Assembly: GCA_010909165.1 (NCBI GenBank)
Contig: MU008179.1
Location: forward strand, 1,028,710 to 1,092,709
Length of the DNA stretch: 64,000 bases
Source: Anthoceros angustus
Taxonomy: Eukaryota > Plantae > Anthocerotophyta
Reading direction: 5' to 3'
Below are positions 1 to 64,000 of this stretch, piece by piece. Position 1 is the stretch's first letter, and each line of letters starts with the position of its first letter. The notes under the pieces were generated by a model that searched no databases, was not told the origin of the DNA, and saw only the letters and a list, made by a program, of their open reading frames with translations. Position numbers and translations under genes: made by a program.

Positions 1-77
1 ACTTCCTTCACAAGGAGCAAAGGACTCGCGAGGTAGGGAGCGCAAGACACGATAATTTTACTTCACAAGCTCCCTCC

Positions 78-84
78 TTTTATA
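78..84 (-). promoter_or_regulatory. Putative main LTR TATA box (TATAAAA)
   Basis: CCCTATAAAAGGAGG on minus, ~0.9 kb before the LTR 3' end by alignment. The 5' LTR copy (~12477-12483) reads TACAAAA. Confidence 0.55.
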
Positions 85-456
85 GGGAGGTCCTCACATC
101 TGACCTCCCACAGCGCGCCCTCCGCCAAGCACTCCGGCCATGCCTCACTCCTTATTCTAGTGTATCCTATTGTCGACTTTAAGTTCGACATCCAAGCATC
201 TTGGGTGAAATTATTCTAGCAAATTCTACCTATGTGAGCCTTAATGGCTCTGTCAACATTCCTATCCAGCTAGTCAACACACCCTCTGGGTTGACAAGCA
301 TTAATACTGTCCTCCCTAAAGAAAAGTCTTCCCCTAAGCAATGAGCCCACGCCCAAGCTACCACCACCCTCTTCAATTACCTCTAGATGCCGTCGCACGG
401 TGATCCTACGGATGTAGGGCCACCCTCTACACCTCCTACGGACGTAGGGTCACTTC

Positions 457-1624
457 TTATGGCCCTACCGCCTCCACGCTCTCCACTGCGAGAAGGTCTC
501 CCGTGAGCGGATCTTGCTCCATGCCTTCCTCTTCCTCCTCCGAGTCATCCTCTACGGCTTGCTCATTCATTTCTTCCCATTCTGACTCATCTGACTCCAC
601 CGTCTCCGCTTGGGTCACAAGGTCCGCAGCCTTCAAACCTTCTGCTTCTAGCATCCTTCTATCATCACTGTGGGGGTGCCAACCTCTCCCTCAAAGCTCT
701 ACCCAGATCAGCCTTGATTCTAGCATCTATTGGCGAATTAACTCAGAGGTTGCGATATTTGTTCTTCAAGTCTTCCAAGTCTGCGGGCCACTCGCCCGTC
801 CACACTTCTCTTGCAAAGCCTCCCTTTCCACGCCATGCCCCACTTGTATGGACATAGCATGATACTTCTCCTCCGCATCATGGACGCGCCTCAACATCCT
901 CTTTTGCAAGGCATGATCGGCCCTGAACCTTCTCTTACGCACAACCATCAAGCGACGTACCATGTCCTCAGCTTTCTTGCGACTCTCTTCCTCTTGCGAG
1001 GCCCTACGATTAGCTTCACTCACAGCCCCCTTGGCTCCTTCCAACTCCGCTTGGATGGAGTCCCATGACTCTTGTAGGGTCTCCTTCTCCCTTCTCAATT
1101 CTCCTACCTCGAGGTCCTTGCCATTTAATAACTCATCCTTAGTCTCCGCAAGGCTCTGGACCTCCTTTACATCCTTCTTGGCCATCGCCATGGCACACAC
1201 CAATTGTTGGACTTGTTCTCGCATCCCTCTCTTCTCCAAGACCCATCCTTCCTTCTCCTCAACCTTCCTTTCAAGCTCCATAATCGCAATCCCCTCCTGA
1301 GCCTCCTCATTTGGTCTTCCATATACCTGTCGGATGTGTTGGGCTGTCCAGCACCCTGGATCAGTCCTTGCATCCCTATTTTCCAGTTCCTCCAGTTCCT
1401 GCCGTGGCATAGTGAAGTTTATGAAGCACTCCTCTATCATCTCCAAGTTGACATAGGCCCAGTGGCGGCCATACACCCATTGCAATTGCACGTTGGGTTC
1501 TCGCCTCCTGAATGCTACCAAGTGCCTAGCCTCCACATGCGGGGAAGCAATTAAATTCGCATCCCTCTCTTCTCCGGCTCCTAGCAACCAATTTGCCCTT
1601 CTTAGGTGCAGGCGCTTTCACCAT
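457..1624 (-). CDS. LTR-encoded accessory protein (WVYGR/NLE..EECF.N/DP.CWT N-domain, coiled coil, acidic tail), frameshifted
   Basis: ORFs 766-1587 and 457-654. Likely ATG at 1624 (MVKAPAPKKGK). The motif block is conserved in homologues at 13504, 26140, 47420, 59680 and 60420. Confidence 0.75.
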
Positions 1625-2394
1625 CTTGCACCTTCAAAATAACTACACAAACAATACAAGCTTGGGCACGCCCACGTGCTCGTTTCCACCTAGTTGTCAC
1701 CTCAGTGCCTACACACAATTGTGAGATTTCTTCACTCGCCACACAAGATCCACCAAGAGAGCAACTTCAGCCCCTTTTCCACTTACTTCCTCTTCACTCC
1801 ACAGTCCCACCTAGCTCAAACTTGGTGTCCTCACAACATACACCTCCTTACGCGCCCAAATCCCTCACTTGCAAGGTTCTGGGCACACACAAAAAATCAG
1901 CGCCCTTGCTCTCTTCACAGTCGTGCTTCAAATCCCTTCACACACAACTCCTTACGCACGCACACCACCTTCTCCTTGCACACACACGGCACCGCGTTCC
2001 CACCAAGTCCTTGCTCTAGCTTTCCGTGCATGCCCAAGCTCTTCCTCGCGATTCCTCACAGACTTCCTAGGTGCCACTCCCTACACACCCCGCTTGCATG
2101 GCCCTTTGGTAGTGACAGCAAAAACTCTTGATATAGGCCGTTGATTCCTTGCCATGTGGCACTATTTCCACCGTCCTCGATTTAGTAGCCCTACTTGTTA
2201 TAAACACCCTACACTACCTGCCTTACATATTTATGGATTATTATTCCTAATATACCCTATTTATCCTCAACCTTGCATATACCTTTTAACAACTTCCTAG
2301 GTTGAAACCCCTAATCTGAAAAGCTTGCTTCCCAAGTATCCAAGTATGTCGCGCCCACTGCTGCCCACGCTAGGGAGACACTCTCATGACACTC

Positions 2395-2890
2395 TCATCC
2401 TACCTACCTATCCAACTATCACCCTACTATGTAGGGTGTCACCTCGTCTACTATGTAGGGTCACCTGTCACCCTACACCTCCTTCTCCCTTCTCAATTCT
2501 CCTACCTACCTATCCAACTATCACCCTACATCTACCCTTGTAGGATGCACCTCCCCTACGGGAGTGCCATGCCACGTCCACTACCACCCTACACCTCCTT
2601 CTCCTCAAAGCATCCTCCCTATCTATGTAGGGTCACCTTTGTCACCTCGTCTACTATGTGGGTCACCTTTGTCACCCCCTACTATGTAGGGTCACCTTGT
2701 CACCTCGCCCCTACTATGTAGGGTCACCTTTGTCACCCCACGCCTACTCTATGTCACCCTACCTATCTATGTAGGGTTAGCTGACACCCCACGCGCCAAC
2801 TATCACCCTACATCTACCCTTGTAGGATGCACCTCCCCTACGGGAGTGCCACGTCCACTACCACCCTACACCTCCTTCGCGTAGGGTGCA
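2395..2890. repeat. Minisatellite of ~30 bp units (CTACTATGTAGGGTCACCTTTGTCACC) in the LTR U3
   Basis: Directly visible tandem units; the counterpart is at ~14750-15490. Confidence 0.9.
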
Positions 2891-3424
2891 CCACTCAAAC
2901 ACTCTCCCAATTAGCTCTCATGTGACTTCTGCAAATATAACAAGCTGAAACACCCCACACAAAAGGTGCCCCATCCCGGTACTGATCCACCCCTAGGACG
3001 CTTAACTCTGGAGTTCTTACATTCCATTGTCCAACACACCCAATTGGCTTGTGCATAACACTCATCAAGAATAAAATGAACTTATCCCTCGGTGAACTTC
3101 TCACGCCTCCACAACATCTCGTACCAACCCTCCTTGCTATCCATTTCTCCTCGCGGCCATCACACGGCCTCCCTTCACTTCACTTCACTTTCACTTGCAA
3201 ATTCCGTCGTGATGCACACCCGTGGTGATCTCTTCCCATGTTGCACCGCAACACCCTTCGTGGTCTTGCCTCTACCTAGATCTCTACTTGCACTCACTTG
3301 AGTCTGAGCTTCCACCAAGAAATACCCAGCAATTCCTTTGGCACTTTTCCGAGTTCGTTTTGATCCAAGTTTTGTCAACTCCAACCAAAAAAAATGAATG
3401 GCCCAAAGTTTTGCATTTCACATG

Positions 3425-3435
3425 CTCCCCTCCCC
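3425..3435 (-). other. Polypurine tract of element A (GGGGAGGGGAG)
   Basis: Lies 2 nt before the LTR TG and ~30 nt after the integrase stop at 3468. Confidence 0.85.
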
Positions 3436-3467
3436 ACTTGTTTGCGTCCTCGCAAACAATCTGCTTC

Positions 3468-4681
3468 CTACGGTGCAAAGTACTTCTTCACTTTCCATCC
3501 ATTCACCCTGGTAGGGAGTGGCTCCCCGTCTAGCTCCTTCAATTGTACTGAGCCGTTTTTATACACAGCCATGACCTCATAAGGTCCCATCCACCTCAAC
3601 CTAAGCTTCCCTGGGAAATCCATATATCGGCTATCATAGAGAAGAACCAAATCCCTGGACACAATAGCACGCTCTACGTAACTTCCGTCATGTCTATCCT
3701 TCCTAAGCTCACGGATGCGTTGGGTCTCCTCCAAAGCATCCTCCTATCTTCCTCATGCCCAATGAAAGACTCCAATCTAGCTAGTGACTATCCTCTCTGA
3801 GACATCGCTCATCCTCCATGATCCGAGGGTAGGTACCTCAAATTCAACAGGCATCACGGGAGACATCCCATATGTTAAATAATAGGGAGTCTTCTTGGTG
3901 GTCACCTTCTCTGCTGTCCTGTAAGCCCATAGCGCTGAATGTAGCTTAGTGTCCCAATCGTATATGTGAGTCACAGTTACCTTGGTCAAGATTGTACACA
4001 ACAGCCCATTCGTTTTCTCCGTCAAACCATTCGCTTTGGGATTGTAAGGAGTTGTCTTTCGATGCGAATGTTGAAGTAGGTGGTGAGAGTCTCGATCACC
4101 GAGTTGAGGAAATGAGTTCCCCTGTCACTGACCAACTCCAAAGGACATCCATACCTTGTTATAATGTTCTCAAAGAGAAACTTTGCTACTGCAGGTGCGT
4201 CGTCCTTCCTTGTTGCTTCAGCCTCCACCATCTTTGTACAATAGTCCGTAGCCACCAGGATATATTGCTTCCTCGTCCATCGTGTGGGTGGCTTGATTGG
4301 ACCTACAAAGTCTATGCCCCACTTCTCGAAAGGTGCCAAAGGTAGGATATAAGTAAGAGGCCATTGTGTTGACAAAGTTGGCCTCCCAACCCGTTGGCAT
4401 GCATCACACCTCCGAACAAAATCCCACACATCCCTCTGCATCGTGGCCCACCAAAAGCCTGCACCTAGGATCTTCTTCATGGTAATTTGTACCGAATAAT
4501 GGCCTCCAGCCTCTTCTGCATGCAAAGCTTCTATGACGAGAGTAGCTTCCTTCACTCCCAAACAACGTCGGATCTTCTCATCCGGACCAAGCTTGTATAA
4601 GACCCCATCTCTTAGACAATAAGGCGCGCTTGTGAAGAAAACAGCACGCCCTTCCCTAGACAAACCATCGGCATGATCCAT
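3468..4681 (-). pseudogene. pol: Gypsy integrase (HHCC zinc finger, rve core, GPY-type tail), frameshifted
   Basis: H..GGHY...C..CQR, PFEKWGIDFVGP, LVSDRGTHF, ALWAYRT, KLRLRWMGPY. Confidence 0.95.
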
Positions 4682-5207
4682 GCTCTAAGAATTCGTACCT
4701 CACCGTTAGCAAATACCGTGGACACGGAGTCCTTCACGTCGACCTCCTCTTCCATGTACACCTCGTTGCCCTCTAGTTTGCCCACCAGGTGCCGTGGTCC
4801 ATGCCGCCTCAACTTGGCTTGCAAACCATCTGTCCAGAGTCCGCTGCGCCGTGCTGCACCATCCGCACACTCATCTCGATGCCAGCCGCCTCTTCATCTC
4901 TATGCTCCTAGTTTCATGACCAGCCCCAGACCGTGCTCTAGCTGCGATCTCTTCACATTGCTGCATTTTCCGGGTAGTCACTTCTACAGTCGACCGTAGA
5001 CCTGCCGACGCTCTTTCCTGCAGCTCCACTGCAAGCACTCCCCGAGGTGTGGTTTCTCTACAATCCTTCTCCGTGTACACCACCAATGCTGAGCTTCCTC
5101 TGCTCCTAGATTCCAATGCACAAACCTCCTCTGCACACCATTTTCGTGTGCCGCCTCTCACTCCTTCAAATTGCGATTTCTCACATTTCTCCTCCTCCAA
5201 CGTGTGG

Positions 5208-7900
5208 CCTCCCTTGCAGCCCTCTTGCTCACCCTTAAAGCACCTCCTCCTCGCACCCATATTGCGCCACTTCACCTCGAACTCCTAGATCGTCCTCCTC
5301 CAGTTGTCACAAAAATCCTTTCCACAGGCATTTGGTCCCCTTGCAACACCTCTTGCTGCACAACCTCAATCATTTGTACTTTGCTCCGTCCTCCTCCCAA
5401 GCTGCGTGCTACCAACTCCTCGTCGGAAATCGGTCATCGTGGCCACAATCCGTTTTCCAGTTTTCGGGCGGAAATCGGCATTCATATGTTGCCTCCACCT
5501 GGTTTCTACATCATAATCAAACTCTTGCAGCAGGACCCACCTAGCAATCCTTCACGATAAATCGGCTTGTTCACAAGGTACTTTAAGCAAAATGATCAAC
5601 ATGGAGCGTCACCTTACAAGCAAGCGGTAGTGTCTAAACTTCTTACACAGTATATGATGCCAAGACCTTCCCTCTCGGTGGTTGAATAATTTCTCTCGGC
5701 ATCCGTAAGTTGCACTGACATAGAAAATTGGATGATCCGTTTCTTCTCGTCCTTACGGCTTAAGACGGTCCCAATAAGCGTGTGGCACATCTACGTATAC
5801 ATGGAATGGTTTTCCCAATCGGTGGTTGTAGCGTTGGTGCGTTCACCAAGCTATCCTTTAAGCTGAAAGGCTTCACCTTGCCTCTGTTCAAAGGGCATGT
5901 CCTTCTTGGTCAAGCTGCGTCAACAAGGCCGCCTTCTTGGCAAAATCCTTGATGAATCTTCTATAGTACCAAACCTATGAAAGCCTTTCTTGACCGTTTG
6001 TGGCGTCCATCTCGCTATCACCGACACCTTTTCCTATCTACGCAAACCCCTCACTTTGAAACTCGATGTGCTAGTAAGATTCCTGTCATACCGAATAACA
6101 CTTCCTGGATGAAGTTTCATGTTCGACTCCTGCACGGAAACATTGTCTCCCTTGCAGCCCTCTTGACTGCTCACCCTTAAAGAGCACACCCCGCTCCTCT
6201 TTGCACCCATATTGCTGTTCTTTCACTTCACCTCGAACTCCTAGATCGTCCTCCTCCAGCAAATTCTGCACAAAATCCTTTCCACAGGCATTTGGTCCTT
6301 CTGCTTGCAACACCTCTTGCTGCACAACCTCAATCGCATTTGTACTTTGCTCCTGATCCTTTCCTCCCAACTGTGCTACCAACTCCTCGTCGGGAAATTG
6401 GTCATCAGTGGCCACAATCCGTTTTCCAGTTTTCAGACGGGAAACAAAATCGGCATTCATATGTTGCCTCCCTGGCCTGGTTTCTACATCAAAGTCAAAC
6501 TCTTGCAGCAACAGGACCCACCTAGCAATCCTTCCTGATAAATCTGGCTTGTTCACAAGGTACTTTAACGCAAAATGATCAACATGGAACGTCACCTTAC
6601 AAGCAAGGTGTAGTGTCTAAACTTCTTACAGTATATGATGCCAAGACCTTCCCTCTCGGTGGTTGAATAATTTCTCGATCCGTAAGTTGCCCGCAGATAG
6701 AAAATTGGATGATCCGTTTCTTCTCGTCCTTCCGGCTTAAGACGGTCCCAAAGCGTGGCATACATCTACGTATACATGGAATGGTTTTCCCAATCTGGTG
6801 GTTGTAGCGTTGGTGCGTTCACCAAGCTATCCTTTAACTGCTGAAAGGCTTCCTGCCTTGCCTCTGTCCATTCAAAGGGCATGTCCTTCTTGGTCAACTG
6901 CGTCAACAAGGCCGCCTTCTTGGCAAAATCCTTGATGAATCTTCTATAGTAACCTACCAAACCGATGAAAGCATGCACCTGCTTCACCATTTGTGGCGCG
7001 TCCATCTCTGCTATCACCGACACCTTTTCCTTATCTACCTGCAAACCCCTCACTGAAACTCGATGTGCTAGTAAGATTCCTTCTGTCATACCGAAATAAC
7101 ACTTCCCTGGATGAAGTTTCATGTTCGACTCCCTGCACTTCTGGAAACATTGACTCAGGTGCTCCAGATGCAATTTCCTTCTTCCAAACACTCAAAAATC
7201 ATCTAGGAAGACCTCCATGAACTTCCTCAAAAATCTCGGAATATGGCATTCACTACCCGCTGAAAAGTAGCAGGGGCATTGCACAACCCGAAGGGTAACT
7301 TTGAATAAGCGTAGGTTCCCCAATCCGTTGTGAACGTTGTCTTGTCTGGTCCTCCTTCCTCAGAGAGATCTGGTTGTAACCCGAATAACCATCCAAGAAG
7401 CTATACATCTCATGACTGCCACCGTGTCCAGCACGCTGTCCATGAAAGGCAAGGGATGGTGGTCCTTCTTTGTGGCCTCGTTAAGCTTCCTAAAATCTTG
7501 ACACACCCGCACTTTCCCTTGCTGTTTCTTTGGCACAATCACGATGGGTGCCACCCACTCGCTTGTTAGTACCGGATAAATTACGCCTGCCTCCAAGTAC
7601 TGGTCTAGCTGATCCTTGACCACCATAGAGTACTTAGGATTCAGCCTATACTGCTTGATCCTTACTGGGTACTGCCCTCCTTCAAGTCTATTCGATGTAC
7701 CCCCAGTTCTTCGGGAATTCCTGTCATGTCAGTAATCTTGAAAGCAAATATGTCTACATATTCCCTAAGCAACCTACAAAACTCCTCCTTCTCTACCACA
7801 TCTAAGTACCTAGAAATCTTGACTGCTTTGCTAGGTTCTAGCTCTAAGTCTACCAGATCGGATCTACGTGGGTACCCTCACGGACTACTACCTACCTGCT
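5208..7900 (-). pseudogene. pol: Gypsy reverse transcriptase and RNase H, with a ~1 kb local duplication
   Basis: SEWVAPIVIVPKK, VCQDFRKLN, VFLDDF (7196-7213), GYYRRFIKDF, DHFALKYLV, GRIARWVLLLQEFDF. Confidence 0.95.
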
Positions 7901-8085
7901 TCACGATACTTCATCGGAAAATCTCGATCATATGCTCTCCCTTTCCAAAAGGCTACCCTTCCACATGCTCCACCTTGAATCATCTTCTACGGTAGCTTCT
8001 ACTTGTAGGCGAGTACACCAACTTGGGTTTTATTTCCACCACTTTGAGGGTCCACGATAAGCCGGTCACTACCGAAGAGCTTACC

Positions 8086-9114
8086 CTATACCTCTGAAGT
8101 ATATCCATCGGACGGGAGTTCGGTTTCCCCTTCGTAGGGTGCCTTGCTCCATGACACAAAAGCTACCTCAGGTGGCCCTACTCTACGGGACTTAAAGGTG
8201 ATACCACTACGACCAAAATCGAAAACACACGCAGTTCCGTACAACCAAGGTCTGCCTATCAAGACCTTGTAGCCTAAATCTGACACTGGTCTCATGACAA
8301 TGTAGGTAAGATAGAACGTGAGACCTCCAATCACGGTTGGCACATTTCTCAACACTCCTAACGGTTTCCTTCTGGTCTGGTCCGCCATCCTCAAGAATAC
8401 CCGAATCGGACTGAACTTGGTGAACCCAAGGCGATGCGCCGTCTCCTCTGTCATCAAGTTGACCCCTGATCCCGAATCTAACGGCACATTGGGCACCAAG
8501 CACCCTGCAATTTCGATTTCAATTTCTGGTGCCCCCAGATCAACAAGCTCAACCACGTTTACCTCCAGATCCATCGGCCTCCTTCGCGGCTCCACAGGCT
8601 CGGGAATTCCCCTGATCGCCTCCTTCACAATTTTGCGGGATCTTGGACTCACCGCAAGAAGCTGCCTCAAGCTGACCACAAATTCTCGGTCAAGCAATGC
8701 ATCGGCGAAACTGGAGATCTTATCTGACAAGGTTTCCTCCCCGTTTGCAGCCCCGATGCTGGTCGGCTCCGACCTTATTTTTAAACTGTCCACACCTATG
8801 GCCCCTCCTATCGACTGGGTCTCCATAGCCGGCGGATTCACAACTTCGGGTTCCGCAACCTCTACCTCCATCTTTGCATGCTGAGTGAGCCTTCTTAGCT
8901 CATCCTCCAACATTGCTGCTACTTCCCTACTAATGTCAGGAGGAAACACCTTTCCTCCCCCTCCTCCGCTTGTTGGTAGGTCGCCCTCCCAAGCACCAGT
9001 AGTTCCCTCATGGACCTCCTCATTTTCCTCCTCCTCTGCCAAATTCCGGCTTCCACGAGTCTCCGGTGGCCAAGGTGAGTCCTCCCTCACCTTCCTCTTC
9101 TTCCTCTCGCTCAC
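8086..9114 (-). CDS. pol: Gag-pol spacer and aspartic protease
   Basis: VPLDSGSGVNLM catalytic motif; VLIGRPWL. Confidence 0.9.
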   Translation of the reverse strand: MSERKKRKVREDSPWPPETRGSRNLAEEEENEEVHEGTTGAWEGDLPTSGGGGGKVFPPDISREVAAMLEDELRRLTQHAKMEVEVAEPEVVNPPAMETQSIGGAIGVDSLKIRSEPTSIGAANGEETLSDKISSFADALLDREFVVSLRQLLAVSPRSRKIVKEAIRGIPEPVEPRRRPMDLEVNVVELVDLGAPEIEIEIAGCLVPNVPLDSGSGVNLMTEETAHRLGFTKFSPIRVFLRMADQTRRKPLGVLRNVPTVIGGLTFYLTYIVMRPVSDLGYKVLIGRPWLYGTACVFDFGRSGITFKSRRVGPPEVAFVSWSKAPYEGETELPSDGYTSEV

Positions 9115-9248
9115 GCACGGTCCTTCTCCCGTCGCTCGGATCTAGTGGTGACCTTGGCCACCAGCAACCCTTCTTCCTCACTCATTTCTCCCTCATATCC
9201 TTCTTCCACAATCCCAGAGTACACATTGTCTCCATCCAGAAGATCGAA

Positions 9249-11418
9249 TTATGCTTCCACCTTCAAAACTGGCGTTGAAGTCACAGTGATAGCAGTTTCG
9301 GGGTTGGAAGGTGCTCCTTCTGTTGTAGGCTCTGTGAACCTCACTCCTGGACGTGTCGGCACTACTCGTGGCACCCCTGAACACCTCGGATCTCCAGCCT
9401 TGTGTCCCAGTTCTTTGCACACTTGACAGAAAGGTACATACCCCATTTGTCTCTTTGGTTCTGGGCAATCATTGGAATAGTGACCAGGTGCTCCACAATT
9501 GTAACAACATCCCGGTGGAATTGCTGTTGGTCGCTGAGATGGTTCTGGTCTCCATGGACCTAGCGAGGTAGGCCGAGACGCGTACCTCATGATTGGCGGT
9601 GCTGCAGGCTGGTAGGTTGCCCTCATCGACTGAGGCGGTCGACCTCCAGTGACTGCCTGCACCTGGTAAGCCTCATCCACATACCAATAATCACCGGGCA
9701 TGACCGGCTCCACATGATTCACTGCATGGCGTGGGGCTCGTATACATTCCCGGTTGGTGTGCCCAGATTGGTGACAAATCGAGCAATACACCAACTGTCT
9801 TGCAGGGGCGGGCGATCTACGTGTGGCTTGATTCTTCACAGCCTTGACTTCCAACTCCGTTAATCGCTTGGTCAAGGCTTCAACCTGACCCGCAATTCCT
9901 CCTCCTGCAGTGGACGTTTCTCCCTTCTCCATCCGCCGCACTGTTTTCCCTTTTCTTTCCTTCTCCAGTGCGCGCTCAGCCTCCTCTTGCCTCTTCTTAA
10001 CCTTCTCTAGATCTTTCCTCATCCGTCGTTCGTAGGCTTTCTCAGATTCTTCATCGGATGACGAGTTTTCCTGGGTACCACTCTCCTCACTCTCGGAAGA
10101 TGAAGATGAAGATGAAGAGGGGGAGGAAGAAGAAGAAGAAGACAAACTAGATCTCCTGGACCCCTTCCTCTTCTTATGACTCCTTCTCTTTTTCCTCCTC
10201 CTGCCCAACTCTGCCGACTCCCACTCTTCTGCCAAGCGGATTGCTCCAGCCAAAGTTTTAGTCCCTCGTCGACAATGTACCTCCATTTTCCTTGATAGAC
10301 CGCTCACAAACCAATCCAGCGCTTGCTCCTGCGAGTAACCCGATGTGGGAGGATTGCCCGGAGTCACAGGTGCACACTTGGGGACTCGATCCAAATATCC
10401 ATAGAACCGTTCAACGTAATCAAACAATGACTCCCGTTTCTTCCTGCGAAGGGTTCTCAACTTTGCCAAGGTGTGGTGGGCACGAGCCCTCGGCGATTGA
10501 GCGGTCTTCAAAGAATCCCAATCTCACAGGCGCACTTGCCCGTAAGTTCGACCAGCCTTTGGGCATGCCCCTCGGCCGGGAAAATTCGCAACCGATCAGC
10601 CACGGTGTCCTCCAGATTAGCATGAGACACATGCTCAAAAGTGCGCACAAATGCCTCCGCATCGTCGCCCTTCTTCTTCTCCCCAAACTTGACATATTGT
10701 TGCCGACTGTGAGGTTGAGGCAAACCTCCTCCCCCTCCTGCAGTTCCACTCATGTTACTTGACCTGATTGCACCTGACGAATTCAAGTTACCTCCTCCTC
10801 GTGGCGCGCGATCAACCAGCGTTCCCTGGCGGGATGTCGGCACAAAGTCTCGAACACGGCCTGGGTGAGGTGTCCCCTCGGACGCGTCCACCAAGGTAGT
10901 AAGTCGAGGTAATCCGGTCAAGACTAGCTGCAAGATCTTGACCACACTTGGAATTACTACTCATCCGTCCTCCCTCCCTCTTCTTCCTCTGAAGATGAGC
11001 TAGATCCACCACGGCTACGGGGTTCCCAATGTTGAGAAGGCCCAGCTTCCACAAATGAAGCTCTTAAATTCAACCCGTATCCTCGTTCATGCACCTCTTC
11101 TTCACGTTCGCCTTGCAGCACCAATTCTTCCTCGACAACCTCCTTTCTTTCGCTATCCGTGACCTCGTCGCCCTCTTCTTCACTAGCAGCAACCTCCTCC
11201 TCTTCTTCGCTCACAGCGCCCTTGCAAGCAAGCGCAAAAGCGGCTTCTTCCTCAATTGCCCGTGCCTCTTCTTCCTCTTGAATTCGGCGTGCTGCAGTTG
11301 CAGCACTTTCTTCTCGTAATCGTTCCCTCCTTGCAGCTCGTAGATCTCTAGCAGAGACAGGTGGAGGCGATCTCCCTCGTTCAACTCTTATCCCCTTCCT
11401 CCTGCTAGACATCTGCAA
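9249..11418 (-). pseudogene. gag: Gag with three CCHC knuckles and an acidic N-terminal region, frameshifted
   Basis: ORFs 10957-11418, 10508-10945 and 9249-10511; CSICHQSGHTNREC, CYNCGAPGHYSNDC, CQVCKELGHKAGDPRC. Confidence 0.9.
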
Positions 11419-11566
11419 CCATCCTCATGACCCTTCAACACACAGCTGTCAATATGGGAAACCCCCCTGCACGTGCCTCCATCAGCGTGGGAGAGTTCAC
11501 CAACAACAATCAACTACCAGAGAGATGGGTTTCCCCCCCACACCGCACGTCTATCAAGGCACAAGA

Positions 11567-11584
11567 TCCCCGGCAACGGCGCCA
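11567..11584 (-). other. Primer binding site, tRNA-Asp type (TGGCGCCGTTGCCGGGGA)
   Basis: Follows the LTR end CACA plus 4 T; this is the PBS sequence typical of Athila-lineage elements. Confidence 0.88.
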
Positions 11585-12840
11585 AAAATGTGGTGGGCAG
11601 ATCCCGGGGCTTCCGAGATTCACCCTGTAGCGTCCACACTTATCCCACTGTCGCTTAGCACGTTGGGTTTCGTCCCATGAGATCTTGGTTGTCAGCCGAG
11701 CGCTGAAGGTTCAACCCATGCACACATTTATTTACAACCACCCAGCCCCTCAACAAGCAAGGCATCATCCTACTTCCCTCAGCGGCTACACTACTTGCCT
11801 TGAAAATTCACCAATTCTGCCTACAACGACACGACACTATCGTAGGCCATGCCTCACAAGCGTGGAATCACCGTGGGCACCAGGGGACCCCGATCCGCAC
11901 CGCAATGTTATCCTCCCGGCGGGGCTAGCTCCTTACCCTTTGGAGCACGTTCTGCTTGTGATTTGGGACACCTCCTTAGGCTCGCCTTGGGCCTTGGCTA
12001 TGATCTACACGCTAAGTCCCTCCTCAATATTCGGTTCCTCTACCATCATCAACGCTTTTCTTCCCTACACACCTACTTACTCTCCTTCCATGACCTCCTA
12101 CTCTAATACCACTCTAGCTTATTGATTCCAACTCGCCCTTACGCGCCTGGGGTCCGTCTGAATCAACAAGTTTTCCTTGGGCGGTTCTTGTGTAGTTCAC
12201 GGACATGAGAACCTCCAGTCTTTCCTGCGGTCTACCCTCAAGAGAGTTCCTTGAGCATCGCCACACACTCAAAGCAAAGCAATTCACACAGCAACCATTC
12301 ACAAGGGGAGCAACTCGCAGAGACACTGCGGAGCAGGCCCTCCGCCAAGCACTCGACCGCAAACTCCCTCTCTACCGGGCCTTCGTTAGCTTGCGGCACG
12401 AACTTCCTTCACAAGGAGCAAAGGACTCGAGGTAGGGAGCGCAAGACACGATAATTTTACTTCACAAGCTCCCTCCTTTTGTAGGGAGGTCCTCACACAC
12501 CTCCACAGCGCGCCCTCACAGCCTGCCTCACTCCTTATTTTAGTGTATCCTAGAATTTTTAAGTTCGACATCCAAGCATCTTGGGTGAAATTCTATTCTA
12601 GCAAATTCTACCTATGTGAGCCTTAATGGCTCTGTCAACATTCCTATCCAGCTAGTCAACACACCCTCTTGGGTTGACAAGCATTAATCTGTCCTCCCTA
12701 AAGAAAAGTCTTCCCCTAAGCAATGAGCCCACGCTCCAAGCTACCACCACCCTCTTCAATTACCTCTAGATGCCGTCGCTTGGGTGATCCTACGGATGTA
12801 GGGCCACCCTCTACACCTCCTACGGACGTAGGGTCACTTC

Positions 12841-13972
12841 TTATGGCCCTACCGCCTCCACGCCTCCACCTCGAGAAGGTCTCCCGTGAGCGGATCTTGC
12901 TCCATGCCTTCCTCTTCCTCCTCCAGTCATCCTCACGGCTTGCTCATTCATTTCTTCCCATTCGACTCATCGACTCCACGTCTCGCTTGGGTCACAAGGT
13001 CCATGACCTTCAAACCTTACGCTTCTAGCATCCTTCTATCATCACCGTGGGGGTGCCAACCTCTCCCTCAAAGCTCTACCAGATCAGCCTTGATTCTAGC
13101 GGTCCTATTGGCCGAATTAACTTTGTAGGTTGCGATATTTGTTCTTCAAGTCTTCCAAGTCTGCCACTGGGCCCCCCACACTTCTCTTGCAAAGCCTCCC
13201 TTTCCACGCCATGCCCCACTTGTATGGACATAGCATGATACTTCTCCTCCGCATCGTGGGGCGCCTCAACATCCTCTTTTGCAAGGTATGATCGGCTCGA
13301 ACCTTCTCTTCGCACAACCAGCGGCGTACCATGTCCTCGGCTTTCTTGCGACTCTCTTCCTCTTGCGAGGCCCTACGATTAGCTTCTCTCACACCCCTTG
13401 GCTCCTTCCAACTCCGCTTGGAGGAGTCCCATGACTCTTGTAGGGTCTCCTTCTCCTTCTCAATTCTCCTACCTCGAGGTCCTTGCCATTTAATAACTCA
13501 TCCTTAGTCTCCAAGGCTCTGGACCTCCTTTACATCCTTCTTGGCCATCGCCATGGCACACACCAATTGTTGGACTTGTTCTCGCATCCCTCTCTTCTCC
13601 AAGACCCATCCTTCCTTCTCCTCAACCTTCCTTTCAAGCTCCATAATCGCAATCCCTCCCCGAGCCTCCTCATTTGGTCTTCCATATACATCGGATGTGT
13701 TGGCAGACCCCTGGATCATCCTTGCATCCCTATTTTCCGATTCCTTCTCCTGCCGTGGCATAGTGAAGTTTATGAAGCACTCCTCTATCATCTCCAAGTT
13801 GACATAGGGCCAGTGGCCATACACCCATTGCAATTGCACGTTGGGTTCTCCAAGAACTGCCGGAATGCTACCAAGTGCCTAGCCTCCACGTGCGAAGCAA
13901 TTAAATCTCATCCTCTTCTCCTGGCTCCCTAGCAACCAATTTGCCCTTCTTAGGTGTAGGCGCTTTCACCAT
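12841..13972 (-). pseudogene. Second copy of the LTR-encoded accessory gene (in the 5' LTR)
   Basis: ORFs 13504-13839, 13117-13392 and 13076-13315 match 457-1624. Confidence 0.8.
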
Positions 13973-15164
13973 CTTGCACCTTTAAAATCACTGCACAAAC
14001 AAGACAAGCTTGGGCACGCCCACGTGCTCGTTTCCACCTAGTGGTCACCTCAGTGCCTACACACAATTGCGAGATTTCTTCACTCGCCACACAAGATCCA
14101 CCAGGAGAGCAACTTCATCCCCTTTTCCACTTACTTCCTCTTCACTCCACAGTCCCACCTAGCTCAAACTTGGTGTCCTCACAACATACACCTCCTTACG
14201 TGCCCAAATCCCTCACTTGCAAGGTTCTGGGCACACAAAAAATCAGCGCCCTTGCTCTCTTCACAGTCGTGCGTCAAATCCCTTCACACACAACTCCTTA
14301 CGCACGCACACCACCTTCTCCTTGCACACACACGGCACCGCGTTCCCACCAAGTCCTTGCTCTAGCTTTCCGTGCATGCCCAAGCTCTTCCTCGCGATTC
14401 CTCACGGTGCCCTAGGTGCCACTCCTACACACCCGCTTGCATGGCCCTTTGGTAGTGACAAAAACTCTTGATATAGGCCGTTGATTCCTTGCCATGTGGC
14501 ACTATTTCCACCGTCCTCGATTTAGTAGCCCTACTTGTTATAAACACCCTACACTACCTGCCTTACATATTTATGGATAATTATTCCTAATATACCCTAT
14601 TTATCCTCAACCTTGCATACAGACCCTTTTAACAACTTCCTAGGTTGAAACCTGCCTAATACGAAAAGCTTGCTTCCCAAGTATCCAAGTAGGGTGTCGC
14701 GCCCACCTCCGCCCACGTAGGGAGACCAGGGGAGACACTCTCATGACACTCTCATCCTACCTACCTATCCAACTATATCCAACTACCGTCCGTAGGGAGT
14801 GTCACCCTACCTGCTACTTCACGACACTGTCCGTAGGGAGTGTCACCCTACCTGCTACTTCACGACACTCCTACCTGCTACTTCACCCCTACCTGCTACT
14901 TCACCCACCGTCCGTACTGCCCATGACCTATCTATGTAGGGTCACCTTTGTCACCCTACGTCTACTATGTAGGGTCACCTTTGTCACCCTACGTCTACTA
15001 TGTAGGGTCACCTTGTCACCCCACGTCTACTATGTAGGGTCACCTTTGTCACCCCTGCCCACTATGTAGGGTCACCTTTGTCACCCTACGTCTACTATGT
15101 AGGGTCACCTTTGTCACCCTACGTCTACTCTATGTCACCCTACGCCTACTCTATGTAGGGTTAG

Positions 15165-15370
15165 AAGAAGAAGAAGAATTTTATTTGAGTCCACTAAGGA
15201 CGGATTTCCGTCATGGGACTTGGTACTTGACAACTTGTACCATGGTGTGCCTAAGCTACTTGCACCAAGGGCATCCACTCCTTTAGGCACCCCATCTAAG
15301 CACCGATCTAGGCTCGGGATGCTTAATCACGGCGTTCATAAATGTGTGTCCATTTGGCCTAAGCCATTTG
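15165..15370 (-). mobile_element. ~205 bp retroposed insertion (SINE or 5'-truncated LINE-like) ending in AATAAA and a (TTC)n tail
   Basis: Absent from the 3' LTR, which reads GGGTTAG-CT-GACACCCC at ~2774-2790. Minus strand ends AAATAAAATTCTTCTTCTTCTTC. Confidence 0.6.
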
Positions 15371-16236
15371 GACACCCCACGACGCCAACCATCACCCTAC
15401 ATCTACCTTGTAGGATGCACCTCCCCTACGGGAGTGCCATGCCACGTCCACTACCACCCCTACACCTCCTTCGCGTAGGGTGCACCACTCAAACCTCTCC
15501 CAATTAGCTCTCATGTGACACGCCTATAATGTGAAACACCCCACACAAAAGGTGCCCCATCCCGGTACTAATCCACCCCTAGGACGCTTAACTCGAGTTC
15601 TTACATTCCATTGTCCAACACACCCAATTGACTTGTGCATAACACTCATCAAGAATAAAATGAACTTATCCTCGGTGAACTTCTCACGCCTCCACAACAT
15701 CTCGTACCAACCCTCCTTGCTATCCATTTCTCCTCGCGGCCATCACACGGCCTCCCTTCACTTTCACTTGCAGCCCCACTGCAAATTCCGCCGTCGTGAT
15801 GCACACCCCGTGGTGATCTCTTCCCCATGTTGCAGCCCACCTGCAACACCCTTCCTGTGGTCTTGCCTCTACCTAGATCTCTACTTGCACTCACTTGAGT
15901 CTGAGCTTCCACCAAGAAATACCCAGCAATTCCTTTGGCACTTTTCCGAGTTCGTTTTGATCCAAGTTTTGTCAACTCCAACCAAAAAAAAATGAATGGC
16001 CCAAAGTTTTGCATTTCACACCGGGCTCCCTCTAGAGTGTAGTCCGTAGCTCCTCCGGAGTGTGCTCCAGAGTCCTTCGGCCTACTCCGGAGTCCCTCGA
16101 TCTACTCCGGAGTGCAGTCCGGAGTGCTCCGGACTTATTTCTTCCTTTCCGCCTTATTTTCTACTCCACCCCTACGAAAAAAAACAAAACTTAACTCATT
16201 TCCTACCCCATGGGAGAGTCCGCGGTCCACACCATG

Positions 16237-18029
16237 TTATCTCCCCGCCCTTCTCCGATTTGGTCGCCTGGCCCTTCGTCCTCTGCTGCTAAATCCATGG
16301 GCCCTCCTTCCTCGTTGCTGGTCTGGTGAATCCTCCCATAAACTCTCCACCGTTTTTCCATGAACCCAAGTCCCAGCTCTCTCACCAATTCTCCAGCTCG
16401 GACCCTCCATTAGTCCATATTGGGCCATTGGGCTGTCGAAATTTCCGCTGCGGCCTTGGGCGCCATGCTCCTGCAAAAACCTCACTGCTCACGGCGCCTC
16501 GAATTGCTGATAGCTCGCCTCAGAATCTCCAACTTGGTCGGTCCCCCAGGGTTTCTTCCTTCCCAAACTCGCGAGCTTCCCGCCACTGTGGCCGCCTTCT
16601 TGACCTCGATCTGAGCTCTGTTACCTGTCGGAATTGCAGGAGCTACCAGGTTGCCGCGCGCGATGCCTTCCGAGTTCCCTTAGGGTTATATTTCCCCGAA
16701 ACTCCTCCTACCACGGTAGGAGTTCCTACCGGGGCCGTTTCTTCTTCCTCACCCCTTCCTGGGGTGATTCTCTCCCCCTGTGAAGCTCCTCCCGCTTCAC
16801 TCGCTTCTTCCTGGTGCGAAGTTCCTTCACCCCTGTTGCTTGGGACACTCTCCGCTCGCCTACCTGCAATTTCTCTTGCTTGATAGGTCCTTGTCTTTTC
16901 GCCTCCGTCTTTAAGAATTCAACTCTCCTCTTGGCGGCTCCTATGTCTACCTTGCTGAACATCTCCCCTATGCGCAGCATCTCTTCCAACATGTCTAAGT
17001 GTCCTTTCTTACCCCCGGGAGACTCAGGGCCTTTGCCTTGCTCATGGGATCTTACATCCCTTGCTTCCCTATGATGAGCTCCCCGCTCATCACTTGGTGG
17101 GGCAACTCTTCCCACCGTGACTCCATCCGCTCGCCCACCTAACGGGGCCGGTTGCCTTCTTATCTCCCGCTTGGGAGCTTCCAAACCATGACTTCCTTTC
17201 CCTCCTACCGTGGTAGGAGGTGCTCCTACCACCGTAGGACTACTTCCTACTGTGGTAGGACTAGTTCCTACCACCGTAGGTCTTGTCATGAGAGGGCGAG
17301 AGGGGTCCCAAACCACTGTGGGAACACCTCCCACCGTGGTGATCTCTTCCCACCGTGGTAGGATCTATCCTACCTTCCATCTCCGCATCTTCTGCGGTCC
17401 AAACTTCAAATCCCCCTACAACTTCTCCTTGCAAGTCCTCCTGCACATCCTCTGGCCTATCTTTTGGAGGGATTCCTTCCAGCAACAATGTTCCAGGTGG
17501 TGCTGCGGGTACCTCCTTTAGCTGCAAAGCACCAAGCAATCCCTGTCCCTCTCCCGACTGTAAGTATACAACGTTAAAGGGATGCTTGGAATCATCCAAC
17601 TCCTTACTTGTGAGCAGCCCCTCTACTTCCCACAAATGCACTAGATAAGTGCTAAGATAGCACGGCCGTGGACTACCTTTATCCGACGCGTTGGGTTTCA
17701 GCAACTTTTCCCGGTGGTAGATGTATGCTTCATACATGATGAGCCCCCAATCCGGCTTCACTCCTTGAGTGATCTTCCATAGAAAATGGAGGAAGGTGGT
17801 GCTGAAGTATGACACTCTCGGATTGCTCACCAGGTCCAAAACAATCCTTGTGAACAATCTTTACTTGGGCTCCAATATCTGGTCCGTCCGCCAACCGTTC
17901 TTGGATTTAGCCTTCATTCCCCCTTGCATAAGTGTGAGGGCTCCCTTAGGAAGGTCCACCGTTGATGCACGCTTGCCTCCACTTGTTCCTTCCATCAACG
18001 TGATCCCGCTATCCTTGCTATCCAGCCTG
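16237..18029 (-). pseudogene. C-terminal half of the element B accessory gene
   Basis: RLDSKDSGITLMEG, KNGWRTD, KITQGVKPDWGLIMYEAY, CYLSTYLVHLWEVEGLLTSKEL; matches 47690-48110. Confidence 0.75.
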
Positions 18030-19073
18030 ATCCTACCGCCGTAGGAGTAACTCCTACCGTGGTAGGAGAAGGGGGAAAACGCCTACCATGGTAGGAGGGT
18101 GTCCTACCACGGTAGGAGATGGGTTGGTAAGGAAAGTAGCTTATGTTTTAGGCAGGATAGGCTTGCTGTACATAGGGTCTTTTAGTGGACTAGATAAATA
18201 GGCCAAAATAGGTAATTAAGAAATTAGAGGCTAATTTTTAGTAATTAGAAATTAGGAAAATAAGGGAAAATGGTATTTTAGCATAAGGGGATTAGGAAAC
18301 TAGCATCAACGGTGGGAAGGGTGCCACGTGGCACACATCCAAGGGCAGGATAGAATGGTAGTTACTTTTTTTAACCCTTGGGTGACTTATAAAAGTGGCT
18401 GCAGGTGCCTGTAGGAGGCCATATCTCAGAAACTCAACAAGACAGCCTCACTGCAGGAAGGCGCCGCCACATCGCAAGCTTCCCAAGGCCCCCATACAGC
18501 AACGCGCCGTACACGCGCCCGTGTTGAGGAGGAGAAGAAGGGCGCGAGCCCAACAAGGCGGCGGAAATCCGCCAGGCGCCCAAGAGAAAGGGCAGGAGGA
18601 AATTGAGGAAGAGGAGAAGGGAGAAGAAGGTTGGGGCGCAACCCAACACTTGCCAAGCTCGTGAGGGTGCCTAGGAGGGTGGAGCGTGGTAGGATTGCTA
18701 GGAAAACGTGAAGGAAGAGCTCCTAAATTGCTGTGGCAGGTGTAAGAGTCCATTGGAGAATTTTGGTGAGCTTTCTCTTGTAGGAGAAATTGGGGTTTTT
18801 GAGGACGTCAAGGTGTAAGGGCTGCAGGAGGAGAGCAAGGACAAGGACCTTGGTGCTGTGATCAGGAGCAAATCGCTGAGGAGGAGAAACGTTTGCAAGG
18901 ATAGGAAGCTGGCAAGTGCTGCAGAAATTGCAGGAGAAGCATCTCTTTTCTTCAATTTCACGCAAGTACTAACCAAGGAGGCCATGACCAAGCCTACCAT
19001 GACCAAGGGCAAGGAGGTAGTTGCCAAGGAAGGAGCGTCCACCAAGGGAGGTGGCGCAAGAGCGGGTAAGAAG

Positions 19074-22000
19074 TGATGAAATATGACCTATTTAGGGCAC
19101 TCTTCACTAGGGCACCTAAGACTATTAATTAACTTAGTTCTTAGGGCTTTAGGTAGTCTATTGAGTAGTTAGTTGTTACAACCACTTAGAGGTTAGAACT
19201 ACTTATGGTTACAACCACCTTATGGTTGTAACCACTTAGCCTATATAAAGGCTTTGTACTTTCTATTATAATCAATGCATACAACTCTTTTTGTGCAAAG
19301 CTTTCTACTATCTGCTTGCTATGTTTTGCTACCTAGAGCAGCTATGATTCTCATCATGGTATCAGAGCATTCTGCTCTCTATTTGCATTGGGCAACTTGA
19401 CATGCTGATCTACTCTTCTTCTTCATCTTCTTCTTCATTTCTTTTTAGAAGATGCATAGATTCTTTAGATTGCATGTCATAGATTGTTGTCATGTTTGCA
19501 GGTTCCTTAATCTTCAATAATGCACACACAGTGCATCCAATCCTTGCTTCAACGCGATGGACCCCTTCAATCCTCGCAAGCAAGGCTATTGGAAGAAGAT
19601 TAAGGCTGCAAGACAAGAGATAGAATATAGGAATGCAAAGATTAGAATTGCTAGGAAGTCTAGTAAGATAGTAGGAGATTCCATACTTATTGCTAACTTC
19701 ATTGGCTCTATTCTAATCAAAGTAGAAGATCAAGGGAGGCAGATAGAAATTGCTAGAAGAAACTTGCTTACTATCTTTAGTTTAAGTCAAGTGAAAGCAA
19801 TTGAACTCGCTCTTGATCATATCCCAAATCTACAAGTGTCCTCTTCCTCGCTGCTCCAATGCAGTTCACAACGCAACAAGCATAGAGGAGTTAGCAAGAG
19901 AAGTGCGTGATCTCAATAAGCGCCTCCTTGAGCATCGATCCAAACATGCCGAGTGTCTTCATCACAAACTTTCCCTTCTTTCGACAAACACGCCAAGAGA
20001 GAAAAGGTTTCTTCTTGTTTTGCTCCTTGCCTGATGTTCTGCATGATGATGAGGAAATGCGAGGCGCTGCACTCTAAGTCGCAATGACCACCGCAATGGC
20101 TGGTTCCGGACGTGACGACGATCGAGAGAGAGAGGAGAGGAAGGATCCACCCAAAGATGAAGTACGACCTTCCGTGGTGAATCACAACTATGGTGAGTTT
20201 AAGGAGAAGGACAGATTCAATGGGCGGCGTGACGTTTGGCGCTGCGAATCGTGCACTTTTCCGCAATCGAGACCTATGGGACGTTGTAAGTGGGTCCACA
20301 CCAAACCACAGCTAGAGCAAAGAAAGGGACGCCAGGATGAAAAAGCTCAAGACCTCGATCGGTGGACTAGCACTTAATATGGTAAGACAATGCGTCAAGC
20401 AAAACTTCTAAAGATGTGGGATCACCTTGCTCTTATATTCTTCAAGAGATGTGATGAGTATGATGACGCAACTTCTTCAATCAAGATGAAGGAATCGAGT
20501 CGAACACCATATCAACACTTTCCGAAGCTAGATCTCAATATGAAGCCGCCACCAACACCTCCGCCTCTCGAACTTGTTGCATTCCTTGTTCTCTTGATTT
20601 CCCTCCCACCCTCCTAGACCATTTCTCACCACACGTGGTTCGACAAGCCCAAAAGAATTGCGGCTGGCGAAGACCTCGACATCGTGTCGCAGAACTCATC
20701 GGAGCCATGATTCGAGGAGTCCAGCTTATGAGCCCAAGTCCAGCCGGTGAATGTCTGGAAGAGGCGAGGAAGAGGCGGCAAAAGTTCTCCTTCCAATAGA
20801 CGCTTATTCCACACCAAACAAATATCATGGCGAATCCAACTCTTCCACACCTTCCGTGGTAACAAAAGAGTGGAATTATTTGTAATTGGTGCGAATTCCT
20901 AATCACATGGAAAAGGATTGTAGAAAGAAGAAGAATGGGAACCTAGATCGAGGCTCCGCTCATGTTGCTTCGAAGAAACACTCTTCATCAACAACACGTG
21001 TGCTCACTATTTGCCTTGCATCCTCTAAGCCGGCCACCGTTTATTGGTACCTGGACAGTGGAGCAACATCACATATCTGCTACAACAAAGACTCCTTTGG
21101 GTCATACACCCCAGCCACAGGACATCCGACTGTTCTCCTGGGCGGTGATCACACCCTTCCCATAGCGGGCCTAGGTTCTGTTGTCCTCAGATGTGATTCA
21201 GGTCAGACTCTTCATCTTCACCAAGTCCTCCATGTTCCTCCCATGTGCAAAAACCTAGTGTCAGCCGCTAGTCTTTGCAAAGAACACAACATGTAGGTCC
21301 TTTTATATGCCGATAGCTGTTCCCTTTCCTACCTCAAGAATAGAACACACATATCTCTGACCGGCATCTTAGAAGATGGACTCTATAGATTGTCGAAAGT
21401 AGGAGCCACACATTCGTCAATGTAGCCTCCCAACATTCTCGCACAACCAACACACACGATGCTCGGCATTGTAGATTAGGTCACCTAATAGTCGGTTACT
21501 CCAAATGTCTAGAGACAACAGATAGAACACCTGTCTCTCCAAGGTTCACAACTTAGATTGGTGCGAAACTGTGTCCTCACAAACGTCACGAACCTTTCAA
21601 AATCCATCTCCTCAAAGGGCCAAGTCACCTTTAGAGATAGTACACACAGACATTTGTGGACCCCTCTCTACACCCTCCTTAGGGTAGTAGATACTTCTTA
21701 ACTTTCACCGACGACTATTCCGCGCCTCCCTACATCCTCACCCAAAAGAGTGAAACTTATCGTTTTCAAGGATTACATGGCATGGGCGAAAGGCTTACGA
21801 TCACAAACTCAAGACCTTACGTTCCGACAACGGTGGAGAGTTTACATCTCATAGATTTGCTGAATTTTGTCGATAAGGCGTAGCTCAACAATTAAGTGTA
21901 GTATACACTCCTCAGCAAAATGGCGTTGCAGAAAATAAGAATCTCCGCCTCCAAGAGATTACAGTTGCTGTTAACACAAGCTAACTTATCCAAAGCTTAT

Positions 22001-25000
22001 TGGTGAGGCCCTCCTTACAGCAACCTATCTCATGAATCGCCGACTTCCTCGTTCAAGGTATGACTCCATATGAAGCATTCACGGCAACAAGCCTTCCATA
22101 GATCACCTTCAATTTTTGGATCTCCCGCATATGTCTTTATCCCTAAAGTACAACGCAAGAAGTTAGATCCAAAAGCTGCCAAATATCTATTTATTGGCTA
22201 CAAGGCATCAAAGGTTACAAGCTATTTGAACCCACAACACGGAAGCTTATATATGCCGAGTGTTACTTTTCATGAGTCTTACCTCTTTTCCCAGAAGGGA
22301 GCTGGTACATCCCCGAGGACGTCTCTTCAAGAGCCCTCGATACCTCCTCATTTGATGATACCGATTATATCACTCAATTTCCAGTTCCCGCCCACGTGTT
22401 CCGTAGTTGAACCTCTTGCAGGAGGAGGAGGAGTTAGCATCTATTCCACATGAAACACCACCGATGGCGACAACATTCAAGTCGAGGAGCCAGTTGACAC
22501 TCTTATGAAGAGCATGATGACCCTCCGTGAATGACATGGAGCACCATGATCCTATTGATGTTCCGCTCCGTGGAAGATGCACCGTAACCTACACAAAGGT
22601 ACAACTTAAGAACCCGGCCCCGCAATCCGGACCCGCAGGATGGAAGGAACCTCCTTTAGGATATCTAGCTGTTTTTGATGATCCTATTCCCCTGTATCAC
22701 TTTACTCACAAGTCGTATACAAGGCAACCATAGATCGGAAGAACCTCTTACCTTAAAACAAGCTTTCTCTTCTCGAAAAAGCCTTATGGAAGGTAGAGAT
22801 TAATATAACTCTCTCATTAGCAACTCTACATGGGAATTGGTTAAGCCACCTAAGGGTAGGAAGATAGTCACCAGCAAATGGGTATTCAAAATTAAGAGAA
22901 AAGGAGATGGTTCCATTGAGAGATACAAAGCACGCCTTGTGGCCAGGGGATTCACCCAGATACCGGGTTTAGATTACCTCCCATGGGCCACATTCGCTCC
23001 AGTAGCAAAGTTTGCTTCCCTTAGAATAATCTTCGCCTTAACAGCCCATCATGATCTTGAGCTTCATATGATGGATGTGAAGACAACATATCTCTATGGC
23101 CGTCTTCAAGAAGAAATCTACATGAAACAGCCCGAAGGTTATGAGGTTAAAGGCAAGGAAGATTGGGTATGCAGACTAATTAAAGGCTTGTATGGCTCAA
23201 GCAACTGGTAAAATTGGAATATGGACATACATGTGAAACTCATCAAAGAGGCTTCCGCAAAGTGATGCCGATGCATGCATGTATATCCTAATATCGTGCA
23301 ATGATACCTTTTACTTATTGCTCTCGTCGGACGTATTCATGGCCACAAACTCTCTTACTCTCCTAGCCGAGATCAAAAGGCGGCTCAAGACTTTTATGAA
23401 ATGTCCGATTTAGGAGAAATGACATATGCACTTGGTGTCAACATTATTAGAGATCGAGCAAACAAGACTCGAGTATTGTTCAAACCAAGTACATTAAAGA
23501 AAGTTTAACCAAGTTTGGACTTGAAGATGCGAAACCCGCCTACACCTTTGCTAGCGGGTCGCTTACCATGGATATGAGTCCAAAGACACAAGATAAGTTG
23601 GAAATGTCGGTCCCATATCGACATGTTGGCACACTTATATATTTATCCAACTTCACTCGACCGGATATATCTTCAAGTCCCCATTCACACCGGAGAACCG
23701 ACGTGAACACCGGATGTCAACTAAGCGCATATTCGATACCTCAAGGGTACCATGCACACAGGATTGACATTCAAGTATACACCGCATAAAGACGTTGACA
23801 TTAAAACTTACCGACGCCGACTAGACTTGACACACGCAGATCCGTATCGTGTACGCGTCGCTATTGGGGAGCACATATCCCGGTCAAGTAAGAAACAACC
23901 AACCATAGCCTTGTCCAAAGACCGAGTCGAGTATAGAGTACTAACCTCGGTTGCTAAAGACATAGTATGGACTAGGCTAACCTTGAGTGAACTTCATCAC
24001 AAGGTGAAAAGCCCACCTTGTTGTTGAGTGATAGTCGTGGAGCTATAGCCTTGTCAAGGAACCATCTTCCACTCTAGAACTAAACATATTGCAATATCAT
24101 TATATCGAGAGAAAATAGAGGATAAAACTATAGATATTAGTTATGTTCAAACTTTAGATAATTGATTTATTAACAAAGTCACTAGGCATTGAATCGCACA
24201 GAAACATATGAAATGTTTAGGTATATTGGACACATTGTCTAAGCCTCCATATAGTTCATCCTACTAAATTGGTCTACTTGAGATAACCTTAGTAGTCCAA
24301 TATTCTATTCTAAGTCTTGAACAATCATCCTCAATCTTAACATAGGCTCAGATCCTCTCCTCTCCTTCATACATAGTTGAGGTGCTCTCGAAAAAATAAT
24401 ATTAAAATATTAAATAATATTTTGCTAATTAAAACTTTTCATATTTTCTTAACCTCAAGAATACTCACGATAGACATGGATCATATGCCGGAAATTCTTC
24501 ACAAACAGATACATAACCCGTATCATATGTATCTTAGTTTCGGCAAACATAGGAGCATGGTGGTACGGTCCGCTCTCCCTTTCATATTAGTGATTATATA
24601 GATGAGCTTCACATCATCACCCTTGGGATATATGCCGGTTTAATCCTATGTTTCCTATTCTATGTCTTCTTCGAAAAGAAACCTAAAATGGGCAAGTTTT
24701 AGCAAGAGAAAATAAGTTAGAACACCTTTTTAGAGTCACAAAAGCATGTCTACCTTTTCATTTTTCTCATTTTCTTCATTTTCATTTTCATTTTCCTTTT
24801 TCCCATAATTTTCCATACATAAATCTGCAAAATAGTATCAGAAAATTCATCACAATTAATATTTTTGAACTGGAAAATGGTCATTTGAAGATGCCCACAA
24901 ACGGGCTTACAACTAGGTGCCTCTCCTCAAAAGGGGGCATCATCTGCCCAAGGTGCCTCCCTTCACGACAGGGGGACACCTTATTACACACAATCTATCT

Positions 25001-26096
25001 TACTTGAGATTTCAGCCTCCCCATCAGGTGGAAGTCTTCCATGAAGATTCTTCCAAGGCACTTGAGTCGATAAGAGCAATCTCAGCGATTTCTTCCCACA
25101 AGAACTTTTGGAATCTTCCTCGACGATCTCTCTCGCACAACTGTGGTGACGACATGCATTTGGAGCAGTGTTGGCTTGGGATGCAGCACTTTCAACAAAT
25201 TGAGACAAGACATGCGATCTTCTAATTTCCGGCCCGGTGAGACACTCCCGATCAAGACTTACACATCAATTGGCGATCTCCAAGACCGCAGGACACCTCT
25301 ATCTCCAAGGGTGACTTCAACATCAACGCGAGGACCACTTCTACCACTGGAAATTGTGGTGGACTCTCCACAAATGTGGAATCCAGGAGGCGCAGAGATC
25401 ACCGGCACCGCCTGTGAGGTGCTTCTTCGAGGGCACGATCCTCCCCAGGCCGCTTCCTTGGAGAAGAATGCACCGCCGACCTGAAGGAGTTGTTTCTGCC
25501 GGCGGTATGCATGGCCGGACGGCCATCATATGGCCCGGCCGTGCTCATTTAATGGGTTTTTTAACTTTTACCTTTCTGGTTTAAGATTAACCTAGTTTAA
25601 GTTTTACTTTTATCTTTTTACCTTGTTTAGAAATTTACCATTTCCTAATTAAGTTTTTGGTAATTAATTTTGATTACATTAAATTCTGCTTAAATGTAAC
25701 TTAAGCCAGTTTTAATTGTTTTCTTAGTGGATAGCTTTCAAGTTAGTGGGAGCTAACTAGCCTTTTAGTCTCATTTTGAAGTGATTCTTCACACCTAGTT
25801 CATAGTGAGTGGGAGTGATGAAATATGACCTATTTAGGCACTCTTCACTAGGGCACCTAAGGCTATTAATTAATTTAGTTCTTAGGGCTTTAGGTAGTTT
25901 AATGAGTAGTTAGTTGTTACAACCACTTAGAGGTTAGAACTACTTATGGTTACAACCACCTTATGGTTATAACCACCTAGCCTATATAAAGGCTTTGTAC
26001 TTCTATTATTATCAATGCATACAACTCTTTTTGTGCAAAGCTTTCTACTATCTGCTTGCTATGTTTTGCTACCTAGAGCAGCTATGATTCTCATCA
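19074..26096 (+). mobile_element. Copia-1: full-length Ty1/Copia LTR retrotransposon, degenerate coding region
   Basis: LTRs 19074-19356 and 25816-26096 (TGATGA...TCATCA); TSD AGAAG on both sides; PBS TGGTATCAGAGC 19357-19368; PPT 25804-25815. Confidence 0.97.
20170..24230 (+). pseudogene. Copia-1 gag-PR-INT-RT-RH polyprotein, heavily frameshifted
   Basis: CNWCRIPNHMEKDC knuckle, WYLDSGATSHIC, LRSDNGGEF, KWVFKIK...RYKARLVARGF, SKKQPTIALS. Confidence 0.93.
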
Positions 26097-26675
26097 AGAA
26101 GTCTAAGGCAGGAGGATCGGACTCCGGAGGGTGGAAATTTGACATGCCGCAGTTCACATGCTATGCAGGCCAACTGTCCTCTAAGGACCTTTCGGACTTT
26201 CGACCTTGGGCAGCAAAAGAGAATATTCAGCTAGAGTGGGTGTATGGGCGACATTGGTCTTACACCAACCTTGAATTGATAGAGCAGTGTTTTGCTAATC
26301 TGCAACAGACGAAAGAGGAATTGGGTGCCTTACCAGATAGGAACGCATGGACGGATCCACGATGCTGGACCATAAGGAGCATACGACAGGTACTTCCTAC
26401 CCTTTCCTACCATGGTAGGAGTTTCTCCTACGGTGGTAGGACACCTCCTACCACTCATGTAGGTTATATTTTCTCCTCACCAGAAGGTTGTTTTGACTTG
26501 TTTCTTTTTCCCCGCATATCCTCTCTGCCTTCCCGACATGGTCCTACAACTCCCGCTCAAAAAGGAGCAAAAAATTTCCTTGCATGTCTTCACCAAACCA
26601 TTTCTAGCAAAAGAGTGTGGGTCTGTTTCAAAACGAACTCATTTAAGCTAGTTGCCCAAACTTTTGCATTCCACA

Positions 26676-29476
26676 AGCTTGTAGGATGGTTTCTTTCCGC
26701 ATCATAGCTCCTCCGAACTCGCCATCATCAAATTTTATTAGGAGATCCGCAAGATAAGATGTGCAGAGACACGCTCGCCCAAAAACCATTAGGCAATCCA
26801 GAGTTTGACAACAAACTACGATCCTCTCCTCGAATGGTTCTGCTCATCCGCCACACACCATTTTGTGGAGGAGTATACGGCGCAATAATTTCTTTTGATT
26901 CCTTGGAATCTGTAATGAGAAAGCTGAAACATACTTCCACCATTATCTCGCCCTTAGACACTTCAATCGGTGGCGATCGATTCATGACAAATTTCAAACA
27001 CCGCCGAACTTCATCCTTTTTCCTCAAAGGATAAACCCACACCTTGCGTGAGAAATCATCTATGAAAGTGACAAAATAGAGGCACCGCCTAATGATGCAG
27101 AGGCATAGGTCCACATACATCATGAACCAACTCAAGAGGTTTACTTACTTACTTGTTCGATGTGATGATTTTGTCTGCTTCCCATATAAACAAAGGCTCA
27201 CACATCGAGAGATCGAGAAGTTAAGAGTGGATATAACCGTAACGAGATAAAACCTTCATTCCCTTCTCGAGACATATGTCCTAACCGCAATGCCACAAGG
27301 AAACATTTGGCTGCTCACACACGATCACATGATCTTTGATGTTTACTCAAGTGAGTACAAAGTGCCACACTCGATCCACGAGCTAACACAAGAGAACCTT
27401 TGGAGATCTTCCAAGAGTGATCCCCAAACCAGTGGTAACCAAAGATCATCCAACCGCCCCGCGCTAATCATGCTCTTTGTCAACTTCGAACATGCCTAAC
27501 GCCCTTCAAAGATGAATGAAGATCCGTTGTCAAACTTGAGTTGCACATCACCCACGCGATCCGCATGCATAGTTATTTCCAAGCCTAACGATCCTTTCCT
27601 TGTAGCATCATACGTGCTAAACCACTCTATGAGGAGTAACATGGAAAGATGCACCAGTCAATTATCCAATTGCGTAATAAATGACTATCCACTACGTAAT
27701 TGTGCAAGATTCAAGTAAGAAGAGATAAGGACATCTCCGCCTCAACAGTAGTTTAACTCTTCCAACCTCGACATTCAAGTCGCCTTCTTCCGCTTCTCTT
27801 TTCCTTGGTCCTTTTGAACTTCTCGCACTCTTTTGAAGTGACCCTTTGTGACAATAGTGACACTCCACATTCTTGTTACGACTATTTGCTAGAGAAGCTT
27901 CTCGGCTGCTTCCTTCGCAGCGGACCTCCTCTCACTATGAGGGCACCGGAACCTTTTGAAGGTTCCATATTTTCCTGCTCACCTCCCCGCCGCTACCTTC
28001 TACATTTACAATGGTAAGACCACTAGCAAAGTGTAATTACTCGTGAAATTTAAAGGTGTCCCAACTCTCGTAATGTGACCAATAAACATAGCTCACTAAC
28101 TGGGAATGTGATACCTTGAGATGAGAGCTGAAAATGGTATTGAAATCATTCGATGATCGACATCCTCGCCCCTTCCTTCATCTTCAAGTCCACCACCGTT
28201 CAACCAATACAAGAAGCCGCACTTTGCTTCTCATGTCACATACCGCCACAATCAGAACTCGTGGTCTTATCTTTCACATTGAAGTACACTGCTTTTGACA
28301 ATGTTAGCATGATAGTAGATCTAGCAAGCTCATCCAGTCCCGCCACTCATCCCTGTCATACTATCCGGTTTGACGCCCAACAACTTTATGGGCTTGATCC
28401 GCTCGACTAGAACATTATACACTTGTTCTTTTAACGGGAAGTTAGTACCATCTAACTTCTCGATATTGAACATGACGCTCGATGATGAAGACATCATGAC
28501 TCAAAAATCGACATACAGATAAAACACTCGACTCGCCTTGTCGAAAAGTCACCGCGCCCGTGTATTTTGCCGTTGACTGCTCCACCGAGGCTAATATTTC
28601 GACTTTCGCACGCCTTGCTCGGTGACCAGCGATTATTTCGGCAGGGTTCTATACGCCTGCGCCTGCCACGGGCCTCGCCCACTGATCATCACACCAGCCT
28701 CATTGTAAGCTGGGCGCGGGCCAAAGTGAGCTGGGCCGACCACAATCATCATGCCACACGCTGGCCAAGTGGCCCAAGACGGCCATCAAGCTGCCCTGCT
28801 ACCAAGGGCCAGTGACGGCCTCGCTACATGCTCAAGGCTTCCGCCACCGCTGCTCAAGGGCCAAGATGGCCGCCGCACAAGGCCAAGACGGGCCTCACCG
28901 CCATTCGACCGCGCCTCACGGCTCATACACCCAGGCTGCACCTGATACGCTGCCGCCTGGCGGCCCGGCTACCATGGCCGGCGTTCAAGGTCGGCCAGGC
29001 TCACCACGGGCTGCCTGAGGCCCGCTACCGATTCCTCGCCAAGGCGCCACTACGGCCTCCTGCTGTCGGGCGAACGCTGCCTCGCCACGCTGAAGCCTTG
29101 CTCTTGGCTGGCCCGCCGCGGGGCGCTCGCAGCCCCGCCGCGATATGGATAATTGCACCTACGAGCTGCTGCCAGCTACCTAGAATTCTAGCATCACAAC
29201 ACAACCGTACTCAAAGCTCGATACTCTTGAAGGATCGTGACAAACCCATGATGGTGGAAAGAGGAGAGGAGAGGAGGAAGGCAAATGTATCCTCTATTGA
29301 GATGAGGCTCTGGGGTATTTATACTCTCCATAGGCTCCCTAGAAGGTCCACCACAAGAAGCCCTTGTGGAAACCGCGCAAGAAGCTTCCCAGTGATTAGC
29401 TTCACTAAACTAATGATACTTAATCGACACCTAACTTAGACTAAGCGTATTAGTCTAAGTACATTGGGCTTTAACA
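26676..29476 (-). mobile_element. Copia-2: 5' part of a minus-strand Ty1/Copia element, interrupted within integrase by element B
   Basis: YFVTFIDDFSRKVWVY, PYTPPQNGV, RLGHMS.KGMK. LTR ~29228-29476 (TGTTAA...TTCA, TATAAAT) with a degenerate Met-type PBS at ~29215-29227. Confidence 0.85.
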
Positions 29477-29629
29477 CACCGACAAGAGGTAAGTCCACGT
29501 CGCACCAACGCCGTGAGGAGGAGAGGGGTCCTGAGCATACAGCCATGGGAGGAGAAGTGTTCCGGGGCAAGATGAATCCGGTATGTAAGAAGGTCCGTGG
29601 GCGTAAGACGACTCAGAAATGCCCCACTT

Positions 29630-29810
29630 GATGTCCGGACCCAGAGGAATGGACCCGAGGGGTCTGACTCGGAAGTGAGGACGGACTCGTCCCGACCGGA
29701 GTGAGGACGACCCGAGGTCCGGACTCGGAAGTGAGGACGACCCGAGGTCCGGACCTGGAGGACGGACCCGAGGTCCCACTGAAGCGGACGGACCCCAAGG
29801 TCCGTGACTC
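29630..29810. repeat. ~30 bp tandem repeats (GGAAGTGAGGACGACCCGAGGTCCGGACTC) in an LTR-like GC-rich relic
   Basis: Direct repeats are visible and related to the units at 31085-31200. Confidence 0.75.
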
Positions 29811-30899
29811 AAGAGGGGAAGGAGTCCCGTGGCTCAAACCGGAGTGGGGGGGAAGGTGGATGAGGGCCGCCTCAACCCACCCAGAAGAACGGGCTCCTGG
29901 ACGGACCTTCCAAAGTAGGGACTCACCACCGCGCAATGGAAAGTGAGGAGGAAGACTTGTGGCCATCAGGTGGTCACTGCAGCCGGTCCCGCCTCCAATG
30001 GCTAAATCGACAGAGTCCGAGGCAGGAGAAGAGCTCTCCGGGTTCCGGGTCATGGATCATCCGATTGCGGCCAGACATGCCAAAGGGATTAGCCACGCCA
30101 AGAAGGAATCTTGTCAACGATGCCCCACCGCCGAGACGTGAGGTAGGAAACAATAGGGAAGAGAGAGGACATGTGCAGGGCACAGTGAATGGACATCAGC
30201 CCAGAATAAGGTATAATAAAGGCGCCCCTCAGATTTAGTATAAGAGGCGCCGCCACTCAAAGAAGCGATCTTCTTTGGGGCTGATACCGCTAGCTTTGTC
30301 GATCCTTGTCGTGTCCTTACAACGCGAGTCCCAAGTCACCGAAAGGGCAAGACTTCTCCAAGAGATCGACCAGTCATGGTGATGGACCCTAACGCGGTGG
30401 TGTGTGGCTGTGCATGCGCAGGACCTGAATTCGCTCCTTGGGCAGAGGTCCATCGGCCGACGGACCGGAGGCGCGTGTTAGACAGATTTAGAGGCGCAGG
30501 TAAAATCGGACGGAGAGATCTCGTGAATGAACGGAGCCCCTAGGTCCAGAGCCTGCAGCTGCCCCGACCGTGACCATCAACCTGTACCGCAGTAAGAACG
30601 CTAGGACAAAATGAGTAGGGAAGGGAGTAAGATGTGGACTAAGAGGTTACTTGACATAAATCCAGGTCCCAAACCGCTTCTGGCCACCAGCCCGAACTGA
30701 AAACCAATAGATAAATTAGAGGCGTAAAACACCGCAGATTGCCAATGTTTGTCCTGTGAGGCCATCGCCCCAACGACGGAGGGTGAATCGAGCCAATTTG
30801 ACGGCGAACCTAACGAAATTCCTTGGGAACGGACCCAGGCAAAACACCTGATTGCAGCGCGCGCCCCGCCGGCCACGCCGAAGACACACCGCCCTCAAT

Positions 30900-31218
30900 C
30901 GGAGGTCGACTAGAGTCTGCTCAATCTCCTGAGGTGGTCTCGCTTAGTCCGGCCCTCAACTTCGGAGGTCGGACGGTCTGCTCAACTCGAGGTGGTCTCC
31001 GGATGAATCCGTCTCAACTCCGAGTACGCCTGACCTCCGGGTCCATCCTCAACCAGGTGCTCAGCGCCAGGGTTGGGGACCTTCGGTTGAGGACCCAGGT
31101 CCGGAGTTGAGGACGGACCTGAGGTCCGGAGACCACCTCCTGAGTTGAGGACTGACCTGCAGGTCTGAGACCTCCTGAGCTGAGGACCTGACTGAGGCCC
31201 GGAGAGGCCGACCTCCGG
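30900..31218. repeat. Imperfect inverted repeat (~320 bp hairpin) built of CTCAACTC / GAGTTGAG units
   Basis: CTCAACTCGAGGTGGTCTCCGGA on the left arm pairs with TCCGGAGACCACCTCCTGAGTTGAG on the right; GGAGGTCG / CGACCTCC at the ends. Confidence 0.75.
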
Positions 31219-32312
31219 TCCTCCCCTTGGGGCTGACCTGATAAATTTCACCACGTGGTCCACTCGCCCCACCCCCTCTTCCGCCGGACCACTCCCTTCT
31301 GTGCCCCCCAACCCAGGTGCAGGGTGTGGAGAGCATACCTCTTGGTCCGATGGGGCTTGTCTACCCAAATGCCGCTTCTTCTTCCTCCGATGGTTCTCCG
31401 GCCGCCATTGCTCCCATCTCCAAACAGTATGCCTAGGCTCCCATTGCCGTGATTCCCCTAGCCTTATTCTCCTGCCTCCTCCGACTTTGCCCATCGCTTA
31501 GCGGGTTATCACGCTATGCCCTCTGTGTTCTTCGCTGGTAGTAGGCGGTTCCACCACCGATGGCCTCCACATGAGCCCGGAGGACCTAGTACCGCCGCCT
31601 ACTAAGTTCCCAGCTATCGTGTTTCCCGCTTGCCGAGCTGCCTCATCTCCCCAGCCTTCTAGCCGAGCCTTACAACATCCTGGGAGAGAAGGCTCCGCGA
31701 GTTCTCGAGTCACCGCCAGCTTCTCTCCTCATCTTTGCCTCCGGTCCCGAGACCCCTCCAGCTGGGGTTCCCTCAGACCTGATCTCCTTTCCGTCTCCTG
31801 CAAATGGACGCGTGGAACATGGACCGACGAGTTGGTCTCCCGAGTCTCTCTTCCCGAGCTCACAATGTCTAGCCGCTTGTACAAAGGAGTTTCTCCCAAG
31901 GCTGAGCTGAGTCGATCCACCCCTACTTAAGTCTTCGATCCGCTTTGGAGTGAGCCCATTCTCTCCACCAAATGGAGTTACGGCCCAAGGTCTCCTTCTC
32001 CGCCTCCACTGATGCCGCACTGATGCCTTGAGCTACGTCAAGATCCGCCAATCCTCCCTGACTGTTCTCGTGATCTCCACTCCATGGCAGGGCTGTTCCC
32101 ATGTCGCCTCGATCTCCCTTCGTGGGGGCGATCCTGGCCCCGCCTCCTTCAACGTCCGGTTGGGGTTGCCATCTCCTTCCAAATGATTCCTGTCCCTACG
32201 ATAGTGGTCTCATCTGTCCTTGATTGGCTCCACTGACCTAGTCCGACCCAAGTCTTGGGACTGAGGTCGCATTTGAGCCCCGAGTGAAGAAGGAGATATG
32301 TGCCGACAGCTC

Positions 32313-33210
32313 CCTAAGGTTTTAGAGGTTTTACATAGGTTATCATTTAGTGATAAATCATTAGTAGATAAGCTACATGTATATATATAAACAGACATAC
32401 CTGTTTATTAAGAGTTGTGCCCCTAGCCAAAAGGCACACCTCTAGGCAGTGTTTAAAGACTAACTTACCTTTTAGTTTTAATTAGTTCAATGTATATTTT
32501 CTTGATAGGAACAATCTTCTTTAATATATGTAATTGTTTTAGTGCAAGTGGTCTACATAACCCTTAAACAATTTCATGGTATCAGAGCTAGTTATGTAGA
32601 TTGCATCACTCAAGATGCACATAAATTTTGTGCATCGTAGAATGTACAAAATATTTATTCTAATGCATTTCTTGATTAGAAATTAAGTCTACATGCAAGA
32701 AAGTAAAATAGAATAAAGAAACTATTTTGTATATAGAAAATTGCTTAAATTCTGCAATCAGGACATTTATCCTAGTGCATCTACATTAGATTGTTTGTCT
32801 TAAAACAATTCTAATGAATATACACTAGGACAACTGCCTTGGCAGAAATTGTCAAAAAGAATTTAGAAAAGCAATATAAGACGATGTTTGCATTTTGAAA
32901 TACAATAGCCATATAATGGCCAACTCGGAGAATCAACTGTGGACACTTGCGTTCGTTGAAATAAGTGCGCAATTTCATAGGTAATTATGTCTGACATCGA
33001 CACCTGCTACCAATCAAATAATGAAGTGTTAGAAAGCTTGTATAACACTCATATTTTCCTATTCAAGTTGCTGAACTCGGTTGAAGAATTTACTAGATGA
33101 TTACGCAATGCACTTACTTGGTGATTGTATCAAAAACCCTAATTGTTCTGCAAATCACAAGTAACATGTAAATTCTTTCATATACAAACATTAAAGAATC
33201 AATTTTGAGA
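32313..33210 (+). mobile_element. Copia-3 fragment: truncated LTR, PBS and AT-rich leader
   Basis: ...ATTTCA followed by TGGTATCAGAGC at 32577-32588; abrupt AT-rich block inside GC-rich sequence. Confidence 0.65.
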
Positions 33211-33934
33211 AAGAATCAATCGATTCTCACATCCTCGGGCCTGGGGACAAAGTCAAGGAGGCCTTTGAGATATTCTCTTCCGAGCTCACAGGGCTTGAAG
33301 GTCAAGATGTCCAAGCTGGCCTCGTCTCCGCTGGGATCCCACTGCAGCTTCCTGGGAGATTGCTCCTCTGGTCTCATGGATTCTGGGGTCCCCTTGGTTC
33401 CCGACTTCATTGGGAGCTCGGACAAGGCCTGCAGAGGACCTTCCCATATTGGGACCTCCCTTGGAGGATGCCTGTGGCCTTTGGAATCCTTTCTTCGCTT
33501 TGCTAGCGCCTGGTACCTCATCCAGAGGCCGCCTCCGCCTCCGGCCCTGCCCGGGGTTTGATAAAGATTATGGATACTCTTGGGGACATCGCCTGGGGCT
33601 TTTGAGTGCCCTGGGCCCCTGCCGCCGGCAAGCATCCCCGCCTCGTGCAATTTGGAGGCTCATTCGAGGTCTCTTCCCATGGCTTTGGGAGTTGGGCCCT
33701 CGCCTCGCCTTGGCTTCCTGCTTCATCCTCCATGACAAGCCCTTTCTCGAGGATCTCGATCAAGTGTGGAGGAGGGAACCTTCTCTCCAATCGCCCTGAG
33801 GTGCCGTAGACATGTTATCGCAGATGCCCTAAGGACTTCCTCCTTTCTACATTTATCACCGATGGCTTTAGGGATTGCGTGCATCTCGCCGAGAAGCGCC
33901 AGCCACCGCCTCCAGACCCTCCATCTCTGTGTCC

Positions 33935-34735
33935 ACTAGAGCGCGGCCCGCTCTTGTTCGGAAGGGAGCAGTGCTTGGCTACCGCCCGCCCATGCATACG
34001 GGATTTCACATCGCACCAACCACCTTCACTATCGCGATGCGATTCCGTCTCCTACTCCACCAGGGCTTCTTCGCCTCACTTGTGAGTGCGGCTCGCCTTG
34101 ACGCTCTCGTGTCCACCTTTTGCTCGTTGTCCCCACGGGTCATCGATTGCCACCACGACGCCATCCGACGCTGGCGTTTGCCATTGCTCGCGAAAGTGGC
34201 TATATGGCCCGGAGGGAGCGGAGTATACTCTTCTTACTGTCGCTCAATCGTATGACTTATACCTTGTCCGGGCGATCAGGTTGTGGCGGATGTAGTGGTT
34301 ACATCGACCGACGTGACGCCACCTCCGCCGTGTCATCACCAACCCTGTGCCCAGCCGGGCCGCCTGCAGCTCTCAAGGTCCGCAAGTATAGCAGATGCAA
34401 GCGGCCACCTCTTTATCCCGCTGTTTAGAAACGTATGGGCAATGGCCGAGGACTTTGACAAATTCATCAAGTCTTGTGCCAAAGCTTACTATGCGCTGCA
34501 GTATAGTGTATCGTCCTCTCAGATTACAAAGATACTCCGGCCGGGGTTTCTATTGCTCTTCAACGGGCGCCTCAACGGCGATTCTCCATAAGGCGACGGT
34601 GGTGATGCCTTTTCCTCTTCCTCCTGTGGTTTGCGGTGCCGCTTATTCTACTCCGGTGATATGACATTGTGGTGGGTCATGGTCACTTTAGGTAGGGAGC
34701 TTTACAAGAACAAATTGCGCATATTTATTATTATT
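33935..34735 (+). mobile_element. 5'-truncated non-LTR retrotransposon with a CCHC knuckle and restriction-like endonuclease (CRE-like)
   Basis: Across frameshifts: AMRFRL, CG..LD, HHDAIR, AIARESGYMARRE, ADVVVTS, ALKVRKY, FIP..ETYGQW, RVSIALQRA; TATTATTATT tail near 34726. Confidence 0.65.
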
Positions 34736-35036
34736 TAATTCTTACCTCAATTGATTATGAATTGATGAAAACTTTCCACTTAATGAAAGTGAATAAATCT
34801 GCGCATACATTTACAAAATGTCAGGAGTATCAACATATAAGATTACATCCCAGTATGGGTACTTGTAATTCTCGATCATTGTAAACCTGTTGCATGGCAG
34901 CAGAGGATATCTCTCTATATTTAGAAGAAGAACAACATCGAGTCGTGACACAACGTAGTCTGCATTATTTTTTCTACAATACTCCAAACATAGGTAACAC
35001 AAACGTTGCCTAGTATTGCTACTGATACCTCCAGCT

Positions 35037-38000
35037 TGATAAAATAGCTTACTATTAGGGCACTCTTCACTAGGGCACCTAGGACTTAATAATTAATTTA
35101 GTCCTTAGGGCTCTAGGTAGTTTCTTTAGTAGTTATTTAATTGGTTAGTTGTTACAACCACTTATTGGTTACAACTACCTTGCCTACATAAAGGCATGTA
35201 CTTTCTATTATGAATGTAATGCAACACATATTGCTGAGCTTGTGTATGATTCTCATCATGGTATCGAGCACACTTGCTCTTTGTTTGCTTGTGCATCCTC
35301 ATGCATCTAAGTAGCTTATCTAGGAGACACTTTCTAATCTAGCATTTGCCTAGATGGATTGTGTTTATCCTAGAATTGCTATCTTTGCATGCATTCTTTT
35401 ATGCTAACATTTCTCTTCTAACAATGCTTTTATGCACTAATTCTTTGTCCTTCCTCCATGGATTTGTGTTCCCTTAGAAGGAGAAGGCATAGAGTTAAGA
35501 AGAGAAGTAGTCCTGCAAGACAACAAGAACAAATTAGGAACCCAACACATAGAAGCAATAGAAGACAACAAGCTATAGAGGGAGAGATAGAAGAAACCTC
35601 CTCTTGTATAGCAAACTTCATTGCATCTATTTTAATTTCCAAACCAGATCAAGGGAAGTTTATCAAGCTATCTATACGTGATTTGCTAGAAGTTTTAGTC
35701 CAATTCACGTCAAGGCATTAGAATTAGCTCCAACATATCCCAAATTTGAATCTGGTATTAGTACTCCTTTATCTTCTAGTCGCAAGACAAAATAGCATAG
35801 AAACTCTTAGATTTCAAGAAATTGATAGTCAATTAGCAACTCTTAGAATCCAATCCTTTGATCTTAAGGGAGAATTATCTGAATTAAGGACAAAATTGTC
35901 TATTCTCTCTAAGGTTGATAATGCGCAGAGAGAGCATGCTATCATCATCCGAATCGATTATGATGCAAGAGAAGAGTTTCGATGCAATAGAGAAGATGAG
36001 AGGTCTGCGAGGCCTAGTCCTCTAAATCACCTACAATGGCTGGAGTGATCAATAATGAAGAACAAACTGTTCCTAATTCCCCATTGGGTAATGATAATGC
36101 TAACACTTCATTGCATTATCATTATGGTGATTTCAAAGAGAAAGATAGATTCAATGGAAGGGATTATGACATCGGTCATTGAGAATGCGAGGAGCTTTGC
36201 GGCAAAGAGACCTTTGGGGCATCGTCGATGGATCAATTCCAAGGCCACACGCCCGATTTGAACGTGAACTTCAACCTTCCGGGACGCCTGGCGAAGGCAC
36301 AAGATTTATTGGTCGGTGGACTTTCTCAACATATGGTGAGACATGTCGCACAAAAGACCTCCAAGGATATGTGGACTCACCTTGCTCAATTATATTCATC
36401 TCGAGATGTAATGAGTATTGTTGCACGTAACTTCCGCAACCTCTCAATGAAGGAGTCCGACACCATCGAACATCATGTTAATGCATTTCGATTGGCACGA
36501 TCCCATTTGGAATCTTCAATGGCGTACCTATCTCGTAGATGGAGGCTTACGTCATTCTCTTATCTTCATTGCCACCTTCTTATAGGGCTTTCATTACAAC
36601 TCAAAATGCGATGCAATGTCGAAAAGCGCAGATGAAGATCCAAATGAAGAGAGACATCGGTGTTTCGAACTTATTGGAGCATTGCTACAGGAGGAGGCAA
36701 GCAGACGTCATCATCACTCCAGAGCCAACAAGCAGCAGGTGATGTATTCACAAAGGGGTAGAGGAAGAGGACGAGGCAGAGGCCGAGGTTCTACTTTCCA
36801 ACGACCCCCATATCCTGCACATACTTTCCAAGATGGAGAGGCATCTTCTTCAACACCTGCAAGAGGTAACAAGAAGACTGGGATTATATGTAATTGGTGC
36901 AGAATCCCAAATCACATGGAAAAGGATTGTCGAAGAAGAAGAATGGGAACCTAAAGGAGGCCCCACCGGAGCTAACATTGAAGAAACAATCTTCCTCAAC
37001 TCCAGGTGCTCGGTGCTTGGCTTCTTCCAAGCCCTCCAATACCTCATGGTACTTAGAGGGAGCTACTTCACATATTTGTTACAACAGAAACTCTTTTGAG
37101 TCTTACTCCACCAGGACATCATCATCTCCTCCGGAGATGATCACAACCTACCCATTGCGGTTGGGATTGTATTCAAGTGTGATTCGGTCGTTCTTCATCT
37201 TCATCAAGTCCTCCATGTTCCTTCAATGTGCAAGAATCTAGTATCACCGCAAGTCTTTGTCAAGAACACACTGCAGTGATCCTTTATGCGAATAGTTGTC
37301 TTCTCTCTTTCATAAGTGATAGAAACTATACAATGCAGGCACTTTAGATGATGGTCTCTATAGATTGTCGACAAGTGGGAGCCACCCATTACGCTAATGT
37401 TGCCATTCCAAACCCAACACCTACCCAAACCATGCTTTGGCATTGTCGCCTTGGTCATCCTAATAGTCAAAAATTAATCCAAATGTCTAAGGGAGCTTTA
37501 TATAGAACCCTTGCCTTGCAAAGGTTGAACACCTACCTTGGTGCGAATCTTGTGTCCTCACTAAACGACATCAAGAGCCTTTCAAAATAAATCTCCACAA
37601 AGGGCCAAGTCACCTTTAGAGATAGTGCACAGACATTTGTGGACCCTTGTCTACACCCTCCTTTAGTGGTAGTAGATATTTTTGACCTTCACAGATGATT
37701 TCTCTCTTTGTCTTTTCCTACATCGAAAAACAAGAGTGATGCCTTTCACTTCTTCAAGGACTACATGAAATGGTGAGAGACTTAGATCACAAACTCAAGA
37801 CCTTACGTTCCGACAATGGTGGAGAGTTTACATCTCGAATTTGAGGATTTTGTCGAGTGAAGGTATAGCTCAACAACTTACGATTGTCTACACTCCTCAA
37901 CAAAATGGGCCGAGAACAAGAATCTACGCCTCAAGAGATCACAGGTTGCTTATTGGTACAAGCTAAGTTATCTAAGGCTTATTGGGCGAGGCCCTCCTAA

Positions 38001-39340
38001 AGAACCTATCTCATGAATCGATTGCCTACATCAGTAGTCAAGGTATGACTCCATATGAAGCATTCATTGGCAAGAAGCCTTCTATTGACCACCTTCAATT
38101 TTTGGATCCCTGCATATGTTTTTATTCCCAAAGCATTGCGTGAAGTTGGATCCCAAAGCCTAAGTACACTTTTCATTGGCTACACGAAGGTATCAAAGGT
38201 ACAAATTGTTCAACCCTTCTACAAGGCAACTTTTATACGAGTGTTACTTTTCATGAGTCTTACCTCTTTTCCCCACGTGGGAGCTGATAGGCTTGGTCCT
38301 CCTCTTGATGAGACCATTGACCCTTCTTATTTTGATGATCTGATTATTTCACTCCATTTCCCATTCCTCGCTTCGTGTTCCTTTAGTTGAACCTATTATG
38401 CGGAGGAGGAGGAGTTAGCATCTATTCCACAACCAACGCACTGATGTTGACATCCCACAGAGGCGCTTGACACTCATGATGATGAGTTTGATGACCGGAG
38501 GATGACATTGTGGAGCCAGCAGATCCTGCTTGATCCCGCCTGGATGATGCACTGCACAAAGGTACAACCTTAGATCCCGACCTACTATCTCAGTCCCGCA
38601 GTTGGAAGGAACCTCCTTTAGGATACCTAGCTGTTTTGATGATCCTATACCCCTATATCACTTTATTCTCAAGCTGTCTACAAGGCAACTATAGACCCAA
38701 GAACCTCTTACCTTAAAACAAGCTTTCTCTTCTCACGAAAAAGACTTATGGAAGGTGAGATTCGAATATAATTCCCTAGTTAATAACTCTACATGGAATT
38801 GGTCAAACCACCTAGGGGTAGGAAGATAGTAACCAGCAAATGGGTATTCAAAATTAAAAGAAAAGGAGATGGTTCTATAGAAAGGTATAAGGCACGCCTA
38901 GTAGCCGAGGTTTTACACAAATTCTCGGTCTAGATTACATACCTTGGGCCACTTATGCCCCAAGAGCCAAATTTGCCACACTCAATGATATTTGCCTTAT
39001 GTGCCCAACATGATCTTGAACTCCACATGATGGATGTTAAGACAAAGATATTTGTATGGGCCGCAAGAGGAAATATACATGAGACAACCCGAGGGTTACG
39101 AAGTTAAGGGCAAAGAAGATTGGGTATGCCGACTCATCAAAGGTTTGTATGGCCTTAAGCAGTCAAGCAAGAATTGGAACTTAACCATACATGTACAAAT
39201 TATTGGGAGAGGATTTAAGCAAAGCCAGGGTGATGCTTGTATGTACATCCTAATATCTGGCAATGATATATTTTATCTTCTACTTTATGTTGATGATGTT
39301 TTTATGGCAACAAACTCTCTTACTCTCCTAGCCGAAACTA
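35037..39340 (+). mobile_element. Copia-4: relative of Copia-1, 3'-truncated within RT
   Basis: LTR 35037-35258 (TGATAA...TCATCA) resembles the Copia-1 LTR; PBS 35259-35269; CNWCRIPNHMEKDC, LWHCRLGHP, YLLLYVDDVF. Confidence 0.93.
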
Positions 39341-39344
39341 AACC

Positions 39345-42300
39345 ACAAGGGAGGTGGGCCCCGGAGTATCTCCGGAGCAGCTTTGGAGGAGAAAGTCTGA
39401 AGGAGAAAGTTCGAAAAAGCAAGTCCGAAGGACAAAAATCGGAGAAGAAGGTCAGGAGGAGGAACCCTGGGTGGTCCGACGGCGTGGAGCATAATTTTGG
39501 AAGGGTGACACGTGACAAGGGTCGTGATGCAACGCCAAAACCTGTGATTGTCGCACGGCGGTGAGTCACGACCCAAGGACATGCGCCAAGAAGGTAGCAG
39601 GCGTGAAGCTACGGAACAAGATGTAGAGAGGTGGCAGTTACCGGCAATGAAAGGACATCTTCCCGCGCGACGATTATGCCCGCCGCATTATAGCTGAGAC
39701 AAAACCCCTCCAGACATGACGCCTGCGCTTCCCGCCTCACGCTAACACCCAGCCTTTGGCTCTTTCTTCCACAAATTTTAAGCACAAGATCTTGGAGGAC
39801 TCGATCGCCCTCGGCGCACTTTCCCCTGAGTCTAAGTTGCATTGAGGCCGTGACTATTCTAGCAAAGAAGAGCAAAAAGGAGGCATGGCTCCCAAGAAGG
39901 CGGTGGAGGTTTGGAGCCCTAGACTGGTAGAGAAAAACATCACCACCAAGCACTACCCCGATCTTTGCCCCTAGCTAGAGGAGGCGAAGTAGCCTGCCCA
40001 AGGGCGGCACTTGACATGTTCCAGCGGTCCGGACGTATGATAGCATGGCCTCGTCCGCAAGAAGTTCAAGATGCCGGCAAAGAAGAAACAAGTCCGTCTG
40101 ATTGAAGAGCCTAAGAGAGACCCTAGGCATTGATGTTGAGGCCCTTTGGCTGTACAAAACCTCGTGAGGAGGTTGGAGGGGTGGTGCCGGAGCCCCTGAA
40201 GAGGAAACGGAAGTTGGAAGCGACGAGGGCCGCACTCTTGAAGCATGGCGCCAAAAGATCCCCCAACGGGTGGTTGATGTCGGACCTGAAGGACCGACGA
40301 GTGAAAGCAGTGGCCAAGATCATTGTCCACTGGAACATGCTCACCAAAGTGGACCACTTGGGGGACAACATGTTGATGCTCCTATGTGCCCTCATGAGGG
40401 GCAAGCGGGCGGACTAGGGGCGAATGATCTTCGCCCGGATAGCACAGGAGGCTACGCACGTAAGCTGCGCAACGAGCGGCCCCCTCCATCGGCACTGTCC
40501 CCTTTCATCTTGCATGTTTGGGAACACCATAACCTCCTGAAGGAGGAGGAGGAGGAGCGGCCCACAGAGGCCGCCACCAAGTAAAATTGTAGGGAGATGA
40601 GGAGGAGCATAACCCGTATAATAAAAGCCGGCCACGGAGCCCAAGACCGAGTGCACGAGGAGAGGAGGATTGAGGCATCCCAATGCCATCCGCTTGGAGA
40701 GGACCCCCTCTCCTCCAAGGGAAATTTGGGAAGACATCCCCGCATCCTCTTATCGGGTGATGGCACTAGAGGAGCAAGCCATCCTTCTCGGGCTCTGACC
40801 TTACCTACGCTAATTGGACACCAGACATTAACAACCCCCACGCCTGCCCGGGCCGGATCACCTTTATTATCCACGCTTATCCCTTATTTTTCACACAATC
40901 CTCAAAAAAAAAAAATGAAAACCCCATCCGAAGAGAGTCAAGGCGCCCCTTGTCCACAACTACATTCCAATTAGAAAATCCTATGAAAACCCCAAAAAAA
41001 CGAGGAGCCGTGATTATTTAAAAGAAAACTAAACATATTTGGGCATTTGGCTACATGTGTCCCACCATGCTAGATTACTCATCCCAGATCGGAGAGCATA
41101 TAGTTGGACAAGTCGGGAGGTAGTAGTAGGAGTAGATAGGTAAGAGAGCATAGCGATAAGTCCCGATTTAGGCGGTGATTTCATAGAAGTTAGCTCTCTT
41201 GGCACAAACCATTCCCTTTGGGAGCGAATCCTAGCCTACAACGACATTGAGGGTGAATGTGGATCTCATGGTGTTCTAGACACAAGTTCACACTCCACAA
41301 GACTTCTCCTCCTCGATTCTCGCGAGGGTCTCCGCCTTCTCTGGCTGGGCCGCCTCCACCGGCCCCTGAGCAAAGACCATCCGGCTCCCTGGCTCCCACT
41401 TGGGTCTTCTGCTCCAGAGACCCCAGAGCATACCGTCCATGACGGCTAGAACTCTGCCTCCTCCACGGCCACCACTAGAGAGGCGCACCGCAATGAAAGG
41501 ACATCTTCCCGCGCGACGATTATGCCCGCCGCATTATAGCTGAGACAAAACCCCTCCAGACATGACGTCTTGGCAGTTCTCTCAGTCTCTCACGCTTCAA
41601 CACCCAGCCCTTTGGCTCTCTTTCTTCCACAGCTTAAGCACAGCATCTTGGAGGACTCGCATCGTCTCGGCGCACTTTCCCCCTCGGAGTCTAAGGGCGC
41701 GGCAAGTTGCATTGAGGCCGTGACTATTCTAGCAGCAAGACGAGCAAAAAGGAGGCATGGCTCCCAAGAAGGCGGTGGAGGTTTTGGAGCCCTAGACGCT
41801 GGTAGAGAAAAACATCACCACCAAGCACTACCCCGATCTTTGCCCCTAGCTAGAGGAGGCGGGCGAGCTCGTCCAAGGGCGGCACTTGGACATGTTCCAG
41901 GCGGTCTGGACGTATGATAGCATGGCCTCGTCCGCAAGACGCCCAAGATGCCGGGCAAAGAGAAACAAGTCCGTCCGATTGAAGAGCCTAAGAGAGGACC
42001 CTAGGCATTGATGTGAGGCCCTTTGCTGTGTACAACTGCCTCATGGAGGAGGTTGAGGGTGGTGCAGCCCTCAAGAGGAAACGGAAGTTGAAGCGACGAG
42101 GGCCGCACTTTGAAGCATGGCGCCAAAAGATCCCCCAACGGGGTTGATGTGACCAAGGACCGTGGAAAAAGAAAGCAAGTACAAGATCATTGTCCACCGG
42201 AACATGCTCACCAAAGTGGACCACTTGGGGACAACATGTTGATGCTCCTATGTGCCCTCATGAGGGGCAAGCGGGCGGACTAGGGGCGAATGATCTTCGC

Positions 42301-45300
42301 CCGATAGCATGTGAGGCTACACGAAGTCAGCAAACGGCCCCTCCATCCACCGCCCCTTTCATCTTGCATGTTTGGGAACACCATAACCTCCTGAAGGAGG
42401 AGGAGGAGGAGCGTGCGCTCCGCTGTAGGCTGGCCACCCCGCAAATTGTAGGGAGATGAGGAGGAGCATAACCCAGATAACAGGCCGGCCACGGAGCCCA
42501 AGACTGAGTGCACGCAGGAGGAGGAGGATTGGGAGGGCATCCCGAATGCCATCCGCTTGGAGAGGACCCCCTCTCCTCCAAGGGAAATTTGGGAAGACAT
42601 CCCCGCATCCCTCTTACTGGTGATGGCACTAGAGGAGCAAGCCATCCTTCTGGGCTCCCGACCTTACTACGCTAATTGACACCAGACATTAACAACATGC
42701 CCGGGCCGGATCACCCTTTATTATCCACGCTTATCCCTTATTTTTCACACAATCCTCAAAAAAAATGAAAACCCCATCCGAAGAGAGTCAAGGCGTCCCT
42801 TGTCCACAACTACATTCCTTAGAAAATCCTATGAAAACCCCAAAAAACGAGGAGTATTATTTCAAAAGAAAACTAAACATATTTGGGCATACTACAAAGT
42901 CCCACCATGCTAGAGACTATCCCATCGGAGAGCATATAGTTGGACAAGTCGGGAGGTAGTAGTAGGGAGTAGATAGGTAAGAGGAGTAATAGCAATAAGT
43001 CCCGATTTAGGCGGGTCAAGATTTAATAATTCTCTTGGCACAAACCATTCCCTTTGGGAGCGAATTAGGCCTACAACGACATTGAGGGTGAATGTGGATC
43101 TCATGGTGTTCTAGACACAAGTTCACACTCCACAAGATTCTCCTCCTCGATGCGAGGGTCTCCGCCTCTGCTTCCACCGGCCCCTGAGCATCCGGCTCCC
43201 GGTGGCCTCCACTTGGGTCTTCTCCGCTCAGAGACCCTTGCATACCGTCCATGACTCACTAGAACCTGCCTCCTCCACGCCACCACTAGAGAGGCACCTA
43301 GAAGTCCGTCAAGGCGGCATCTCTTGTCCGTTAAGAACCGCATAGCACTGAGGAGGCTTGACTGGATCTCCTGACCTACGCTAATTGGACACCACATTAA
43401 CAACCCCCACTGCTCGGCCGGATCACCTTTATTATCCACGCTTATCCCTTATTTTTCACACAATCCTCAAAAAAAATGAAAACCCCATCCGAAGAGAGTC
43501 AAGGCGTCTGCCCCTTGTCCACAACTACATTCCAATTAGAAAATCCTATGAAAACCCCAAAAAACGAGGAGCCGGGATTAAAAAGAAAACTAAACATATT
43601 TGGGCATATTGGCTAGCGTGTCCCACCATGCTAGATTACTCATCCCAGATCGGAGAGCATATAGTTGGACAAGTCGGGAGGTAGTAGTAGGAGTAGATAG
43701 GTAAGAGAGCATAGCGATAAGTCCCGATTTAGGCGGTGATTTCATAGAAGTTAGCTCTCTTGGCACAAACCATTCCCTTTGGGAGCGAATCCTAGCCTAC
43801 AACGACATTGAGGGTGAATGTGGATCTCATGGTGTTCTAGACACAAGTTCACACTCCACAAGACTTCTCCTCCTCGATTCTCGCGAGGGTCTCCGCCTTC
43901 TCTGGCTGGGCCGCCTCCACCGGCCCCTGAGCAAAGACCATCCGGCTCCCTGGCTCCCCACTTGGGTCTTCTGCTCCAGAGACCCCAGAGCATACCGTCC
44001 ATGACGGCTAGAACTCTGCCTCCTCCACGGCCACCACTAGAGAGGCACCTAGGTCCGGGCGCTGCATCTCTTGGTCCGTTAAGAACTGCCATCATAGCTT
44101 CTGAGGAGGCATCATCTCCTGACCCAATCAGACCTCGTTCCGGTGTTCTGTCCTGACCTTCCACCTCCTGGCCCTCTTTGGCTACTAATCTCTTCTCCGT
44201 CCGCCTCTCTGGGGCTTGGAGGTGGTGAGGGGGTCCTCGAGTCGGCCTCTTACCTCTCCCGGGGTTGGGGACAGACGCCTGGTGGGGGTGCGTGGCCTCG
44301 CTCCTTGGGCTCCTGACCTACGCTAATTGGACACCACATTAACAACCCCCACTGCTCGGCCGGATCACCTTTATTATCCACGCTTATCCCTTATTTTTCA
44401 CACAATCCTCAAAAAAAAAAAAATGAAAAACCCCCATCCGAAAGAGAGTCAAGGCGTCCGTCCCTTGTCCACAACTACATTCCAATTAGAAAAATCCCAT
44501 GAAAAAACCCCCCAAAAAAAACGAGGGAGCCGTATTATTTCTGAAAAGAAAAAACTAAACATATTTGGGCATACTTGGCTAGCAGGTCCCACCATGCTAG
44601 ACGACTATCCCAGATCGGAGAGCATATAGTTGGACAAGTCGGGAGGTAGTAGTAGTTGAGTAGATAGGTAAGAGGAGTAATAGCAGATAAGTCCTGACTT
44701 AGGCGAAGGTCAGTATCGATAGAAGTTAGCTTCTCTTGGCACAAACCATTCCCTTGGGAGCGAATCCTAGGCCTACAACGACATTGAGGGTGAATGTGGA
44801 TCTCATGGTGTCTCTAGACACAAGTTCACACTCCACAGCACTTCTCCTCCTCGATTCTCGCGAGGGTCTCCGCCTTCCCCGCTGGGCCGCCCACCGCCCC
44901 TGAGCACCCATCCGCTCCCGGTGGCCTCCACTTGGGTCTTCTCCGCTCAGAGACCTGAGCATACCGGCCCACGACGGTTAGAACGCCTGCTCCTCCACGG
45001 CCACCACTAGAGAGGCACCTAGAAGTCCGTGTGGGCGCGGGCATCTCTTGTCCGTTAAGAACCGCCATCGCACTGAGGAGTTTGACCGATCTCGACCCAA
45101 TCAGACCTCGTGTTTGAGTGTTCGTCCTGACCTTCCACCTCCTTGGCCCTCTTGGCTACTAATCTCTTCTCCCATCCGCCTTCTCTGGGGCTTGAGGTGG
45201 TGAGGGGGTCCTGAGTCGCCCTCTACCTCTCTCCGGTGGGGATGACTGCTCGGTTGTTGCCAAGGGCCTCGCCTCCTTGGGCAACATCTCTTTTCGCTTA

Positions 45301-46256
45301 CGGCCTCCTCCGCCGCCACCCACAGCTGTGGGCCAGCCGCGCTGGTGGGGGGCTGCCTGGCCTTGGCCACTAACTCTTCTCCGTCCGCCTCTTGGGGCTT
45401 GGAGGTGGTGAGGGGGTCCTGAGCTACCTCTACCTCCCCGGTTGGGGACAGACTGGGTGGTGTTGCCAAGGGCCTCGCCTTGGGCAACATCTCTTCGCTA
45501 CGCCTCCTCCGCCTCGCCACTCCATAGCTGTGGCCAGGCTGCTGGTGGGGGGCTGCCTCTTTGGCCACCGCCTAGTCCGGGTGGGGTTCCGCGGCTTGGG
45601 CTGTGGTGGCTGACAAGGGGCGACCGCGCCTCCCTTCCTGTGACCGCCTCCTCGGCAGGGTGCCCGCTGAAGGTACTAAAAGGAGGGAGGCAAGAATATC
45701 TTCCCACACTTCCTTCTTGGCTAGGGGTCCGCCCACGATGGAGTCCGGAATTCCTCCCAATCGCCTCCTCCCCACTCATGGCCTTGAAGGTCGGGCCTCG
45801 CCTCAAGGCCTCCCTCACGCCTCCGCCTTGTGGATGACCTTCCGAGCGCCTCGCCTCCTCTCCTCCTTGGAGGTCTGTGCCCCACATGGATGAGAAACGC
45901 GATAACACCGGCGGGGGCGCTTTCCCGCCTCAACCCTCGGCCTCCCGGTTGATCTCGCAAAGATAATCCTCCTACCGGCTTTCTTTCCTCTCTCAGGGCA
46001 TGGAGGAACACTGTGAGGCTGTCACCAGGTGGTCCACCAGTGAGTATATTCCTGACGTGATTGCCACCGCCACCTCCCCGGCCCAATGTGTCGGACATCA
46101 ACCACCCGCTTGAGGACCAGCATCCCCGGCCTCAAGAGCGCCGCCCTGCTGCCCACCTTCCCCTCACCTTATGGGCCCCGGACTACGCCCACCCCTTCGG
46201 GATCGTAGACCACCAGACTCCACGGTCCACCTCGGCCTCCCGACTCTTGGAGCGGA
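39345..46256. repeat. Block D: tandemly reiterated retroelement accessory region
   Basis: 39640-41480 repeats at 41490-43370; the ~0.7-0.9 kb unit starting CCTACGCTAATTGGACACC recurs at ~40800, 42660, 43375 and 44315. Confidence 0.75.
39885..40584 (+). pseudogene. Divergent homologue of the LTR accessory protein (second copy from 41757)
   Basis: MAPKK start, KRDPRH(W), SPNGWLMSDLKD, MRGKRAD(W)GRMIF, LSPFILHVWEHHNLL align with DPRCW, KNGWKTD, G.KPDWG.IM, LSTYLVHLWE.EGLL. Confidence 0.6.
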
Positions 46257-47307
46257 TGTGGAACGTAAAAGTTTGGGCAACCAAATTCAAACCGCCAAAG
46301 GACGAACAAGTTTGATTTTTTGGCTAAGACGATTGAAGAGGAACATGCTGTGAAAACTTCTCGAGAATCTTAAAGTCGCGAGTAAGAAATTGATTAAAAG
46401 GGATATTCCAGAAGAAGAACGGGTCAAAATGACTATTTGACGAGGCGTGAGGGCAACCAAAGGTTGGTAGGTCAGCATCACCGTAGGTCGCCACACCACC
46501 GTAGGCCGAGAAAAGGAGCAGCCCACCGCGGCCGTGTATCATCATGTAGGTTGACGAGGTCTCGGCCATGAAAAAGAATTAGTATAGAGGGATATCCACT
46601 ATATATGCTCACCAATAGGGAAACATATAAATAGGACTAATTAAGGAGGAACATATTTAGAGGTAGTAATCGGGGCAGGCAGGTGGGTAATTCAGATAGG
46701 ATTAGGTATTTGAGAATGATGAACTCAATCTAGGGTTGTGAATCCTCCAGGTGGCAGTCATCCGAGAAGGGCAAAGTGTAGTTTTGGAAGCGCCAACTTC
46801 CTCTTCGAGTTGGGACGTCCACACTCCACGAAGGACTGAGACTGGAGCTGGAGCGTAAGCGCAAGAAAGGAGGAAGGCTGCCATCGCCGCGACTCGCAAC
46901 GGGAAGGAAGGCGGCGCGCGAGAAGGAGACGGACTGTATGTTCGCTGAAGGCTAGGAGGAAGCCCTAACGCTAGGCAATCGGCGAAGAAGAAAAGGAAAG
47001 GAAAAGAGGTGGAGGAGAGGCGCGCGTGAGGGCACCGGGCCGCGGAAGACACGAGGAAGGCCGACGTTGGGAGTTGAGCACCGAGGTGACGCGGTAACGA
47101 GGAAGCACTGAGACGAGTCGATTATGAGGGCGCCTTGAAGGAGGACGCGAGGAAGTAATTTGCAGCAATGAGGAGCGCCGACTTAATTAACGCATTGTGT
47201 GTCTGCCGCTACGGAGAAGGAGAAGCACTTGGGAACGAAGCCGAGGTCGTTGTCTCAAATTTGGAAGTAGTCTCTTCTACACCTTAGAACACTTGGGAGG
47301 GAACGCC

Positions 47308-50300
47308 ATGCCTCGAGGTGAAAGGGCAAGGGAAGGAACCGCCTGCCAAGGGCTCTTCCTCGCGAGGAGGAAAAGGGAAGAAGGCGGAGACTGCGCCGCC
47401 AGGAGGGGGCGAGGTCGAGATGCCCCAATTCACTTGCTTTGCTGGGCAACTTAACCCCAGGGATTTGGTTGATTTTCGGCAATGGGCGGAGGAGGAGAAC
47501 ATCCAATTGGGATGGGTGTATGGCCGCCAATGGGCCTACACCAATTTGGAGTTGATTGAGGAGTGCTTCATCAACCTCCATCAATCAGAGGCAGCCCTCG
47601 CCGCGTTACCGGAAAGAAATGCTCGGACGGATCCTCGCTGCTGGACCGTAAGGAGCATTCGTCAGGTGTATGGAAGGCCGGAGGAAGAGAGCTCCGGAAT
47701 CTCGCTTCTCGAGAGGACAACAGGAGGGAAGAGGATTGCCCTCTCAGACATTCCACAAGAAGTCCTCGACATGATGGACGGAGGGGTGAAAGCCCATGCC
47801 AAGAATGGCTGGAAGACGGATAGCATCAAGGAGTCAAGTGAGGCTCTTGCAAAATTGTGTTGGGGTTGGTAAACTATCGGACCTCTTACTTTGGCACCAA
47901 CTTCCCAACGCTTTTATGGAAGATTTCAAGGGGAGCCAAGCCGATTAGCACTATCATGTATGAGGCCTACATCCACCACCGAGAGACTCAAGCCGACCGT
48001 GGATGAGGAAGGGCCTGTGTTACCTTAGCACCTATTTGGTGCATTTGTGGGAAACCGAGGGGCTTCTCACAAGCAAGGAGTTAGAAGATGCTGGCATCCT
48101 TCGAGATAATTCATCTCCACCAAGCTTGAAAGGCCTTGCCTTTGCATTGCGGAAAGAGGAGGTCGACCTCCACAAGGAAGGAAAGGAAGCAAGAAAGATG
48201 TTGGAGTGGGAAGATTTTCCGCCACAGAGCAAGTGAGAGAAGAATCGGCCAAGGAGGCCGGTGGTGTATGAGAGGAGAACTATGGCCCAAGGGGTGGGGG
48301 AGTCCCCACCATCTCATTTGTGCCTAGTGAAGAGGCACCCACCTCACCCCTAGGGAGGCGCCTACCCAAGGGGTGGGCGCACCGGTAGTCACCACCACGG
48401 TAGGTAGGCAAACCAACCGGGGGAGCACCACCTGTAGGCAGACCCACGCCGAGGCAGCCCCATGGCGGTAGGGAAGGGAAGGAAAAGGCACGAGGCGCCG
48501 CGAGTGGCGCCAAGCCACCACCGCACTCGGAGGAGAGCGGAGGCAAGAGCCGGAGTGGGAAGATTTCAAGGGGAGCCAAGCAGAGAGAAGAGAGCTGGCC
48601 AAGAGGCCAAGTAGTTGGTTTATGAGAGGAGAACTATGGCAAGGGTGGGGGAGTCCCCACCATCTCATTTGTGCCTAGGAAGAGGCACTCACCTCACCCC
48701 TAGGGAGGCAGCCACCCAAGGCATCACTGGTAGGTAGTCACCACCACGGTAGGAAACCGACACTGGGGGAGCACCACCGGTAGGTGCACCCCACGCCGCC
48801 AGTGCAGCCCACGGTAGGTAGGGAAGAAGAAGGGAGATGACGCGAGGCGCCGCGAGTGGCGCTGGCCACCACCGCACTGGGAGGGAGATGGAGCGATGAG
48901 GGGACCTCACCCCGCCGAATGATCCGAGGAATGCAACAGAGCTGGAGATTTCCAACAAGAAGACAGGAGGGGTGGAATTAGGACCCCTAGGAGAATTGCT
49001 GGGTGCTTGTGAAGCACTCAGCCGGGTAGATTTGAAGGGGGCTAGGGAGTTAGCAGCCTCCTTGTGGGCCAGCCAGGAGGAGGTCAAAGCCCAAGACATG
49101 GCTGGGAGGAAAGCAGGGACCAAGTGGCAATTGGAGGCCATGGAGTCCGACGTGCAGCTGGAGCGCCGTAGAAAAGCTCCAAAGGGATCTTGTGGACCAA
49201 CGGCGAGCGGAGAAGGTCCTAGGAAGGAAGTTGCGGCATCGAGCGAGCCACTGCAACCCGGACAAGGAGATGTATAGGAGGAACATTTTGCCCAATTGAG
49301 CAAGAGCGAAGGGCAAGGAGTCTGGAAAGGGAAAAGGCGCGATCCAACAAGTGGACGTGACAGAGTGTGATGGCTACTCAAGCCATCAAAATCCGGGACA
49401 TGGGAGAGGAATTGAGAAGGACCCGGTATAATTTGGAGGAGGAGCGCGCGGAGCGAGAAGCACAAGACCAGCAATTGCAGGAGCTGGAGCGCGAAAAGAA
49501 TGCTTGGCAAGCGGAGAAGGAGGGGCTTGCCAACAATTAGCGGACCTGGAGCGAAGGAGGTCCCAGGAGGAGGAGCACCACAAGAAGGTGGTGCACAGGA
49601 TGCTGGTGGTGAGGAAGCGAAGATTTTGGGCTGATTATGCCCTTCAGGCGGAACTAGCCAACCAGCTGCGGGGAGTAAGGGAGGAGAATGTAACCCTCCA
49701 TGTGAAGGTGGGGGAATTAACCACCGCGAGAGATGCCTACAAGAGTAGGTGCGAAGATGGAGAGTGGCCCACGGAGATTGATGATCTCCAAATGCAATAC
49801 CATAGCTTGGGGGCTCACCTCCACAACAGAATTTTGAAGGCCAACAATGAGGTGCTGCGCTTTGGCTGTGGATTTACGAGCCTCATGGGCGAACCGCTAA
49901 GGAAGAGACTGCCGCTATCGCTACTCGAGGGAGATGGAGCGATGAGGGGACCTCACCCCGCCGTAATGATCCGAGGAATGCAACAGAGCTGGAGATTTCC
50001 AAGAAGAAGATGAGGGGTGGAATTAGGACCCCTAGGAGAATTGCCGGTGCTTGTGAAGCACACCGGTGGATTTGAAGGGGGCTAGGGAGTTAGCAGCCTC
50101 CTTGTGGGCCAGCCAAGAGGAGGTCAAAGCCCAAGACATGGCTGGTAGGAAAGCAGGGACCAAGTGGCAACTGGAGGCCATGGAGTCCATGAAAAGGCAG
50201 CCAAGTAGGGGTCAGAGAAGCTCCAGATCTTGTGGACCAAGTGGCAACTGGAGGCCATGGAGTCCGATGAAAAAGCGGCCAAGTTGGAGCGGGCCGTAGA

Positions 50301-50990
50301 AAAACTCCAAAGGGATCTTGTGGACCAACGAAGAGCGGAGAAGGTCCTAGAAGGGAGGTTGTCACATACCGAGGAGCGAGCCACTCGGGCAACCACCCAA
50401 AGGGACACATGGAGACAGAAGGCGGAGGAACATTTTGCCCAATTGGAGCAAGAGCGGAAGGGCAAAATGGAGTCATTGGAAAGGGAAAAGGCGGCGATCC
50501 AACAAGTGGACGCACAAGAGCAGGTGATGGATACTCAAGCCATCAAAATCCGGGACATGGGAGAGGAATTGAGAAGGACCCGGTATAATTTGGAGGAGGA
50601 GCATGAGCGAGAAGCACAAGCAATTGCGTGAGCCGGAGCGAAAAGAATGCTTGGCAAGCGGAGAAGGAGGGGCTTGCCCAACAATTAGCGGACTGGAGCA
50701 AAGGAGGTCCAGAGGAGGAGCACCACAAGAAGGTGGTGCATGTGATGCCGGTGGTGAGGAAGAAGATTTTGGCTGATTATGCCCTTCAAAGTGAACTAGC
50801 CAACCAAAAGGGAGTAAGGGAGGAGAATGTAACCTCCATATGAAGGTGGGGAATTAACCACGCAAGGGATGCCTACGGTAGGTGAAGATGGAGAGTGGCC
50901 CACTGAGATTGATGATCTCCAAATGCAATACCATAGCTTGGGGCTCACCTCCACAATGTAATTTTGAAGGCCAACAATGAGGTGCTGCGC
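47308..50990 (+). pseudogene. Longest form of the LTR-encoded accessory gene (second copy ~59592-62445)
   Basis: MPQFTCFAGQL...WVYGRQW...DPRCWT...KNGWKTD...YLSTYLVHLW, coiled coil, VVRKRRFWADYALQ. Confidence 0.8.
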
Positions 50991-50994
50991 TTTG

Positions 50995-53900
50995 GCTGTG
51001 GATTTACGAGCCTTGGCGGAACCGCTAAGGAAGAGACTGCCGCCATCGCTACTCGAGGCGCAGAGGAAGCGGAGTCACGAGTGACGCGAGGAAGTCGCTT
51101 TGGCTCACTGTACAGAAAGAACCAGACGGAGAAATCGGAGGAGGAAGAGGCGAGATCACCGAAATAAAGGAAGGAGGTCGGAAGAGAAATTGGTGTCCAG
51201 CGACGAGGCGCACCTCCGAGCACGACCACCTTTCACAACCGCCGCGAACTCCCGCGACGTTTTGCTTCTCGAAGCGGTGATACCACCCCAACTTCCGACG
51301 AATCGACAATGACGACGAGGTCGAGCGGGAATTTTGCCCGGTCGGAGGATTTTGAACGCCCTGATCGGATCTCCGATCAACTTGATCTGTTGGGACGAGC
51401 CACGTGAGAGGTCGCTACCCTCGCTAGAAAATTTCGCACTCAAGGACCCGATCTGCTTATCCCAAGGAAGAAGAAGTGTTGGCAGCGGACGCCGTAAGCA
51501 ACATGAGTGGAGTTGGTGGAGGAGGAGGGCCGCACGCCGCTACCGCCAAAGAATACGCCAAATTCGCGAGAAGAAGAAGGGAGATGACGCGAGGCGCTTG
51601 TAAGAACTTTCGAGCACGCCTCCCACGCTTTGGAGGATGGAGTCGCCGATCGATCGCGCATCTTTCCGGATCCGAGAGGGCATGCACAATGGTATGGTCG
51701 CACATATAATTCTAAACGGATTGGGAAGCTCTTAAGGCGCCTTCTTGAATCGGTTCGAGGGCTCCACGCACACCACACTTGGCAAGTTGAGAACCCTCCA
51801 GGGAAGAAGCGAGAATCGTTGTTCGATTATGTGAGAGGTTTTACGGATATCCGATCGAGTTCAAATGTGCACCCGAGAGGCCGGAGATCCACCCACTGGT
51901 ACTCACAAGAACAAGCGTTGGATTGGTTTGTGAGTGGCTTATCGCGAAAATGGAGGTACACCGCAGCGTGGAACAAAAGACGCTAAGGAGCCTCCGCTTA
52001 GCCGAGGAATGGGAGTCCGCCGAGTTGGGGAGGAGAAGAAGAAGAGGCGAAGTCATAAGAAGAGGAAAGGATCGAGGAGATCTAGCCTCCTCGCCTCCTC
52101 CAGCATCGCCTCCCTCATCGAAGTGAGGACATGGAACTCGTGAAAGCTCCACATCGGATGAAGAATCGAGAAGGCCTACGAACGATTTAATGAAGAAGGA
52201 CCCGAGAAGGTCAAAACGAAGAAGGCGGAACGCGACCGGAGAAGGAGAGGAAGGGAAGACGTCCGGATGGAGAAGGAGAAACGTCTGCAGGGAGGAGGGA
52301 TTGCGGACAAGTGGAGGCTTTGACCAAGAGGTTGACCGAGTTAGAGGTTAAAGGTGAAGAATCAAGCTCCACGAAGATCTCCTCACCGAGGCCGCTTGGT
52401 GTATTGCTCAATGTCATCAAACGGGACACACCAACCGAATGTATTCGCACCGCGACATGCGTAAATCATGTGGAAACCGCTGCCGTGAGATTATTGGTAT
52501 GTGGACGAGCAGTGTGCAAGCACATCGAAGTCGGCCACCTCAATCAATGAGGGCGACTTACCAACCGACTACACCAGCCTCGAAGGTATGGATCGACCGA
52601 CATCGCCAGACCATGGAGACCAGATCCATCAGAGGCCAATGGCGATTCCATGTGATGTCATAATTATGGAGCCGTGTCACTACTCAAACGAATGCCGTAA
52701 CCACGAAGCAAGTGGTTATGTACCCTTGCCGTATGCAAGGAATTGGACATAAAATGGGGATCCGCGGGTGGCGCGAGTGACACCACACCAGAGTCGTTCA
52801 CGGAGCCTGCAGAGGAAGAGACACGACCAATCCCGAGACCGCTGACAAACCACGCCGTCAAGGTGGAGGCGAATTCGACGGATCCTGGTGACATCGGAAT
52901 TGTGGAAGAGGGTATGAAGGAGAGATGAGCGGATGAAGGATTGATGGTGGCCAAGGTGACCACCGATCGGGCCGCGGAGAAAGGCCGAGGTCGGAAAACG
53001 GCGGAGAGGAGAAGGAAGCGGAGGAAGGTGAGGGACTCACCTTGGCCTCCGGAGACGCGCCCAAGCTGAGGAGAGGGAAGGAACCCCACCGCCAAAGCGG
53101 GGCACTACCCCCGGCACCCCACGGGTAGTAGGCCTACGAGGGCTAACGGGTCAAAGGAGGAGGAACGAACCGCGCTTCCTCGATTAGTCGGGCGGGCGGC
53201 ATGCCGGAAGATGAGCTAAACTCACCCGACACGGGAGGTAGCAAAGCCGAATTGTTGATCCGCCGGTATGGGTCCCACCCGATAGGAGGGATCATGGAAT
53301 CGGAAGTTTACCAATAAGGTCGGAGTCGACTCCGTGGCTGCAAACGGGAGGAAACCTTGTCGATAAGATTCCGCCCGACGCATTACTTGACCGCGAATTT
53401 GTGGTCGGGCTTGAGATGCTTGCGGTGAGTCCGAGATCCCGCAAAATTGTGAAGGAGGCGATCGGGAATCTCAGGAGAAGCGCCTGGAGGTAAATGTGGT
53501 CGAACTCTTGATTTGGGGCACCCGAGATTGAGGTTGAAATTGGGTGTTTGGTGCCCGTGCCATTAGATTCGGATCGGAGTCAACTTGATGACGGGAGAGC
53601 TCATCAACTCGGGTTCACCGAGTTTCACCCGCCCGAGTATTTTTACGGATGGCCGACAAACAAGGAGAAAGCCACCGGGGTGTTGAGAAGAATACCCACT
53701 GTGATTGGGGTCTCACCTTCCATCTTACCTACATTGTGATGCCGGTCGGATTTAGGCTATAAGGTTTTGATAGGTAGGCCTTGGTTGTATGGTACCGCGT
53801 GTTTTTGATTTTGGTCGAGTGGCATCACCTTCAAGTCCAGTACCCGCGATTGGTGTCATGGAGCAAGGCCCTATGAGGGGAGTCCGCCCACCGATGGGTA

Positions 53901-56900
53901 CACCTCGTAGCACGGGTAAGCTCGGCAAAGGATCGCATATCGGGTCCCCGAGGTCACCAAATAAAGAGTGATTTGGTGTACCTGCTACATAGAGGAAGTC
54001 AGAAGAGTCCAAGGATGAGGCACATAGGGAAGGAGTAGCCTTTGGAAGGGTAAGGCCTATGATCGAGATTTTCCAAGAGGGATCCGAAGATAGGTAGCAA
54101 CCGAGGAACATATGTAGATCCCGCGAGAAGACCTAGAGTTAGAACCTAGCAAGGTAGTCAAGATTTCTTCTAGTAGAGAAAGAAGAGTTTCAGAGGTGCT
54201 TAGGGAGTATGTCGATGTGTTTGCCTTCAAGATTACCGACATGACAGATACCAAGAACCGGGATACATCGAATCGATTTGAAGGAGGGCAACAGGAAGGA
54301 TCAAGCAATACAGCTGAATCCCAAGTATTCCATGGTCACAAGGATCACCGACCAATACTTTGAGGGGTGATTTATCCGGCTCACCAAAGGAGTGGGTTGC
54401 ACCCATCGAATTGTACCAAGAAGCAAAGCAGGAAAGGTTCGGTGTGTCAGATTTCGTGAAGCTCAATGAAGCAACGAAGAAGGATCACCCTTTGCCTTTC
54501 ATGGACAAAGTGGCCGGACATGAATGACATGAGATGGCTTTTCGACTACAATCAAATTTCGCTGAAGGAGGATCGTGACAGACAACGCTCACAACCGATT
54601 GGGGAACTTACGCTTATTCCAAGCTCCCTTCGTTGTAATGCCCCGCCACTTTCCTGGTGAACTATATTCCGAGATTTTCTCGAAGTTCATGGAGGTATTC
54701 CTAGATGATTTCGCGTTTGGGAGAAGGAACCGCATCTAGATCATTTGAGACAATGTTTTCGTGCGTGGAGTCGAACATGAAACTTCATCCGTGGAAGTGT
54801 TATTTTGGCATGACGAGGGCATTTTGTTAGCACATCGAAGTTTCAGGATTGGATAGATAAGGAGAAGGTAGCGGATAATGAGATGGACGACCTCAAACGG
54901 TGAGGCAAAAGTAGCTTTTGTAGGGCTAGGTATTACAGAGGTTCATCAAGGATTTCGCCAAGAAGGCAGCCTTGGACACAATTAACCAAGGATACACACC
55001 TTCGAATGGACAAACGGTGAGGCTTTTCAGCAGCTTGAGTGAGCGCACAACTTTACAACCACGATTGGGAGAAGCCGTTTAATGATGTGTCCGCTTATGC
55101 CATTGGGACCGCTCAAGCCGGGACGAGAAGAAACGGACCATCCGATTTTCTATGCGGTAGATACCACGATGCTGAAAAGAACTACTCAACCACGGAGGGA
55201 GGGTCTTGGTATCATTTACTCGAAGAAGTTTAGACACTATCTCGCTTGCTTGCAAGGTGACGCTTCATGTTGACCATTTTATGCTGAAGTATCTTGTCAA
55301 CAAGCCGATTTGTCGTGAAGGATTGCCGATGGGTACACCTCGTAGCACGGGTAAGCTCGGCAAAGGATCGCATATCGGGTCCCCGAGGTCACCAAATAAA
55401 GAGTGATTTGGTGTACCTGCTACATAGAGGAAGTCAGAAGAGTCCAAGGATGAGGCACATAGGGAAGGAGTAGCCTTTGGAAGGGTAAGGCCTATGATCG
55501 AGATTTTCCAAGAGGGATCCGAAGATAGGTAGCAACCGAGGAACATATGTAGATCCCGCGAGAAGACCTAGAGTTAGAACCTAGCAAGGTAGTCAAGATT
55601 TCTTCTAGTAGAGAAAGAAGAGTTTCAGAGGTGCTTAGGGAGTATGTCGATGTGTTTGCCTTCAAGATTACCGACATGACAGATACCGAAGAACTGGGAT
55701 ACATCGAATCGACTTGAAGGAGGGCAGCACTCCGGTGAGGATCAAGCAATACAGGCTGAATCCCAAGTATTCCATGGTTGTTAAGGATCAGGACCAATAC
55801 TTGGAGCGGATTTATCCCTCACCTGAGTGGGTCGCACCCATCGTGATTGTACCAAAGAAGCAGGAGGAAAGGTTCGGTGTGTCAAGATTTCGTGAAGCTC
55901 AATGAAGCAACGAAGAAGGATCATCACCCTTTACCTTTCATGGACAGTGGCCGACATGTGACATGAGATGTACAGCTTGATGGATATTCGGTACAATCAA
56001 ATTTCGGAAGGAGGATCGTGAGACAACGCTCACAACGGATTGGGGAACTTACGCTATTCAAGCTCCCTTCGGTTGTGCAATGCCCCGCCACTTTCCGGGT
56101 GGTGAACGCGATATTCCGAGATTTTCGGAAGTTCATGGAGGTATTCGGATGATTTCGTGGGGAGGAACTCGACCATCATTTGAGGCAATGTTTCGATGCA
56201 GAGTCGAACATGAAACTTCATCCGGAAGTGTTATTTTGGCATGACGGAGGGCATTTTGTTAGCACATCGAGTCTCAGACGAGGATTGGTGTAGATAAGGA
56301 GAAGGTAGCGTGATAGTGAGATGGACGCACCAAACGGTAAAAGTAGCTTTTGTAGGGCTAGTGGGTATTACAGAGGTTCATCAAGGATTTCGCCAAGAAG
56401 GCAGCCTTGTTGACACAATTAACCAAGAAGGATACACCTTCGAATGGACAACGCAATGTGAGGCTTTTCAAGCTTGAAGGACTGGTGAGCGCACCAACTT
56501 ACAACCGATTGGGAGAAGCCGCTTACGTATACGATGTGTCCGCTATGCCATTGGGACCTTTTAAGTCGAAGGACGAAGAAACGGATCATCCGATTTTCTA
56601 TGCGTAGACACACGGATGCTGAAAAGAACTACTCAACCACGGAGCGGAGGGTCTTGGTATCATTTACTCGTAAGAAGTTTAGACACTATCCGCTTGCTTG
56701 CAAGGTGACGCTTCATGTTGACCATTTTGCTGAAGTATCTTGTCAACAAGCCGATTTGTCGTGAAGGATTGCGCAGTGGGTACTACCGCTGCAAGAGTTT
56801 GACTACGACGAGAAACTAGGCTGTGGAAGCAACATCGTAATGCCGATTTCATTTCTCGCCGAAAACCGGAGAGCGACTTGAGGCGATGACCGATTTCGAC

Positions 56901-58690
56901 GAGGAGTTGGTTGCCCCGGGTCAAGGGGAGGACGTGCATGTTGAGACGGCCTAAGAATTGATCAGCAAGTCTTGTTGCCAGCAGAGGGCCAAATGAGCAA
57001 GAAGGGACGTGTGAAAAGCGCAGCAGACAACTGGAACCGAGGAGATAGGATGGCGCCAGATGGGCGCGAGGAGGAGGCTGAATGCTCAAGGGTGAGCAGC
57101 TGCAAGTGGAGGCCAGTTGGCAAGGAAGAGCAAAACGACATGAGAGCACTTTTGAGCGACGAAGGACCACACTTGGCGAGGTCGGGCGCCAGGGCCGCGA
57201 GGAGAGAGGCCCTAGGGGTGGACACGAGGGCGAAGAAGGAGATGCATCATGAAAAGTTTGAGAAAATTGCGTAGGGAGGATCCGGCAATCACTCAAAATC
57301 ACCATGGAGGTGCAGAAGTCGAGGGACGCCATGAGCTGCAATGAGACCCAGGAGGAACAGAATGGAAGAAATCATGAGGAGAAGCAAGGAACGGCAAGAT
57401 GGGCGGCAGGAGGTGGGCCGTGGATGGATACACGCCATCCGGAGCGACGTCCTAGAGGAGGAGGTACCTGGAAGGAGGAGATTAGAACGTGAGGGGCGTT
57501 CATGCCCGATATTTGTTGAGCGAAGTACGAAGTTCGGAGCATGGAATCATGCCGATGGTTGTCCAGGAAGGGCGGGCTGTCTTTCTCCATAAAGCCGCAC
57601 CCTATTGCCTAAGGGAAGGCCCCGTAAACTTGGGCCGGACGAGAAGATCCGACTGTCTCGGCCGAAGGAGGCCACTCACACGGAGGCGACATGCGAAGAG
57701 TGGACACTATTCGACAGTGACCGTTAAGAAGATTTTGAATGCGGGTTCGTGGGCTACGATGCAAAAGGATGTGTGGAGTTCACCCGAGGTGTGATGCGTG
57801 TCGAGGGTTGGGCGGCCCACGTTGTCGACACAATGGCCTCTTACCTACATCTTACCGCTAGCACCGCTCGAGAAGTGGGGAATCGATTGAGGACCAATCA
57901 AACCACCAACGCAATGGACGAGGAAGTGACATTTTGGTGGCTACGGATTATTGTACAAGATGGTGGAAGTCAAGCAACAAGGAAGGACGACGACGCAGAG
58001 CAAGTTTTTATTCGAGAACATCATAACTGTACGGGATGTCCTTTAGAGTTGGTCACGATCGGGGACACATTTCCTCAACTCCGTCGTTGAGTCCCTAACC
58101 ACCTATTTCAACATTCGGCATCAGAAGACGACCCCCTACAACCCCAAGGCGAACGGATTGACGGAGAAGACGAATGGGTTGCTATGCACAATCCTCACCA
58201 AGGTAACTGTAACGCACATGTATGATTGGGATGCTAAGTTGCATTCGGCATTGTGGGCTTACAGGACCGCGGAGAAGGTAACCACCAAGAAGACCCCTTA
58301 TTATCTAACGTATGGAATGTCGCCTGTGATGCCCGTGGAATTTGAAGTACCTACCTACAGAATCATGGAGGATGAACGATGACCAGAGAGGATAGCCGTA
58401 GCTAGAAGCTTTCATAGAGCAGAGGAACGAGGGAAGATGCGTTAGAAGAAACCCAGCGGATTCGTGAACTCGTAAAAGACGCATGATGGGAGGTTGAAAG
58501 CAAGAGACTATCGTGGACGGGATTTGGTTCTTCTATATGATAGTCTACCTAGACTTTCCGTGAAGTTTAGATTGAGATGGATGGGACCTGAGGTGGTCGC
58601 AGATACGAGAATGGATCCGGTAACTCCGCAGGCGGGCATTCACCGAGTGAATGGGTGGAAGGTTAAGAAGTACCCGAGTACTGTTTGCGA
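50995..58690 (+). pseudogene. Element C gag-pol (gag ~50995-52900, PR ~53500-53800, RT/RH duplicated 53890-56900, INT ~57540-58690)
   Basis: YSQEQALDWFVSGLSRK, IKQYRLNPKYS, EWVAPIVIVPKK, TEKTNGLLCTILTK, RVNGWKVKKY. Confidence 0.92.
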
Positions 58691-61600
58691 GGACGCAAAC
58701 AGTGAGGTGGGGAGTATGTGGAACGAAAAGTTTGGGCAACCAAAAGAGCCAAGACAACAAGTTTGATTTTTTGGCTAAGAACGATTGAAGAGGAGCATGC
58801 CAAGAAATTCTCGAGAATCTTGAAGCTTGGAATATTGTTAGGAAGGAAAAGGATATCCCGTGAAGAAGAACGGGTCAAAACGACGCATTTTGGTGAGGGC
58901 GGTCCGAAGGTAGGTCAAGATCACGCCGTAGGTCGCCACACCACGCCGTAGGTCGAGAAAGAAGCATCACCGCGTCATACCGCGTAGGTTGAATCTCGCC
59001 AAAAAAGGAAATTAGAATAGGGGGATATCCACTATATATGCTCACCAATAGGGAATATATATAGGTAATTAGATTAATTAGGGTAGATAGGAAAGGTAGG
59101 TAGTAGAATTAGGATTTTGGAATGATGAACCAATCTAGGGTTGTGCCTGTGGCATCATCCAAAGGGCAAAGTGTTGCGCGCCAACTTCCTTCGAGCGCTC
59201 AACCAAGCGAAGACCGGAGCTGGAGCGAACGCAAGAGGAAGGGCTGCCATCGCCACGCCGCCATCGCACGAAGGAAGGCGGGCGCATGAGAAGGAGAGAC
59301 TACGAGGGTGGAGAGGAAGAACCGAGCGACGGGAAGGAAAAAGAGGTGGTGAGTACCGTGGAGCGAAGCACCAATCGAGCATGAGGAAGGACGCTGAGTT
59401 GAGAAGTGACGCAAGGGAGGAGAATGAGCTGACCAAGACGCCTCAAGGGAGGACGCGAGGAAATTGGCAAGAGAGCGCCACCAATTAACGTGCAGAGCCG
59501 TTTGCCGCCCAAGAGAAGGAGAAGTGGGAACAAGCCCGAGGTTGCGTAAATTGGGAAGTAATCTCTTCCTTGAAGCACTTGAGGAAGCACCATGCCTCGA
59601 GCAGAAAGGCAAAAGGAACCCGCCACAGGGCTCCTCGAGGAGAGGAAGAAGGCAGCCCGCTGTGGGGGCGAGGCCAGATGCCCCAATTCACTTGCTTTGC
59701 AGCTCAACCCCGTGGATTTGGTTGATTTTCGCAAGGGCGAGGAGGAGAACATCCACTGGGATGGGTGTATGGCCGCCAATGGGCCTACACCAATTTGGAA
59801 TTGATTGAGGAGTGTTCATCAACCTCCATCAATCGAGGCAGCCCTTGCCGCTACGGAGGAATGCTGAACGATCCCCGCCGGACCGTGGGAGCATTCTGTG
59901 TATGGAGACCGGAGGAAGAGAGCTGAATTGCTCTCCTCGAAGGACAATGGAGGGAAGAGGATTCTCGATATCCCGCAGAGTTCCTCGACATGATGGATGA
60001 GGAGTGAAGGCCCACGCCAAGAATGGTGGAAGACCGAGAGCATCAAGGAGTCAAGTGAGGCTCTTGCAAAGATTGGTTGGTAAACCGACCTCTTATTTCA
60101 CCAACTTCCTCCAATTCTTTGTGGAAGATTTCAAGGGAGCCATTGGGGACCATCATGTATGAGGCCTACATCCACCACCGGAGAAGCTCCTCAAGCCAAA
60201 TTGTGGATGAGGAAGGCCAAGGCCTTGCTACCTTAGCACCTATTTGGTGCATTTGTGGAAACCGAGGGCTTCACAAGCAAGGAGTTGAAGATGCTTGGCA
60301 AATTGAAATTCCCTTTGAACACTTGAGAAACGCCATGCCTCGAGGAAAGGCAAGGGAAGGAGCCAAAGGGCTCTTCCTCGAGGAGAAAAGGAAAGAAGGC
60401 AGCGGCCACAGGAGGTGAGATGCCCCAATTCACTTGCTTTGTGGGCAGCTCAACCCCGGGATTTGGTTGATTTTCGCAAGGGAGGAGGAGAACATCCACT
60501 GGGATGGGTGTATGGCCGCCAATGGGCCTACACCAATTTGAGTTGATTGAGGAGTGCTTCATCAACCTCCATCAATCGAGGCAGCCCTGCCGCTGCACGA
60601 AGAAATGCTCTGGACGGATCCGCCTGGACCGTAAGGAGCATTCACGTGTAAGGCCGGAGGAAGAGAGCTCCGGAATCTTGCTTCTTGAGAGGACAACAGG
60701 AGGGAAGAGATTGCCCTCTCGACATTCCACAAGAAGTCCTCGATATGATGGACGGAGGGTGAGCCCATGCCAAGAATGGCTGGAAGACCGATAGCATCAA
60801 GGAGTCAAGTGGAGGCTCTTGCAAAATTGTGTTGGGGTTGGTAAACTATCACGACCTCTTACTTTGGCACCAACTTCCTCTGCTTTTGGAAGATTTCAAG
60901 GGGAGCCAAGCCGATTGGGGCACTATCATGGCGAGGCCTACATCCACCACGGGAGAGACTCTCAAGCCAATTCGTGGATGAGGAAGGGCCTGTGCTCATA
61001 CCTCAAGACCTACTCGGTGCATTTGTGGAAACGAGGCTTCACAAGCAAGGAATTGAAGATGCTTGGCATCCTTGAGATAGTTCATCTCCGCCAAGCTTGG
61101 AAAGGCCTTGCCTTTGCATTGCGAAGAGCGAGGAGGTCGACCACCAACATTACCGTGGCCGAGAGCGTGAGGCAAGAAGGGCCGGAGTGGGAGGCCTTTT
61201 CCCCACTGAGCAAGCAGAGAAGGAGGCCAAGAGGGCCAAGTAGTTGTTTATGAGAGGAGAACTATGGCTCAAGGGGTGGGGGAGTCCCCACCATGCATGG
61301 GTGCCGAAGAGGCACCACCTCACCCCAGGGGAGGCAGCTACCCAGGCAGGTACTACCGTGGTAGGTAGACCACCGTAGGGTCAGACACGCGGGGGAGGCC
61401 ACTCGTAGGTGCACCCCACGCCCGCGCGCCCTGGGCGGTGGTAGGGAAGGAAAAGGCTGAGGCCGCGAGTGGCGCTGAAGCCACCACGCCTGCACTCCTG
61501 AGGGAGAGCGGATGGAGCACGTAGGGACCCCACCCCGCCGTAATGATCCCGAGTGGAATGAGAGCTGAGATTTCCAAGAAGAAGAGGGGGTGGAATTAGG

Positions 61601-64000
61601 ACCCCTAGGAGAATTGGCCGGTGCTTGTGAAGCACTCACCGGTAGGATTTGAAGGGGCTGAGAGCTAGCCTCCCTTGGGGCCACCAGAGGAGGTCAAAGC
61701 CCAAGACATGGTCGGTAGGGAAAGACAGGACCAAGTGGCATTGGAGGCCATGGAGTCCGACGGCAGCCAAGTTGAGCGTGAAAAAGCTCCAGATCTTGTG
61801 GACCAAGAGCCAGAGAAGGTCCTAGAAGGAGGTTGTCACATCGAGGAGCCATGGCAACCGCCCAAAGGACTCTTGGAGATGTATATGGAGGAACATTTTG
61901 CCCAATTGGAGCAAGAGCTAAGGCAAAATGGCACTGGAAAGGGAAAGGCGCGATCCAACAAGTGGCCGCAGAGCAGTGTGATGGCTACTCAAGCCATCAA
62001 AACCGGATATGGGAGAGGAATTGAGAAGGACCCAGGTATAATTTGAGGAGGAGCGCATGGAGCGAGAAGCACAAGACCAAGCAACCCAGGAGTCGGAGGC
62101 TGAAGAGTGCTTGGCAAGCGGAGAAGGAGGGCTTGCCCAACAATTAGCGGACTGGAGCAAGGAGGTCCAGAGGAGGAGCACCACAAGAAGGTGGTGCATG
62201 TGATGCCGGTGGTGAGGAAGAAGATTTTGGCTGATTATGCCCTTCAAAGTGAACTAGCCAACCAAAAGGGAGTAAGGGGAGGAGAATGTAACCTCCATAT
62301 GAAGGTGGGGAATTAACCACGCAAGGGATGCCTACGGTAGGTGAAGATGGAGAGTGGCCCACTGAGATTGATGATCTCCAAATGCAATACCATAGCTTGG
62401 GGCTCACCTCCACAATGTAATTTTGAAGGCCAACAATGAGTTTGCGTTTGGCCAAGAGGCGGGGAATCTAAGGAAGAGACGATCGCTACTGAGGAGCAGG
62501 AGGAAGTGAGTCACGGGACGCGAGGAAGTCGCCTCTCCGAAGACGACAGAGGTGCGGAACGACCGAGAAAATCGAGGAGGAAGAGGCGAGATCAGGCCGA
62601 GGAAGGAGGTCGGAAGAGAAATTGGTGTCCAGCGACGAGGCGCACCCTCAGCACGACCACCTTTCACAACCGCCGCGAACTCCCGCGACGCTTTGCTTCT
62701 CAAGCGGTGATACCACCCCAACTTCCGACGAATCGATAATGACGACGAGGTCGAGCGGGAATTTGCCCGGTCGGAGGATTTGAACGCCCTGATCGGATCT
62801 CCGATCAATTGATCTGCTGGGACGACCAGAGAGGTCGCTACCCCTCGCTAGAAAATTTCGCACTCAAGGACCCGATCTGCTTATCCCAAGGAAGAAGAAG
62901 TGTCGCAGCTGACGCCGTAAGCAACATGAGTGGAGTTGGTGGAGGAGGAGGGCCGCACGCCGCTACCGCCAAGAAACCAAGTAGAAGAAGAAGGGAGATG
63001 ACGCGAGGCGCTTGTAAGAACTTTCGAGCACGCCTCCCACACGAATTTGGAGGATGGAGTCGCCGATCGATCGCGCATCTTTCCGGATCCGAGAGGGCAT
63101 GCACAATGGTATGGTCGCACATATAATTCTAAACGGATTGGGAAGCTCTTAAGGCGCCTTCTTGAATCGGTTCGAGGGCTCCACGCACACCACACCTTTG
63201 AGAACCCTCCAGGGAAGAAGAGAATCGTTGTTCGATTATGTGAGAGGTTTTACGGATATCCGATCGAGTTCAAATGTGCACCCGAGAGGCCGGAGATCCA
63301 CCCACTGGTACTCACAAGAACAAGCGTTGGATTGGTTTGTGAGTGGCTTATCGCGAAAATGGAGGTACACCGCAGCGTGGAACAAAAGACGCTAAGGAGC
63401 CTCCGCTTGGCCGAGGAATGGGAGTCCGCCGAGTTGGGAGGAGAAGAAAGAAGAGGCGAAGTCATAAGAAGAGGAAAGGATCGAGGAGATCTAGCCTCCT
63501 CGCCTCCTCCAGCATCGCCTCCCTCATCGAAGTGAGGGAACTCGTGAAAGCTCCACATCGGATGAGGAATCGAGAAGGCCTACGAAATGAAGAAGGACCC
63601 GAGAAGGTCAAAACGAAGAAGGCGGAACGCGACCGGAGAAGGAGAGGAAGGGAAGACGTCCGGATGGAGAAGGGAGAAACGTCTGCAGGGAGGAGGGATT
63701 GCGGACAAGTGGAGGCTTTGACCAAGAGGTTGACCGAGTTAGAGGTTAAAGGTGAAGAATCAAGCTCCACGAAGATCTCCTCACCGAGGCCGCTTGGTGT
63801 ATTGCTCAATGTCATCAAACGGGACACACCAACCGAATGTATTCGCACCGCGACATGCGTAAATCATGTGGAAACCGCTGCCGTGAGATTATTGGTATGT
63901 GGACGAGCAGTGTGCAAGCACATCGAAGTCGGCCACCTCAATCAATGAGGGCGACTTACCAACCGACTACACCAGCCTCGAAGGTATGGATCGACCGACA

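Follow-up and report, generated by a model that had tools for sequence, protein, structure and literature searches.

A Ty3/gypsy retrotransposon of Anthoceros angustus with a protein-coding gene inside its long terminal repeats

The window, a 64-kb stretch of Anthoceros angustus DNA analysed here over its full length, contains a minus-strand, non-chromovirus Ty3/gypsy element (element A) that, with high confidence, carries a protein-coding gene inside its 4.4-kb LTR. Gag, protease, RT, RNase H and integrase follow one another in this order between direct repeats with a PBS and a PPT (Table 1). The favoured reading, given a probability of about one half, is that the gene lies in U3, was captured there by a shift of the PPT, and encodes a VANC/PMD-fold DNA-binding protein that counters silencing via motifs in its own LTR. 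The total length of element A is ~17 kb, and its closest named relatives come from liverworts.

Table 1. Positions of the elements and their parts in the window
Feature	Position	Strand	Basis or remark
Element A, 3' LTR, incomplete at the window edge	1..3422	-	repeat alignment
Accessory gene in 3' LTR of A (ATG 1624, last stop 457)	457..1624	-	
Conserved pre-PPT motif (GTTTGCGAGGACGC) and polypurine tract adjoining the LTR start of A	3423..3457	-	
Gag (zinc knuckle), protease, RT, RNase H, integrase of A; frameshifted	3468..11412	-	
PBS of A, TGGCGCCGTTGCCGGGGA	11567..11584	-	identical to the tRNA-Asp PBS printed for Athila element FIDEL (PMC2844528, excerpt)
Element A, 5' LTR, 4432 bp, TG...CA	11589..16020	-	repeat alignment and sequence
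AATAAA, putative poly(A) signal of A	11727..11732	-	
Putative main TATA, CCCTACAAAAGG in 5' LTR	12475..12486	-	CCCTATAAAAGG at 87 in 3' LTR
Accessory gene in 5' LTR of A (ATG 13972, last stop 12841), indel-broken	12841..13972	-	
AT-rich block with TATAA at 14542, putative accessory-gene promoter	14420..14680	-	3' LTR copy near 2200
Minisatellite, 33- and 41-bp units rich in CCTAC/GTAGG	14788..15156	-	
Nested high-copy short element, ~213 bp	15163..15375	.	in 5' LTR of A, not in 3' LTR
Family B LTR, start at 26675 within Copia integrase DNA	16021..26675	-	sequence comparison
Copia nested in accessory gene of B, TSD AGAAG	19072..26096	+	
Family C, first LTR start and gene (ATG 47308), left flank unrelated	46257..51050	+	
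Family C, second LTR start (58717) with gene, preceded by pre-PPT motif and PPT behind the integrase	58683..62490	+	

The original prediction had proposed an LTR of ~4.4 kb that begins with a TG behind a PPT just past the integrase stop and ends at the PBS, and both ends were found. The LTR start TGTGAAATGC is present at both 16020 and 3422. At 16020 the upstream DNA is unrelated (its last bases are CCCGG), and at 3422 the start lies 45 bp past the integrase stop (3470-3468) and behind a purine tract (3439-3425). The two LTRs align over all 3422 available bases with 3182 matches, 104 mismatches and 120 gaps. The LTR ends with ...CCCACCACA, followed by four T and the PBS. Since the integrase frame stops so close to the LTR and no chromodomain was found after the integrase, element A is a non-chromovirus. 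The 5' LTR measures ~4.2 kb if the nested insert is subtracted; a sequencing run shows loose ends at both edges of this insert and a very high depth. The RNase H region is duplicated (5209-6149 and 6147-7156), and an extra, frameshifted ~800 bp lies between RNase H and integrase, in which the longest ORF has no RNase H match; an additional RNase H domain would be the mark of Tat elements (Ogre, Retand, TatI-III). No tRNA genes were found in the window.

The predicted recurrence of the LTR start and gene in two further families was also observed. The conserved start of ~22 nt is found at 26675 (-), 46257 (+) and 58717 (+) with a homologous gene behind each, all three families (A, B and C) have their insertion junction at the same TG, and integrase and PPT precede the common start in A and C. 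The left flanks are CCGG (A), AGCT (B) and CGGA (C). The B LTR is interrupted at 16020 by element A, which was inserted into it, and its segment ~18030-26392 is inverted, with pieces of the gene at 18984-19071(+), 26097-26392(+) and 18028-~16200(-). Family C is present twice, head to tail, and in both copies the gene runs straight into gag without an LTR end or PBS. When a PPT model trained on seven loci outside the window, with the window sites held out, scored 127,880 positions, the site at 58683 ranked first and that at 3457 second. The purine-rich look of the DNA near 12.7 kb had raised the idea of a second, relic PPT there, which was rejected as unsupported at ranks of just 362 and 486. 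In the outside relative L004, the TG start after the integrase (TGTGGGAGC) and the end before the PBS (GCTCCCACA) form a perfect 9-bp inverted repeat, and an ORF of the accessory family lies behind the LTR start.

The long LTR thus holds against a tandem of ordinary elements with ~1.1-kb LTRs, because three independent junctions fall at the same TG and because of the PPT ranking and the L004 inverted repeat. Such a tandem, or an assembly artefact, is extremely improbable. The assembly is rich in indels (1.7-2.1 gap openings per substitution) and in stitched duplicates, C stands head to tail, and a TSD is not visible in the window, past whose edge the 3' LTR of A extends. However, the repeats of A, 12.4 kb apart, enclose a complete gag-pol with a PBS and differ in the nested insertion and the minisatellites, a cut at precisely the same TG would be required in three families, and L004 confirms the termini independently. 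In a DNA run that has 0.14 of the window's words, no loose ends at 16020, 3422, 11589 or ~12.7 kb were among the best 12 of 506.

The accessory ORF, the AT-rich block and the minisatellite had been expected inside the LTR and duplicated, and all are present in both copies; the ORF of A is in both LTRs because the PPT and the LTR start come before it. The minisatellite copy in the 3' LTR (2420-2790) has an array different from that of the 5' LTR. In the 5' LTR gene, the N-terminal half of the family domain is fused to a coiled-coil tail. Of the folded domain, B and C have the C-terminal half that is missing from the gene of A, and in the 3' LTR gene a single open frame of 283 codons (1617-769) crosses the internal deletion junction. 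Every copy of the accessory gene in the window is broken.

The putative main TATA (87/12486) puts the gene upstream, so the gene would lie in U3, where it may have its own promoter. A location in R or in the 5' leader, with the AT-rich block as the main promoter, is very improbable. Within the LTR, AT content is highest in this block, which carries TATAA, and the downstream TATA of the 5' LTR reads TACAAAA. However, the 3' LTR has the canonical CCCTATAAAAGG downstream of the gene, and an R region of ~2.8 kb would be very unusual.

The suggested comparison of substitution rates across copies gave pS of 0.73-0.96 against pN of 0.15-0.33 in four comparisons between families, with ratios of 1.3-2.6 in shifted-frame and antisense controls. 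The accessory gene was under purifying selection. A homologous domain follows the integrase in 8 of 9 metagenome loci of the clade (five in the profile and three outside it) and in 0 of 79 other loci. Comparison of the B core with the profile of this family by hhalign gave a probability of 95 (E 2.4e-8), or 90 (E 1.5e-6) with a deeper alignment, and the window gene is, by these profile alignments, a homologue of the post-integrase family in related elements. The N-terminal half shows a weak link (hhalign probability 11, E 0.003), and window pieces scored E 0.1-0.9 with the family HMM (reversed control 0.24). Neither window pieces nor relatives matched Pfam, the cut-offs of PF03078 and PF20167 included, and the family had no sequence match in the PDB. 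The named neighbours of one family member in the ESM Atlas are PF20167 and PF03078 (scores 0.89-0.90), which is a lead; the C ORF found no usable match in that database. None of 789 candidates was real in a direct homologue search with window pieces among longer proteins. The 44 phmmer matches of the B core were rejected, as they lie on one short motif and the N termini resemble unrelated repeat proteins. No locus was found with the window-family alignment in metagenome and viral contigs, or with the integrase and family profiles in viral contigs.

Among the related loci, the PPT stands before the gene in six and after it in one (L002), which suggests a shift of the PPT. In L002, motif, PPT and TG all follow a 745-aa ORF, as in ordinary Athila-like elements, and the LTR is ~1 kb. 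The long LTR as a lineage trait, claimed in the original prediction, is therefore supported and holds outside the window too, though not throughout the clade. It is improbable that the long LTR is a minority derivative of occasional priming at an upstream tract, with the gene of most active relatives lying between pol and an LTR of ~1 kb, and with decay of the gene once it is inside the LTR. The layout of L002 and the deletion of half of the gene of A agree with this. Depth in run X1 is 945-1423 over the terminal ~1.3 kb on the 3' side of the LTR, compared with 34-216 for the gene body, an excess that fits many elements having only a short core in common, although depth does not equal copy number; an X2 contig matches A only at 50-333 and is then B-like. 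However, the full motif and PPT stand before the gene in three window families and six outside loci, and no second PPT in A is significant. L005 has no second pre-PPT motif within 876 bp past its intact 853-codon frame, and the long ORFs of both L005 and L006 are intact.

Structure prediction of the L006 domain, from a relative ~19% identical to the window protein, gave a model with a pLDDT of 93. Comparison with 48,161 PDB chains returned VANC21 as the only match at a Z of at least 5, with a Z of 7.1 that lies within the range that the comparison tool calls common (r.m.s.d. 6.4, 202 aligned). A second VANC21 entry scored a Z of 6.8 (r.m.s.d. 4.0, 193 aligned), and the next-best chain after VANC21 a Z of 2.1. 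With Foldseek, VANC21 reached just rank 22 (E 2.5, TM 0.44). The window half-domain was modelled at a pLDDT of 50, too low for an informative fold search, which returned generic helical folds and not VANC21. Kinship of the family with the Athila-ORF1/VANC fold is probable. According to excerpts, MAIN, a TE silencer, has the same fold as VANC, VANC has been called specific to dicots and PMD restricted to angiosperms (PMC13547354, PMC8616336). Whether the effect promotes or counters silencing cannot be read from the fold, since PMD-fold proteins such as MAIN promote silencing (excerpts of PMC5418596 and PMC8616336).

A candidate target motif is present in the LTRs. The palindrome CCTAC-N4-GTAGG, which was chosen for counting after being noticed, has 28 matches with at most one mismatch against 1.28 expected (0 of 100 shuffles). 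All 16 exact copies fall within 20.1 kb of LTR segments and none in the 43.9 kb outside. Eleven of the 16 are in B, where they are spaced 21 bp, and one is in C; some lie within coding sequence. VANC proteins bind short motifs that are tandemly repeated in their own elements (excerpt of PMC5735166), and the family protein likely binds the CCTAC-N4-GTAGG arrays of its own LTR.

Under the favoured reading, plus-strand priming would have moved to the purine tract ahead of the gene and thereby captured the gene into U3. The full-length protein would be a VANC/PMD-fold DNA binder that acts on repeated motifs in its own LTR and counters silencing; the proposed, self-targeted anti-silencing role falls slightly short of an even chance. 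Duplication of U3 at both ends would give every insertion the gene and the target array twice. The half-domain deletion derivative of A would need, or interfere with, full-length copies of the B or C type. No solo LTR was seen in the window; one would retain promoter, gene and poly(A) signal, and each may thus be an autonomous gene cassette, as originally predicted. As relatives of the protein are predicted to fold like a known transposon anti-silencing factor, every leftover repeat would likely preserve a gene with which the family evades host silencing. It is unlikely, if less so than the other alternatives, that the long LTR and gene are real and the protein acts otherwise, as a transcriptional activator, an integration-targeting or particle-associated protein, or a MAIN-like self-silencer. 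A common fold is no proof of function, MAIN silences TEs with the fold of VANC, and the functions of plant extra ORFs are called unknown (excerpt of PMC7264820). However, the gene was kept by selection, the repeated motifs are confined to LTRs in parallel to the VANC/VANDAL arrangement, and a counter-silencer profits the TE more, as proposed for TE-encoded PMDs (excerpt of PMC8616336).

Comparisons with known systems showed partial likeness. Like Athila, a non-chromovirus OTA clade whose 3' extra ORF matches PF03078 (ATHILA ORF-1) and PF20167 (Transposase_32), element A has a tRNA-Asp PBS a few bases past the LTR, no chromodomain and a sense extra ORF downstream of the integrase; unlike in Athila, PPT and LTR start precede that ORF. 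In an integrase tree without REXdb references, the element's clade is separate from Tanacetum proteins, which we take to be Athila-like. Phygy of moss (tRNA-Trp PBS, 4-bp NCGN TSD, 7.7-10 kb, no extra ORF listed) and Selgy of club-moss (tRNA-Ala PBS, 4.4-6.7 kb), both in REXdb, share the non-seed-plant context and an internal region that is nearly all polyprotein. However, element A differs from both in its tRNA-Asp PBS and its ~17 kb, and from Phygy in its extra ORF; compared on left flanks only, CCGG of A fits the Phygy TSD, whereas those of B and C do not. VANC21 of VANDAL21 and MAIN/MAIL1 resemble the family in the predicted core fold, in short motifs repeated within the DNA of the element itself, and in a protein layout with variable and coiled-coil regions behind the conserved domain. 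However, VANC is encoded in a VANDAL Mutator-like DNA transposon rather than in a retrotransposon LTR, and identity is 11-13%. Non-chromovirus LTRs of up to ~5 kb are known, and Diaspora has a PPT 128 bp past pol and a 2.5-kb LTR, reportedly without another long ORF. Extra ORFs of Ogre are reported on either side of the polyprotein, with no LTR placement found in the excerpted literature. MMTV sag and other retroviral U3 genes are duplicated in both LTRs and kept in solo LTRs; sag is an unrelated protein of an animal retrovirus. A literature search (gypsy LTR-encoded ORF, moss RLG3, VANC with retrotransposon and Marchantia, second Athila PPT), covering few subscription papers and no REXdb element tables, found no such element described. 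Among the RNA sequencing runs listed, none contained window sequence.

More broadly, and as a doubtful proposal, a Ty3/gypsy clade of non-seed plants may have moved a VANC-fold anti-silencing gene and its binding array into U3, such that solo LTRs, the host's main deletion route, would leave trans-acting counter-silencing cassettes, and the VANC/PMD/Athila-ORF1 fold would be a retrotransposon invention predating flowering plants. The long-open question of what plant retrotransposon extra ORFs do would receive a specific, testable answer in VANC-like, sequence-specific anti-silencing, for which the LTR itself offers a candidate target motif and intact natural relatives are available. Both layouts within one clade show a route of an accessory gene into the LTR. 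Coding LTRs of 4-6 kb and their solo copies would be annotated wrongly as host genes or overlooked by LTR finders with short length limits. The findings suggest that the VANC/PMD fold, described as angiosperm-only, occurs in elements of liverwort-related lineages.

The window consists of nested, decayed LTR retrotransposons in an assembly rich in indels. In element A, which is read on the minus strand, the PPT and the LTR-start TG lie just past the integrase stop, as the original prediction had placed them. Alignment of the two LTRs over the available 3422 bases gave 3182 matches, 104 mismatches and 120 gaps, with substitutions of 1.0-2.1% in local alignments; since these figures include errors, they bound the age from above. 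The accessory ORF (an extra protein-coding gene behind the LTR start), the AT-rich block and the minisatellite are found in both copies, confirming that all three lie inside the LTR and are duplicated. The 5' LTR holds an additional ~213 bp with high-copy behaviour in sequencing run X1; this insert (15163-15375) is MITE- or SINE-like with a (TTC)n end. About 800 bp of additional frameshifted, charged-looking coding DNA lie between RNase H and integrase (4670-5470), a segment apparently shared by family C (about 56900-57500) and absent from the Riccia polyproteins.

Layout of element A in the window
Feature	Position	Strand	Remark
5' LTR	16020-11589	minus	repeat comparison
PBS	11584	minus	
gag start	11412	minus	then protease, RT, RNase H
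integrase stop	3470-3468	minus	purine tract next
second (3') LTR	from 3422 to window edge	minus	

The recurrence of the LTR start in diverged families was borne out: the same 22 nt are present in A (16020/3422), B (26675) and C (46257/58717). The start adjoins unrelated DNA at 16020 (B's gene tail), 26675 (Copia integrase sequence) and 46257 (family D remnants), and comes after integrase and PPT at 3422 and 58717. A short LTR of ~1.1 kb would instead begin near a purine-rich site at 12.7 kb. A two-block model (pre-PPT motif and polypurine tract) was trained on seven outside loci with the window sites held out. Among 127,880 positions, it placed the post-integrase site 58683 highest and 3457 next, and the site near 12.7 kb only 362nd (486th in A's 3' copy). 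In L004, a metagenome locus with a related element, the post-integrase start TGTGGGAGC is an exact inverted repeat of the pre-PBS end GCTCCCACA, and the family ORF lies behind this start. Counting against a long LTR, the X1 depth is 945-1423 on the terminal ~1.3 kb vs. 34-216 on the gene body (6-542 in internal bins), although this depth gives no copy number and X1 contains only 0.14 of the window's words. Family C counts against it too: the LTR end and PBS are absent from both copies in the window, whose head-to-tail arrangement may reflect a loop in the assembly. The long LTR with its internal gene, as originally predicted, is a real feature.

The top integrase matches are Riccia sorocarpa proteins (60-62%). 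An integrase tree of 40 hand-picked rows (the window, 20 of 120 listed proteins and 19 of 88 loci, REXdb references left out) placed the window with five Riccia rows (96/89), nested in a 22-row clade (100/100) that also holds Calypogeia rows and L001-L008; a Tanacetum-containing clade is separate. By identity (47-62%), nine of the best 80 metagenome loci were assigned to this clade. The family domain of the accessory protein follows the integrase in eight of the nine, the exception (L003) ending 344 bp past the integrase, and in none of the 79 other loci. In six loci (L004-L009), the motif, PPT and TG lie 14-89 bp past the integrase frame, ahead of the ORF; this shared order supports the LTR-internal gene as a lineage trait, although L002 has the ordinary layout.

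In L002, the integrase is followed only by a motif-less purine tract ending TAG and then by a 745-codon frame, past which come the complete motif with its PPT and TG, then an LTR of ~1 kb and an Asp PBS. This layout is ordinary and Athila-like; the contig is a collapsed circle, compatible with use of either tract. Purine tracts stand on both sides of the extra ORF (L002:3765 and L002:6572), and L002 is a candidate intermediate for gene capture into the LTR. The presence of both layouts in one clade is best explained if plus-strand priming moved from one side of the gene to the other, a shift that would take the gene into the LTR; the direction of the shift is one that we infer. Two PPTs are known from Athila elements.

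The accessory genes of B and C span ~720-730 codons; from a basic N-terminus, the encoded protein continues through the ~220-residue domain and a low-complexity linker to a coiled-coil tail. In A's gene, the C-half of the domain is missing; its N-half and the tail are still present. Frame breaks in these genes may be decay or sequencing error, which look alike in this assembly. The proposed check on selection gave a pN of 0.15-0.33 between families, far below a pS of 0.73-0.96 that is near saturation (four comparisons, 45-80 codons each), and ratios of 1.3-2.6 in three control frames. This shows past selection on the gene; present function is no part of this inference.

The B core matches the family profile with a probability of 95 and E of 2.4e-8 (90 and 1.5e-6 with a deeper alignment), and the N-half has a weak but collinear match. 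The family, 230 matches among 2526 candidates, has neither name nor Pfam entry. The L006 domain model (69 sequences, pLDDT 93) was compared with 48,161 PDB representatives, in which only VANC21, the anti-silencing protein of the DNA transposon VANDAL21, reached Z>=5 (Z 7.1, rmsd 6.4, 202/221 aligned; next 2.1). A second VANC21 entry gave Z 6.8, rmsd 4.0 and 193 aligned, and Foldseek gave VANC21 an E of 2.5 and TM of 0.44, the remaining listed rows having TM <=0.20. An embedding search of named clusters with the family member P0166 returned PF20167 and PF03078 (Transposase_32 and Athila ORF-1) at 0.89-0.90, with ~150 shared features, fewer than the 170 that true members of a family typically share. 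Together, the profile, fold and embedding matches suggest a protein that is remotely related to Athila's extra-ORF proteins and predicted to have a VANC/PMD fold. Long LTRs are already known among plant elements; in a literature search that took in few subscription journals, no published account came up of an ORF inside the LTR of such elements, nor of bryophyte retrotransposon proteins with a VANC fold.

A fourth family, D (39345-46256), is inserted in Copia RT sequence and carries a short homolog of the family domain that has been duplicated repeatedly; this homolog is the best window match of the family HMM (40168-40581, E 0.004). B's LTR has an internal inversion (18030-26392) that reaches from the palindromic minisatellite into the gene, and a Copia element with the TSD AGAAG sits within the inverted part. 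The accessory gene of each C copy passes directly into the gag N-terminal region (51050 and 62490), by deletion or an assembly skip. Adjacent 0.3-1.9-kb duplicates of 78-96% identity occur at 5209-7156, 39644-45568, 48203-51058, 53891-56783 and 59570-61068; indels dominate in the three measured, as is typical of noisy long-read assembly. More decayed GC-rich element(s) at 29500-34700, with AT-rich blocks and minisatellites (29633-29810, 31100-31205), are possibly further LTR cassettes. In a 4405-bp contig of run X2 (record 9; window 50-333 and 16704-16853), a core promoter region like that of A is joined to upstream sequence like that of B, a hint that the families have a common LTR core but different U3 cassettes.

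The motif CCTAC-N4-GTAGG occurs 28 times in the window at <=1 mismatch vs. 1.28 expected. The 16 exact occurrences all fall within LTR segments (4 in A, 11 in B and 1 in C), and the CCTAC half-site has a density of 4.6-13.8 per kb in these segments vs. 1.7 outside. In L004-L009, TCCGGA-type words are repeated in its place, as counted without a shuffle control. Published work describes VANC21 as binding a 9-base motif tandem-repeated in its own element and removing methylation (PMC5735166), VANC and MAIN as structurally homologous (PMC13547354), and Gypsy elements as containing PMDs, with counter-silencing as their proposed role (PMC5418596, PMC8616336). By analogy, the accessory protein, made from a putative internal U3 promoter, would bind arrays of the CCTAC-N4-GTAGG type, and the array-bound protein may keep the LTR active.
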